From contig OZ244048.1 in the NCBI GenBank assembly GCA_965215265.1, positions 480,001 through 544,000 on the forward strand: a DNA stretch of 64,000 bases, read 5' to 3'. Shown piece by piece: positions 1 to 64,000 of the stretch. This DNA is from Candidatus Poribacteria bacterium. Its GTDB lineage: Bacteria; Poribacteria; WGA-4E; WGA-3G. The position numbers and the translations under genes are program-made. The notes under the pieces are model-generated. The model did no database searches. It was not told the DNA's origin and worked only from the letters and a program-made list of their open reading frames with translations. Each line of letters starts with the position of its first letter. The first letter of the stretch is position 1.

Positions 1-123
1 AACGGCTGATGCGTTGTTAATGACTGTGTACATCTCGTCAGAGCCTTTTGATGTATTGAATCATAACAAGAATAAAAAAATGAAATTCCAAAACATTTGC
101 ATAGGGCAAGGAGAGACTTCGCA

Positions 124-3100
124 GTGCAGCACAAGTTATGCCCCAGCTGTGGCTTCTTGAATCCATCATTACAGTCCGATATCGGTTTGCAAACAATGCC
201 CAAGTTTTGTGGAAACTGCGCAAATCCACTCAGCAAAACAGAACCGAACCCTCAGGATAGTGTCTATCTGGATAAACGCACGACCGAGACACCTCGCCAG
301 GAACTGGATATCGCAACCAGAGGGACCGCCGAACGCCGCCAACTCACTGTACTCTTTTGTGATGTTGTGAACTCAACACAATTCACCGAAAAACTAGATC
401 CGGAAGAACTCCGAAATCTATTAGAGGCATACCGCGCCGGCGTCATGGAAGTCGTGTTAGCACAAAATGGACATATCGCACGATACTTTGGCGATGGAAT
501 CCTCGTCTATTTCGGATACCCCATCGCGCACGAAGATGCCGCGCATCGCGCCGTCAGAACTGCATTGGGTATTGTCGCCGCTATAGAGACACTCAATCCA
601 TACTTTAAAGCAAACTTTGATACCGAAATGCAGGTACGACTGAGTATTGAGACAGGGCTCGTTGTTGTCTGGCACATGGAAGGAGATGATGCACCTGAAC
701 CCATAGATATTGTCGGCAGAACACCCAACATCGCAGCCAGAATGCAAAATAGAGCTGAACCCAACACCATTGTCATTGGGAACACTACCCAGCAACTCAT
801 CCAAGGCTTTTTTAACTGCAAACCACTCGGCACTTCTAAACTACGAGGAATTTCACAGCCGGTACCTCTCTATCAAGTCTCGGGTGAAATCCCACAACAA
901 AGCCGCGTAGATGTCGAACGTGAAAGCGGATTAACACCCCTTATCGGACGAAAAGTTCAACTGCAACTCATGGAAAAATGCTGGACCGACGTTATCAACG
1001 GCAAAGGACATGCACTTCTCATTGAAGGCGAAGCCGGAATCGGAAAATCGCGCTGTATACAATGGCTTAAGGAGCACGTCAACGCCGAAGCGCATATCCT
1101 AGAGGGCAGAGGTTCACCTTATTACCAAAATAGTCCTCTCTATCCAATACTCGTCATCCTACAGCAGCTCTTGAAATTTACCAGCACCGATACACCGCAC
1201 AACAGACTACTAAAATTGGAGAAGTTTCTACAGAAAATAGGAAATTTACCGACTGAGACCTTCCCGCTCCTCGCAGAACTCCTTTTTTTAAAAACGCCCG
1301 CCCACCCAAATCCTTACGCAACACAAACCTTAAGCCCAGAACAACGTAGACAACAGACATGGGAAGGCCTTGTACACCTCTTACTTAAAGTCGCTGAGCG
1401 CAAACCAATCCTCTTTGTGGTTGAAGATCTACACTGGATTGATCCATCAACTCTCGCTTTTCTCGCTCTCTTAATTGCACGCAGTCAAAACGCCAGAATG
1501 TTGATAGCACTCACCTGCCGCTCCGAAAATAGCGAAAATATGGCACTCCTCGTACAAGAAACCAAACCCTCATGGACAACAGCAATTACTCTCAAACGCT
1601 TAACACCCAAGCAGGTTGAAACCATGATTCAGAACGTCGCAGAAGCACAACTCAAACTTGTGGATAAAAAACCGCTCACATCTATATCTGAAGACATCGT
1701 CGCGCAGATCGTCGATATGACTGAAGGGGTACCACTGTTTGTTGAAGAACTCACCCGCATGGTACTTGAAGGAAACCTGATAACTTTAACACCTACTTTC
1801 CCCGGAAATCAGCCCACAGAGATTCCGGTTACCCTCCAAGCACTGCTCACAGCACGGTTAGACCGGCTCGGACCAGCGAAAGAGATTGTACAACTCGGCG
1901 CAACCCTTGGAAGGGAATGGACCGGCGAACTCCTTCAGCAGCTACACGCATTGAATACCTCACCCGAAGCCCGGGGGGATGCCGATGCCGAAAACAATTG
2001 GCTTGAAACTCAATTGAAGGCACTCATTGAAGCGCAAATCCTTGATCAGAGATCCACACCAGACAATCAAGTTATTTATACCTTTAGACACCCCTTAATC
2101 CGGGAAACTGCCTACCAGTCTCTACTCAAAAGCACACGGCAGCAATATCATCAACAGATAGCAACCGTCCTGACAGAGGAATTTGGCACAATCGTGAACG
2201 CGCAGCCTGAATTGGTCGCACATCACTATACCGAAGCCGGCATCCCTGAGAAAGCAGTCGATTATTGGCAGCAGGCTGGACACCGGGCATTGGAACGCTC
2301 CGCAAACGTTGAAGGCACACGCCACATTACACTCGGGCTCGCCGCGCTCGAAAACTTGCCACCCACACCGGAACGAGCACGACGCGAACTCAGACTCCTC
2401 ACAACTATCGGACCTGCCTTCATTGCAACAAAGGGATACGCCTCTCTTGAAGTAGAACAAACTTATACCCGAGCGCGAGAACTCTTGGATGGGCTGGACA
2501 CCCTTGAAGCACAAACTACCTCAAGTCTATTCACACAGAACGAAGACCGACAAAACGTCAACGCCTTACGGTTCCCCGTCCTCTTTGGCTTGTGGCTCTC
2601 CTATCTTGTACAGGGACGGCTGCTCTCCGCACGCGAACTGGGTGAACAGTGCCTCGTTTTTGCAAAACAGCAGCACAACCCTGCCTTTGAAGTAGAAGCA
2701 CATAGAGCACTCGGAGCTACACTATATTATCTCAGTGAATTCAAAAGTGCACTCGCACACCTTGATGCCGGCCTCGCAGCCTACCAACCCCAAGAACACC
2801 CCGTCCCGGCTTTCTTACACTACCTGGCAGACCCGGGGATGACCTTACTCTCCTATTCCGCACCCCTTTTATGGAGCATCGGATACCCAGAACAAGCTGT
2901 CAGAAGGATTAAAGCCGCTGAGAACATCGGACACCAGAGACAGCACCCTTTTAGTAAGGTTGTCTCTCTACACTTTGCAACAGTCGTCTACCAATACCAA
3001 GAAGATGTCGATAAGGTCGAAGCCCTGGCAACACAAATGTTGAACCTCTGCCAGCAACACGGCTTCTTTATCTGGGAAGCGGCCGCAACCGTTATGAAAG

Positions 3101-3666
3101 GATGGGCACTCGCCGAAAAAGGCCAAGCAGAGCAAGGCATCGCCATGATACGCCGCGGCATCTCCGCATGGGAAACCACGCGCGCCGAAGTACTACGCCC
3201 CCTTTTTCTCGCACGCCTCGCACAAGCTTATCAGTGCGCACGGGAACTTGAACTCGCATTGCAGACTTTGGATGAAGCCATCGACGCAGTCAAAAAAACA
3301 GGAGAGCGGATGTACTTGGCCGAACTCTATAGACAGAAAGCAGAATGCTATAAACAACAATGTGGAAACCTTCACCATCAAGAAGGCGCAGAAACTGCAG
3401 CCTATACAAACGCAGAAACCTATTTCCAGAGAGCGTTAGCAGTCGCAAAGGCACAGGGGGCTAAGTCCTGGGAACTCCGGGCAGCAATCAGCCTCTGCCA
3501 ACTGTGGATGAGACATAGCAGCTCGCACACACAAGCCACATGCTCACGCAAGCAAGCGGCATACGCGCTTTTAAAACCGATATACACTTGGTTCTCTGAA
3601 GGCTTTGATACACCAAACCTCAATACAGCCAAGCAACTTCTCAATGAATTGGAGGCAAAACAATGA
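124..3666 (+). CDS. Class III adenylate/guanylate cyclase - AAA (STAND-type) ATPase - TPR-like protein with N-terminal double zinc ribbon
   Basis: CPSC...CGNC ribbon; cyclase motifs LFCDVVNST, YFGDGIL, PNIAARMQ; Walker A GEAGIGKS, Walker B VVEDLHW; helical C-terminus ending WFSEGFDT. GTG start at 124 chosen from the upstream AGGAG (ORF track starts at 97). Confidence 0.9.
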   Translation: MQHKLCPSCGFLNPSLQSDIGLQTMPKFCGNCANPLSKTEPNPQDSVYLDKRTTETPRQELDIATRGTAERRQLTVLFCDVVNSTQFTEKLDPEELRNLLEAYRAGVMEVVLAQNGHIARYFGDGILVYFGYPIAHEDAAHRAVRTALGIVAAIETLNPYFKANFDTEMQVRLSIETGLVVVWHMEGDDAPEPIDIVGRTPNIAARMQNRAEPNTIVIGNTTQQLIQGFFNCKPLGTSKLRGISQPVPLYQVSGEIPQQSRVDVERESGLTPLIGRKVQLQLMEKCWTDVINGKGHALLIEGEAGIGKSRCIQWLKEHVNAEAHILEGRGSPYYQNSPLYPILVILQQLLKFTSTDTPHNRLLKLEKFLQKIGNLPTETFPLLAELLFLKTPAHPNPYATQTLSPEQRRQQTWEGLVHLLLKVAERKPILFVVEDLHWIDPSTLAFLALLIARSQNARMLIALTCRSENSENMALLVQETKPSWTTAITLKRLTPKQVETMIQNVAEAQLKLVDKKPLTSISEDIVAQIVDMTEGVPLFVEELTRMVLEGNLITLTPTFPGNQPTEIPVTLQALLTARLDRLGPAKEIVQLGATLGREWTGELLQQLHALNTSPEARGDADAENNWLETQLKALIEAQILDQRSTPDNQVIYTFRHPLIRETAYQSLLKSTRQQYHQQIATVLTEEFGTIVNAQPELVAHHYTEAGIPEKAVDYWQQAGHRALERSANVEGTRHITLGLAALENLPPTPERARRELRLLTTIGPAFIATKGYASLEVEQTYTRARELLDGLDTLEAQTTSSLFTQNEDRQNVNALRFPVLFGLWLSYLVQGRLLSARELGEQCLVFAKQQHNPAFEVEAHRALGATLYYLSEFKSALAHLDAGLAAYQPQEHPVPAFLHYLADPGMTLLSYSAPLLWSIGYPEQAVRRIKAAENIGHQRQHPFSKVVSLHFATVVYQYQEDVDKVEALATQMLNLCQQHGFFIWEAAATVMKGWALAEKGQAEQGIAMIRRGISAWETTRAEVLRPLFLARLAQAYQCARELELALQTLDEAIDAVKKTGERMYLAELYRQKAECYKQQCGNLHHQEGAETAAYTNAETYFQRALAVAKAQGAKSWELRAAISLCQLWMRHSSSHTQATCSRKQAAYALLKPIYTWFSEGFDTPNLNTAKQLLNELEAKQ

Positions 3667-4523
3667 GACTCGGTGTTGTTGGAATATGTGGAGACTTCCG
3701 CACTCTCACCTCAGAACAACTCAAAAAAGTAAAGGAATTGGAATTCACGGGTATCAGCTTCCATTTTCGAAGTGAGGACATCCCTTCCGTTTCACCGGAC
3801 GTTTGCACCAAAACAGCAGAACTGCTCAAATCTGAACAACTCGACCTTGTCCAATTCGGCATTACCTATGAGCAATGCCTCTTCGATCCGAGAACCGACG
3901 TGCGCCACGCTGCCATCGATAATGTCACACGAGGCATGCCAACTGCCGTCTCACTCGGGGCACAATACTACTTGTTCCGGCCCGGAAGTCTAAATCCAGA
4001 CGGAGCATGGACATCTCACAGAGATAACTATCTCCCAATATCAATGACACGGTTAATTGAGACGCTCAAACCGATTGCAGAGCATGCTGAGCAGCAAGAA
4101 CTCACCCTCGTTATGGAAACACATGCCGTCTCAATTATGGATTCCCCAGAAACCTGCAGGGAAGTCGTCGAACGCGTCGGATCCGATAGGCTCCGAATCG
4201 TCATGGATTTCGTCAACCACTTCCAAACCCTGCGCCAAGTTTATGACTCCGAGGCACGACTCAATCACATTTTTGATGTTATGGGACGTGTCGCACCTAT
4301 GGCACACATCAAAGACATCAGCGTCCGAAACGGCTTAGTACTTCACCTTGACGAAGAAGTACCTGGGGAAGGTGAACTAAACATTGCCATTGCACTGAAG
4401 CGATTTCATAACATGTACCCAAACGGATACGGACTCATAGAACACCTCCCCGTACACAAAATACCGCTTGCAGCAGCCAATGTGAGGAGAATCGCCTCAC
4501 AAAATGGAATTCAGATTCATTGA
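3663..4523 (+). CDS. Sugar phosphate isomerase/epimerase (xylose isomerase-like TIM barrel)
   Basis: Metal-binding motifs VMETH, MDFVNH, HIKD, PGEG, IEH; ATGA overlap with the upstream gene. Confidence 0.85.
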   Translation: MRLGVVGICGDFRTLTSEQLKKVKELEFTGISFHFRSEDIPSVSPDVCTKTAELLKSEQLDLVQFGITYEQCLFDPRTDVRHAAIDNVTRGMPTAVSLGAQYYLFRPGSLNPDGAWTSHRDNYLPISMTRLIETLKPIAEHAEQQELTLVMETHAVSIMDSPETCREVVERVGSDRLRIVMDFVNHFQTLRQVYDSEARLNHIFDVMGRVAPMAHIKDISVRNGLVLHLDEEVPGEGELNIAIALKRFHNMYPNGYGLIEHLPVHKIPLAAANVRRIASQNGIQIH

Positions 4524-4561
4524 AGAGCTTGCGCGTAAAGTTATCGAGGAATCATAACCTA

Positions 4562-4581
4562 GAATGGCTCAGACGAGATTT
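4562..4581 (+). repeat. 20-bp direct repeat, copy 1 (GAAYGGCTCAGACGAGATTT)
   Basis: 19/20 identical to 7442-7461; the two copies flank the 848-aa gene. Confidence 0.7.
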
Positions 4582-4590
4582 ATCTATAGA

Positions 4591-4650
4591 TTGGCAGGTA
4601 AAAGGTAGTAAGCGTATCCTGAAGGATATGCTTACTACCTATCCTGCCAA
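4591..4650. repeat. Long palindrome, GTAG-type REP-like hairpin
   Basis: 17-bp stem AGGTAGTAAGCGTATCC / GGATATGCTTACTACCT (one G-T pair) plus outer stem TTGGCAGG / CCTGCCAA; a second hairpin follows at 4682-4719. Confidence 0.65.
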
Positions 4651-4736
4651 CACACGAGCTATCATTACATAGACGTTGATGGTTAAGAATTCGCCCTGCT
4701 TGCAGGGACAATTCTTAACGGAGATATACGAAAAAT

Positions 4737-7283
4737 TTGAATCACATTCTCATGACAAACATGCAAAGGGTGATACACATGTATAAATCAAGAAAACGTT
4801 CAGCAAGACTACTTCGCAATATGCACCTTTACCTCAGTGCTGTCCTCATTTTATTCGCGCTCCTCCACATTGCAATAGCGCAAGAGACAACTGCAGTTGA
4901 AGAAGCAGAGAAACAGGTAAGAACCCTTTGGAGCAGAGTACAACCTTACGTTGCAGTTAGTGTCATTGTATTCATCTTTACCAGCATCACTTATCTGATA
5001 CGGCTCTTTAAGAAAGACAAACTCTTGAAGAAACTCCTGAACAAATACGTCGTTTTCCAGATGAAAAACGGGCATCGGTATCGTGGAACGATGCGACTTG
5101 AATTCACCGGAATGGAAATCATCTCTGAAGAATCCAGGCAGCGTGGACATGCACCCAGTTATATCTTCACCAACCCGGAAAGAGAGGACGGCATCGTCGC
5201 ATACATTCGCTATCACGACATGATGAATGAGCGAGAACGCCGAGAACGCTTATGGGAACTTGAACGCGTTCACCATCCACCCTTGTTCTACAGAATCGCA
5301 CGAAAAATACGAAATATGTTCATTGCACTTAGAGAAGCTGTTGAACAAGCCATCTCTATGCTCTGGTCCAGTATACAAAAAAGTACAAAAGGGCGAGTCG
5401 CCAGATACAATGAAATCTACCGTGCTACCCAAGATGGAAACGGAGATCTTTCGGATAGACTTGATACCATTCAGCAGGAATCTACACAATACTTGGATCA
5501 GGAGAGTTATGAACGTCTCATTGAACGTCTCATCGGCACACGCGTCAAAGTCCGAACACACACCGGAGAATACACCGCCATCCTCAAGGATTACAACGAG
5601 AAGCATATCTCCCTCATGAATGTGAAAGATGAAGACAACAACGGATACAAAGACGAATGGGAATATATGCACAAACACGATCACAATATCGAAAAAGTGA
5701 ATTATCGCGACGACCGCGGATTACGCTGCCGAATGGAAGGCGACGATCAGAACGGATACAAAGTGGTCTTTGAAAACAATACACCCTATACCATCCAACT
5801 CGGACGCATCATCTTGCAGGAAGACGCACCGAAGTGGGAAAAGGATTATGAGTATAAATACCATATTGCCCCTTTTAGCGTGCAAAAGTTATCCATACAA
5901 CCGCAGGTCAATCGGCGTGTAAAACCTTTTCACAACGTCTCTAAGCGCATTCAACTTACACCGAAAAACTACAAAAAAATCGGGTTCAAGTTTCGCGCTT
6001 TTCGCGATGCTGATATTGTCTTCCCACGCCGCTATTGCACAATCGTTGAAAGTGCCGAAAAATATCAGCCGGAGCTCTTCAGTCTAACCGGATTGACTGA
6101 TGCAATCTTGGACCGACAGGACACCGAAGGCATCGCTATCACTGACAAGGAAGGAAATCCTATTCATGGCATAAACGTCGTTCACGGATACGTCACAAAT
6201 GTTAATGAAGAACGCATTGACTTGAAGACTATTGATGTCAGTTATAGCCGACGCTGGAATGTTGAAAATGCCTTTGCTCGCTTCGATACAAAACTCCGCA
6301 CCGGATTCTCCATAATAGAGCGATGGCTACCTTTTAATCGCAAACAATTAACCGCATACGCCTCTCTTTTTGAACAAGTGCATCAAAACCCAAAGAGAAA
6401 ATCTATCTTAGCACCGCTAATTTATGGAGAAAAAACTAAGGCAGGCAGCCACACACCGCCAATTCAACGCTTACAGAAAAAATTCGGAATACTGCCTTCG
6501 CACACCAAAACCCCGCTCCCCCTTAAAGTCCTCGCACTCACAGGCAACATTACCACCCAAGAGATGCCTGTCCTTGAACGTTTTGAATACATTCGAGAAC
6601 ATCATATCATCTACAAAACCATCCAGGATTTGCGAACCGACAAACTCGCAAAAACGGATATTTTGTGGATAGGCGCAGGAGAAATCTACAAAGCCGGATA
6701 CCGGCTGAACATTGACGCCGAACACCGCATAAAGAACTTCGTCAGCCAAGGCGGTATCGTCATCGTCTCCGGACAAGATTTCAAGGCAAATTATAAGCAG
6801 CGGCGCGGCACAGGATGGAGCCCAGAACCCCTCACCGGGGTCGAATGTGAAGAAACTGAAAACTTGATACCTACTTTCCGCGGAAAGCGATCCGGCATTT
6901 TCAAACAGCCTAATCTCTTAAATGGAAAAAGCATCACTGACTCCGACGCAATAGACAAGCCCACAGTACGGCTCGACGATATGTGGTTCGATCCACTCGG
7001 GAAATGGACATCACTCGCCAAAATTTCAAACCCGCAGGCGCTTCAGGTAAACATAAACAGAACTAGAGAACACGAGGCATCACCTCTGCTAATGCTTCCC
7101 TTTCAGAACGGATTGTACATCGTCACCAGTTTGAAAAACGAAATGGAAACTGATGTTGAAGCCAATCAGAATCTCATGGAGAATCTCCTCCATTTTTCTG
7201 TCAAATGGCTGGATAACCAGAAACAGACGGATTCAGTCCGACGCTTTTTCTCCAGACCCGGTAACGTAACAGCCAGGGGCTAA
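4737..7283 (+). CDS. Hypothetical membrane-anchored protein with two Sm/LSm-like segments and a C-terminal class I glutamine amidotransferase-like domain
   Basis: 848-aa ORF with two N-terminal hydrophobic helices; Sm1-like segments LLNKYVVFQMKNGHRYRG and LIGTRVKVRTHTGEYTAILKDY; C-terminal DILWIG...IKNFVSQGGIVIV...NLMENLL. Start uncertain (ATG at 4779 is an alternative). Confidence 0.6.
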   Translation: MNHILMTNMQRVIHMYKSRKRSARLLRNMHLYLSAVLILFALLHIAIAQETTAVEEAEKQVRTLWSRVQPYVAVSVIVFIFTSITYLIRLFKKDKLLKKLLNKYVVFQMKNGHRYRGTMRLEFTGMEIISEESRQRGHAPSYIFTNPEREDGIVAYIRYHDMMNERERRERLWELERVHHPPLFYRIARKIRNMFIALREAVEQAISMLWSSIQKSTKGRVARYNEIYRATQDGNGDLSDRLDTIQQESTQYLDQESYERLIERLIGTRVKVRTHTGEYTAILKDYNEKHISLMNVKDEDNNGYKDEWEYMHKHDHNIEKVNYRDDRGLRCRMEGDDQNGYKVVFENNTPYTIQLGRIILQEDAPKWEKDYEYKYHIAPFSVQKLSIQPQVNRRVKPFHNVSKRIQLTPKNYKKIGFKFRAFRDADIVFPRRYCTIVESAEKYQPELFSLTGLTDAILDRQDTEGIAITDKEGNPIHGINVVHGYVTNVNEERIDLKTIDVSYSRRWNVENAFARFDTKLRTGFSIIERWLPFNRKQLTAYASLFEQVHQNPKRKSILAPLIYGEKTKAGSHTPPIQRLQKKFGILPSHTKTPLPLKVLALTGNITTQEMPVLERFEYIREHHIIYKTIQDLRTDKLAKTDILWIGAGEIYKAGYRLNIDAEHRIKNFVSQGGIVIVSGQDFKANYKQRRGTGWSPEPLTGVECEETENLIPTFRGKRSGIFKQPNLLNGKSITDSDAIDKPTVRLDDMWFDPLGKWTSLAKISNPQALQVNINRTREHEASPLLMLPFQNGLYIVTSLKNEMETDVEANQNLMENLLHFSVKWLDNQKQTDSVRRFFSRPGNVTARG

Positions 7284-7441
7284 CCAGCAGTAGCCAAATA
7301 ATGTAGATTGGGAGAAGACGGTGCGGGAGCAAGGCGGCCATCCGCGTGAGATTGAGGAGCTTGTTTTGAAAGCGATAAACGGTGATGATACGGAGGAGGA
7401 GTCCGTTGACGGAGGACAGTGATGTTTAGAGTCAATACATC

Positions 7442-7461
7442 GAACGGCTCAGACGAGATTT
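7442..7461 (+). repeat. 20-bp direct repeat, copy 2
   Basis: 19/20 identical to 4562-4581. Confidence 0.7.
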
Positions 7462-7517
7462 TCACAGTTATTGACAATACATCAGGCGTTATCGGGCTGA
7501 AATATACAAAAATTTGA

Positions 7518-10514
7518 TTAATCCGTTTTCTTATTAGCATCCCGGTAATTTTCAAGGGCTTTTATAACTTCATCCGCATCCACTGTTTTAAAAACTTCAT
7601 CCAGAATCTCAGCTAGCGTTGGTCCTGCTTCTTTCCTTTCATCTATTGTACTAGACTCTGGAGCGACCTTCTGTCCCACAAATACATTCTCCACCGCACT
7701 TGTAAAAGACTTATCCCAAGCCACTTCATGATCCGCAGTCCTCACAGCAACTGCCACGAGTTTAGGACGTTTTTGCCCCGAATCCAGCGAACGTTCCGAC
7801 TCCGATAAGGAACCCGTTTGTGAACTAATATTCAGCTTCCCCCCATTTTTCGGAACAAGGTAGATAGGCTCAACGTAAAAAATACCACCGTCAATCGGAA
7901 TAACGTGTAGATTGCCCCGGATTATGTTCTCTGCACCCCAGTCTCGAATTTTGCCGTGATCCGACAGAACCTTTTCAATATCCGCCTCCACCTGCGTCGG
8001 ACCTTCAATGTTCTGCTCCGTTGGCAGGATATAGGCAATTCGCTCACCGTAGTGTGGCGCATCGCACCTAGCTACCAACCAGGCTTTCAAAAAGGTATCC
8101 CGGCGTGGCGGTGTAAAAGGGATTATGTTAACAAATTCCAACTCTGTTTCCCCCGGTAATTTCAACATCGCGTAATACGGCATCATCTCCTGATCCGGCT
8201 CTGCCGAATAATAAGTTTCCTTCGGGATTTTCCAACGCCGAGTCTTATTGTAAAAATTCTGAGTATCCTCAGCTGCGATATGATAGTCACCATACATTTT
8301 CGCTTGAATGCGTGTCAGATAATCCGGAAATCGTAGATGTGCCCGCAACCCTGCCGGCATCTCATCTAACGGTTTAAACAGATTTGTAAAACCACGCTGA
8401 TAACTGTCTGTAAGCGGCTCATCCGGATGAATTAAGTAAAAAGAAACCGAACCCGTATAAGCGTTGATAACCCCCACACCAGCATTCCGGATGTAATTGA
8501 ATTTCTTAAAAGTCGGTTCAGCGTACACATCAAGATTCGGGGTTAGAGACGTATCGTCAACATAGAATTGTGCATTCGGATAATACGTGCTTGTCACATA
8601 GAAATCAACAATCCACCATAATTGGCCATCGTCAATTACAATATACGGATCCGGATCGTAGTCAAGGAAAGGAGCAATATGCGACAGCCGGTCGCTTACT
8701 AGCTGCTTGCCGCGACGCGTACCGATTTTCCGCCAAAACATAATACGACTCTCCTCTGTAATCTCCGCAGGAAGAAGAATCTGAAAAAAGTCAAACCGCA
8801 CCGCAAAACAGAGACGGCGAAACCAACCACCAAGGCGAACCCCACCGCTGCCACTATAGTAATAGGCACCCGGAGTTGGGCGGGTGGAAGCAGCACCGGA
8901 CACCTTTTCTACTGAATCCGTATCCGAAGCTGTCATAATGTTATATTCCCCATTCTTCGTATTAACAATCACATAATCATGAGTCAATTCACCATAGTAA
9001 ATGCGCGGTTGCGTGATGTTTAATGTCGGCTTATACTTATCCTCTATCACTATCGGCACATCCTTAACCCATAAATTTGGTAAACCGTTGTCTATAAATT
9101 CGTTGACCGGCGCTAAACACACACCATAACCATGCGTAAATTGCAGCTTAAGTTTTGACCACTCCTTATCGTCAGAGTCCGGAACAATTTCTCGGGCAGC
9201 GACAAAAACCTGTCTATACTCTTCAGATTCGCCTACCCGATACCGGTCCACATCCGTATACGCGTTAAAGTCATGCTTTACCTTAATTTGAGCCGTACGC
9301 AACACATGGTAAAACACCCGACGATCCCAGAGCTGAATATTGTCCCTTACCCCTATATTTCCATTCACCATCTCCAAAGTCGCAAACCCTTTTTCATAGG
9401 TTTTCTCTTCTATTTCCTCTAAATCAAAAGCCTCACGCGTTGATTGAATGTGACGCGGAATATAAGGTGCCTCCTTCGGCGGAGGATTAAACCGAACCTC
9501 CGTAAAAAACACGCCCAACGGATAAATGTGAATCACCGCAACATAGCTCACCAACCATACACAGAGCGCTGAATACCACAGAAGCCGCTTGCGCCAAAAC
9601 AGATTCACTAAGATTGCTACACCTATTCCAATAAGAATACCACAATAGAGCAGCGTCGCACCTTCAAACTTTGCATCTACATAAAAGTAGCCATGAAGAC
9701 TACTTAATCCCTCCGAAAGAGGCCTCGTGTAGACTTTGTTCCATAAATTTACATAACCCCGCCAAACACCTACAGCAAGCAACATTAACCATAAAATAGA
9801 ACCATGCACAACGATATATCTTTTTACGCGCATCATCGTACGCGCATCACGACGATAGTAAAAGTTATAGAGCAAACCCACAACAACGCACGTCACCCAG
9901 AGTAAAATTTCTACCCATTGGCTTACCCACCGATGCAACGGAAATGCAAAGAGATAGAAATCAACCGACTTTCCAAAGTAACTATTTGACTCAAGACCTG
10001 ATTCCGCAACCGGCTTATTCACATACCGGAAAGCCGCCTCGTCTAAATTCAACACCGGCGCAGCAAGAATTATAGCGGCAAAAAAGATTAAGATGAACAC
10101 TGTCCAATGAAAAGAGACTGTACGAGAATGTGTCCACCGCCCAAATTCACGCGACTCCGGACACAACCGATTTGCAAATGCCGCATTCAGGTTCATAAAA
10201 CCGAGTGCCACAATAAAAAATACACCAAACAGCCCCCAACGCCAGAATACACGTTCCCAAAGAACAGCCGCATACCCTACGCTTTCAAACCAGAGGTGCT
10301 CCGTGTACAGGTAAGCCACCGGCACAATACTGCTGCATGCTATCAATCCACTCACGCACCATAGGAGATACCCTTGCACCTTGAACCAGCGATGCCGAGA
10401 CTTAACGTTACCATAACCAAGTCCTCTCCGATAACGCCTAATCCCCCATACCAACGTCACTACGACGAGGACAAGACATACACCCAGTTGAGAAATCGCA
10501 AAATTAACTGACAT
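7518..10514 (-). CDS. UPF0182 family membrane protein
   Basis: Multi-TM N-terminus with LWFESVGY; family motifs DVDRY, FTHGYG, PRIYYGE, DPDPY, NYIRN, HLRFP, YVEPIY. Alternative start at 10580. Confidence 0.9.
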   Translation of the reverse strand: MSVNFAISQLGVCLVLVVVTLVWGIRRYRRGLGYGNVKSRHRWFKVQGYLLWCVSGLIACSSIVPVAYLYTEHLWFESVGYAAVLWERVFWRWGLFGVFFIVALGFMNLNAAFANRLCPESREFGRWTHSRTVSFHWTVFILIFFAAIILAAPVLNLDEAAFRYVNKPVAESGLESNSYFGKSVDFYLFAFPLHRWVSQWVEILLWVTCVVVGLLYNFYYRRDARTMMRVKRYIVVHGSILWLMLLAVGVWRGYVNLWNKVYTRPLSEGLSSLHGYFYVDAKFEGATLLYCGILIGIGVAILVNLFWRKRLLWYSALCVWLVSYVAVIHIYPLGVFFTEVRFNPPPKEAPYIPRHIQSTREAFDLEEIEEKTYEKGFATLEMVNGNIGVRDNIQLWDRRVFYHVLRTAQIKVKHDFNAYTDVDRYRVGESEEYRQVFVAAREIVPDSDDKEWSKLKLQFTHGYGVCLAPVNEFIDNGLPNLWVKDVPIVIEDKYKPTLNITQPRIYYGELTHDYVIVNTKNGEYNIMTASDTDSVEKVSGAASTRPTPGAYYYSGSGGVRLGGWFRRLCFAVRFDFFQILLPAEITEESRIMFWRKIGTRRGKQLVSDRLSHIAPFLDYDPDPYIVIDDGQLWWIVDFYVTSTYYPNAQFYVDDTSLTPNLDVYAEPTFKKFNYIRNAGVGVINAYTGSVSFYLIHPDEPLTDSYQRGFTNLFKPLDEMPAGLRAHLRFPDYLTRIQAKMYGDYHIAAEDTQNFYNKTRRWKIPKETYYSAEPDQEMMPYYAMLKLPGETELEFVNIIPFTPPRRDTFLKAWLVARCDAPHYGERIAYILPTEQNIEGPTQVEADIEKVLSDHGKIRDWGAENIIRGNLHVIPIDGGIFYVEPIYLVPKNGGKLNISSQTGSLSESERSLDSGQKRPKLVAVAVRTADHEVAWDKSFTSAVENVFVGQKVAPESSTIDERKEAGPTLAEILDEVFKTVDADEVIKALENYRDANKKTD

Positions 10515-10768
10515 AATTTTTCCTATCTGCTGCAATCGATTGCTTAGTGCTCTTAACCTAGCATTATCATCCGGCACCAATTAGAATAACACCGTTTTAT
10601 CAAAAATTCAAGAAAAACCCCAATAAGACGCAATGTAGAAAAATGTTGAACTGCAAACGCGAATTTGGTATAATATCATAATCAAGTAATCAATCTCTTT
10701 TTTAGGCAATCAAACTCCTGAACGTAACGTCTTAATGTAGTATCCCTGATCGCAGACAAAAAACCAAA

Positions 10769-11368
10769 ATGCTGAACCTTGACACCCAATCCATTCATGT
10801 TGTTGCCCTCTGTGGAAGCCTACGAAAAGGCAGCTCAACCCATGCCGCCCTCCGAATCGCACTCTCCGGAGCACAAGAATCTGGAGCACAGATAGAACTG
10901 CTTGACCTCGGGGCTTATCAACTCGTCTTCCAAGGTTCCGTCGCAAACACGGAAGATTACCCCCCAGGGGTCTTCAGATTGCGCGAAAAAATCAAACGCG
11001 CACACGGAATACTCCTCGGCTCGCCTGAGTACCACGGCAGCTTCAGCGGTGTCTTAAAAAGTGCACTTGACTTGATGGGCTTTGACGAATTTGAGAATAA
11101 GATCGTCGGACTCGTCGGAGTATCCGGCGGACGAATGGGGGCCGCCAATGCATTATCCATGTTGCGCACCGTCGGAACCGCACTGCATGCTTGGGTTGTG
11201 CCAACCGATGTGTCGATTCCACGCTCCGCCGAAGCTTTTGATGAATACGGCAATCTGCACGACGCTGAATTAGCCATACGTGTTAAATCCGTTGGAGCCG
11301 AAGTCGCACAGTTCGCTGCACTCCGTAAAGCCGCCTTGGCTATAGAGGCCGGCGAACCCCCTTTGTAA
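10769..11368 (+). CDS. NADPH-dependent FMN reductase (flavodoxin-like)
   Basis: GSLRKGS, SPEYHGSFSGVLKSALD, SGGRMGA. Confidence 0.9.
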   Translation: MLNLDTQSIHVVALCGSLRKGSSTHAALRIALSGAQESGAQIELLDLGAYQLVFQGSVANTEDYPPGVFRLREKIKRAHGILLGSPEYHGSFSGVLKSALDLMGFDEFENKIVGLVGVSGGRMGAANALSMLRTVGTALHAWVVPTDVSIPRSAEAFDEYGNLHDAELAIRVKSVGAEVAQFAALRKAALAIEAGEPPL

Positions 11369-11387
11369 ACAGGAATAGGAAAAAGAG

Positions 11388-12065
11388 ATGGACCTGACAC
11401 ACAATTGGAACGCATGGATCGGCACTGATGAATCAGGAAAAGGCGATTACTTCGGACCCCTCGTCGTCGCTGGCGTTTACGTCAATCCCGAACTCTGTGA
11501 AACTTACCGGACCCTGGGCATTACAGACGCGAAAACACTCTCAAACCAGCGCATCCGAAAACTCGCTAAATTCATGCAGCACCACTATCAACCTTATATT
11601 GCCACCGTCGAAAAAATGCCACCCGAATACAATAACCTTTACAGTCAGATGCGCCGACGCGGACAAAATCTAAACCATCTACTCGCGTCACTACACGCAG
11701 AAGTCATTCAAACCTTAGCACTACGACTCAACGCACATCATGTAATTGTTGATAAATTCGCCAAAAATGAACTCATCAACCAGCAACTCAAACTACCTAT
11801 ACAGGTAGTAGAAATGCACAAAGCTGAACAGCATAATATCGCTGTCGCCGCAGCCTCTGTTATCGCTCGAGACTCCTTCCTCACAGGAATCGAAACCTTG
11901 TCACAACAATACAAATTTAGGTTACCCAGAGGCGCTTATAAAGTTACACAAGCTGGCAGAGAATTTATCGACGTACACGGAACTGACGCGCTCGCAGATG
12001 TGGCAAAACTCCATTTTGGCTTAACAGACGCTGTCATCGCTTCAGAAAAACAGGGGCTCTTTTAA
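11388..12065 (+). CDS. rnhC: Ribonuclease HIII (catalytic domain only)
   Basis: IGTDESGKGDYFGPLVVA, VDKF, AVAAASVIAR, AKLHF. Confidence 0.85.
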   Translation: MDLTHNWNAWIGTDESGKGDYFGPLVVAGVYVNPELCETYRTLGITDAKTLSNQRIRKLAKFMQHHYQPYIATVEKMPPEYNNLYSQMRRRGQNLNHLLASLHAEVIQTLALRLNAHHVIVDKFAKNELINQQLKLPIQVVEMHKAEQHNIAVAAASVIARDSFLTGIETLSQQYKFRLPRGAYKVTQAGREFIDVHGTDALADVAKLHFGLTDAVIASEKQGLF

Positions 12066-12088
12066 AAATTTTATCCTTTTTTTACATT

Positions 12089-13252
12089 ATGGAAGAACTT
12101 TTTATCGTTCATTACGCCGAAGTCGGACTCAAAGGGAAAAATAGAGTCTTCTTTGAAAAACGACTCGCGCAGAACATCAGAAAATCTCTACAAGGCACAC
12201 GGTATGCAGAAATTCAGCGCCTTCACGACAGAATTCTCGTTCAATTACAGCCTCACGCTGATATCGCTCTTATTGAAAAACGGCTCTCTTACGTCATGGG
12301 GGTTGCTCATTTTGAACTCGCATCCCAGACTCATAAAGACATGAACGCCATTAAAGAAATCGCACTCAGACACTGCTCCGGGAAATCGTTTCGAACCCTT
12401 AAAGTGGAGACAAATCGCTCAGATAAAACTTTTCCATTAACCTCGCCTGAAGTTTGTGCACAGGTAGGTGCCTATCTCATAGAAAAAACAGGGGCCACCG
12501 CAGATATGCGCAACCCAGAACTGCGCTGCCGCATACAAATTACACACAACGCTGTCTATATTTATACAGATAAAATACCAGGCATTGGCGGACTCCCCCT
12601 CGGCATCAGCGGAAAAGTACTCGTCATGCTCTCAGGCGGTATTGATTCGCCCGTCGCCGCTTGGCGCATGATGAAACGCGGCGCAAAAGCCGTTTTCATT
12701 CATTTTTATAGCTACCCCTACACAGATAAAGACTCTTTGGAAAAGGTTATTGAGATAATTCAGACCTTGGCAAAATCAAACTATCAAAGTCATGTCTATC
12801 TCGTCCCGTTTGCCGAGCTACAACAAGCAATCGTCACCAGTACACCTGCACCCTTCCGCGTCCTACTCTATCGACGCTTGATGACACGCATCGCACAACG
12901 CGTCGCCACCTTAGCCAACGCCGAAGCAATTGTCACTGGCGAAAGCCTCGCGCAAGTCGCCTCACAGACCTTAACCAACCTACGGGCTATTGAAGCCATC
13001 GCAGACATTCCGATCCTACGGCCACTTATCGGCGATGATAAGATAGAGATTATTCAACTAGCACAACGCATAGGAACTTTTGAGATATCAATACGCCCGC
13101 ACCAAGATTGCTGCTCACTCTTTGTACCAAAGCACCCTGCAACACACGCATCACCTGCCGATTTAGCACAGGCAGAGGAAGCCTTAGATATAGAAACTCT
13201 CGTTGAAGATGCTATGATTCGAATTGAAAAACGGATTATCGATTTTTCATAG
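12089..13252 (+). CDS. thiI: tRNA 4-thiouridine synthase ThiI (THUMP + PP-loop, no rhodanese domain)
   Basis: YAEVGLKGKNR, GGLP, SGGIDSPVA, TGESLAQVASQT, RPL, DCC. Confidence 0.95.
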   Translation: MEELFIVHYAEVGLKGKNRVFFEKRLAQNIRKSLQGTRYAEIQRLHDRILVQLQPHADIALIEKRLSYVMGVAHFELASQTHKDMNAIKEIALRHCSGKSFRTLKVETNRSDKTFPLTSPEVCAQVGAYLIEKTGATADMRNPELRCRIQITHNAVYIYTDKIPGIGGLPLGISGKVLVMLSGGIDSPVAAWRMMKRGAKAVFIHFYSYPYTDKDSLEKVIEIIQTLAKSNYQSHVYLVPFAELQQAIVTSTPAPFRVLLYRRLMTRIAQRVATLANAEAIVTGESLAQVASQTLTNLRAIEAIADIPILRPLIGDDKIEIIQLAQRIGTFEISIRPHQDCCSLFVPKHPATHASPADLAQAEEALDIETLVEDAMIRIEKRIIDFS

Positions 13253-13290
13253 CACCCGGCACCGCTTGACACTTCTCGTCAGAAAAACGT

Positions 13291-14364
13291 ATGGAAAACA
13301 TACTACTTATCCGACTCAGTTCCCTCGGTGATATTGTCTTGACGACACCGGCTATTCGCGCCGTACGCACACATTTCCCACACGCATACATCGCTATGCT
13401 CATCGCAAAGCAATCTGCAGACATCCTCCGACACAACCCACACCTCGACGAACTCATTCTTTTTGACAGATTGGCAAACGATAAGGATACCGGTGAAATG
13501 TGGCGCGTTGGGAGAACATTGCGAAAACGCAAATTCTCACTCACCATCGACTTCCAACGCAAATTCCGAACCGAACTGTTAGCATACCTCAGCGGCGCAC
13601 ACACTCGCATTGGAAAAGGAAAACTCTGCACCGTCCGAGTACCGTTACAAACCGAAAAACCCGAAAAAAAAAACTATCAGCCATACCTCGAAAGACACGC
13701 CACCGAACACTACCTCGCATCACTACAAGCAGGCGGAATCACTACCGATTTGTCACTCACAGCACGGCAACTTGAACTTTTCCTCACTGAACCAGAGCGC
13801 GCCGACGCAGCACAACTATTAAAAGAAAAAGGAATTGACGACACACAACTAAAAGTAGGACTTTTCCCCGGCGCAGGATGGAAGCTGCGGGAATGGATGC
13901 CAGAACGGTTCGCCGCCATTGGAGATAGACTTGTACAACGTCTCAATGCACACGTCCTCATTTTCGGGGGACAGCAAGAGCACGAACTTGTACGCACAGT
14001 CGCCAATCTCATGAATTTTCCTGCCACTACGTTCCCCGGCACGCTTCAAATTCGGCAGTTGGCGGCGTGTATCAATGCCTGCCACCTTTTTCTCACAAAC
14101 GATACAGGACCTATGCATATCGCCACCGCAGTCCAAACACCTACTATTGCACTGTTCGGACCCGGAAATCATATCCGATTTCAGCCACTCGGAATACAGC
14201 ACCAAATCATTAGGCACAACGTACCGTGCAGTCCGTGTAAACAGTTCACCGATACATGCAAAAATAATATCTGCATGAAACAAATTCAAGTTGACCAGGT
14301 TTGGGACGCTATCCTTCAGAAGTTGCCACATCAACCGCAGACCGCCTCAAAAATCCGTAGATGA
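13291..14364 (+). CDS. waaF: Glycosyltransferase family 9 (LPS heptosyltransferase II-like)
   Basis: IRLSSLGDIVL, PGAGW...W, TNDTGPMHIA, LFGP, CSPC...C...CM. Confidence 0.8.
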   Translation: MENILLIRLSSLGDIVLTTPAIRAVRTHFPHAYIAMLIAKQSADILRHNPHLDELILFDRLANDKDTGEMWRVGRTLRKRKFSLTIDFQRKFRTELLAYLSGAHTRIGKGKLCTVRVPLQTEKPEKKNYQPYLERHATEHYLASLQAGGITTDLSLTARQLELFLTEPERADAAQLLKEKGIDDTQLKVGLFPGAGWKLREWMPERFAAIGDRLVQRLNAHVLIFGGQQEHELVRTVANLMNFPATTFPGTLQIRQLAACINACHLFLTNDTGPMHIATAVQTPTIALFGPGNHIRFQPLGIQHQIIRHNVPCSPCKQFTDTCKNNICMKQIQVDQVWDAILQKLPHQPQTASKIRR

Positions 14365-15383
14365 TTCCCACCCAGCACCTTCCAGATGTCCGCATCAGAA
14401 TACCCACGGGCACTTAATTCTTCCGCAATCCTCGGAAATTCTGTGGCATCCTTGAGAAGTTCACCACCACCATCAAAATCCGAACCGATTCCTACATGGT
14501 CCACACCCGCTATGTCAATCGCATAGGCAAAATGATTGATGAGCTGCGCAAACGGTGGACGTTTCGTCCAACCGTCTACTGTAATGAATCCCGGCACAAA
14601 TGTGATCCCTACCACACCCCCATTTGCCGCCAACCCCCGTAACTGTTCATTGCTTAAATTGCGCGGATGACGACACAACGTCTGGCAGTTGCTATGCGAA
14701 GCGATAACCGGACGTTCCGAAATGTCCAGCACATCCCAAAAACCACGTTCACTAATATGCGAAACATCTACAAGCATACCCAGCCGATTCATCTCTTTCA
14801 CTAACCCCACCCCGAACCTGGTCAAGCCACCACCCGTATCACCCTCGTCAGCACCAGTCGAAGCCCAAGTATTCGGGTTATGCGTTAACCCAATAGAGCG
14901 AACACCCAATAGATAAAGCGAATGGAGGATATTCAGACTCCGCTCTACAGCTTCGCTGTTTTCAATCGCCAGCACCGCAGACAATTTGCCTTGTGCCTTT
15001 GCCACCCGAATGTCTGCCGCACAACGCGCTATACAAATCTCTGAAGAATGCGATTCAATCTCTCTATCAAACCAACCAAAAGCATCTAAGGCATAGGCGA
15101 GGTGATTCTTCCACGCACGCGTTACGTCAACCGCGAAGAACGCAGCATCAATGCCCCCTTCACGCATTTTAGGAATGTTGAGTTGGATACCAATCTCCGC
15201 CTCCTCTGGCGGGACCGGACCACGCAGATACGCAATCGTCCCGCTATGTCGCGCATCGTTCGCAACATGCTCATCTGCTAGACTTATATTGCCTCGACGA
15301 ATATGCGAAACAATCGCATCGTTATGTGAATCAATCACTAGAGGGTGCTCAGCCAGAGTCCGTTCGCAGCTAGTTGATGGCAT
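14331..15383 (-). CDS. Membrane dipeptidase (peptidase M19)
   Basis: IDSHND, LTHN, DVSH, IASHSN, HPRN, GSDFDG, LGGN. Confidence 0.92.
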   Translation of the reverse strand: MPSTSCERTLAEHPLVIDSHNDAIVSHIRRGNISLADEHVANDARHSGTIAYLRGPVPPEEAEIGIQLNIPKMREGGIDAAFFAVDVTRAWKNHLAYALDAFGWFDREIESHSSEICIARCAADIRVAKAQGKLSAVLAIENSEAVERSLNILHSLYLLGVRSIGLTHNPNTWASTGADEGDTGGGLTRFGVGLVKEMNRLGMLVDVSHISERGFWDVLDISERPVIASHSNCQTLCRHPRNLSNEQLRGLAANGGVVGITFVPGFITVDGWTKRPPFAQLINHFAYAIDIAGVDHVGIGSDFDGGGELLKDATEFPRIAEELSARGYSDADIWKVLGGNHLRIFEAVCG

Positions 15384-15402
15384 AGATGCCTCCTTGTATA
15401 AT

Positions 15403-16410
15403 TCAATTCAAGACTGTTTCTAAGGTTCGGGCTGCAATCTCCGGCGTGATTTGCAACGTTGATGCAACGCTATAAGGCAGATCGTGATGCACTACATACG
15501 CCGGCAAATTGATAAGTGTTTCCATAATCGCATCGACCGGAACTCCCAATGGGCAGTAGTTAATCCCCAAGCATTCTAAAGCATGACGATACTGAAGCCA
15601 TGGCTGTGATTGAAGTACCGCCATCAGTAAGATTCCCAATCCTACCAATTCACCATGTAGCACAGGAACCTTCAAACGGTTTTCAAGTGCGTAAACGAAA
15701 TAGTGCTCGCTACCCTCTTCAACACGACTATGCCCACACAAATAACAGAGTTGAACCTCTAGACAGAGCAGATCCAACAGAAGCGATAAACCCTCAGCAG
15801 TTCCCGCTCCGATTTCTCTAACGTTATCTAAAAGCGTTTGAAGCAGCGCGCCCCCTATTTCAAACGTTTGCGGCGTGATACGTTCCGTTGGCGCATTCAG
15901 GTTTAGTTTTTCTGATTCTTCCCAATCCCACATCGCTGTCGCAATCGACAGCACATCTGCAGCACCACTCGCACGCATATTGGCTGGCGCATTGCACAAC
16001 ACTTCTATATCTACTATCACAGTGTCCGGCGCTTTCGTCGGGAGGTAGTGCACACAGCCATCATATTTTTCAAAACCGCGTACCCCCGTCGTATCTGTCA
16101 GGAAAGCATCCGTTGAAAGGAGCGTCGGCAGCACTACTAACGGCAGCCCTTTTGCTGCAGCAACGTACTTTGCCGTATCTATTACCAGACCGCCCCCTAT
16201 TCCGTAAACCACCTCTCCCTCACACGCTGCAGCCAGAGCATCCATATCCGACTTTGAGTTCCCTTCGACAGCAACACGCCGGCGAACGTTTAAGGCCTTC
16301 AGCTTGGCATACTCCCACGCCACTTGTGTTGTCAATACAACAGCCTCACGACTTTCTTCTATTGTCGAAAATGGACGTTTCTCAATACTCGGTAATCGTG
16401 AAATTTTCAT
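15403..16410 (-). CDS. Glycerol-1-phosphate dehydrogenase-like protein (iron-containing alcohol dehydrogenase / EgsA-AraM group)
   Basis: GIGGGLVIDTAKY, PTLLSTDA, GSEH, HGELVGLG. Confidence 0.75.
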   Translation of the reverse strand: MKISRLPSIEKRPFSTIEESREAVVLTTQVAWEYAKLKALNVRRRVAVEGNSKSDMDALAAACEGEVVYGIGGGLVIDTAKYVAAAKGLPLVVLPTLLSTDAFLTDTTGVRGFEKYDGCVHYLPTKAPDTVIVDIEVLCNAPANMRASGAADVLSIATAMWDWEESEKLNLNAPTERITPQTFEIGGALLQTLLDNVREIGAGTAEGLSLLLDLLCLEVQLCYLCGHSRVEEGSEHYFVYALENRLKVPVLHGELVGLGILLMAVLQSQPWLQYRHALECLGINYCPLGVPVDAIMETLINLPAYVVHHDLPYSVASTLQITPEIAARTLETVLN

Positions 16411-16466
16411 GTTTTCTCTATCTACACCTCACAAAACCCGATTAAAACTACTACAAAAATAACTAT

Positions 16467-17600
16467 TCAACCTAATACGGTTAAGTCTATATAAAAAATC
16501 TGCCGGGAACCTTCATGAACCGAATCGAACGTAACAATCTTGCCATCAGCAGACCAGCGAGGATGTAAATCGCACCGGATATCCCCTACAAACGCTTCGC
16601 TATGATGAAATTCGCCTAATACTGTCTTCCGATTTTCTTCGATGTTGTAAACCATTAACTGTGCTAACCGCGCTGGGCCCTGAGGATACGTATCACAAAG
16701 CAACCACTCCCCATCCGGTGAAAACGAAGCGTGTCCATCGCTCGGAAGAACGCCTCGCCCGAACGGCGTGAAATCACCAACACCATCGCTAAATTCTATG
16801 AATCCCATCTCACCACAGATATCCGAAGAGACTAAAATCCGTGCAGATGTCCGCCAATCAAAGTGGGACACACGGTACCCGAACGGAATCTGCAACGCTA
16901 AATCCGAACCGTCCGAGTTAACAGTCCATAATGAGGAATACATACCGCCACCCTCACGAGTACGGAGGCATCGACAGAAAAACAGAAGGCGCGTACCATC
17001 TGGATTAAAAAGTACATGATTAAACCAAGTACACCGCCCAACCAAACGGGCATCACCACTTGCACGGATAACATCCGCTATAGAGAGCACAAGACGCGCG
17101 CTTCCATCTCGAAGATCCAGCAAGTATAAACCGTCATCTTCTGGCTGCGCTACAATATCAGAGTGCGACATCTCGCTCGCATATCCGACTACCGCACGAC
17201 AGTGGGCCATGCGGGCGTAATTCAACCCAATAGCCACCGGCGCAACAGGCGAAACAGCCGCTATTGCACCCTGAATCGTCCTAACCGACCCCAGCAACGG
17301 ATTCACTGCACGCGATACCAATCTGTCACCATCCCAGTCGTTAAACGTGAATGCAGCACCTATCCAATGCATCATACTGCCTTGTTGCAGGTTGAAGGCA
17401 GACGTGGAACCATAAGCCGTAAATTCACCCGTCTCACGATGAATCAGCCCAACCACCGCCACATCTTCAGCCAATGGGCGACGCTTATGGAAATCCGTTT
17501 CCAGAGCAAGGTGATACCTCCCTGTACTATCCCATGGATTGATACCGTAATAACCGAAAAAGTGATGTCTAGGTCCTGCCGATAATTTTTTTACACGCAT
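16467..17600 (-). CDS. Beta-propeller protein, oligogalacturonate lyase / TolB-like
   Basis: HHFFGYY, NLQQG, NHVLFNPDG, SHFDW, DGHASFSPDG, RCDLHPRWS...DS. Confidence 0.7.
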   Translation of the reverse strand: MRVKKLSAGPRHHFFGYYGINPWDSTGRYHLALETDFHKRRPLAEDVAVVGLIHRETGEFTAYGSTSAFNLQQGSMMHWIGAAFTFNDWDGDRLVSRAVNPLLGSVRTIQGAIAAVSPVAPVAIGLNYARMAHCRAVVGYASEMSHSDIVAQPEDDGLYLLDLRDGSARLVLSIADVIRASGDARLVGRCTWFNHVLFNPDGTRLLFFCRCLRTREGGGMYSSLWTVNSDGSDLALQIPFGYRVSHFDWRTSARILVSSDICGEMGFIEFSDGVGDFTPFGRGVLPSDGHASFSPDGEWLLCDTYPQGPARLAQLMVYNIEENRKTVLGEFHHSEAFVGDIRCDLHPRWSADGKIVTFDSVHEGSRQIFYIDLTVLG

Positions 17601-17803
17601 AAGCAAAAATTCGAAACGCAGACACGGCTTTCATCGTTTTTTATTTTAATATTTTCAATTTCAATCATTTTAAGAAGAACAGCCTCAAGGTGGTTCCTCG
17701 CACGGAGAACGAAGTTACTCCAGATTGACCAGATTGACCGGAACTTTAACAAAAAGAGAAGTAGGCAGAAAACGCCAAGCAGGACATCAGGTAGAATCCC
17801 CAC

Positions 17804-18532
17804 ATGAAATTTGTAGCTAAAACCGACATCGGTAAATTTCGCCATAGAAACGAAGATCTGTGCTATTTTGATGAGAAACTCCAAATTTTTGCCATCGCTG
17901 ATGGAGTCGGTGGACAGGCACACGGAGATCTGGCCAGTCAAATTGCAATCCAAGTCATTCAGGAGTGGACCGAAAACACCGACTACTCAACTCGCAACTT
18001 AGGATATATAAAAAAACTTGAGATTCTAAGTGAACTCGCAACTGAAGCAAACCTGCGTGTTTATCAGGCCTCACAACAGCATGAACAGAGCATGGGCACA
18101 ACGCTGATTGCCGGCTTTGTTACATCTAACTACCTAGCTTACGTTTCCGTAGGGGACAGCCGACTATACATCTTACATGATGATGTCATGACACAGATAA
18201 CAACAGACGATACACTCGTCCAAGAAATGGTTGACAAAGGCGAAATAACACCCCAGCAAAGCAGGGTCCATGAAAAACGCAATATCATTATGCAGGCAAT
18301 CGGGTGGGCGGGAACCGTCAATATCACTGCCGATTTGCACCCCCTCATACCCGGCGATATCATTCTCGCTTGTACAGATGGACTGCACGACTTAATCGTT
18401 GACGATAACGAAATCGTACAAATCATTCAGGACGCATCAACTCTTGAGGATGCATGCGATACCCTTATCGAAACCGCTCTCAATTATGGCGGCACTGATA
18501 ATGTTACTGTCCTACTCACTAACGTTGATTAA
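17804..18532 (+). CDS. PP2C-family Ser/Thr protein phosphatase (Stp1/PrpC-like)
   Basis: TDIGKFRHRNED, IADGVGG, GTT, VGDSR, CTDGL, GGTDNVT. Confidence 0.95.
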   Translation: MKFVAKTDIGKFRHRNEDLCYFDEKLQIFAIADGVGGQAHGDLASQIAIQVIQEWTENTDYSTRNLGYIKKLEILSELATEANLRVYQASQQHEQSMGTTLIAGFVTSNYLAYVSVGDSRLYILHDDVMTQITTDDTLVQEMVDKGEITPQQSRVHEKRNIIMQAIGWAGTVNITADLHPLIPGDIILACTDGLHDLIVDDNEIVQIIQDASTLEDACDTLIETALNYGGTDNVTVLLTNVD

Positions 18533-18617
18533 ACCCAATACACCAACACGATATAAAGTTATTTTCTAATATAATTAAAGCACGGCTCTCTCGCCTGTTT
18601 TTATATTACCTTATCCC

Positions 18618-19061
18618 TCACTCCTCAATAGATTTTGCCGGGTCAAACCCCAAAATTAACGCATCCTCATCCGACTCCAAAGATTCCACTCCTACCTGAC
18701 CTGCTACCTCCGGAATCTCTATTCGAACCGCTTCTGCCCACAGCCGCTCAAGATTATAGTAGGCACGGCGCTCTTCCAGAAAAATATGCACGACAAAATC
18801 AACATAGTCTAACAGAACCCAATCTGCTTTACGGGCACCCTCACGATGCCAAACACGCTGCCCCCAATGCTCCTCCAGCTCATCCTGCACTGCCTCTGAA
18901 ATACCTTCAACCTGGATATCCGAAATACCGCTGAATATGGCAAAGTAGTCCGTAAAACTGCCCAACTCACGCAGATCGAGGATAACCCCGTTTTGTGCAC
19001 GACGGCCCATCGCCGCCACTGCCGCCGCTTTCACCATTTTTAACGTCCGATCTTCTGACAT
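18618..19061 (-). CDS. rsfS: Ribosome silencing factor RsfS (Iojap)
   Basis: ILDLR...TDYF, WVLLDYVDFVVHIF, RAYYNLERLW; GGAG RBS before ATG 19061; conserved position after nadD-yqeK. Confidence 0.93.
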   Translation of the reverse strand: MSEDRTLKMVKAAAVAAMGRRAQNGVILDLRELGSFTDYFAIFSGISDIQVEGISEAVQDELEEHWGQRVWHREGARKADWVLLDYVDFVVHIFLEERRAYYNLERLWAEAVRIEIPEVAGQVGVESLESDEDALILGFDPAKSIEE

Positions 19062-19126
19062 GATACTCCCTTTTCTAACTTTTCCAGAATACTTGACAAA
19101 ATAGAACTTGCAGAACTCTACCACAC

Positions 19127-19747
19127 CTAAGATAACAATGTACTGTTATAAGTAGCAAGCGTATCCGGATGAATCACCACCCGTTTTTTTAGCAGATGGT
19201 AAATTTTATAGCACGCAACCCAATGCACAGCCACTGATAATTGCCGCCAAGCCAAATCCCGAACTACCTTCACACCTTCATGCGTCCGCATCGGCTCCGC
19301 AAAATCCGCAACATACACCAACTGGGCAATCACACCCATTGACGCATGCCCCGTCGTATGACACCGAATCGCTTCAAGAACCTCCGAATCCGTCACAGCG
19401 AACCTCTCTAATGCAAGTTTAACACCGACGTGCGCATGCAAGAGCACCGGCGTAACTTGTTCTATCGCATCCAAGCGAATCTCATAACGAGAAACCGCAC
19501 TGTATAACTCATCTGGCTCCATCCATTTCGCGCAGTCATGCAGCAGTGCCGCAAGGCTCACCTTCCACACATCCGCTTTATGGCAACGTGCCAGCTTGAC
19601 CGCCATTTCCTGAACCGAAAGCACATGACAATACCGGTTACGCGACAGTTTTTTGGAAAGGTATGCCTCAATTTCAATGGACTTCCGATGTGCACGGAGC
19701 TCGCTTAACGAAAAAACCCCTTCAGAACAATTATTCGTGCTCATCAT
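19127..19747 (-). CDS. yqeK: HD-domain Ap4A hydrolase YqeK
   Basis: RYCH, LLHDCAK, LLHAHVG, HTTG, ADFAEP; nadD-yqeK-rsfS synteny. Confidence 0.9.
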   Translation of the reverse strand: MMSTNNCSEGVFSLSELRAHRKSIEIEAYLSKKLSRNRYCHVLSVQEMAVKLARCHKADVWKVSLAALLHDCAKWMEPDELYSAVSRYEIRLDAIEQVTPVLLHAHVGVKLALERFAVTDSEVLEAIRCHTTGHASMGVIAQLVYVADFAEPMRTHEGVKVVRDLAWRQLSVAVHWVACYKIYHLLKKRVVIHPDTLATYNSTLLS

Positions 19748-19934
19748 CAAAAAGCATCTCCAATTCCGAGAAGTCCGGCAAAGGCGTACTGATAACATAC
19801 TCCTCATTCAGCCATTTCCCCAAATCTAGCGCCTTACAACGTTCACTACAGAATGGAAAATTTTTCGGTAACGGAGCCCCCGCTTCCCATTTAAATTCGT
19901 AAGCCGTCCCGCACATGCTACAAGTATGTTCCAT
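19731..19934 (-). CDS. yacG: DNA gyrase inhibitor YacG (zinc finger)
   Basis: CSMC...FPFCSERCKALDLGKWLNEEY. Confidence 0.9.
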   Translation of the reverse strand: MEHTCSMCGTAYEFKWEAGAPLPKNFPFCSERCKALDLGKWLNEEYVISTPLPDFSELEMLFDDEHE

Positions 19935-19990
19935 TTTTTCTATCTCCTATCCTACCTGACTGCTTACGCCACAGCAACTTTATCGATTCT

Positions 19991-20581
19991 CTACCGATAC
20001 AACCCATGCTGAGCGATATACACGCGAACCGACTCCGGAACAAGATAGCGGATCGAACGCCCTTCTCTAATCCGTTCCCTAATCTCTGTCGCAGAAATAT
20101 CCACACCAGTTATCCCAAACAGCGTAACTCTATTACGTACCTCCAGCGGAACCCCATCAAGTTCATAGTTCGGACGCGTCGTCGCTATCATACGGCATCT
20201 TGCCAAAACGTCATCAAAATCTTTCCAAATTTTATACTCTATCAACGAGTCCGCACCGATTATCCACGCCAATTCTGTACTCTCTTTATAATGTTCCGCC
20301 AACACCTTCAAAGTCTGAATAGTATACGACGGACCCGCACGCTCCAATTCAATCCGAGACACCCCAAAACACGGGTTATCTGCTATCGCTAAGCACACCA
20401 TCTCGTAACGATGCTCTGCTGAAATAATATCACTCGCATACTTATGCGGCGGACGCGCGGAAGGCATAAAAAGAATCTCATCGTAACCTAAACCTTCACG
20501 CACCTGCTCAGCACTTAGCAAATGACCGCAATGAATCGGATTGAAAGTGCCGCCCATGATAGCGATTTTTTTAACATACAT
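19991..20581 (-). CDS. nadD: Nicotinate-nucleotide adenylyltransferase
   Basis: GGTFNPIHCGH, PPHK, SYT, IIGADS, DISATEIR. Confidence 0.96.
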   Translation of the reverse strand: MYVKKIAIMGGTFNPIHCGHLLSAEQVREGLGYDEILFMPSARPPHKYASDIISAEHRYEMVCLAIADNPCFGVSRIELERAGPSYTIQTLKVLAEHYKESTELAWIIGADSLIEYKIWKDFDDVLARCRMIATTRPNYELDGVPLEVRNRVTLFGITGVDISATEIRERIREGRSIRYLVPESVRVYIAQHGLYR

Positions 20582-20715
20582 CCTACACCCCTGCTAAATC
20601 CCTCTCACACCCTCGTAGAACCGCATATCTTAAATTATACAGATTTAACCAGTAAAAGTCAACGAAATTTATCCGCAAATTACTGGCGGGTTATCAAAAT
20701 TTTTCATATTTTTTC

Positions 20716-20744
20716 TTGACAAATTTTTTACAAAATTTTATAAT
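20716..20744 (+). promoter_or_regulatory. Sigma70 promoter of the tandem paralog cluster
   Basis: TTGACA-17 bp-TATAAT, perfect consensus. Confidence 0.8.
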
Positions 20745-20884
20745 TCGTTTATATGAGAGATCACGTCGGATGCACAAAAACCTAAAGCATGACTGCATGG
20801 CGACGTGTTAAATGCTAGTTCTAGCACAACGTTAAACTTCTTATAGCGGGTATCTAGACCCCATTTACAAGGAGGAAAAATTAA

Positions 20885-21718
20885 ATGAGAAAAGTTATTG
20901 TGTTTATGCTTGCCACAGCACTGATTTTCGGACTCGTTGTAAGCACCCCGGATCTTGCTGTCGCACAAGGCAAAGTCAACATGAAAGGTGGACCCTTAAA
21001 AGAGGACGATTGGCTCGCAAACCCCGGCGAAGCCGCTTTAAACGAAGACCATGCCAAAGTTAAGACGTGGATCAGTTTGTGGTACGGACCCGATGGAAAC
21101 TACGAAAATAACGGCGGGTTCGCCGCTTCCGCACCCAAAGACCTCATTGAGGAAGCGACAAACGGTAAACTGACGCAAGTCTCGCTCTCCACTGTTGAAG
21201 GACTTAAACTCACACAGAGCATCGATCTCAATTGGAAAGACGCAAACGGCGGAAAGAGAGGGTGGACCGTCTTCGAACTCGATCCAGCGGATACCCATAA
21301 TATGACACGCGAAGGTCCTGGTGATAGCATTGATACCTATGTTATCTGTGTTATTGATGCACCCAAGGATATGAAAGCCGTGATGTCACCCGCACACGAC
21401 GATCATGCACAAATCTGGATCAACGGCGAGAAATGGTACAATAACTCCACATGGACGGGACACGTCCAACAGGTTGATTTCAATATTGAAGTCGACCTCC
21501 AAAAAGGTGCTAACGTCGTCCTTTACCGCGTCGGAGAATCCGGTGGAGATGACTATATAAACCTCCATTTTGATGATAACACCCACAAGGTTGCCGACAT
21601 CTATCCCCAGAGAGCGAACAACCAGAAAAGTTTCTTTGACGAAGTCGCTGGCGTTTTAGATGTAGATCCCGTTGGAAAATTGGCAACCACCTGGGCGGAT
21701 ATTAAGCAAGAACGCTAA
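20885..21718 (+). CDS. Secreted PA14-like / jelly-roll protein, paralog 1, with C-terminal GKLATTWADIK motif
   Basis: Signal peptide ending AVA-Q; HDDHAQIWING...LQKGAN core; AGGAGG RBS; paralogous to the next two genes. Confidence 0.7.
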   Translation: MRKVIVFMLATALIFGLVVSTPDLAVAQGKVNMKGGPLKEDDWLANPGEAALNEDHAKVKTWISLWYGPDGNYENNGGFAASAPKDLIEEATNGKLTQVSLSTVEGLKLTQSIDLNWKDANGGKRGWTVFELDPADTHNMTREGPGDSIDTYVICVIDAPKDMKAVMSPAHDDHAQIWINGEKWYNNSTWTGHVQQVDFNIEVDLQKGANVVLYRVGESGGDDYINLHFDDNTHKVADIYPQRANNQKSFFDEVAGVLDVDPVGKLATTWADIKQER

Positions 21719-21739
21719 ACGCGAATCACGCACACTAAA

Positions 21740-21797
21740 ATACCGCCGATCGTAACCCGACTTTTCAGAAACGCAAAATTATGCGGCCGGCGGTATC
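21740..21797 (+). terminator. Stem-loop between paralogs 1 and 2
   Basis: ATACCGCCG / CGGCGGTAT inverted repeat; weak U-tract. Confidence 0.4.
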
Positions 21798-21832
21798 TTC
21801 CAATACTAACCTATTTTAGGAGGACAAATATA

Positions 21833-22687
21833 TTGTACAAAACAATAATGCTTATGAAAATATTAAACACCTTGACATTTCAAACCGTACTGGTTTTGAT
21901 ATACCTGATTGGTGTGACGACACTCGCAAGCGCACAAGGCAAAGTTAACCTTAAAGACGGTCCCTTAAAAGAGAAAGATTGGCTCGCAAACCCCGGCGAA
22001 GCCGCTTTGAACGAAAGCCATGCGAACGTTAAAACATGGATTAAGAAATGGTACGGACCCGATGGAAACTACGAAAATAACGGCGGGTTCCCCGCTTCCG
22101 CACCCAAAGATCTCATTGAAGACGGCACAAAAGGGAAATTGACGCAACCTAAACTTTCAACCGTGGCAGGCTTGCAAATGACCCAAAACGTTGATATATC
22201 ATGGCCAAAAGCAAACGGCGGCCCGCGAGAATGGACTGTCTTTGAATTAGAACCTGCCGACGGCAACAATATGAACCGAGACGGACCCGTTGATAATATT
22301 GATACATACGGAATTATTGTTATTAATGCTCCAAAAGCCATGAAAGCCGTCATGTCACCTGCACATGATGACCACGCGCAAATCTGGATTAACGGCGAGA
22401 AGTGGTACAATAATTCTGCATGGACAGGGGCTGCAACGCAGGTCGATTACAACATTGAGGTCGATTTGCAAAAGGGCGCGAACGTCCTACTCTACAGAGT
22501 TGGCGAATCCGGCGGCTCCGCATATATCAACCTCCACTTTGACGATGAAACCCACAAAGCAACCGACATCTATCCCCAGAAAGCGAACGACCAGAAAAGT
22601 TTCTTTGACGAAGTCGCCGGGGTTTTAGATGTAGATCCCGTTGGAAAGTTGGCAACCACTTGGGCGGATATTAAGCAAGAACGCTAA
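21833..22687 (+). CDS. Secreted PA14-like protein, paralog 2
   Basis: Same architecture; AGGAGG upstream; exact start uncertain. Confidence 0.7.
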   Translation: MYKTIMLMKILNTLTFQTVLVLIYLIGVTTLASAQGKVNLKDGPLKEKDWLANPGEAALNESHANVKTWIKKWYGPDGNYENNGGFPASAPKDLIEDGTKGKLTQPKLSTVAGLQMTQNVDISWPKANGGPREWTVFELEPADGNNMNRDGPVDNIDTYGIIVINAPKAMKAVMSPAHDDHAQIWINGEKWYNNSAWTGAATQVDYNIEVDLQKGANVLLYRVGESGGSAYINLHFDDETHKATDIYPQKANDQKSFFDEVAGVLDVDPVGKLATTWADIKQER

Positions 22688-22816
22688 ACGCGAAAGCAAA
22701 AATGCTTAATCATTAAATTTAATTTGATAAATTTTGATTAAAATGCCATAATATTAACAAAGTTTGTTTTAAACTTTACTAATCTATTTTGATTCTCTAA
22801 AAGGAGTTAAGTTCAA

Positions 22817-23647
22817 ATGAAAAAGATTTTTAATGTTATCTTCGCAACTGCGATAGTTTTCACACTTCTAATTGCCATTTCGCACCTTGCTATGGCGCAA
22901 GGCGTTGTTAATCTCGCCGGCGGCCCCCTGGCGGAAGATGCACTCTTAGAAAACCCCACAGAAGCCGCACTCAACGAAGATCACGCTGATGTCGAAACTT
23001 GGATTACCAAATGGTACGGACCCGATGGCAATTATGAAGTTAACGGAGGATTCGCAACTTCCGCGCCCATCGATCTCATTGAAGAAGGAACGGGAGGCGC
23101 GCTTTCACAGGTTTCACTCTCAACCCTTGATGGACTCCTCCAAACCCAAAGCATTGATATGGAATGGGGCGACGACCATGGCGGAACCAGAGCCTGGACA
23201 GTCTTTGAAATCGATCCCGCCGACGGCGATAATATGAACCGAGACGGACCTGTTGACAATATCGATACATACGCCGTTATCGTTATTGATGCCCCTGATG
23301 CAATGAATGCCGTCATGTCACCTGCACACGACGATCATGCACAAATCTGGATCAACGGCGAGAAATGGTACAATAACTCTGCATGGACCGGCGCAGCGAC
23401 ACAGGTCGATTTCAATGTTGAAGTGTCACTTCAAAAAGGGGCCAACGTCTTACTCTACCGTTGTGGAGAAAGTGGCGGCTCCGCATATTTCAACTTACAC
23501 TTTGATGATGCAACACACGATGCTGTCACCATTTATCCGAATGCCTCTACCGATAAGCAGAGCTTCTTCGAGGAAATTCTGCCACTAACTGCCGTTGAAG
23601 CAGCCGGAAAACTGACAACCACTTGGGCAGATATTAAACGCAGATAA
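22817..23647 (+). CDS. Secreted PA14-like protein, paralog 3 (acidic variant)
   Basis: Same architecture, ends AVEAAGKLTTTWADIKRR. Confidence 0.7.
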   Translation: MKKIFNVIFATAIVFTLLIAISHLAMAQGVVNLAGGPLAEDALLENPTEAALNEDHADVETWITKWYGPDGNYEVNGGFATSAPIDLIEEGTGGALSQVSLSTLDGLLQTQSIDMEWGDDHGGTRAWTVFEIDPADGDNMNRDGPVDNIDTYAVIVIDAPDAMNAVMSPAHDDHAQIWINGEKWYNNSAWTGAATQVDFNVEVSLQKGANVLLYRCGESGGSAYFNLHFDDATHDAVTIYPNASTDKQSFFEEILPLTAVEAAGKLTTTWADIKRR

Positions 23648-23885
23648 AGCAGCATAACTATTGCAAGCACGAACCTTGCAGGCGCTTTATTGCGACACGC
23701 TACAAAACCTAAGCCTTTAGTTGTCGGTTCTTGCAGCGATTCAAAACTATCTGACACCCTGGCGAACTGTTCTCTCTCATAGAAGACAGTTCGCCATCTT
23801 TTTTAACCGTTTCTCTCCTTCTTCATTGGATCCTACTCACTGCGAAAAACTTGCAAATCGCAACCGTTTCGTGTATAATAATAGC

Positions 23886-24500
23886 ATGTCATACAAAATC
23901 ATCCACTGTTCACTCACACTTATCTCTCTCCTCTGCCTCAGCGGATGGATCGGGAGTTGGAACCGCACAATCAGAGACGGCAACGAGGCGTATCTACGCG
24001 GAAACTACGAACACGCACTTGAAGTTTTTCAGAAAGCCACTCACCAGAAACCGGAAAACGCCATCGCGCACCATAACCTCGGAACTGCACTCTACAAAAA
24101 TGGTAACTTTAAAGCAGCCGCACAAGCATTTCAAAAAGCACTATTAACTGACGATAGACTTAATCAAGCAGCCGCCTATTACAACCTAGGCAACGCACAA
24201 TTCCAACTCGGCGATTTTACAGATGCTATTCAAGCTTACCGACACGCACTACGCTTGCAACCCACCGATGTTGATACAAAGTACAACCTTCAACTCGCAC
24301 TCCTGCGAATACAGCAGCAACCTACACATCAAGCCGGAAAGCAGCCCCAACAAAAACCGACAAAAAACGGGGCCAGCAAAATCCATAAAACCGAAGCACG
24401 ACAACTCTTGCAACGGCTTACACACAACGAAAATAGACTCCGCCAGAACTTATTAAAACAGAAACTTAAAAGCGGATATCGCCGACAGAAGGATTGGTAA
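23886..24500 (+). CDS. TPR protein, BatC-like
   Basis: Three TPRs (GNEAY, HNLGTALY, YNLGNAQF), YNLQLA, Q/K-rich linker, terminal KDW; adjacent to batD. Promoter TTGCAA-17-TATAAT at 23851-23879. Confidence 0.8.
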   Translation: MSYKIIHCSLTLISLLCLSGWIGSWNRTIRDGNEAYLRGNYEHALEVFQKATHQKPENAIAHHNLGTALYKNGNFKAAAQAFQKALLTDDRLNQAAAYYNLGNAQFQLGDFTDAIQAYRHALRLQPTDVDTKYNLQLALLRIQQQPTHQAGKQPQQKPTKNGASKIHKTEARQLLQRLTHNENRLRQNLLKQKLKSGYRRQKDW

Positions 24501-24534
24501 CGTATTGCAACCCTCTTTTCAGGTAGAGCACAAT

Positions 24535-26238
24535 ATGATTCGCAATCAAATAGGTAGCCCACGAAAACTACTCTCAGCCTCGAATAAAAAAATCATTCCG
24601 GCAATCCTTATACTCACCCTCAGCCTCTTATACGGCAACACTACCTACCAATGGACTCCTGCTGCAGAACCTAATCCTCCTAACGTTGATGTCGCCGCTG
24701 TCGTAAAACCCCGACACATCCAATCCACCGAAAAAGCCACCTTGGAACTCAGCATCTCCGGAACTACTTTCCTTGAACATATTGAGGCACCGACCTTCAA
24801 CTTTCTTCCGGCGTTTATCGCAGTCCCACTCCGTTCTACCACCACGCCACGGCTCGAGGCAGATAAAATCGCTGTCTCTATGGCATGGTTTTATGAACTC
24901 ATACCACAGAAAACCGGTGATTTTTCACTCTCTGATATCCGGTTCTCTTACCAAGGCACACCCTATTTCGCAAACCCCGGCACCGTTCGCGTCAGCGCAG
25001 CAGACACCTATGTCGATGCTACAACAGGAGGCACCCACACAACAGAGGCAAAAGTCACCTCACAAAACCCTTATCTCAATCAGGCAGTTACCTATACATT
25101 CCGATATCTCTATACAACCATCCTCCCTACCGCCGACGCGCCTACACCCACTTTTCCCCAGTTCCCTGACTGTTTAGTCGAAGAACTACCACCACCGCCT
25201 AATCAAACCGAGCAAATTCGAGGACAGACGTTCTGGGTACAAACACACCTACGCAGACTCTACCCACAAAAAACCGGCACCATCGTTATTGAACCTGCAG
25301 CAATCACACTCCCGCTCAAACGCAGAGCCAAAACCTTAAAAACTGAAACCATCATCCTGAACGTCCAAGCCCTACCAGAAATTGGGAAACCGCACGACTT
25401 CACCGGAGCCGTCGGTGAATACCAACTCACCGCACACGTTGACCGGAACCCTGTTGAAGCAGATAGCGCCCTCTCACTCACATTACGCATCTCTGGCAAC
25501 GGCAATATGCAAACAGTAGCACCTCCCAGGCTACCAACAATACCCGGACTCACTATTAACGGACCCAATCGCGCTGAAGAAACAACACCGCAAAGCCGCG
25601 TTTACGTCTATGCACTAGTGCCATCTCAAGTCGGGACCTTGCAGATACCTTCAATTAAATATCCATACTGGCACACACAACGCCGTGAATACCAAACCGC
25701 ACGAACAACTCCAATTCTCGTTACCGTACTCCCAAAACTAACAGATCAAACCGATAGCACAGCCGATAGCACACAATGGAAACCGTGGCTCTTCGTGTTA
25801 TCCCTCTTTGTCCTTATCGGTTTAGCAATAGCCAGCTATTTCTGGGCGCGACGCAAATCAAAACCACAACAATCACAAAATGCAGCACCGGACACCCCGC
25901 TAAATACACAAGCACTCTCGGCACTCAAAGTACTCGCCTCAAGGAATGCTCAAAACACCACTGAATTTGGCAATGCACTCGCACAAATCTTATATCGCTA
26001 CCTCTGCGAGATATTTGGAATGCCCGACATCCAGCGTAACACCACCACAGTTCGTCAACTCGGCACACAAGCAGGACTCTCTGAACCCATTCTACATGAA
26101 TTAATAGATATTCTAACGCAATGCGATTACTATCGATTCTCGCCTGCACCCCTTTCTGCAGAGGCGCGGAACGCCTTAATCGCACGCACGGAAACTGTCA
26201 TCTCTCATGCTCACATAGAAATCCGTAAAAAATCGTAA
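24535..26238 (+). CDS. batD: BatD family protein
   Basis: Repeated Ig-like modules (LIPQKTGDF, LYPQKTGTI, FTGAVGEY, ISGNGNM), one C-terminal TM helix, CDYYRFSP. Confidence 0.8.
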   Translation: MIRNQIGSPRKLLSASNKKIIPAILILTLSLLYGNTTYQWTPAAEPNPPNVDVAAVVKPRHIQSTEKATLELSISGTTFLEHIEAPTFNFLPAFIAVPLRSTTTPRLEADKIAVSMAWFYELIPQKTGDFSLSDIRFSYQGTPYFANPGTVRVSAADTYVDATTGGTHTTEAKVTSQNPYLNQAVTYTFRYLYTTILPTADAPTPTFPQFPDCLVEELPPPPNQTEQIRGQTFWVQTHLRRLYPQKTGTIVIEPAAITLPLKRRAKTLKTETIILNVQALPEIGKPHDFTGAVGEYQLTAHVDRNPVEADSALSLTLRISGNGNMQTVAPPRLPTIPGLTINGPNRAEETTPQSRVYVYALVPSQVGTLQIPSIKYPYWHTQRREYQTARTTPILVTVLPKLTDQTDSTADSTQWKPWLFVLSLFVLIGLAIASYFWARRKSKPQQSQNAAPDTPLNTQALSALKVLASRNAQNTTEFGNALAQILYRYLCEIFGMPDIQRNTTTVRQLGTQAGLSEPILHELIDILTQCDYYRFSPAPLSAEARNALIARTETVISHAHIEIRKKS

Positions 26239-26294
26239 ACCACCACTATAGGTTTACTATGTAAACCTAAACTAACACAAAGGAGCACCACAAA

Positions 26295-26822
26295 ATGGAT
26301 ACCCTTTCACAATTAATTGACTGGTTTCATCTCTTAGGGCTTTGGCTCCATATTATCGCCGCCGTAACCTGGATCGGAGGCAATCTCATCCTTGCCATCG
26401 TTATCGTCCCATACTTCAAAAAGACCTTACCACCTGTCCAACGCATTCAACTCTTGACACAGCTCGGTAAACGTTTTGAACCTGTTGTTTGGGGCTGTGT
26501 AATTGTCCTATTTTTCACGGGCATTTTCAACATCTTCAACGTCATTTCGTTCAACACGCCATCTGAAATACTGGGAACCTTCATGCGAACTTTGTTCATC
26601 AAGTTGATGCTCTTTATTGTTCTTATTATCTTGACAGCACTTCACAGCTTTATTTTTGGACCGAAATTATCATCCGCCATCGACTCCTTGGACGCAACGC
26701 TTGAAGCACTCCCGCCTGAAGTTGATCGACTCCGTTCTCAAATGTCGACGATTTCTAGTCTCATGGGGGTTGTTTCATTGCTCATCCTCTTAGCAGCGGT
26801 TGCCCTACGGATGGGAATTTAA
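26295..26822 (+). CDS. CopD-like / DUF4149 four-helix membrane protein
   Basis: WLHIIAAVTWIGG, FTG, IKL...LHSFIFGP. Confidence 0.7.
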   Translation: MDTLSQLIDWFHLLGLWLHIIAAVTWIGGNLILAIVIVPYFKKTLPPVQRIQLLTQLGKRFEPVVWGCVIVLFFTGIFNIFNVISFNTPSEILGTFMRTLFIKLMLFIVLIILTALHSFIFGPKLSSAIDSLDATLEALPPEVDRLRSQMSTISSLMGVVSLLILLAAVALRMGI

Positions 26823-26850
26823 TCTTTTCATAACAAACGGAGGAAAACCT

Positions 26851-27603
26851 ATGCGAATCCAAATTCTCGCCGACGTTGCCGAAGGAATCACCATCCCTAT
26901 TAACTATAACCATTGGCTTTCTGCAACCGTTTATCATTTCCTTGCCGGTTCCAATGCCCAATACGCCGATTTCCTACACAATGAGGGGTACCGCGTGCAA
27001 AAGAAACAGTTCAAACTATTCACCTTCTCACAGTTGATGGCACAACGACGGCAAGTGCGCAAGCAATATATCCACTTCGCCTCAACTTTGACATGGTACG
27101 TTTCTTCTCCAATTGAGCAGTTCTTAACCCATTTCGCCGATACCCTCCTCACACAACGGAGACTCTTCATAGGACACCATCAGCTGCAAATTCAAGATGT
27201 CAACGTTCTGCGCAGCCCACATTTTAAGAGAGAGATGCAATTCCGCTGTCTCTCTCCTATTGTCATGTCCACTGTCCGAACACACAACGGAAAAAGCCGT
27301 TGTCACTATTGTACACCCGATGACCCACAACTCTCCGAGCTCATCAAGAAAAACCTTATCCACAAACATGAGGCGTTGTACGCTAAACCTCCTCATAACC
27401 AGAACCTCACTTTCCACTTTGACCAAGGTTATATCAATCGGAACCAAGGACGCGTCACCCGCTTAGTAGACTACAAAGGCATCAAAATACGTGGTGTCTT
27501 ATGTCCATTTCGAGTTGTCGGCAGTCCCGAGCTCATACGCGTCGGCTACGAGTGCGGCTTCGGCGACAAAAACAGTGCCGGCTTCGGCATGGTTGAAGTC
27601 TGA
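26851..27603 (+). CDS. cas6: CRISPR-associated endoribonuclease Cas6
   Basis: PINYN, FLHNEG, FKLFTFS, LSPI, G-rich loop GFGDKNSAGFGMV; GGAGG RBS. Confidence 0.96.
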   Translation: MRIQILADVAEGITIPINYNHWLSATVYHFLAGSNAQYADFLHNEGYRVQKKQFKLFTFSQLMAQRRQVRKQYIHFASTLTWYVSSPIEQFLTHFADTLLTQRRLFIGHHQLQIQDVNVLRSPHFKREMQFRCLSPIVMSTVRTHNGKSRCHYCTPDDPQLSELIKKNLIHKHEALYAKPPHNQNLTFHFDQGYINRNQGRVTRLVDYKGIKIRGVLCPFRVVGSPELIRVGYECGFGDKNSAGFGMVEV

Positions 27604-27805
27604 TTATCGTAGTTTTTTAGAATGCTTGCTACCTGGGCGCACGCTCCACTCCAAGCGGTGCCATCCCAGAATCTTGCCTCCCCCATGGAGATGGGTTTTG
27701 CACACCGCCACAGTGCCGAGTGAACAACGCCTGTCTCTAAACGAAGCTACAAGGGGTATTGCAAACACCAGAACCCTGGCACGTCTCAAATCAAGCAGGT
27801 TGAGC

Positions 27806-27842
27806 ACAGGTAGGAGCAACCCGGCGGAGCGCTCCTACCTGT
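27806..27842. repeat. GTAG-type REP-like palindrome between cas6 and cas10
   Basis: Perfect 12-bp stem ACAGGTAGGAGC / GCTCCTACCTGT. Confidence 0.6.
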
Positions 27843-27856
27843 ACTGCTAAAAGCAT

Positions 27857-27885
27857 TTGACTTTTTTTCTTAAATTTGGTAATAT
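27857..27885 (+). promoter_or_regulatory. Putative sigma70 promoter of the csm operon
   Basis: TTGACT-17 bp-TAATAT with extended TG. Confidence 0.55.
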
Positions 27886-27917
27886 TTAACGTAAACTAAA
27901 TTAGGCGGAGAAATTCA

Positions 27918-30904
<2,987 letters not shown>

Positions 30905-30914
30905 GGAGAAACAC

Positions 30915-31742
30915 ATGCCAAGTATTCAGTTCCAAGGTAAAATTTTTCTTCAAGGGGAAATCCAAGCCAAGACCGGTTTACATATCGGAGGAAACTCCGG
31001 CGAATTAGACATCGGCGGAATTGATAATCCCTTAATCCGCAATCCTCTCACAAGACAACCCTACATACCAGGTTCCTCATTGCGAGGAAAAATGCGCGGT
31101 TTACTTGACAGACATTTTAATAAGCAGCTAAACAGACCTGTTGGCCGAAATGTCCGCGTACACGAGTGCGATCGCCCCGCGGATTACGATAAATGCCCAA
31201 TCTGTCAAGTGTTCGGAGTTGCACCCATCCGACAGTTAAGTGGCAAAACCATGCCCACGCGCCTAATTGTCCGAGATACCTTCTTGACTCAGGCATCCTT
31301 ATTGGCATTAGAGAAAGCGGATATGGATACCGACTTCACAGAGATCAAAACGGAAGTCGCCATTGACCGAATTACCGCCGCATCAACACCACGGCAGAAT
31401 GAACGAGTCCCCGCCGGGGCCACTTTCGGACCCTTCCAGATAGCCCACAGTTTTTATATACTAAACTCAAACAGCCCAAGCAATCGAATTCAAGATGAAA
31501 TCGGATTTTTCGACACCGTCCTCACCGGCATGGAACTCTTAGAGGATGACTACCTCGGCGGCTCAGGATCCCGCGGCTATGGACAGATCGCGTTTGAAAA
31601 CTTACAGATGACCTTTAAACCCCGTCAATACTATGAACGAGCAGATGTCGAACCGGAGCTCATTGCTGAAGACGTAAGTATTAAAGCCTTACGGAAAACC
31701 GGGTACGCAGCAAAGATTTTGGAGGCGATTCCTACTGAATAG
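30915..31742 (+). CDS. csm3: Type III-A Csm3 (Cas7 group RAMP)
   Basis: TGLHIGG, GGIDNP (catalytic Asp), PYIPGSSLRGKMR, KTEVAIDR, ERVPAG, LGGSGSRGYG. Confidence 0.97.
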   Translation: MPSIQFQGKIFLQGEIQAKTGLHIGGNSGELDIGGIDNPLIRNPLTRQPYIPGSSLRGKMRGLLDRHFNKQLNRPVGRNVRVHECDRPADYDKCPICQVFGVAPIRQLSGKTMPTRLIVRDTFLTQASLLALEKADMDTDFTEIKTEVAIDRITAASTPRQNERVPAGATFGPFQIAHSFYILNSNSPSNRIQDEIGFFDTVLTGMELLEDDYLGGSGSRGYGQIAFENLQMTFKPRQYYERADVEPELIAEDVSIKALRKTGYAAKILEAIPTE

Positions 31743-31750
31743 GTCCGAAT

Positions 31751-32791
31751 ATGGCAACTTATACCGTCTATCGATTAACATTCAAAACCCAGTTACATCT
31801 TGGACGTACCTCCGGGCCCGCGCTAAAGGGCAATCTCGGCCTAGAAAATACCGAAACCTATATCCAGGCAGACACCCTCTTTTCTGCATTATGCCAAACC
31901 TGGAGCATATTTTACGACACCAAAAGCCTCACTGCTTTTCTCGCTGGCTACACGGAAGGCAATGATCCGCTACCATTTACCCTAACCTCGGCATTCCCTT
32001 TTGCTCATGACGTTTACTTTTTTCCAAAACCTTTGACATTCGTTCACCCTTCCAAAAAGAGCAAGCACGTCCAATTCGTTTCTCGCTCCATTTTTCAGGA
32101 TATCATCTCCGGACACTCTCTCGACTTCAATGAGAATAATCTGATTAATGGTGAAAGGGTTTGGGTGAGTCCAGAAGAAAGTGAACCGCTTAAAATATCA
32201 ATGGGTGATGAGCTAATTGTCTGGGAAACTACCACCCGGCCACGTGTTACCACCGGCAGCCGAACTGCCGGCTCCGAAATATGGCATATCGAGAATGTCC
32301 AATTCAACAAAGGCTGCGGACTCTGGTTCGCTGTGACCTTTAATTCTGACGAAACAAAACAGAAAATTGAAACCTTGCTACGTGTACTTGGAGATACAGG
32401 CATTGGCGGTGAACGGAATGCAGGATACGGCTTGTTTGATTTTGACGAAACATCAATTGAGATGCCTACAGTAGACGCACCTGAGCAATTTGTCACGCTC
32501 TCACCGATATGCCCTGCCGCCCCAGATGAGCTCGAGGTGCTTCTCACCGGCGATGTCGCCTACAATCTCAATCTTTCTGGAGGACGGATGAGCAGTGCCG
32601 GAGGAACCCCTTCTCGCCGAAAGCAGGTCATGATGTTCACCGAAGGCTCCGTCCTCCATACAACCGGGAAACAAGTCGGAGGACTAGTCGATTTAAAACC
32701 CGATAATTGGGTGCATCCGGTCTATCGTTACGGATACGCGTGGACAGTCGGGATCAAAGGAATCCAAAATGAAACAGAGATATCAACTTAA
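31751..32791 (+). CDS. csm4: Type III-A Csm4 (Cas5 group RAMP)
   Basis: LHLG, ADTLFSAL, TSAFPF, GIGGERNAGYG, MFTEGS, HPVYRYG. Confidence 0.95.
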   Translation: MATYTVYRLTFKTQLHLGRTSGPALKGNLGLENTETYIQADTLFSALCQTWSIFYDTKSLTAFLAGYTEGNDPLPFTLTSAFPFAHDVYFFPKPLTFVHPSKKSKHVQFVSRSIFQDIISGHSLDFNENNLINGERVWVSPEESEPLKISMGDELIVWETTTRPRVTTGSRTAGSEIWHIENVQFNKGCGLWFAVTFNSDETKQKIETLLRVLGDTGIGGERNAGYGLFDFDETSIEMPTVDAPEQFVTLSPICPAAPDELEVLLTGDVAYNLNLSGGRMSSAGGTPSRRKQVMMFTEGSVLHTTGKQVGGLVDLKPDNWVHPVYRYGYAWTVGIKGIQNETEIST

Positions 32792-33926
32792 AACCATTAC
32801 GCCTATTCACATTGGCTCAGGCCAAATGTTGAACCACCTCGATGGATACTACGCAAACGGCAGATGGCATCAGATCGATTTAGACCGAGTCTTGAAACAT
32901 CCCGCAACCGATGTCAACCGTTTAACGAGCTCTATGGCACAACACCACTTCCGCTGGGAACATCACCTTCCACAAGATGGTACCAATCCAGCAGATTTTG
33001 CCGCCTATAGCTTACCTTGCTCCCAAAACCCAAATACAGTCGAAATCCGAGCAGCAATCAAAAACTTTGACAACTGCCCTTTTATTCCCGGTAGCACCCT
33101 CAAAGGCGCAATCCGAACCATGTTGTTAGCTGAACTTATTAATATAGATGATACGCTATATCAGGACAGTCGCGAACACTTAGAACGCCTAACAAAACGG
33201 AAAGGAGGCAATCCATGGAAAGAGACACCCGCCCTCCGAATTGAACAGGATGCTTTCGGAAGAGACGCGAATCATGACGTACTCCGCACTTTACACATCA
33301 GTGATACTACCCCAATTGAGACAAATTCACTTGCAATCGGCATGGCATGGACAGTTACGCTCGATCCGAACGATCAACTCGTCCAAAAAGTTGACAGAGG
33401 CAGGGAATACAAAAACTTTGTCCAGCAAATTCAAGCCGGGCAACGTCTCACATTTACCCTCAAGATTGATGAACTGCTTTTCCGGGAACGCGAAAAAGCA
33501 CAACTCCGTTTTACCGATTCACAAATGAAAGCCCTCCAAGATGTTGCCGAGATCTGCAGTTTAGTAACAGAGGAATTCATACAGAGTGAACACGATTTTT
33601 TTCAATACTACCATTTCCCGGAAATGGTCAACTTTTATGAGCGACTATTCCATAAAAACGTAAACCTTCCCGAGGGCGCTTTCCTTTTACAGCTCGGATG
33701 GGGCACCGGCTATCGCGCTAACACCGTCACATCTCTATTCACAAGCGACGAAGAAGCACCTATAGACCTATTGGAGCTGCAAAAACGGTTTCGGTTAGGC
33801 GAAAGCCGTTCTCGCCGAGGACAGTATGACAACCGTGAATTCCCCAAAACCCGACGAATTTTATATCGCGGCGAAAACCCTATTTGCCCCTTAGGCTGGG
33901 TAGAAATTTCACCGCTCGGAGCATGA
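32769..33926 (+). CDS. csm5: Type III-A Csm5 (Cas7 group RAMP)
   Basis: TPIHIGSG, PFIPGSTLKGAIRT, ISD, LGWGTGY, PKTRR, PLGWV. Confidence 0.95.
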   Translation: MKQRYQLKTITPIHIGSGQMLNHLDGYYANGRWHQIDLDRVLKHPATDVNRLTSSMAQHHFRWEHHLPQDGTNPADFAAYSLPCSQNPNTVEIRAAIKNFDNCPFIPGSTLKGAIRTMLLAELINIDDTLYQDSREHLERLTKRKGGNPWKETPALRIEQDAFGRDANHDVLRTLHISDTTPIETNSLAIGMAWTVTLDPNDQLVQKVDRGREYKNFVQQIQAGQRLTFTLKIDELLFREREKAQLRFTDSQMKALQDVAEICSLVTEEFIQSEHDFFQYYHFPEMVNFYERLFHKNVNLPEGAFLLQLGWGTGYRANTVTSLFTSDEEAPIDLLELQKRFRLGESRSRRGQYDNREFPKTRRILYRGENPICPLGWVEISPLGA

Positions 33927-33968
33927 ATACTGCTGATACTAGCATTCCTGAACCTAAGGAGAAACCTA

Positions 33969-35144
33969 ATGCTCAAAGCACTCACCTTCCTCGGCCTTGG
34001 AGGATACAAGGACACAACCTATATCAAGCATGATGATAAACAGAGTATGTGTAAAACTGATCTATTTCCTCAAGCCGTTGCCGAGTTATATCAGCCAAAT
34101 CTGCTCATCGCTTTTATTACCGAAAGCGTCAAAATAAAAAAACATGTCGATATTACACGCCTCACCGAGCAACTCGGAGGTAAATTTCGTACAGAGGATA
34201 TTCCTAATGGAAACTCACCAGAGGAACTTTGGGAGATTTTTGAAACCTGCGCAGCTGCAGTCGACGATAGGGATGAAATTATTCTCGATATTACGCATGC
34301 ATTTCGTTCAATTCCACTGCTCGTTTTCATCGTTGCTGCATACTTACGACAAGTCAAGCAGGTCACACTCAAGCATATCATCTACGGCGCGTTTGAGGCA
34401 CGAGATCAAAACAATCAAACGCCCATTTTTGACTTAACGCCATTTGTGGAACTGCTCGATTGGATGAACGCCGTTAACGTCTTCCAACGGTCCGGAGATG
34501 CACGTCCAATCGCCGACTTAGATACACACGACGATATTGGGAAAGTCCTTACAGATATGTCCGAGGCACTTCTTACAAATCGAACCCTGGAGGCTCAACA
34601 CGCGGCCTTCAGCTTTAACCAATTGAATCTCTTACAAAACACGCCCAGTCAACCCCCATTCGGTATGTTAATAAAAGGGTTGCAGGATAGCTACGCATCT
34701 TTTGCTGTTTACGAACCGCGCAAGCATCCTCGACAAAGCCTCAAAAAGCAGCATGAGCAAATCAGGTGGTACATTGAAAACCAACACTATCTCCAAGCCA
34801 TAACCCTGATTCGCGAATGGTTAATATCGTGGGAATGCATTCAACAAAATCGAGGAGATTGGTTGAGTCGAGACAGCAGGCAAAGAGCTGAAAAAGCATT
34901 AGGACAACGCACAGAACAGCAATCATCACAACTCGCGACAGGACTCGCGTCACTCGCTTCCAATGCGACGACTACCCAACTCTGGGCGCAATGCGCTGAT
35001 ATCCGAAACGATCTTGCCCACTGTGGAATGCGCCACAAACCACAAAAAGCCAGAGAGGCAATTCGAGCCATTAATGAGCTTTTCAGTAAATTTGAGGATT
35101 TTGTGAACAAAAATTTGGTATACCCGCCGAGCAGATCTGCTTGA
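33969..35144 (+). CDS. csx1: CARF-HEPN ancillary ribonuclease, Csx1 / DxTHG family
   Basis: TFLG, DITHAFRSIP (DxTHG-like CARF motif), YGAFE, DLTPF...DW, HEPN RxxxxH motif RNDLAH. Confidence 0.9.
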   Translation: MLKALTFLGLGGYKDTTYIKHDDKQSMCKTDLFPQAVAELYQPNLLIAFITESVKIKKHVDITRLTEQLGGKFRTEDIPNGNSPEELWEIFETCAAAVDDRDEIILDITHAFRSIPLLVFIVAAYLRQVKQVTLKHIIYGAFEARDQNNQTPIFDLTPFVELLDWMNAVNVFQRSGDARPIADLDTHDDIGKVLTDMSEALLTNRTLEAQHAAFSFNQLNLLQNTPSQPPFGMLIKGLQDSYASFAVYEPRKHPRQSLKKQHEQIRWYIENQHYLQAITLIREWLISWECIQQNRGDWLSRDSRQRAEKALGQRTEQQSSQLATGLASLASNATTTQLWAQCADIRNDLAHCGMRHKPQKAREAIRAINELFSKFEDFVNKNLVYPPSRSA

Positions 35145-35283
35145 AAATACACCAACATTCCTCTCTCCATCAAGGCGAAGGAAGTTCTGATAATTTTTTA
35201 AACCTTTTTGTAAGAAAGAACGTCTTAACCATCATATAGTAAGCATATAATAGAACCAGTTTGTAAGAAAGAAACGAAAGACC

Positions 35284-35314
35284 TTGACAAAAAAAAAGAA
35301 AGATAAGGTATAAT
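35284..35314 (+). promoter_or_regulatory. Putative promoter of the mini-array
   Basis: TTGACA (35284)-19 bp including a 9-A tract-TATAAT (35309); spacing is longer than optimal. Confidence 0.6.
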
Positions 35315-35390
35315 TTAATCGAAACCAGTTTTGTAATGAAAGAACGTCTTAATCATAGAATCGTAAGCATTTAATCGAAACCAGTTTGGA

Positions 35391-35450
35391 ATTGAAAATT
35401 GTTGTGTTGTTTAATGCAATGCTGCATCTCTCTAATCGAACCAGTTTGGA
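35391..35450 (+). ncRNA. Predicted mature regulatory guide RNA (5' handle AUUGAAAA + 30-nt spacer + 3' repeat part)
   Basis: Inferred Cas6 cuts in the flanking degenerate repeats; spacer 35399-35428 matches 35517-35533 at 15/17. Confidence 0.65.
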
Positions 35451-35482
35451 AATTTACATAATCTTTAATTCTTAAAAAAAAT

Positions 35483-35533
35483 TTGACAATCTGTTTTTTT
35501 TATTATATAATATCCATTGTTATGTTGATTAAT
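35483..35533 (+). promoter_or_regulatory. Consensus sigma70 promoter with predicted Cascade-binding site over its start site
   Basis: TTGACA 35483-35488, 17 bp, TATAAT 35506-35511; CCA 35514-35516 followed by TTGTTATGTTGATTAAT 35517-35533. Confidence 0.85.
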
Positions 35534-35565
35534 AACACAAAAAATTTAAAGGAGGTAATTAAGGA

Positions 35566-35988
35566 ATGATTTCCAGAATACAACTTATTAGACAATTGGT
35601 TGACGCTTGGAGGCAGTGCACTCATTTCGAGGGGACGATCGTGTCTAATGTAGATAGGATCAACAATGTCCCTAACCAACTCACCGAACTCGGAGTCGAC
35701 TATCTAATACCGCACTTGTTGGTAAATGAAAAATTGCAAGCCTTCGTATTCAAGGCGGAATTGGGAATGAAAAACCCAATCCAGGTCGTAGAAATTTATC
35801 ACGACATGCATCCACGAGGAACAGAATGGCGGGTACCACAAGCACAATTTGCTTTACGGTTGGATGAAGATTTAGCCGCGGGTGTGTCTGATGGCGTTGT
35901 AGTCACAGATTTCGTAGTTCCGTCCGGACAAACGGCTACCCTGGAAATAGAACGTGGATGTTTCATGCTCCCTAAGCTACCCTCTTAG
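35566..35988 (+). CDS. Hypothetical 140-aa protein, candidate CRISPR-repressed toxin or effector
   Basis: Intact ORF with AAGGAGGT RBS and its own consensus promoter; no family recognised. Confidence 0.75.
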   Translation: MISRIQLIRQLVDAWRQCTHFEGTIVSNVDRINNVPNQLTELGVDYLIPHLLVNEKLQAFVFKAELGMKNPIQVVEIYHDMHPRGTEWRVPQAQFALRLDEDLAAGVSDGVVVTDFVVPSGQTATLEIERGCFMLPKLPS

Positions 35989-36014
35989 CTTGTCATGCCC
36001 TTTTACGATTTTTC

Positions 36015-36043
36015 TGGACTTATGACGATAAAAATGGTATAAT
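36015..36043 (+). promoter_or_regulatory. Putative promoter of the type I operon
   Basis: TGGACT-17 bp-TATAAT with extended TG. Confidence 0.6.
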
Positions 36044-36083
36044 ATATATAAGTTATTATTTGTTTTCCAAAGGAGGAATTGAG

Positions 36084-36320
36084 ATGGAAGAACAATTAGA
36101 GTTTAATCTGCAAGATTCACAACCGGTGAACATGCCACAATTGGTACTGGAACTAACGGGGAACCCCTGGACCGATTTTGGCATCGTTAGCCTCTGCCAG
36201 GACTTATCCTCCTCTGCACCTTAACTAATGAACCGTCAAGGAAAAACGCGAAAAATAGAAATTCCATTTAAAGAAATTCAAGCCCCTTACACTTTTGACA
36301 TTGGACTCGAATTTGGGTAG
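36084..36320 (+). pseudogene. Remnant of a second cas8 5' end followed by a possible cas3 3' end
   Basis: AAGGAGG RBS; 36084-36224 encodes ...LELTGNPWTDFGIVSLC..., similar to the intact Cas8b KLMGNPFVDAGVCGIC. In-frame 36228-36320 ends EIQAPYTFDIGLEFG*, weakly similar to the Cas3 end IKVTYDETLGL. Confidence 0.55.
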
Positions 36321-36488
36321 GAAATTCGCTTGCTTGAATCCCCGAAATCACTCTCTGGTATTAAGGAATTTAAAACTATGATCATTATTAACCAATTCTC
36401 CGAATGTCGTGACATCAAATTTTTACACGCTTTTGATGCAGCAAAAAATTCACGACGTACCTACACCCTTTGAAAGGAGGCAATCGCT

Positions 36489-37901
36489 GTGCCAATCTAC
36501 GAAAAACTCATGGGCAACCCATTTGTCGACGCAGGAGTCTGCGGAATCTGTGAATGGTTGGGGCGCACAGTCCAACCGGAGCAAATTACCACAGCTGACC
36601 TTCAAAAGGTTGTTGAGGAAGTCGTTCCGATTATGAAACCGTTCGATAAAAAAAGACCTGAAGCACACGGTTGGAAAAATTGGGTTTCCATCTTCACAAC
36701 AAATCACCCGTTAACAAACCCATCTAGAAAAAGTAATCGGGTTGCAGATTTTAAAGCGCAGCTCCTTAACCACATTACTAACATGGAGGCCCTCGGCCAA
36801 ATCGGTAACTGTATAGGATGTGGAAGACGCGAGGCCAACACATGGTTATCAAGAATAGGTGTACCACTGACCGGATCAGGAACCTTGCGGAATTTTTTTC
36901 CAGTCTTTGATGAGGGAGCAGGCTACTGCTCTGCGTGTGCCTTTGCAATTCAGATGTCACCGCTTGCTTTTGTCGCCTCTGGTGGTAGGTTTCTTATACT
37001 TCACTCCAACTTTTGGGAAGCTCTAAGAATGTGGGCACGAAAATGCGTAACAGATGTTCGGCAACAACAACTCAGGCGAGAGATTACTGGATGTTTTAAC
37101 CCCGGCTACTCGAATCCACGAAACGGATTATTTTTCATGACCCAAGAAATGGTTCAATTGGAGGAGAGACGCCCGGATGCAAATGTATCCATGCAGGTCT
37201 ACTGTTTTACAAACTTTGGACAGAGCCCAGCCCTAGAGGTGTTCTATATGCCTGCCCCCATTTTCCGCTTTTTGAGATTCGCTTATCAAAAAGAATTCAT
37301 AACCGCATGGCAGGAAATCGTCAGAAGTGGTTACTATAACGTGAATTGGAATAAAGTTAAATCTGAGGAAGATTATAAAAACCGGACGAACCGTGTGTAC
37401 GAGTCCCTGCTCCAGGGACAATCCATTCTCCGGTCCTTTTTAAATCTACGTGCTCGAAAACCGAGAGGAAATTGGAAATTGCTTTCTCTCTATTTAAAGG
37501 AGGTTAGAACTATGGAACAAGCCAAACTTGATAAAATCAAGCAGGTCGCTGATCTCATCGCCGAAAGTATTCGTCAATCTGGACGAGATCGGCGACTGCG
37601 GCAGTTGGAGAACGCCAGAAATTACCGCGAATGCCGTAACGTGCTGCGCTTTGTTATTCGTGACAGAATTTCGCAAGAGGCTAAAGAACCGCTTTTCTCA
37701 CTCGAGGATTACATTCAATATCTTTTTCCAACGAGTGATAACATGACATTTTGGACCGAAACACGTGACTTGCTGCTTTTCCGACTCTACGAACAACTCC
37801 ACGATTGGCTGCAGACACAAGGTTTTGTTGATTTTGATGAAGAAGAGCACACAGCCGATACAAACGACGAACTTGAAACCCAAACTACCCAGGAGGACTA
37901 A
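36489..37901 (+). CDS. cas8b: Type I-B large subunit Cas8b (Cst1 / CXXC-CXXC type)
   Basis: GNPFVDAG, CIGC...PLTGS...NFF...CSAC; position before cas7-cas5-cas3; AAGGAGG RBS with GTG start. Confidence 0.88.
   Translation: MPIYEKLMGNPFVDAGVCGICEWLGRTVQPEQITTADLQKVVEEVVPIMKPFDKKRPEAHGWKNWVSIFTTNHPLTNPSRKSNRVADFKAQLLNHITNMEALGQIGNCIGCGRREANTWLSRIGVPLTGSGTLRNFFPVFDEGAGYCSACAFAIQMSPLAFVASGGRFLILHSNFWEALRMWARKCVTDVRQQQLRREITGCFNPGYSNPRNGLFFMTQEMVQLEERRPDANVSMQVYCFTNFGQSPALEVFYMPAPIFRFLRFAYQKEFITAWQEIVRSGYYNVNWNKVKSEEDYKNRTNRVYESLLQGQSILRSFLNLRARKPRGNWKLLSLYLKEVRTMEQAKLDKIKQVADLIAESIRQSGRDRRLRQLENARNYRECRNVLRFVIRDRISQEAKEPLFSLEDYIQYLFPTSDNMTFWTETRDLLLFRLYEQLHDWLQTQGFVDFDEEEHTADTNDELETQTTQED
37512..37901 (+). 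CDS. cas11: Internally translated Cas11 small subunit, in frame within cas8b
   Basis: AAGGAGG at 37497-37503 and in-frame ATG 37512 give a 129-aa helical product MEQAKLDKIKQVADLIA... Confidence 0.7.
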   Translation: MEQAKLDKIKQVADLIAESIRQSGRDRRLRQLENARNYRECRNVLRFVIRDRISQEAKEPLFSLEDYIQYLFPTSDNMTFWTETRDLLLFRLYEQLHDWLQTQGFVDFDEEEHTADTNDELETQTTQED

Positions 37902-37903
37902 CT

Positions 37904-38935
37904 ATGTCTAAACATCTTATTGGACTCACACTGATAGATGCCCCGCATTCCGCACTCAACAACGCGGGCATAGAACCATCCCTAGCCCAAGAAAACATTG
38001 TTGTCGTTAAAAAACTTCAGAAAGGACGAAATACTTACCCCTATGTTTCAGGACAAGCCTGGCGAAACTGGTGGCGGACCACGCTCGAACAAGAATTTGA
38101 GGATTGGAACAACTCGCCTATAGAACGAGAGACAAAAATTGCTTTCACTGCCGCGGATCCTGTCAAGTATGACGACGACGATGTCTTTGGCTACATGCGA
38201 GCACAGAGTCAAATGCAAGGCAAGAAGAAAGTCAATGTAACCGTAACACGTTTATCGCCTCTCAAGTGTTCACCGCTCATTGCCATCGCACCGCAAACAC
38301 CAACCAACGACTGGGGAGTTATGGCACGGCAAGAAGGCAATCCGGTACCTTATGAACATCAATTTTATGCATGCGTACTCCAAGGAATTTTCTCGCTTGA
38401 CCTTAACGCGGTCGGCACATTTTCGGACATCAACAGAACAGGCTATAGGAATATCGCGGACAGTTACGTTCCAACTATTGAAAAAGCAGGCGGAACACAG
38501 GAAAATGAAAATTCACCTTGGATATTGCCAAAGGATATTCGCACACGGCGATGCCAACAAACGCTCCAAACTCTCCCATTACTCAGCGGCGGTGCCAAAC
38601 TCACGTCGCATCTCACCGACGTTACGCCTAAGCTAATCATTCTCTCTATACTTGACGGCGGAAACCACCCCTTCATGAATCTGATAGTTGAGGAGGACGG
38701 GACCGGCAAACTAAGCCTCCCCGCTTTAAGGCAAGTCATGGAGGACTACGCGGACAGATTCCTAGAGCCGATTTACATCGGCAGGCGAACCGGATTCATG
38801 GATAATCTAGACGAATCTCTCAGTCAATTAAAAGACGATACAACCCTGCCATGCGAAGTCGTTTACGATTCGCCAAATCGAGTGATTGCCCAATTGGCGC
38901 AGAAACTCGAAGAACACATCGGAGACACCCCATGA
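37904..38935 (+). CDS. cas7: Type I-B Cas7 (Cst2/DevR family)
   Basis: ALNNAG, YPYVSGQAWRNWWR, DDDVFGYM, TRLSPL, GGAK...TDVTP. Confidence 0.95.
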   Translation: MSKHLIGLTLIDAPHSALNNAGIEPSLAQENIVVVKKLQKGRNTYPYVSGQAWRNWWRTTLEQEFEDWNNSPIERETKIAFTAADPVKYDDDDVFGYMRAQSQMQGKKKVNVTVTRLSPLKCSPLIAIAPQTPTNDWGVMARQEGNPVPYEHQFYACVLQGIFSLDLNAVGTFSDINRTGYRNIADSYVPTIEKAGGTQENENSPWILPKDIRTRRCQQTLQTLPLLSGGAKLTSHLTDVTPKLIILSILDGGNHPFMNLIVEEDGTGKLSLPALRQVMEDYADRFLEPIYIGRRTGFMDNLDESLSQLKDDTTLPCEVVYDSPNRVIAQLAQKLEEHIGDTP

Positions 38936-39693
38936 AGGTAATTCGCGTTCACATCACAAGTTGGGTGGCATCCTTCCGGAATCCGCTATTTATTAGCGGA
39001 TTCCAACCCACACTCGCTATACCACCCCTCTCAACAATCTACGGACTCCTCACTGCAGTCAAAGGCACCTGGGTGACACCCCATCATGCCGCAGTTGGGT
39101 TCGTCTTTCAGAGCAACGGAAAAGCCGTTGACTTAGAAACTGTCTACGAATTCAAAGGTAAATCACGATCAAAAGAAATACGGCTTGATGACGTAAAGCC
39201 CAATATCACTAGACGCGAATTTTTGGTCACACCCAATCTCTTTCTCTATACCCCTGACACATCTCTCAGAGAAACGTTTGAACGCCCGCACTATCCGCTC
39301 CTTTTGGGACGTTCCACAGAGTTAGCAACGGTAGCATCCATAGCAGAAATTGAACTACAGAAAGTCTCACAAACAACGTATCAAGATACCCTGATCCCTT
39401 TTCCACATCCACAGATACATGGACAAGTTCAGGCACTCCCAACCCACTTCACGGCAGAGATCCCACGAAAACCACTCGGCACGCGCGCTTACTGCCTCGT
39501 CACTGAAAAAATTAATTATCAGGGCGAAGCCTACCATGATCCAGAGAAGAACTGGGGTGTCTACCTACATGAACGTATCCCCGGGGATTTCCACGTCCCT
39601 ATTGAGCGAAGTCCACGAACTAGCAAACCTGTTGATAAAGATTTTAATATAGACACTGTCGACGGAGAACAATTGATATTTCCCGGCATCTAA
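38932..39693 (+). CDS. cas5: Type I-B Cas5
   Basis: ASFRNP...QPTLAIPPLSTIYGL, RREFL, LLLGRS; ATGA overlap with cas7. Confidence 0.93.
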   Translation: MKVIRVHITSWVASFRNPLFISGFQPTLAIPPLSTIYGLLTAVKGTWVTPHHAAVGFVFQSNGKAVDLETVYEFKGKSRSKEIRLDDVKPNITRREFLVTPNLFLYTPDTSLRETFERPHYPLLLGRSTELATVASIAEIELQKVSQTTYQDTLIPFPHPQIHGQVQALPTHFTAEIPRKPLGTRAYCLVTEKINYQGEAYHDPEKNWGVYLHERIPGDFHVPIERSPRTSKPVDKDFNIDTVDGEQLIFPGI

Positions 39694-39711
39694 CCGATTG
39701 GAGAAACTGAT

Positions 39712-41955
39712 ATGCCACCACTACTTGCGAAAAGCAACCCAACAGAAACGCTCCTTGGACATACACAGAATTGCATCGCTGTATTCGACAGTCTCCGGGA
39801 ACGGATGCCGTTTCTGGCAGATGTCTCCAAAGAACCAGATTTCTTCGATCACCTCTTCTACACCGTCGCGCTTCACGATTTCGGAAAAGCCACCACCGGG
39901 TTCCAAGAACAACTCACCACGGGCACACGCTGGAATTATCGACACGAAATCCTATCCGCCGGTTTCGTGGCTGGGCTGCAACTGCCACACGCAGCAAAAC
40001 AGGCAATCAGCCTCGCAATTCTTACCCATCATAAGGATATTCAGGCATTAATAGATGGATACCCATGCTTCCCACCTCACAACCCAGGATACAAGACCTG
40101 GAAGCAAAAAATTGCTGAACTCAAGCAAAATTGGGAACCACTTATGGAAATTCAACAGCAGGTCCACCACTGGTACCCGGGACGAAAGTGCCTCTTCGCA
40201 CCAGTACACTCCGTGGAAGCACTGAACAACGGCTATCACGATTTTCTTATACCCTATAAGAACAATTTCGACGACGCAGAATTAACACATTTACACGGCA
40301 CCTACGGGATGCTCCTACGCGGATGCATGATTGCGTGTGACCACCTCGCATCCGCCGGAAAAAATCAAATACACACCGCACTTGAAAACCTAGAAGCACA
40401 ACTCTCGCAGCACCTGAAAGAGAAGATTCAAGGCACCTTTCACGGCTGGGAAGCCTTTCAAGAAGCGACCGCGAAAATAACAGGACAACTGATGCTCTCG
40501 GCTCCCACTGGCTCCGGCAAAACTGAAGCCGCACTCCTCTGGTCCGCTAATAATCAAAACGAAACTTTAGGAAATCGGGTCTTTTACGTACTCCCTTACA
40601 CCGCAAGCATCAACGCCATGTATAAACGCCTCACGGAACTGCTTTCGGACGAAAAAATCGGGATATTGCACGGGAAAGCCAGTTACTTTGTTTATCAAGA
40701 ATTGATAGACAAGGAGCATACCCCCGAAGATGCCGCCCAATCTGCCAAACAGCAACAAGACTTGACACGAAAGATTTGCCGCCCCTACAAGGTCCTGACT
40801 CCCTTTCAGCTGCTAAAAGCATTTTTTGGCATCCGCGGCTTTGAGATGCAAATAGCAGAGATGTCCAAAGGGCTCTTTATCTTCGACGAAATCCACGCGT
40901 ATGACCCGCATACAACCGCCCTCATCTTAACGATGGTCGAGCAGCTCCACCGAGATTATGACGCAAAATTCTGCATCATGACAGCCACTATGCCACAGTT
41001 TCTCAAAAAAATCTTTGCCCAAGCACTCGGGGACCTGCAGCACGTTCAAATGCCGCCCACCGAACGCGATGCATTCACGCGCCATCGCGTTCAGTTACTT
41101 GATGGCTCTCTCCATAATGCAATTCCGCAGATTCAAGAGAAACTGGCACGTAGAAAGCGTGTCTTAGTCGTTTGCAATACCGTTCAGCAGGCACAAACCT
41201 TGTTTGAAGAACTGCAAGCAGTTGCGGATAACCCTCAACTCCTTCACAGCCGCTTTATCCTCAGAGATCGAGAACGCATTGAAAAAGAACTTGAACACGC
41301 AGATCTCCTTGTCGGCACACAGGCAGTAGAAGTCTCACTTGACATCGATTTTGACTGCCTTTTTTCAGAACCCGCACCAATCGATGCACTGATCCAACGC
41401 TTCGGGCGAATCAATAGGAAAGGTCAAAACGGCATCTGTGATGTCTGCATTTGCAAAGAGGGCGGTGCAAACGATCACTTCATCTACTCCAAAACCAAGG
41501 TTGACCTTACCCTAAACGCCTTCGCACCGATCGATGTCTTGCATGAATCTAAAATCCAAGACCTTATTGATGAAGTCTATTCCGCAGGTTACGATGAGAA
41601 AGAGAAGGAAAAGTTTGAAACCGCAAAGCAGCTATTTGAACGACACCTACAAGGGCTCGTACCCTTTATTGAAAATCCGTCAAGTCTGCAAGAATTTTAT
41701 GCACTTTTCAAGAGCATTGAGGTCGTACCAGCGTGTTATGAAGAAGAATTCTGGCAGAAAATTGAGAAGCGCCAGTACTATGAAGCCAAAGCTTACATCA
41801 CCCAAATTAGTCATAACCAATTTGCACGATTGCACAAAGATGGACAACTCTATGAGTGTAAACGCTTTGGACAGTTAGGTCAGTGGTTCATAAAGGTTAC
41901 CTACGATGAAACACTCGGTTTGCTCGTTGATGAACATAGCACGAACATCCTATAA
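39712..41955 (+). CDS. cas3: Cas3 HD nuclease-helicase
   Basis: LAKS...H, LHDFGKA, RHE, CDHLAS, APTGSGKTE, DEIH, TAT, LLHSRF, QRFGRINR. Confidence 0.97.
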   Translation: MPPLLAKSNPTETLLGHTQNCIAVFDSLRERMPFLADVSKEPDFFDHLFYTVALHDFGKATTGFQEQLTTGTRWNYRHEILSAGFVAGLQLPHAAKQAISLAILTHHKDIQALIDGYPCFPPHNPGYKTWKQKIAELKQNWEPLMEIQQQVHHWYPGRKCLFAPVHSVEALNNGYHDFLIPYKNNFDDAELTHLHGTYGMLLRGCMIACDHLASAGKNQIHTALENLEAQLSQHLKEKIQGTFHGWEAFQEATAKITGQLMLSAPTGSGKTEAALLWSANNQNETLGNRVFYVLPYTASINAMYKRLTELLSDEKIGILHGKASYFVYQELIDKEHTPEDAAQSAKQQQDLTRKICRPYKVLTPFQLLKAFFGIRGFEMQIAEMSKGLFIFDEIHAYDPHTTALILTMVEQLHRDYDAKFCIMTATMPQFLKKIFAQALGDLQHVQMPPTERDAFTRHRVQLLDGSLHNAIPQIQEKLARRKRVLVVCNTVQQAQTLFEELQAVADNPQLLHSRFILRDRERIEKELEHADLLVGTQAVEVSLDIDFDCLFSEPAPIDALIQRFGRINRKGQNGICDVCICKEGGANDHFIYSKTKVDLTLNAFAPIDVLHESKIQDLIDEVYSAGYDEKEKEKFETAKQLFERHLQGLVPFIENPSSLQEFYALFKSIEVVPACYEEEFWQKIEKRQYYEAKAYITQISHNQFARLHKDGQLYECKRFGQLGQWFIKVTYDETLGLLVDEHSTNIL

Positions 41956-42138
41956 CCCATCTCCTTGCCTGCTTGTTAATAGTGCTTGCCTTCACCCTAA
42001 TAACAGCTTCCTGTCTTGTTCCGCTGATAAGGACAGAAGAGGGGTTGTGGGCAAAGGCAGTTAGGAGATAGATTTTGACCTATATTAACCTGTCAACATA
42101 TTTTCAATTTCACGATATTACGCCAAGGAGACATACTC

Positions 42139-42648
42139 ATGCAAAATAACGATACAAACCACATCACCGGCACAGCCATCAACTACCTCTATATTTGCAC
42201 CCGTAAACTCTGGTTCTTTCAAAATCATCTTGAGATGGAACATACATCCGAATACGTCCAACTGGGCAAACTCCTACACGACGAAACGTACACCCGCGAA
42301 AAACGGAAAGAATGGCTCATTGACGACATGGTACGAATTGACTTCGTTGACAAAGACGGAATTCTACACGACGTAAAACACGGACCCGCTATGGAAAAAG
42401 CACACACGATGCAGCTCTGTTATTACCTCTACCTCCTTAAACAGAAGGGACTCACCAACCGCAACGGCATCATCAACTATCCACGTCAACGTCGAACTGC
42501 TGAGGTAGAACTCACAACTGAAATGGAGCACGAAGTGGAAAACGCAATCCAACAGGTCAAACAAATTGCCAAATTGCCTACGCCACCGCACGTTGAATAC
42601 ATGAAAATCTGCAAATCATGCAGCTACCAAGAGCTCTGCTGGAGCTAA
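42139..42648 (+). CDS. cas4: Cas4 exonuclease
   Basis: YLYICTRKLWF, GKLLH, RID, QLCYY, CKSCSYQELC Fe-S cluster motif. Confidence 0.96.
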   Translation: MQNNDTNHITGTAINYLYICTRKLWFFQNHLEMEHTSEYVQLGKLLHDETYTREKRKEWLIDDMVRIDFVDKDGILHDVKHGPAMEKAHTMQLCYYLYLLKQKGLTNRNGIINYPRQRRTAEVELTTEMEHEVENAIQQVKQIAKLPTPPHVEYMKICKSCSYQELCWS

Positions 42649-42661
42649 CACGGAGGAAATT

Positions 42662-43657
42662 ATGTCACGTAACTACTACATTACCCAACCCGGTAGACTC
42701 CGCCGCAAAAATAACACCCTCTATTTGGAAAAAGTCGATAATTCACGTGTCCCGATTCCCATAGAGGATATTGACGCACTCTATCTTTATGGCGAGCTTG
42801 ACCTCAACACAAAGCTACTCAGCTTCTTTGCACAGAAACAGATTCCGTTCCACGTCTTCAATTACTACGGATACTATGCCGGCAGTTATTATCCGCGCGA
42901 ATATCTTAACTCAGGCTCCCTTCTCGTTAAACAGGTCCAACACTATGAAAAACCGAGAAAACGTTTACCACTCGCACAAGAATTCGTTGCATCTGCTGTT
43001 TTCAACATCCTCAAAAATCTGCGATACTATAGCAACCGCGGCAAAGATTGCACCGACCAGATTAACGCAATTGAAGCCATCGCTCCGGAGATGCCCTCGG
43101 CGAAAAACACAAATGAATTGATGGGATACGAAGGCCTAATTCGAGACACCTACTACACCGCTTTCAACACAATCCTTGAACTCCAAACACCTTTTGAAAA
43201 GCGCGTCCGCCGACCCGCAGATAACCCAATTAACACCGCAATCTCTTTCGGAAACTCATTGATGTACGCCGCATGCCTCACCGAAATCTATCGAACCCAA
43301 CTCAACCCAACAATCAGTTTCCTCCACGAACCCGGAGATCGGCGATTCTCACTCAGCCTCGACCTCGCCGAAATTTTCAAACCCCTCATCGTAGACCGTA
43401 TTATTTTTCGCCTTTTTAACCGACGACAGCTCAACGAGCAGAAGCACTTTGAGACTGAAATCGGTGCATGCTACCTCAACGAAAACGGCAGGAAACTTTT
43501 CATCGCCGCCTTCGATGAACAACTCAAACAGACCGTCGCACATCGAAAACTCAAACGCAAAGTCTCCTACCAGCGACTCATACGATTAGAATGTTACAAA
43601 CTCATCAAACACTTAGTCGGAATGGAACCTTATCACGCCCTCCGCCCATGGTGGTAG
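42662..43657 (+). CDS. cas1: Cas1 integrase (I-B type)
   Basis: GRLRRKNNT, FNYYGYY, GYEG, NPINTAISFGN, SFLHEP, LDLAEIFKP. Confidence 0.98.
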   Translation: MSRNYYITQPGRLRRKNNTLYLEKVDNSRVPIPIEDIDALYLYGELDLNTKLLSFFAQKQIPFHVFNYYGYYAGSYYPREYLNSGSLLVKQVQHYEKPRKRLPLAQEFVASAVFNILKNLRYYSNRGKDCTDQINAIEAIAPEMPSAKNTNELMGYEGLIRDTYYTAFNTILELQTPFEKRVRRPADNPINTAISFGNSLMYAACLTEIYRTQLNPTISFLHEPGDRRFSLSLDLAEIFKPLIVDRIIFRLFNRRQLNEQKHFETEIGACYLNENGRKLFIAAFDEQLKQTVAHRKLKRKVSYQRLIRLECYKLIKHLVGMEPYHALRPWW

Positions 43658-43747
43658 ATAGGACAACATCATTTTTTATAGCCACTGCGGCTCCGTCTAC
43701 TTTTTGCGCAGATCATAGCAACGAAGTCTCATTGAAGGATAAGCAAA

Positions 43748-44011
43748 ATGTACATCATTCTCGTTTATGACATTGAAACGAAACGCGTCGCCAAAGTCTG
43801 TAAATACCTACGTCAGCACCTCAACTGGATCCAAAATTCAGTTTTTGAAGGAGAGTTGACGAAGGCACAACTTGCGCGCGTCAAAGCCGGTTTAGCCACA
43901 ATCACCAACCCTGAAAAGGACTCGGTCATCATCTATCAATTGCGTCACGCAAAATGGATGAAAAAAGAAGTCATGGGCATCGACAAAAATCCAGCCACAA
44001 ATCTACTATAG
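43748..44011 (+). CDS. cas2: Cas2
   Basis: MYIILVYDI...L.WIQNSVFEG. Confidence 0.97.
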   Translation: MYIILVYDIETKRVAKVCKYLRQHLNWIQNSVFEGELTKAQLARVKAGLATITNPEKDSVIIYQLRHAKWMKKEVMGIDKNPATNLL

Positions 44012-44240
44012 ATTGTGGTTTACAAACTGCTGTCGATCGCCGTGAAACGAGGATATTTTGCCCCAAGTTTCCTTGCCATTTTGACAGAAAACAACGGATA
44101 ACCCTTTACCGTATCAAAGGTCGTCGACCTCCTAGGAAATAGACCTAACTAGAGGTCGACAGCAATGTCAAAAAAAATAAAAATTAACTTGACAAGCTGT
44201 ATAAGGATGTGGTATACTATATATATCAGTTTTAGATAGC
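44012..44240 (+). promoter_or_regulatory. CRISPR leader
   Basis: Inverted repeat GTCGACCTC (44123-44131) / GAGGTCGAC (44152-44160); promoter TTGACA 44189, 18 bp, TATACT 44213 with extended TG; AT-rich next to the first repeat. Confidence 0.85.
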
Positions 44241-47200
44241 CTTTTAATCGCACCAATTTGGAATCGAAACTGAACCGCATATGCTACATCATTTGTAGTC
44301 TCAGCTGCCTTTTAATCGCACCAATTTGGAATCGAAACTGTACGCGAAAAAACAGTGCACTTTTCCGTCGCGACGCCTTTTAATCGCACCAATTTGGAAT
44401 CGAAACGACTTATAGAAGAGCAAGAATGGTCGTGCGAATACGCTTTTAATCGCACCAATTTGGAATCGAAACATAAGCAAAGTATAGAAAAAACTTTACA
44501 AGATGAAAACTTTTAATCGCACCAATTTGGAATCGAAACTACTGACTGTCCTACTGCGAAGACACATGATTTTAACTTTTAATCGCACCAATTTGGAATC
44601 GAAACGAGTTCCGTGTGGCGTTGTTTATCGGCACACTACTTCTTTTAATCGCACCAATTTGGAATCGAAACTTGACAGCGTATTCACCAGTAGTGAATCG
44701 GCATTGCTTTTAATCGCACCAATTTGGAATCGAAACTCAGTTGAAAATCATAACGCGAACTAATCACGATATCTTTTAATCGCACCAATTTGGAATCGAA
44801 ACTCGTCTTACTCCTCCCTATGAATGATGTTGCATAACACTTTTAATCGCACCAATTTGGAATCGAAACACATGTACCTCGCTGACTTTGTAAACGCATG
44901 TGCGGATCTTTTAATCGCACCAATTTGGAATCGAAACGCCTGCTGCAGCACACACTGCAGCAGGCCAACCCACTCTTTTAATCGCACCAATTTGGAATCG
45001 AAACATGCCACTGTCACTAGCAATATACCTGATCCGTTTTCTTTTAATCGCACCAATTTGGAATCGAAACGTGGTGGCCGTCGCAGGGTTGGGCCAGATC
45101 AGTTTATCTTTTAATCGCACCAATTTGGAATCGAAACTTAGCTAAACCTGATGTCACTGTCTTTCCACCGTTTACTTTTAATCGCACCAATTTGGAATCG
45201 AAACAAACCAATCTGACGTAAAAAAGAGTATACACGACGACTTTTAATCGCACCAATTTGGAATCGAAACAAAGTCAGCCACGTATTGAAGTCTTCACTG
45301 TCTTCAGACTTTTAATCGCACCAATTTGGAATCGAAACGACGTAAACTGGAGGGGACTTCTAACATGCAGGGTTTCTTTTAATCGCACCAATTTGGAATC
45401 GAAACGGAATCACCATCTGATGAATAAAGGATAAAAAAAACTTTTAATCGCACCAATTTGGAATCGAAACGTAGACGAATACGGACAATCGCAAAAAGAA
45501 TTATGTCTTTTAATCGCACCAATTTGGAATCGAAACCTTAGAAAATGGTAAAATCAAAGAATCAGGCTCTATCTTTTAATCGCACCAATTTGGAATCGAA
45601 ACCTGGCTTGGAATTGTGTGCCGAAGCGGTTTGCTTCGGCCTTTTAATCGCACCAATTTGGAATCGAAACATGAAAATATAATTCTCATCCGCGAATATT
45701 TCTTCGACTTTTAATCGCACCAATTTGGAATCGAAACGCCCAAAGGTAAAACCGCCTTCGTGCTGTCCCCCGCCTTTTAATCGCACCAATTTGGAATCGA
45801 AACTGATTGGATGTTTCAGAATGCTGCTTTTAGAAAGCGGGCTTTTAATCGCACCAATTTGGAATCGAAACTTGCGAGGTTTGTCGGTATCGTCCTAATC
45901 AAAACCTTCTTTTAATCGCACCAATTTGGAATCGAAACCAGCGTGCCTGCGTTTTCGGTATACTGTATCTGTGCCTTTTAATCGCACCAATTTGGAATCG
46001 AAACTCACTTTGATAGATAAAGTGTCGTCGCGGTATACGACCTTTTAATCGCACCAATTTGGAATCGAAACCAATACGGAATTCATAATCTTCATAGCGT
46101 TCCTTATGCCTTTTAATCGCACCAATTTGGAATCGAAACGATATTGAATTTTATCCAAACCAGAGGAGATAACTACTTTTAATCGCACCAATTTGGAATC
46201 GAAACAGTTGGCGGCGGTAAATATTTATATTTGCTCCGACACCTTTTAATCGCACCAATTTGGAATCGAAACTCAGGCGTGTCTCCTGAACCGCCCACTC
46301 CGATAACGCTTTTAATCGCACCAATTTGGAATCGAAACTTGCTGATATAGCGGTTTGTAGTGCCTCGCCAAGTGGCCTTTTAATCGCACCAATTTGGAAT
46401 CGAAACACGGCCACTTTATGCTCGGTTGATACGTCCGCATCCTTTTAATCGCACCAATTTGGAATCGAAACAATAGTGCAATGCTGCTGACCGCTGACGC
46501 TCCGTTAACTTTTAATCGCACCAATTTGGAATCGAAACTGTTAAGTTAAAAAAAGATGGGCAGATGTTTGGCTTTTAATCGCACCAATTTGGAATCGAAA
46601 CGAGGGGAAAGAAAAGACAAAGAAGGTAAAGACAGTCTTCTTTTAATCGCACCAATTTGGAATCGAAACGAGTTTCGCAGTATGTTTTTGATGATTGTAA
46701 ATTAACTTTTAATCGCACCAATTTGGAATCGAAACTTAATTGGAAAGCGTTTTGAAGGCTTGGATGGCTGCTTCTTTTAATCGCACCAATTTGGAATCGA
46801 AACGCGTCTGGATACGACAACGCATACCCAGCATGACTTTTAATCGCACCAATTTGGAATCGAAACTTTATCTTTTCTACGACTTTAATGAATGCCGGGC
46901 GCAGCCTTTTAATCGCACCAATTTGGAATCGAAACGGAAAAAGCAAACAAGATTCTCAGCACTGCTGGGAATCCTTTTAATCGCACCAATTTGGAATCGA
47001 AACGCTCCAATCCCATCACGCCACCATATTTGTAAGTTCCTTTTAATCGCACCAATTTGGAATCGAAACGAGGCACATCTACAAAGCGGTTGCTACTTTC
47101 TATACTTTTAATCGCACCAATTTGGAATCGAAACTGTCAACGGCCGGTATCAAGTTCAGGCTGTTGTCATCCTTTTAATCGCACCAATTTGGAATCGAAA

Positions 47201-50200
47201 CGAAAGTCGGGCATTACGATTCTAATACTTTATGTAAAGACTTTTAATCGCACCAATTTGGAATCGAAACATAACTTTTCAAAACCGCCAATTGAAAAGA
47301 ACATCCGCTTTTAATCGCACCAATTTGGAATCGAAACGGGACGGCAGTTCGCTCGTCAATAATTGTGGTGCGCTTTTAATCGCACCAATTTGGAATCGAA
47401 ACTTGCTGTTGTCTTTCTGTCTGACTGGCATCAGGTTACCTTTTAATCGCACCAATTTGGAATCGAAACACTATTAGAGGTGGCACAGATGAACTGAAGA
47501 ACCTAGTCTTTTAATCGCACCAATTTGGAATCGAAACCTCAATAACATGCCCACCAAGCCAGTTGTGACGCGGTTTGCTTTTAATCGCACCAATTTGGAA
47601 TCGAAACCGACGTGCATATTGGAGAAGTTAGGTGTCTCATCGGGGCTTTTAATCGCACCAATTTGGAATCGAAACATACGTATACCGTTGCATCTGACAG
47701 GGTGGAGTTGATCTTTTAATCGCACCAATTTGGAATCGAAACGGGTATCAAACAAGATATTGGATAGGTAGGGAAATAGACTTTTAATCGCACCAATTTG
47801 GAATCGAAACGTCGAACTTGACATGCTCAACAGCAATCTTTTTGATCTTTTAATCGCACCAATTTGGAATCGAAACACGTTTTATTCCGACTTAACGTCA
47901 GTATCAAGTTTACCTTTTAATCGCACCAATTTGGAATCGAAACACTTTGCGGGTTCTATGTTCATCATCGCACCGTCTCTTTTAATCGCACCAATTTGGA
48001 ATCGAAACTATCATGTTTGTATCGAAACGTCAATAATAAAAACTTTTAATCGCACCAATTTGGAATCGAAACAGTAGCATGTTGACAGCACCTGTCACGT
48101 TCGTGGCTTTTAATCGCACCAATTTGGAATCGAAACTCAATCAAAACGAGGGCAGGGAATCTTTGGCGAACATCCTTTTAATCGCACCAATTTGGAATCG
48201 AAACTCGCTTCGTTTATCAACGTCAATACGTCAGGCACGGAACCTTTTAATCGCACCAATTTGGAATCGAAACTCAATCAAAACGAGGGCAGGGAATCTT
48301 TGGCGAACATCTTTTAATCGCACCAATTTGGAATCGAAACCACGTTCGGTGATTCTATTGATGTCTTTTTCAAACTTTTAATCGCACCAATTTGGAATCG
48401 AAACCACATTGACCCGTTAGATAAGTATGGTGAGAGTCAACTTTTAATCGCACCAATTTGGAATCGAAACTTGTAAGTTGTCCTTTGAGGGCTGTTGTTC
48501 GCCTGTACACTTTTAATCGCACCAATTTGGAATCGAAACGATACGGCGTTGCCGTTGTGGGATGCAACGCAGTTTTACTTTTAATCGCACCAATTTGGAA
48601 TCGAAACCTTTTTATGTTTTATAGAGAAAAAAGTGCCATATCCTTTTAATCGCACCAATTTGGAATCGAAACTGTATTCAGAGGCAGTAGCACCGCGTGT
48701 CGACGCAGTCGCTTTTAATCGCACCAATTTGGAATCGAAACCGGCATCGTAGCGTTTCGTGACTACGAGCGTATCGCTTTTAATCGCACCAATTTGGAAT
48801 CGAAACTACTGCCGCCTTAGCATCTTCAGAGAGCCCAGGGCCCTTTTAATCGCACCAATTTGGAATCGAAACACAAATTGCTTAATCAGAAAGCGATTAA
48901 CTTCCTGTTTCTTTTAATCGCACCAATTTGGAATCGAAACAGTCACAATTCTTTCAATGCAGATTAGAGAGCTGGACTTTTAATCGCACCAATTTGGAAT
49001 CGAAACCTAACATCAGAAAAGAAATGGAAGCAGGCAGGGCTTCTTTTAATCGCACCAATTTGGAATCGAAACACTGCCATCATTAGAGGCGTCGCAGGTA
49101 GCATCAGACCTTTTAATCGCACCAATTTGGAATCGAAACTGACAACACGTGCCCATGCGGCACGGTTGTCTGTCACTTTTAATCGCACCAATTTGGAATC
49201 GAAACCATCAGGCACGATACGCATGCGAGACGGACGCAACGGCTTTTAATCGCACCAATTTGGAATCGAAACACTTGTTTTAGCATTTTTAATTAGAATG
49301 CATAAAACCTTTTAATCGCACCAATTTGGAATCGAAACCGAATCAGAAGATTGAAATTTACATGACAGACAACCTTTTAATCGCACCAATTTGGAATCGA
49401 AACGGTTGGACAAACTGAATCAGTTCGCCTGCAAGGTTCTTACTTTTAATCGCACCAATTTGGAATCGAAACTATCGCTCCGCTAATTCGGATACCGACA
49501 ACCCTTCATACTTTTAATCGCACCAATTTGGAATCGAAACATTCAAATGCAAAACGGTTATCATAGATAAGTTCTTCTTTTAATCGCACCAATTTGGAAT
49601 CGAAACTATGAAAAGTCATTTGACAACGCGGACTGGATTATAGACTTTTAATCGCACCAATTTGGAATCGAAACTAAGGGCAGCAGGATGTGATTGCGTC
49701 GAAACGTTGAACTTTTAATCGCACCAATTTGGAATCGAAACTCTTTTGAAATTTCCCACTTTACCTCGTTTAACCCTCTTTTAATCGCACCAATTTGGAA
49801 TCGAAACTGTACCGTGGGCGCGCAGTGAACACAACGTACTTTGCTTTTAATCGCACCAATTTGGAATCGAAACTCATCGAATGAAAACGGCCGCCGTTTC
49901 CAATTACACTTTTAATCGCACCAATTTGGAATCGAAACATTTTCTTAACCCTTTCGTTTGCCCTCATGCTGTACATTCCTTTTAATCGCACCAATTTGGA
50001 ATCGAAACGACAGTTCGAATTGACTTTGATAAGAAAGCGAGAGGGCTTTTAATCGCACCAATTTGGAATCGAAACATTTGGGCATAAAGGTGCTTTTGCG
50101 ATTGACGTTCGACTTTTAATCGCACCAATTTGGAATCGAAACATGGGATGGAGAAAGTGGAAATATAAATGATGCCATCTTTTAATCGCACCAATTTGGA

Positions 50201-53200
50201 ATCGAAACTTTTTAGTTTCTTTTCTAATGTGTTTACTTTCATTTGGCTTTTAATCGCACCAATTTGGAATCGAAACCAAAAATTGTCTTCTTCGCAGAAA
50301 TAGCGCCAGTGTCTTTTAATCGCACCAATTTGGAATCGAAACTGAATTCGTCAATCAGGTCTATTTTTTCCTTATCCTTTTAATCGCACCAATTTGGAAT
50401 CGAAACTCAAGTCTGCTGAAACCTTGTTCCCCTTTTCGTACCCTTTTAATCGCACCAATTTGGAATCGAAACCTATTCTCTATATTGTTTCGCATCTTGA
50501 CTAATCGCTTCTTTTAATCGCACCAATTTGGAATCGAAACTTGGATTAAAACTCTGCTGACCAAGCACATCAAACCACTTTTAATCGCACCAATTTGGAA
50601 TCGAAACAGTAAACCAATCAGCCAGCTGCAGCACACACTGCAGCCTTTTAATCGCACCAATTTGGAATCGAAACCGTCGATGTCCGATTCGCCTTGCCAG
50701 TGTGTGATTGCCTTTTAATCGCACCAATTTGGAATCGAAACGCCACACCGTGGCGCCGGAACAGATTGCATTTTCCGGACTTTTAATCGCACCAATTTGG
50801 AATCGAAACGATTATAAGTCAATGACCATGACCCGGATAGATTCCTTTTAATCGCACCAATTTGGAATCGAAACATTCTCGTACGAGTCTTAGTTTTTTG
50901 TACTTATCCACTTTTAATCGCACCAATTTGGAATCGAAACGAATCAGAAAGTACCAGCCACCCATTGCCATTGCCAACTTTTAATCGCACCAATTTGGAA
51001 TCGAAACATTTCTTTCGCATTTTTACCTCCTCTCTAATTTAGACTTTTAATCGCACCAATTTGGAATCGAAACGTGCGTGATGTAGCGGTCATGCAAGAT
51101 ATATCTTGCAGACTTTTAATCGCACCAATTTGGAATCGAAACGTCGATGTAGATTTTGCACTTCATTGTATCCTCCGAACTTTTAATCGCACCAATTTGG
51201 AATCGAAACCAGACGTATTCGGCAGTGGCGAAGGGCAGGCATTCTCTTTTAATCGCACCAATTTGGAATCGAAACTAAATAATTCTGTCAAAATATGTGT
51301 CGTCGTACGTTCTTTTAATCGCACCAATTTGGAATCGAAACGGTCATGGTCGTTAACATACGACCCGGAAAACGCAATCTTTTAATCGCACCAATTTGGA
51401 ATCGAAACTATCATGAAAAAAGACGAGGAGAACGTCATGTCTTTTACTTTTAATCGCACCAATTTGGAATCGAAACCTGCAAGTTCAAGGCCCGCCTGCA
51501 TGCATCAATTTACTTTTAATCGCACCAATTTGGAATCGAAACAGTTAAAATTGCACTTTATTCAACGCTGCCAATGTGCTTTTAATCGCACCAATTTGGA
51601 ATCGAAACACTCCTCGCGTTTGCCCTCGAGCCACACCGTGGCTCCTTTTAATCGCACCAATTTGGAATCGAAACACAGTTCTATATTGACTGTACGGGGT
51701 GATTTTGTGCAGACCTTTTAATCGCACCAATTTGGAATCGAAACGCTATCAATACGTCAATTTCGCATTGACGTATTGATCTTTTAATCGCACCAATTTG
51801 GAATCGAAACCCTACGTTGTCTTAAATACTCTTCATAAGTAGCACACTTTTAATCGCACCAATTTGGAATCGAAACGGTTTCTACGCTTTGAGTGAGTGC
51901 ATGATTCATGCACTTTTAATCGCACCAATTTGGAATCGAAACTGGATTCAATGGTGGATAGGGTTGACAGCAAAGAGGAACTTTTAATCGCACCAATTTG
52001 GAATCGAAACTTTTTGTTGTCACGTCAACACAGAGGACGAAATTATCTTTTAATCGCACCAATTTGGAATCGAAACAATGGAAAGCAAGAAAATTAATAA
52101 CCCATGAAGTGGTCTTTTAATCGCACCAATTTGGAATCGAAACGTTTTGAAGCGAGAGAAATCTGTTGAGGGCCCGAAATCTTTTAATCGCACCAATTTG
52201 GAATCGAAACTTTGAGCCGCTATCCCAGTAATATGCCAATTTTTCAGCTTTTAATCGCACCAATTTGGAATCGAAACTCCGACGCGGTATCCAATGCCGT
52301 TTCCCAAGAACATCTTTTAATCGCACCAATTTGGAATCGAAACTAGTCATTTTTCATTCTCCTTTTTCCGTGAATTTATGGCTTTTAATCGCACCAATTT
52401 GGAATCGAAACTGCATGTCAAAAAAGTCAGTACACCGTGGATCCTTTCGCTTTTAATCGCACCAATTTGGAATCGAAACACCATTCTTTGAAAATTTCCC
52501 CTTCGAATTGCAAATCTTTTAATCGCACCAATTTGGAATCGAAACGGATTGCGTACCCTACAAACCGCTTAATCAAAAATCTTTTAATCGCACCAATTTG
52601 GAATCGAAACCTTAACGAAATTGGAAAAACGCGCACGGAACAGGTACTTTTAATCGCACCAATTTGGAATCGAAACACTTACGATGCAGAGTTTGATTGG
52701 AAGAAAAATGCACCTTTTAATCGCACCAATTTGGAATCGAAACTGACACTTTCCTCAGTCACGTACAGTGCATAATTATCTTTTAATCGCACCAATTTGG
52801 AATCGAAACACCCACTCAAGCATGTCTTCGTCTGTCATGTCTTCTTCCTTTTAATCGCACCAATTTGGAATCGAAACCAGAATCCACAGACGTAACCGCC
52901 TGCTCGTGTGTCAATCTTTTAATCGCACCAATTTGGAATCGAAACCGTACGCTTCGTCGATCATCGTGTCTTTGATGCATTCACTTTTAATCGCACCAAT
53001 TTGGAATCGAAACTTTAGTGTCAACTTGCCGAGTAAGCGGCAGGATTGACTTTTAATCGCACCAATTTGGAATCGAAACCATGAATGGCCTCAGTTTGCG
53101 ATTTAAACGGCATGTCTTTTAATCGCACCAATTTGGAATCGAAACTCATGCACTCACTTAATGCATAAAAGCCCTTTGAATTCTTTTAATCGCACCAATT

Positions 53201-55579
53201 TGGAATCGAAACATTCTTTCATAAGACACTGAACGTGCCATCTGCGCCCTTTTAATCGCACCAATTTGGAATCGAAACGGAGAGTGTGGCCCGTCTGGAT
53301 TCTGTAAGAGTAAGCTTTTAATCGCACCAATTTGGAATCGAAACAAACCAGACTCTTTTTGAATCTCATTGTGCTACTCACTTTTAATCGCACCAATTTG
53401 GAATCGAAACAAGTTCGAGCATTTCATTTCTGAATTCTTTATCATTCTTTTAATCGCACCAATTTGGAATCGAAACATGATTGACACGGTCGATAGCAAG
53501 GAAGAATTGTACACTTTTAATCGCACCAATTTGGAATCGAAACGCAGTCAATCGCAGTTAAGCGGTTTTCTTTTTTCGCCTTTTAATCGCACCAATTTGG
53601 AATCGAAACTGTTGACGTGACAACAAAATCGACCACTCGGAAACCCTTTTAATCGCACCAATTTGGAATCGAAACATCTGAGATTGAAGACGAAATTTAA
53701 TCGCTAACCAGCTTTTAATCGCACCAATTTGGAATCGAAACCAACATTCCCCCCTGCTTCAACAAGTAGACTCAAAGCTTTTAATCGCACCAATTTGGAA
53801 TCGAAACGCGCAGCAGCATCGGAAACCGCAATCACATCCTCCGCTTTTAATCGCACCAATTTGGAATCGAAACACTGACGAGAAACATCAACCTCAGTCA
53901 CCCCGCCCACTTTTAATCGCACCAATTTGGAATCGAAACGATTGGAAGCAGCAGGAGTTGGTAAAAAAGTTTTGGCTTTTAATCGCACCAATTTGGAATC
54001 GAAACTAATAGGCCGGGTAAAAATGCACCTCGTTGTGGAACTTTTAATCGCACCAATTTGGAATCGAAACTTTCAAGACGCGCGAGACATTTTAGGCGAC
54101 GACGCTTTTAATCGCACCAATTTGGAATCGAAACATCCTAGAAACCTTCAAAGAAGTCTATGCAAGAATAAACTTTTAATCGCACCAATTTGGAATCGAA
54201 ACATTATGTGGGTGGTAAGTTTCTAACCAGCTGACGTACTCTTTTAATCGCACCAATTTGGAATCGAAACGCAGACGGTAGGAGACGGCGACGTTATTTC
54301 AGAAACTTTTAATCGCACCAATTTGGAATCGAAACCTCCTTACCCTTACCTTTACCAATACGGATGTTATCACTTTTAATCGCACCAATTTGGAATCGAA
54401 ACGTTATCAATACTTTCATAAATCTCCTCTATGTTCATACTTTTAATCGCACCAATTTGGAATCGAAACTGAAGAGGTCCTCGCAGAGAACCCGCATGCG
54501 GACAACTTTTAATCGCACCAATTTGGAATCGAAACGTATAGAAGCGTAATCGTCTGACTGGAGCCACTCGGAACTTTTAATCGCACCAATTTGGAATCGA
54601 AACAAGTAATCCGTAGCACTTTATCACAGCGCGCCATCACTTTTAATCGCACCAATTTGGAATCGAAACCTGCGTGGATACGTCAAGCACAGACACGTTG
54701 GCAGGGCACTTTTAATCGCACCAATTTGGAATCGAAACACGCCTGTGGACCCTTGGGCACCCCGTAAACCGGTATTCTTTTAATCGCACCAATTTGGAAT
54801 CGAAACTTCTTTCGAACATTTGAGATTCCCCTAAAAGTTAGGCCTTTTAATCGCACCAATTTGGAATCGAAACCGTGTTCGACGTGCTTTTTCAATTCGT
54901 CTGCTATATCTTTTAATCGCACCAATTTGGAATCGAAACTCTTTTCCCAAGCACCGAATTTAAGCCACTGTGCCCGTTCTTTTAATCGCACCAATTTGGA
55001 ATCGAAACGTCAGCACATGCGTCGTCGGTTGTTGACGACTGGCGGATGCTTTTCCGAACACTCTATTATTCTGTAAGTTGACTTTTAATCGCACCAATTT
55101 GGAATCGAAACTTCTTTCGAACATTTGAGATTCCCCTAAAAGTTAGGCCTTTTAATCGCACCAATTTGGAATCGAAACGGCCAGAAAAAGATAGAACTGT
55201 TTGCAAGGGGAAAGTCTTTTAATCGCACCAATTTGGAATCGAAACGCAAAACGAAATTGACAAGTTGATAGCTGGGATTAACTTTTAATCGCACCAATTT
55301 GGAATCGAAACGTATAGCATCGCATAGTATCTGAATGAATAGGTTGCCTTTTAATCGCACCAATTTGGAATCGAAACTAGCAGACATAGGACTTCTTTTT
55401 CAACTCGGATACACTTTTAATCGCACCAATTTGGAATCGAAACCGTCTGGATACGACGTTGGATTTCCGGGTCTGTCCACTTTTAATCGCACCAATTTGG
55501 AATCGAAACTCTTTATCAAAAGACTTAGTCTTTTTTCCTGCATCTTATTCTTTTAATCGCACCAATTTGGAATCGAAAG
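44241..55579 (+). CRISPR. CRISPR array, about 170 repeats of CTTTTAATCGCACCAATTTGGAATCGAAAC (30 nt), spacers mostly 33-40 nt
   Basis: Hand count of about 170 repeats; terminal repeat ends GAAAG; orientation from the leader and the GAAAC 3' end. Confidence 0.99.
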
Positions 55580-55635
55580 CGTACTTTCGATAGGGATATA
55601 GCGAATGGTAACGAAATCAGCCACTTGACGGAGGT

Positions 55636-56592
55636 ATGTATACAATGGCTAGAAGAAACGAGTCCTCGCAACTGACCCCTAAAACGCTCTCTACCTCTGC
55701 ACAATCAACCGTCCGGGAAATTTTAGGGTCTATTCATGAAGTAGAACTCCTAAGCCAGACACATAATATCGTCTATATGGTGGTAGTCGATCGAGGAAGA
55801 TACGTTGTTAAGGAAATTCACGATCCCACTATAGATGTTCATTTAGAGAAATCAATTCTACAGAAAATCCCGTCTAACGATCTCTTCAGACCGATTTTGC
55901 ACATTCAACGCCTAGATGACACTGGGAGTTCCTTAGCCATCGCGCCTTATATAGAAGGAACTTCATTAGATTCCTTCATTAGTCAAGGCAGGGTTTCAGT
56001 TGATCAAGGCAGGTTGTGGGCTAACGATTTGCATCGAATTTTCCAACACTTGCGTACGCTTCCGGCACAAGGTTTTGGCAAACCAACATTGGTAAGGGGA
56101 CCAGGCTTCGACTCATGGACGAGTTTTCTGGCATGGTACCTCAAGCGACAAAAGGAAAAGGGACCTCGTCTAGCCAAGATGAGGTTCAAACAGCTGTTGG
56201 GTATCTTTGAAAGCTTGAGCCAGGAACTTGACTCACAAAACCCCATCCCGAGGGTAATCAACGGTGATACAAATGCGCGAAATTTCCTTGTCGTTTCTCT
56301 AACGAATCGCTTGTGTCAAATACACATGCCCAATGTCCAATATGGAGATCCGGCCGTTCCATACGGAGAAGCAATGATCCACTTTTACGGAACTCCGATA
56401 GTAGATGAGTTACACAAACTCTGTCGTTTTCCGAGATGGCGACTCCATTTCTACGCTGCGTTTTTAGCTTATGCCATTCTCGCCTACGCAGAACGCTCCG
56501 AATCCTCTCCGTTAGAAGAAGTCGTTGCTTGGGGAGGGCATCGCCCACTGCTTGAGTTATTGGACGAACACTTGGAAGCACTGAAGTCTTAG
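55636..56592 (+). CDS. Aminoglycoside phosphotransferase / kinase-like protein with non-canonical catalytic motifs
   Basis: YVVK, APYIEG, GFG, INGDTNARNFL (HGD-x-x-x-x-N-like), YGDP; GGAGGT RBS. Confidence 0.7.
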   Translation: MYTMARRNESSQLTPKTLSTSAQSTVREILGSIHEVELLSQTHNIVYMVVVDRGRYVVKEIHDPTIDVHLEKSILQKIPSNDLFRPILHIQRLDDTGSSLAIAPYIEGTSLDSFISQGRVSVDQGRLWANDLHRIFQHLRTLPAQGFGKPTLVRGPGFDSWTSFLAWYLKRQKEKGPRLAKMRFKQLLGIFESLSQELDSQNPIPRVINGDTNARNFLVVSLTNRLCQIHMPNVQYGDPAVPYGEAMIHFYGTPIVDELHKLCRFPRWRLHFYAAFLAYAILAYAERSESSPLEEVVAWGGHRPLLELLDEHLEALKS

Positions 56593-56821
56593 AAAAATAG
56601 GAAAATGGTAGACATTACGACTTATTATTATCCTTGTTCTAAGGCTCGAGGACCTATAGTTGTTTTTGGATGGTTTCTATTATGTCTCCATTCTGCGTAC
56701 CTTGCTATTTCAAGCATATCCTAGGATGAACTCCAGAACCGACTTGACAATTTGCAGATAATTTGTTATCCTTAGGAAAAATGACAAGAGTGCTACGAAT
56801 CTATAACCTAAGGAGTGAAAA

Positions 56822-58039
56822 ATGCCTGAAAGACAGTTCAAAGTTCGAGCCGCGCAGTGCGACTATCGTGCTACTGAAGAGGAAATTTACCAAATTCTCC
56901 GTCGCATCACAGATCCGCTAAACCGTGCCTGGAAACCGATTGAAACCGCAAAAAAGGTAGTCATCAAACTCAACATGATGAAACCGCACGAACGCATCAT
57001 CTACTATGAAGGACGGAGACGGGAACTCGTCGATGATGCAGTCTGCCGCGCAACACTACGACTGATTAAAGAGCATACCACCGCACAAATTATCGCAACC
57101 GATACAAATCCCTACACCCACCGGCACCGAATGCCGCCCGGATTTAACTATGAGCACCATCTCAAAGAATTCGACGTGCAATTTGTCGATTCTAACCTCC
57201 CACCTTTTAAGGTTTACGATGTCCCCGGCGGGGGCTCTATGTTCGATCGTTATACGCTGAGCACCTGCTTTGACGACGCTGATGCTGTCATTTCTGTCGC
57301 AAAAATGAAAAATCACGCGTTCATGGGCATCACCTTATGCACCAAAAATCTATTCGGATTACCCCCGATGTTGCTACCGGAAGGCAGAACGCGCAGCTAC
57401 TACCATCACCTCATCCGTCTCTCCTACGTCCTACCCGATCTTGCGCTGATAACCAAACCATGCCTCAATATCATCGACGCACTTACCGGACAGTGGGGAC
57501 GCGAATGGGGTGGGGAGGGTAGAATCTGCAACGCCTTAATCGCTGGAGATCATCCGATAGCTACAGACACCGTCGGGATGCACCTCATGGGACACGACCC
57601 AGCATCCGACTGGCCAACACCTCCGTTCAAACGCGATCGAAACCATATTCTAATCGCAGCGCAGCGCGGATATGGCACGGTAAATCTTGATGAAATCGAT
57701 TGGACAAGTGAGGTCTCCGCCCCACTTGCTGAATTCGATTCTATTGAGACAGATACTCCGCAAACCGTCGCGAATTGGCGGCGCACCACCTGTGAACAGG
57801 GTATCCTCTATCTTGAAAACCGAAAACAACTCATCGACCGGTATCGGGATAATTTTATCTACATGCAGGGCGGCGAAGTCGTCTGGAACGGACCTGACCC
57901 CGCAAATCTCGGAAGCCGCCGCCAACTCAGCGGCGATAAAAAGGACAGTGCACTCTGGCTCAAACTCGTAGATCCTGAAGAACACGAAGGCGAGCAGTTT
58001 AATGTCTACGAGGAGTGCCTCAAGCCTTTTGCCGCGTAA
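56822..58039 (+). CDS. DUF362 domain protein
   Basis: VVIKLN, ISVAKMKNH...TLCTKNLFG, IIDA, DHPIATD. Confidence 0.8.
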   Translation: MPERQFKVRAAQCDYRATEEEIYQILRRITDPLNRAWKPIETAKKVVIKLNMMKPHERIIYYEGRRRELVDDAVCRATLRLIKEHTTAQIIATDTNPYTHRHRMPPGFNYEHHLKEFDVQFVDSNLPPFKVYDVPGGGSMFDRYTLSTCFDDADAVISVAKMKNHAFMGITLCTKNLFGLPPMLLPEGRTRSYYHHLIRLSYVLPDLALITKPCLNIIDALTGQWGREWGGEGRICNALIAGDHPIATDTVGMHLMGHDPASDWPTPPFKRDRNHILIAAQRGYGTVNLDEIDWTSEVSAPLAEFDSIETDTPQTVANWRRTTCEQGILYLENRKQLIDRYRDNFIYMQGGEVVWNGPDPANLGSRRQLSGDKKDSALWLKLVDPEEHEGEQFNVYEECLKPFAA

Positions 58040-58103
58040 AACCCACTCCGCATAGAAACCAAACATTCGCTCGTTGACGAATTTACACAACAGGAGGGCT
58101 CCA

Positions 58104-58862
58104 ATGGCTATTACTCAAGCACAAAAGAAGCAATTGGATGAGCACGGATGCATCGTCATTCCAAACGTGCTTTCTAAAGAGGAGATTGCGGTATACCGGA
58201 CAGATCTGCTACGGCTGGCAGCACAAGAAAAAGAGGAAGGGTCGGCACTTCGGCACACCGCAGGCTATGGACAGCACGTCCGCTGGTTAGTAAATAAAGG
58301 AGAGATGTACGAACGATTGGTTGCACATCCGAAGGTGATGCCGTTCTTTGAACATCTACTTGGCGAGGATTATACACTGAGCACGCTCACTTCTAACATC
58401 ATTGAGCCCGGTGCACCCGATGGTGGGTACCACGTTGATAGCATCCTCGGGGCAATGCCAGAACCACTCCCCAGTTTTCCGATGGTTGCCAACAGTCTCT
58501 GGCTCCTTGATGATTTTACCCCGGAGAACGGCGGGACACGCTACGTGCCGGGAATCCATCTGCAGCAGTCAAAGCCCCCATCCGGCACCACCCCTCACCC
58601 GAACGAGGTTCGGCTTTCCGCCACCAAGGGCTCTGTCTTTCTCTTCAACGGAGCGATCTGGCATTCCGCCGGGGCGAATAAAACCGACCGCGCCCGCATT
58701 GCCCTAATCTGTTTCTGCTGCCGTTCCTTCGTCAAACCTATGTTTGATTTTGTGCATTACCTCAAGCCGGAGGTCATAGAGCGCGCAACCCCGGTCATGC
58801 GCCGCATTTACGGATTTGATTCACAACCCAGACAGCCAGACGGTCCAAGCAATGAAAACTGA
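58104..58862 (+). CDS. Phytanoyl-CoA dioxygenase (PhyH) family protein
   Basis: YHVD, LDDFTPENGGTRYVPG, GSV...WHSAGAN...R. Confidence 0.92.
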   Translation: MAITQAQKKQLDEHGCIVIPNVLSKEEIAVYRTDLLRLAAQEKEEGSALRHTAGYGQHVRWLVNKGEMYERLVAHPKVMPFFEHLLGEDYTLSTLTSNIIEPGAPDGGYHVDSILGAMPEPLPSFPMVANSLWLLDDFTPENGGTRYVPGIHLQQSKPPSGTTPHPNEVRLSATKGSVFLFNGAIWHSAGANKTDRARIALICFCCRSFVKPMFDFVHYLKPEVIERATPVMRRIYGFDSQPRQPDGPSNEN

Positions 58863-58878
58863 TGGATTAGCCTAAAAC

Positions 58879-59775
58879 TTAATCTGAATTCCAGCAGAAT
58901 ATTTTGCCGGCACGGCTCACACAGATCAATTGCTCGCCATCTGTTGAGAAAGTCAATTTCCAGATATCCCGCGCTGCTTGAGTTGCCAGCAACTTACCGG
59001 TATCCAGATCCCACAACCGAATTGACCTATCTTTTCCAGCACTGGCAATAGTGCCACTGATTGCAGAAACTGCTACCGTATGGACAGAATCTGTATGCCC
59101 TTTTAAAGTAGATAACAAGTTTTTCTGTTCCAGATCCCACAACCGAATGAAGGTATCGGACCCCCCTGTGACAAGCCTGCATTTATGCGGTGCTGTACGT
59201 GCTGCCGTAAAGGCGAGTGCCAGGGCTAAGCCGTCATGTGCAGCGAGGGTGTAATTCAGTTCGCCTGTTTCTAGTTCCCACAATTGCACCTTACCATCCG
59301 CGCTTGCGCTTGCAAGCATCGCACCGTCTGGCCCAAAAGCCAATGCCCGCACCCGCGATGCTCCCGTAAGTGGTAAAAGATGCTTTCTACTTTCATCCCA
59401 TGCCGGCAACGGAATGCCGTCGGGCGAAGATGCCAACGCATAGGTTAAATGAGAGTCCCCAGTTAACATGTACGTTTCACGCGCCGTGTTCGTATCCCAC
59501 AGCCGCAGCGTATTATCATCACTTGCACTTGCCAGTACACAATTATCTGGCGCGAACGCTAATGCACGCACACGGTCTGCGTGGCCCACGAGCATCGCAA
59601 ATTGGACCCCTGTCTCCAGATCGTAGATACGGATGTCTCTGTCACTGCCTGCAGCCAACCGCCTGCAGTCTAGCGAAAAAGCAATTTCCGTAATCTGGTT
59701 CCTACCGAGTCTCTGTCTGAATCCGAGTGGCAGCTCGGCTTGTCTACAGTTCGCAAACAAATCTGTATTTTTCAT
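58879..59775 (-). CDS. WD40 repeat protein
   Basis: Repeated GH...V.ALAF.PD...LASAS.D.T.RLWD units. Confidence 0.92.
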   Translation of the reverse strand: MKNTDLFANCRQAELPLGFRQRLGRNQITEIAFSLDCRRLAAGSDRDIRIYDLETGVQFAMLVGHADRVRALAFAPDNCVLASASDDNTLRLWDTNTARETYMLTGDSHLTYALASSPDGIPLPAWDESRKHLLPLTGASRVRALAFGPDGAMLASASADGKVQLWELETGELNYTLAAHDGLALALAFTAARTAPHKCRLVTGGSDTFIRLWDLEQKNLLSTLKGHTDSVHTVAVSAISGTIASAGKDRSIRLWDLDTGKLLATQAARDIWKLTFSTDGEQLICVSRAGKIFCWNSD

Positions 59776-59781
59776 TTGTCC

Positions 59782-60807
59782 CTAATTATTTTTCCAATCT
59801 AAAACAACGCCGGTATAAACGTTCGGTTCATTGAGGAGCCCATCGTAGGCACGTTTGATTTGCTCAGGTTTCAGATAATGGGAAATCAAGGCACCAACTT
59901 CCAGCTGCCCACGGGCCATCCAGTCAAAGATGCACTGTTGCTTGCTAAACTGTGACGTGCGATTGCCAATGTCAGGATACATCGGGACGCACCACTCCAA
60001 CGCACCACGGATAGTAATCCATCGCAGATGCGTTTCTGAAAGCAGCTCCGTTAAATCGCCTTGCACAGAGACCCGGGGCGAGCCTAAGATAATTAGCTGC
60101 CCATGATTTGCGGTTGCACGTAGTGCTTGCATCACAACCGCGCTGTGTCCCACTGCATCGACCGTGATAGCACCGAGTTCACCTTGAGTCAGCTCTTCAA
60201 TTTGTGCTTGTGCCGCAGCCGTGTCCCCGCCAAAGGTATGTGCAATCCCGCACCGCTCGGCAAGTGCCCTCCGCTCGGCTACAGGGTCTACACCGATGAC
60301 ACGGCAACCGTGGATGCGGAACATCTGCGCAGCCAGGTTGCCGACGAGCCCCAGCCCAAAGATCACGACCCACGGGTTCGCCTGAATTTTAGCAACGACG
60401 ATAGCTGTCATAGCAACGCCTGCCATCCTTGATGCCGCTACGACTGCCGCATCTACAGTGTCGCCCACGGGTACCACGAGCCGCTCTTGTGAATATCGAA
60501 CGACGGAGGCATGCCTGCCGTAACTAAAGACCCGCTCACCCGAAGCCGCACGAGTAACATTCCTTCCGACTTCCCGTACAATCCCAACGTTTGCATAGCC
60601 GGAACGCCACGGATACGCGCACCACGCTCCTTCCTGAAATACCTTCGGCTCTCTACCGGTGTAGTTGGCCAATTCCGTACCGCTACTGATGAACGTGTAT
60701 TCTGTATCTATCAAGAGTTCGTTCGGCGTGAGCACAGCTTCCTCAATTTCGTTGCTTTGCAACTCAACTTGGTGCTGCCCAGTTACAACTACTTCTCTAA
60801 TTCTCAT
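59782..60807 (-). CDS. Medium-chain (zinc-binding type) alcohol dehydrogenase family protein
   Basis: ISSGTE, GYANVG, Rossmann motif GLGLVG, DAVG. Confidence 0.88.
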   Translation of the reverse strand: MRIREVVVTGQHQVELQSNEIEEAVLTPNELLIDTEYTFISSGTELANYTGREPKVFQEGAWCAYPWRSGYANVGIVREVGRNVTRAASGERVFSYGRHASVVRYSQERLVVPVGDTVDAAVVAASRMAGVAMTAIVVAKIQANPWVVIFGLGLVGNLAAQMFRIHGCRVIGVDPVAERRALAERCGIAHTFGGDTAAAQAQIEELTQGELGAITVDAVGHSAVVMQALRATANHGQLIILGSPRVSVQGDLTELLSETHLRWITIRGALEWCVPMYPDIGNRTSQFSKQQCIFDWMARGQLEVGALISHYLKPEQIKRAYDGLLNEPNVYTGVVLDWKNN

Positions 60808-61118
60808 TGCTGATTCTCATCTCCTAATTCTTTTTGTTTTATCTTGCGAATGAGTGCTTGCATGCGCTTATACCGAACAAGACCTACGAAAAAAGTGGCG
60901 ATGCCCAATAAAATGAAGATAACACCGATCGCCTCAACGATCGGTGAACTAAATATCTTCAGGTGTACAAACGATAATCCAGCAACAAATAGCGTTAACG
61001 CCGTACGGATATAGGCAAGGAATGTCCGCTCATTTGCCAGAATCGTCCGGTCCGCCGCAAGATGATCGCGTAGGATGAGCTGGTCTTCAAGGTCTTTGTA
61101 AGGGGTTGATTTTTCCAT
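60804..61118 (-). CDS. DUF202 / YidH family membrane protein
   Basis: RDHLAADRTILANERTFLAYIRTAL plus two TM helices. Confidence 0.9.
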   Translation of the reverse strand: MEKSTPYKDLEDQLILRDHLAADRTILANERTFLAYIRTALTLFVAGLSFVHLKIFSSPIVEAIGVIFILLGIATFFVGLVRYKRMQALIRKIKQKELGDENQQ

Positions 61119-61182
61119 TTACGCTACCAACTTTTTGAATCATTATAGCACATTTACAAGGAAATTCACAACTCAATTTTCC

Positions 61183-61211
61183 TTGACACCCTTACCGCTG
61201 TATGCTATACT
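61183..61211 (+). promoter_or_regulatory. Sigma70 promoter
   Basis: TTGACA-17 bp-TATACT with extended TG. Confidence 0.7.
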
Positions 61212-61285
61212 ATAAATAGCATCCGGCTCGCGATACAATGCGCGGTTTGCTGGAAAATACCCAAAAATAGAATGGAGTAAAGACT

Positions 61286-61879
61286 TTGATAGATATCAAG
61301 CAACAGTTAGATAGAAAAATTGCAGACTATAACCTACTCAACCACCCGTTCTACCAAGCGTGGAGTGCTGGGGAATTGTCAGTGGAAGCACTACGTTGTT
61401 ACGCACGTGAATACGGTGCCTTCGTCGCAACACTACCAACCGGCTGGGAGACTTTGGACGATGCCGAAACCGCAGAAGAAGAGACCGAACACATTGACAT
61501 GTGGGCAGACTTTGCTCGCGGATTGGATACTGTAGTCGCCGAAGCGCAGATACCCCAGGTGAAAACCCTGATGCACGCAGCTGATGAACTCTTCTCCCAA
61601 CCCGTCACAGCATTAGGCGCGCTTTATGCTTTTGAAGCACAGCAGCCCGCAACCGCGCAATCAAAACTCGACGGGTTGAAAACGTTCTATCAACTCCCTG
61701 AGACGGTGGAACCCTATTTTGAAACGCATGCACACAACGAACATGAAGCCGAGAAATTGCTCGCCCGGATCGGCACATTGCCCTCGGAAGACCACACAAC
61801 CATTGTGCAAGCATGCGAGCAGATGAGCATTGCTCTATGGGATGCACTCTCCGGAATTCATGATGCTGACCGCGCATGA
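61286..61879 (+). CDS. PqqC/CADD-like heme-oxygenase-fold iron-containing redox protein
   Basis: LLNHPFYQAWSAGEL, EE..H...W, ALYAFEAQQP, YF..H; TTG start after GGAG. Confidence 0.8.
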   Translation: MIDIKQQLDRKIADYNLLNHPFYQAWSAGELSVEALRCYAREYGAFVATLPTGWETLDDAETAEEETEHIDMWADFARGLDTVVAEAQIPQVKTLMHAADELFSQPVTALGALYAFEAQQPATAQSKLDGLKTFYQLPETVEPYFETHAHNEHEAEKLLARIGTLPSEDHTTIVQACEQMSIALWDALSGIHDADRA

Positions 61880-62249
61880 GACGCTCACCGCGTACTTTGA
61901 CGCACTTATTGCAAAAGATGCTGAAACCCTCATCGCGATGATGTGTCACGCCGAACACTATGTGAAAATTGGCACAGATCACGGCGAAGTCATTCAAGGG
62001 CACCAACGGATTGCCGAGTATTACCGAAACCACACCGCAAGCACCGAGGATTTCAGCATCACCTTCATTACCCTAGATGTACAGGAACGAGACACCGTCG
62101 CCTGGTTCTATACTCAACAAATCTGGCGACTCAAATGGCAAGGGACACCAGAAGAATTCCTGATGCGTATGACAGGTGTGTTAGAACGGAATGACGATGC
62201 ATGGAAATTTGTCCAAATCCACGCTTCAATCGGTGTTACCGCGTCCTGA
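61860..62249 (+). CDS. NTF2/SnoaL-like protein
   Basis: IGTD..E...G, VAW, RMTGVL...WKFVQIHAS. Confidence 0.85.
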   Translation: MMLTAHETLTAYFDALIAKDAETLIAMMCHAEHYVKIGTDHGEVIQGHQRIAEYYRNHTASTEDFSITFITLDVQERDTVAWFYTQQIWRLKWQGTPEEFLMRMTGVLERNDDAWKFVQIHASIGVTAS

Positions 62250-62464
62250 TAAAACCCAGTGGCATGCTCCGCTCAGAGTATATCTGTTTGTAATTGGGCG
62301 ATTTATCGCCTACGCCTCGCCCTATTCCTCCAGCAGCACGCTTTCTTCAGCAAGCATATCGAAAGCAAAACGTCTCTAAACCCCAAACCGCAGAAGTTGC
62401 CTCAAAAAGCAAAATTAGGTATACTACAAATTGTAACACCAATCCGCCAAAAAGGAGATGTCCC

Positions 62465-62725
62465 TTGGAAAAAATCCGCGAACTTGTTTCGTTATTGGAA
62501 TCAGGTATTGAGGACTACGAAGCGCAACTGAAATTACTTCAGACAGAACGGTTGAAATATATCCGCCTCTCAATGACTAACGGATTTGGCGAAGGTGAGG
62601 GCGAATCTAAGGATTCGTGGCTCCTTCACCTCAAACAACTTGAAGATTCATTGGCAGTACGGCGTAACGCACTACGACTAGCAATTCGTGAAGCCGGCGA
62701 CGAAATATCGAAAGCGGAGGAATAA
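62465..62725 (+). CDS. Hypothetical small coiled-coil protein
   Basis: AAGGAG RBS before TTG 62465; helical heptad pattern. Confidence 0.6.
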   Translation: MEKIRELVSLLESGIEDYEAQLKLLQTERLKYIRLSMTNGFGEGEGESKDSWLLHLKQLEDSLAVRRNALRLAIREAGDEISKAEE

Positions 62726-62727
62726 TC

Positions 62728-64000
62728 ATGTCTTCTTTGTCTCGTTCAAAACAGGACGTTTTTGTATTATGTGCAACCGTCTTGACGCTTCTCACTTTCA
62801 TAGTTTCTTCCATCGCACAAACACAGAAGAGCACCGACCTGATTGAGCAAGCAATCCGACATCAGAATTTAGGGTTGGCCTACCTTGAAGAATCCCAACC
62901 CTCCAAGGCAGTAGAGGTATTTGAATCCCTGGTTGAACTTTTACCTGATGAGGCAATCGGCTATGGTAACCTAGCTGTCGCGCACCTGCGATTACAGCAG
63001 GCAGCGGCCGCCGAGTCCGCGGTAAAACGCGGCATTCTAGTAGCACCTATGAATAGCCAGTTGCACTTTATCTTGTCGGAAATCTATCAGTTACAAGGGA
63101 AAAGCACGGAAGCGATTGAAGCCATGACGGAAGCCGTCCGGCTCGCTCCAGAGGAATTGGAGTTTCGATACAAACTGGCGCGCCACTATCTCGGACAGCG
63201 GAATAATCCGGATGCTCTACAAAACGCAGTACAGCACTTAAAGGTACTACACACCCTATCACCCGCCAATATTGTCATACTTCTAAAACTAACGCAGGCA
63301 CTTTTGGCACGACCGGATGTAACGCTTCCCGAAGTAAAAGACCTCTGCATGGAATTGAATACACTCTTATGGGATACAGATCCGGAAAAACTAAAATATC
63401 TCACGAACGGAATCGCTATGATTGAGCAAGCGGACATCAAAACGGCGGCGCGCAATATCCGAATTTTTGAGAACGTCCACCGCGCAACACCGCGATACCA
63501 GCAAGGCATCGGCGAATTGGTGACAGACATCTTGGGACATCCCATCGAGACATTTAGCACCGGTTTCAAAGCCAGATTTATTGCTAAACAGACCCAACCG
63601 ATCCCCGTGCAATTTGTTGATGTCACGCCAGATATCGGGCTTGATGACGTGCGAATGCAAACCGAAAACCCGGCGCTTTTTCTTATTGACTACGATGGCG
63701 ATGGACAGTTAGACCTTTACGTGTCCCCGCTCGGTAGGCTCTTTCGTAATGATGGCGAGAAGTTTATCCAGGTCCAACAATTTCCTGCGGACGTTTCACA
63801 GCCGCATAGAGCTGCTTTCGCAGATCTGGATAAAGATGGAATACAAGAACTCCTCTTGCAAACCCCAAGCGGCATCGCACGCTTAGAGCAGACTGAAGAG
63901 GGGAACTGGATTGCCGCTGAAATCGTGCAATATGCGAATGAGGACAAAGCAGATGCACCTAACCTCTTATTACCCGTTGATTACGACCATGATGGAGATC
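62728..64000 (+). CDS. Secreted TPR + FG-GAP/VCBS repeat protein (runs off the window end; absent from the ORF track)
   Basis: GGAGG RBS, ATG 62728, signal peptide, TPRs (NLGLAYL, GNLAVAHL), then DYDGDGQLDL, DLDKDG, DYDHDGD. Confidence 0.85.
   Translation, partial: MSSLSRSKQDVFVLCATVLTLLTFIVSSIAQTQKSTDLIEQAIRHQNLGLAYLEESQPSKAVEVFESLVELLPDEAIGYGNLAVAHLRLQQAAAAESAVKRGILVAPMNSQLHFILSEIYQLQGKSTEAIEAMTEAVRLAPEELEFRYKLARHYLGQRNNPDALQNAVQHLKVLHTLSPANIVILLKLTQALLARPDVTLPEVKDLCMELNTLLWDTDPEKLKYLTNGIAMIEQADIKTAARNIRIFENVHRATPRYQQGIGELVTDILGHPIETFSTGFKARFIAKQTQPIPVQFVDVTPDIGLDDVRMQTENPALFLIDYDGDGQLDLYVSPLGRLFRNDGEKFIQVQQFPADVSQPHRAAFADLDKDGIQELLLQTPSGIARLEQTEEGNWIAAEIVQYANEDKADAPNLLLPVDYDHDGD

Follow-up and report, generated by a model that had tools for sequence, protein, structure and literature searches.

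The window (the whole stretch of DNA analyzed, 64,000 nt from a Candidatus Poribacteria genome, at 480001-544000 on a single 4.83-Mb contig) contains, in this order, cas6, a type III-A gene set, an intergenic region, an ORF for a 140-aa protein, type I-B cas genes and a CRISPR array. The cas6 gene (26800..27603, + strand; TIGR01877, E 1.5e-42) encodes the likely processing enzyme. It is 64-70% identical to the cas6 located directly upstream of cas8b in relatives and was therefore taken to be the I-B-type enzyme, which, judging from the gene order, is now split from cas8b by interposed III-A genes. A second cas6 is found elsewhere in the same genome. The type III-A module (27918..35144, + strand; NCBIfam and Pfam matches) comprises csm1-csm5 and a TM1812/DxTHG protein and lies between cas6 and the mini-array described below; its csm2 carries a cold-shock domain. 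The intergenic region that follows is 421 nt long (35145-35565) and holds both the mini-array and a promoter designated P1, which places the mini-array between the III-A and I-B genes, i.e. inside the cas locus. The 140-aa gene (35566..35988, + strand) belongs to a small family, has a strong ribosome-binding site and is the first gene behind P1. After a stretch of ~400 nt that lacks a long ORF come the type I-B effector genes cas8b1, cas7, cas5 and cas3 (36489..41955, + strand; TIGR01908, TIGR02585, TIGR01895 and TIGR01587/TIGR01596, respectively), which together with cas4, cas1 and cas2 occupy 36489-44011. All of cas6, cas8b1, cas7, cas5 and cas3 are present as unbroken ORFs with NCBIfam family matches above cut-off, and the window's cas8b is full length when compared with orthologues of 466-470 aa. 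The main array (44241..55579, + strand) has 170 copies of the repeat CTTTTAATCGCACCAATTTGGAATCGAAAC and 169 spacers; further small arrays are located elsewhere in the genome.

The mini-array consists of a 30-nt guide spacer designated psiS (35399..35428, + strand) between two degenerate copies of the array repeat. The first copy, psiR1 (~35368-35398, + strand; alignment score 13), differs from the array repeat by four substitutions and one extra base, and its 3'-terminal 8 nt (ATTGAAAA), which are the predicted 5' handle, are identical to the array repeat at 6/8 positions. The second copy, psiR2 (~35428-35457, + strand; alignment score 10), appears to retain its first ~22 nt, with the core TAATCG.ACCA.T.TGGAA kept, and its last 8 nt are gone. 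Best repeat scores from 60 shuffles of the 421-nt intergenic region had a mean of 2.8 (sd 1.5) and a maximum of 8. Both copies exceed this maximum, and the claim of the original prediction that the spacer sits between two degenerate repeats is upheld. Two older, more decayed repeat-like copies are present at ~35244 and ~35310 (35244..35345, + strand), with scores of 9 and 8 versus the shuffled maximum of 8; these are part of a 124-nt tandem duplication (direct repeat D1/D2). A candidate promoter for the mini-array, TTGACA-19-TATAAT (35284..35314, + strand), was recognized by reading the sequence and is absent from the output of the promoter scan, which takes only 16-18-nt spacers. In strain contigs of the sequencing runs X6 and X8 its A-run is one base shorter (18-nt spacer), and in two relatives (G144 and G156b) TTGACA...TATAAT is found immediately upstream of the first repeat copy. 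Note also that psiR1 shows greater resemblance to a repeat variant found in a different genus (G152, G144) than to the array repeat of its own genome.

Promoter P1 (TTGACA-17-TATAAT, 35483..35511, + strand, with TTGACA at 35483-35488 and TATAAT at 35506-35511) scores 12/12. The target site of the guide (35517..35534, + strand) begins at the sixth base past the P1 -10 box, at the predicted transcription start, and is directly preceded by a PAM-like CCA (35514..35516, + strand). Guide positions 1-17 match 35517-35533 at 15/17, and the two mismatches are those of positions 6 and 12; position 18 counts as “free” too, and beyond it the match is broken at 19-20. This match, the CCA before it and a perfect TTGACA-17-TATAAT promoter 6 nt before the site had all been reported in the original prediction, and each was reproduced here, including the spacing.

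For match scoring, every sixth guide position was left free, and both strands of the whole 4.83-Mb genome were searched. Excluding the spacer itself, no other site in the genome reaches the seed-type run of 18 seen at 35517. The next-best sites have a run of 13, and none of these has a CCN flank. Among 5000 shuffled spacers, 0 exceeded a run of 13 within 400 nt downstream, compared to the observed 18. Runs for the 169 canonical array spacers within the same 400-nt downstream stretch were no longer than 9, and reading the intergenic region in its 254 other registers gave runs no longer than 14. Because the run of 18 is the best in the genome and 0/5000 shuffles surpassed 13, chance is excluded. 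These values also bear on the possibility that the mini-array is the remnant of a dead array, whose similarity to the promoter would be due to chance or left over from local duplication. Such an origin would suit an AT-rich region with a 124-nt tandem duplication and several decayed repeats, in a genome that has other small arrays. Against it stand the genome-wide best match and the shuffling results given above, compensatory changes in five lineages (see below), and the fact that the guide-target similarity starts precisely at the repeat/spacer junction, the upstream flanks being unrelated (AAA/AAT/AAC from the handle before the guide, CCN before the target). In addition, the differing guides exclude that the loci are recent copies of each other. 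We therefore consider a dead remnant extremely improbable.

Related loci were then compared. A cas8b orthologue (E<=1e-60) is present in 52/176 genomes of the phylum, and the regions upstream of cas8b were read at 49 loci (30 + 19), the window's own included. Typically, cas6 is located 65-80 nt upstream of cas8b with one consensus promoter between them. Eight of the 49 loci (G000, G030, G073, G081, G082, G133a, G144 and G156b, the window included) have a different layout, in which an own promoter, psiR1, psiS, psiR2, a strong promoter, CCN and the target follow one another. A search with the 140-aa family added G172, where the full layout lies upstream of the 140-aa gene. In G131 the target alone is visible on a contig that begins just upstream of the target. 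In total, there are eight further Candidatus Poribacteria loci with the layout and a ninth with the target only. The guide starts right after the 8-nt handle in each locus, and the target is located 105-134 nt downstream, 1-10 nt past a -10 box; the promoter concerned has the perfect form TTGACA-16/17-TATAAT in 8/10 loci. The target flank is CCA in four loci, CCT in five and CCG in one (10/10 loci). Repeat decay is asymmetric: over the 3'-terminal 8 nt, psiR1 agrees with the locus's own repeat at 6-8/8 positions in 9/9 loci, whereas psiR2 agrees at only 0-4/8 in 9/9 loci. Ungapped identity over the first 22 nt of psiR2 ranges from 3/22 to 21/22 (20-21/22 in three loci) and is blurred by register shifts; the core given above can be seen by eye in all psiR2 copies printed. 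Since the handle part is kept in psiR1 and the same part is lost in psiR2, the decay follows crRNA logic.

The related loci are kin, and thus the number of independent lineages is about five. Covariation was assessed using five lineage representatives and the 15 pairing positions that remain when 6 and 12 are left out of 1-17. Guide and target of the same locus match at 74/75 pairing positions, whereas pairs swapped in all 44 possible derangements match at no more than 49/75 (mean 44.2). Most pairing positions (12/15) vary among lineages and covary. For example, guide positions 1-5 differ by lineage (TTGTT, TAATA, ATGTA), and the target differs likewise. In the representatives, position 6 is mismatched in 4/5, position 12 in 5/5 and position 18 in 5/5. 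Across eight loci, 13/16 mismatches within positions 1-17 sit on positions 6 and 12; those of G172 are at positions 6, 12 and 13. Pairing ends at 17-18 in most loci and at 22-24 in G082 and G030. Covariation of spacer and target in relatives had been set beforehand as a test of the original prediction, and it is strongly present, in support of the interpretation given there; the 5+1 pairing signature claimed there likewise recurs across the eight loci. The five lineages provide an unusually clean natural data set in which 12/15 pairing positions covary and the sixth positions drift freely. These data would amount to an evolutionary read-out, obtained without experiment, of how I-B Cascade reads DNA, and of its seed and putative PAM (CCD).

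The same data were used to weigh an explanation that involves no RNA guide. A 17-nt motif that occurs twice, ~105-134 nt apart and with one copy at a promoter, could in principle represent twin operators of a looping repressor or another DNA-binding protein, or could be kept alike by gene conversion. However, neither operators nor gene conversion predicts mismatches on every sixth position (13/16), a crRNA 5' handle stands directly before one copy in every case and CCN before the other (10/10), and the flanks have not been homogenised. Explanations of this type should be considered highly unlikely. Covariation combined with the sixth-position pattern is not what would be expected from chance, from the remnant of a duplication, from gene conversion or from an operator bound by a protein.

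Taking into account the observed anatomy, its statistical significance and the conservation with compensatory change in relatives, it is very probable that the element is a regulatory mini-CRISPR of the CreR/CreA type that belongs to the type I-B system and acts through its guide. This kind of element is already known and common, and the mechanism is not new. CreR and CreA are degenerate mini-CRISPRs that make Cascade repress cas promoters; both cas promoters and toxin promoters are under CreA/CreR repression in systems of the I-B, I-E and V-A types, with examples from Haloarcula hispanica (I-B), Salmonella (I-E) and Moraxella (V-A) (10.1101/2023.03.10.532045). The element in the window resembles them in having two degenerate repeats around a short spacer (the handle being kept in psiR1 and the core in psiR2), in its subtype (I-B), and in the seed-anchored partial match beside a PAM or PAM-like flank at a cas-locus promoter (10.1101/2023.03.10.532045). 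It differs in that the host is a bacterium of Candidatus Poribacteria and the element is known from sequence alone, that the target coincides with the start site of an additional consensus promoter, placed ahead of the one that normally serves cas8b, and that the first regulated gene would be that for a 140-aa protein without a known family.

Shmakov et al. 2023 reported mini-arrays in ~18% of I-B loci, with targets in cas8, cas6 or cargo promoters (PMC10120712), and the frequency found here (8/49 cas8b loci) is near this value. In their tested mini-array guide, from the I-F1 system of P. aeruginosa YL84, positions 6 and 12 are mismatched (PMC10120712). The likeness extends to a spacer partly complementary to a cas8 or cargo promoter, a PAM or PAM-like flank, and mismatches at positions 6 and 12 (PMC10120712), but the sixth-position pattern described here is an evolutionary footprint across lineages, not a property of a single guide. 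The word “Poribacteria” is absent from the main text of PMC10120712, whose supplementary mini-array tables may list such loci. It is also absent among the literature matches listed, and Figure S6 of the CreR preprint may list related loci. If the guide acts as proposed, Candidatus Poribacteria can be added to the groups in which CRISPR effectors are controlled by guides of their own.

Two published I-B systems are directly relevant to the proposed mechanism. In the I-B system of Thermotoga maritima, Cas8b1 is of the same family (TIGR01908) as in the window and the repeat likewise ends in AAC; the PAM of this system is YYD, its seed comprises positions 1-5 and 7, a mismatch at position 6 is without effect on binding, and the repeat-derived AAC flank is rejected (PMC13199841). 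CCA, CCT and CCG, as found in 10/10 loci, are all compatible with YYD, which agrees with the original suggestion that CCA is a plausible I-B PAM (PMC13199841). The I-B system of Parageobacillus thermoglucosidasius, with Cas3 present, represses when pairing is no longer than 26 nt and cleaves when it is at least 27 nt (PMC10551041). The natural pairs described here (17-24 nt) are similarly short and fall below this 27-nt cleavage threshold (PMC10551041). Note that the P. thermoglucosidasius work used engineered truncated crRNAs and a TTA PAM, in contrast to the natural conserved element with a CCN flank in Candidatus Poribacteria (PMC10551041).

From these observations we infer the following course of transcription, Cas6 processing, Cascade binding, repression and read-through. 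The mini-array would be transcribed, probably from the promoter-like site at 35284-35314, and Cas6 would cleave each repeat copy 8 nt short of its end. The product would be an RNA of ~60 nt that starts with the 5' handle AUUGAAAA, continues through the 30-nt guide and finishes with the first part of psiR2. I-B Cascade would load this RNA and recognize CCA via Cas8b, as the covariation and published I-B biochemistry suggest. Guide positions 1-5, 7-11 and 13-17 would then pair with DNA at 35517-35533 over the P1 start site, with every sixth base flipped out and under no need to pair, and pairing would halt after ~17-18 nt, leaving an R-loop presumably too short to license Cas3. Cascade bound at P1 would thus serve as a repressor, not as a nuclease. 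P1 is predicted to drive the 140-aa gene and probably also reads into cas8b-cas7-cas5-cas3, such that the loop would tie expression to the amount of free, working Cascade.

The guide might instead act on RNA with the neighboring type III-A (Csm) complex, considering that the III-A genes are located directly upstream and that Cas6 and the repeat are probably common to both systems. However, guide and P1 transcript are of the same sense, so that a III-A complex could not pair the guide with that mRNA, a point already made in the original prediction that follows directly from the sequence. Moreover, the mini-array in relatives fronts I-B cas8b, with no III-A gene noted in the upstream sequence read (up to 1.5-1.8 kb), and both the CCN flank, which resembles a PAM, and the sixth-position pattern are characteristic of type I. 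Use of the guide by the III-A complex is accordingly judged to be very improbable.

No terminator-like site was detected on the + strand in the stretch scanned (35100-36600), and therefore P1 probably feeds the cas operon as well. A second promoter-like site, TGGACT-17-TATAAT with TG (36015..36043, + strand), scores 10/12, and due to its presence control of the cas operon may be partial only. Relatives that lack the 140-aa gene also have a second promoter after the target.

Additional searches were performed with the array spacers and with sequencing runs. Of 21 runs listed, 17 contain the sequence, and none of them is on record as RNA. Comparison of the whole array (169 spacers) to a phage collection gave no protospacer match. 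When the 169 spacers were compared to their own genome, the only matches were those of sp096 and sp011 to repeat elements, with flanks AAC, CAA and ACC. The 1379 spacers from 11 related arrays yielded nothing useful against the genome of the window, and the array searched against the 176 genomes of the phylum produced array-to-array alignments only. Ordinary spacers were considered separately as possible regulators: for sp153, sp130 and sp068, a chromosomal match begins at position 1 and extends over 17-20 nt, and in two of the three cases it is preceded by CCN. This idea was dropped because other offsets and reverse-complemented or reversed spacers gave similar counts of long runs. Strains were compared by aligning contigs of four DNA runs to the window. 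The core at 35290-35537 is without substitution in these contigs, which is not significant given nine substitutions in 977 nt of X6. Deletions of 1 nt are found at 35289, 35378 and 35538/35539, and these changes are too few for covariation analysis.

Judging from the gene order, the first product of P1 is the 140-aa protein and not a cas protein. No match to this protein was found in Pfam (E<=0.1), NCBIfam, PADLOC, PHROGs or a protein atlas. Its relatives fall into four clusters in a word-indexed search of 5.8 billion proteins and into 20 representative clusters when 1.84 billion were searched at E<=1e-3; a metagenome scan returned none and a genome-contig scan returned one. Within the phylum the family occurs in 9/176 genomes, only beside these loci. 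The structure model, a confident one (pLDDT 85, pTM 0.81), gave no match at E<=1e-3 in fold searches of PDB and BFVD. The best weak matches of the model in both libraries, OB-fold single-strand-binding (DNA-binding) proteins, offer no more than a lead. In G000, G082, G144, G156b, G172 and G131, a 140-aa homologue is located between the target and the large-subunit gene. In G030, G073, G081 and G133a the gene is absent, and the second promoter and cas8b come within ~30-100 nt after the target; on this layout, the element in these four loci would be a plain cas regulator.

A precedent for protein cargo under such control is CrePA of the Acinetobacter I-F system, in which CreP is a protein toxin repressed by Cascade together with CreA (10.1101/2024.01.05.574328). 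Both cases involve a protein-coding gene in a cas locus with a promoter matched by a crRNA-like guide (10.1101/2024.01.05.574328). They differ in that CreP is a 103-aa KilAC-domain protein of an I-F system (10.1101/2024.01.05.574328), whereas the protein considered here is 140 aa in length and is without a detectable family; no KilAC or CreP homology was found for it with Pfam (E<=0.1), PADLOC or PHROGs. The main role of the element could be that of an addiction or anti-anti-CRISPR module. The 140-aa protein would then be a toxin or growth arrester that is silenced by Cascade and the guide and released upon loss of Cascade or its block by an anti-CRISPR. The guide mechanism would be the same, with a purpose different from cas autoregulation.

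This role is favored by the position of the 140-aa gene first behind P1 with a strong ribosome-binding site, by the tiny size and restricted occurrence of the family, by the presence of the cassette before two unrelated large-subunit genes (470-aa and 575-aa type), and by the CreP precedent (10.1101/2024.01.05.574328). The state of the individual copies is also informative. In G000, G082, G144 and G172 the gene is intact and follows a promoter that the guide matches; for G131, what can be seen is the target. Three copies are broken: that of G156b has two frame changes (with a target mismatch at position 8 and an intact cas8b), that of G150 lacks the N-terminus and its mini-array is missing, and that of G142 is a fragment. 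This distribution of intact and broken copies would fit a cargo that needs silencing, as CreP does in Acinetobacter I-F, with the reservation that the loci are few. Several points argue the other way. Toxicity of the 140-aa protein is only putative. The protein shows no likeness to the KilAC domain of CreP or to any family and no fold match at E<=1e-3, and four loci (G030, G073, G081 and G133a) have guide, promoter and target with no 140-aa gene. Moreover, G010 carries an apparently unbroken 140-aa copy (part of its sequence being N), yet all that precedes it of a repeat is the final 12 nt, and a guide-target pair was looked for there without success; the genomes are also few and related. An addiction or anti-anti-CRISPR role is therefore regarded as possible rather than probable, and the more specific proposal that the 140-aa cargo is a toxin-like guard is a tentative one that we hold with some doubt. 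The 140-aa family is nonetheless a concrete candidate for a new CRISPR-guarding cargo whose expression would be tied to working Cascade.

The cassette comprises an own promoter, the two decayed repeats with the guide, a strong promoter whose start site is matched, and the 140-aa gene. It may also be a portable unit by which a protein family that is new and possibly OB-fold-like comes to be controlled by Cascade before a large-subunit gene, the protein being a new Cascade-repressed toxin or anti-anti-CRISPR effector. We put this forward as a speculative reading that is rather unlikely to hold in full. If true, it would be the first protein cargo of such kind in a bacterial I-B system, and the 140-aa effector would fire whenever Cascade disappears, is titrated away by crRNAs or is stopped by an anti-CRISPR. 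A gene remnant (36084..36215, + strand, within an ORF at 36084-36224) corresponds to the first 44 codons of a gene for a 570-590-aa protein, which follows the 140-aa gene in relatives (G172 and G131). The 570-590-aa family has no NCBIfam match and has in common with Cas8b only an N-terminal motif; from its position, the protein is probably an alternative large subunit. One member of the family (582 aa) is 98% identical to the remnant. Contigs of X6 leave the window sequence at 36216, rejoin it at 36223 and continue as the 570-590-aa gene, whereas a contig of X8 spans the joint as in the window. This comparison indicates that the genome in the window lost the 570-590-aa gene by deletion, as a result of which the cassette now fronts the 470-aa cas8b1. 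Together with the likeness of psiR1 to the repeat of another genus, the deletion scar suggests that the cassette moves between I-B loci.

Spacer 96 of the main array (window 50608-50644) was found to match its own chromosome at genome positions 623045-623081, with 36 of 37 positions identical and the sole mismatch falling at position 6. The match is flanked by AAC, a repeat-derived flank that is rejected by the related I-B system of Thermotoga maritima (PMC13199841). The chromosomal match sits inside a repeated palindromic element, and this same element is also matched by spacer 11. Close to the far end of the array, window 55009-55081 holds a single 73-nt "spacer", which marks the loss or decay of a repeat. 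The final repeat (window 55550-55579) ends in G, not C. Apart from the main array, the genome carries four small arrays of 2-3 repeats each, at 23953(-), 935545(+), 2273093(-) and 4318526-4318691(-). Some of these possess a leader-like promoter and a decayed final repeat, and one of them is located just upstream of a radC-like gene.

Between the 140-aa gene and cas8b, window 36084-36488 contains the remnant of a gene of 570-590 aa, of which the first 44 codons are kept. The deletion joint was placed near 36216-36223, and the full-length gene is present in another strain, represented by contigs of DNA sequencing run X6.

Among the related genomes, lone repeat copies occur in G017 (locus L018), ∼860 nt upstream of cas8b and immediately before the cas6 start, and in G027 (L020), 72 nt upstream of cas8b and immediately before its ribosome-binding site; neither a second copy nor a target (the site matched by the mini-array guide) was found at either locus. 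In G082 (L032), the target promoter is present in two copies between −750 and −620 relative to cas8b. These are identical over the 29-nt TTGACA...TATAAT segment, and CCT with the guide-matched site follows the first copy only. In G030 (L009), an ORF of 8 codons beginning MD..., along with a ribosome-binding site, lies ∼60 nt downstream of the target, between it and the cas8b promoter, and may be a leftover of a deleted 140-aa gene.

Three paralogous ORFs of 276-284 aa each stand in tandem at window 20885-23647, in repeat units of 963-969 nt with DNA identities of 61-85%; an NCBIfam search with the three returned no match. In the type III-A csm2 ORF (window 30191-30904), the encoded protein has a cold-shock (CspA/CspE-like) domain at its N-terminus (residues 47-113), followed by the Csm2 domain (residues 153-234).
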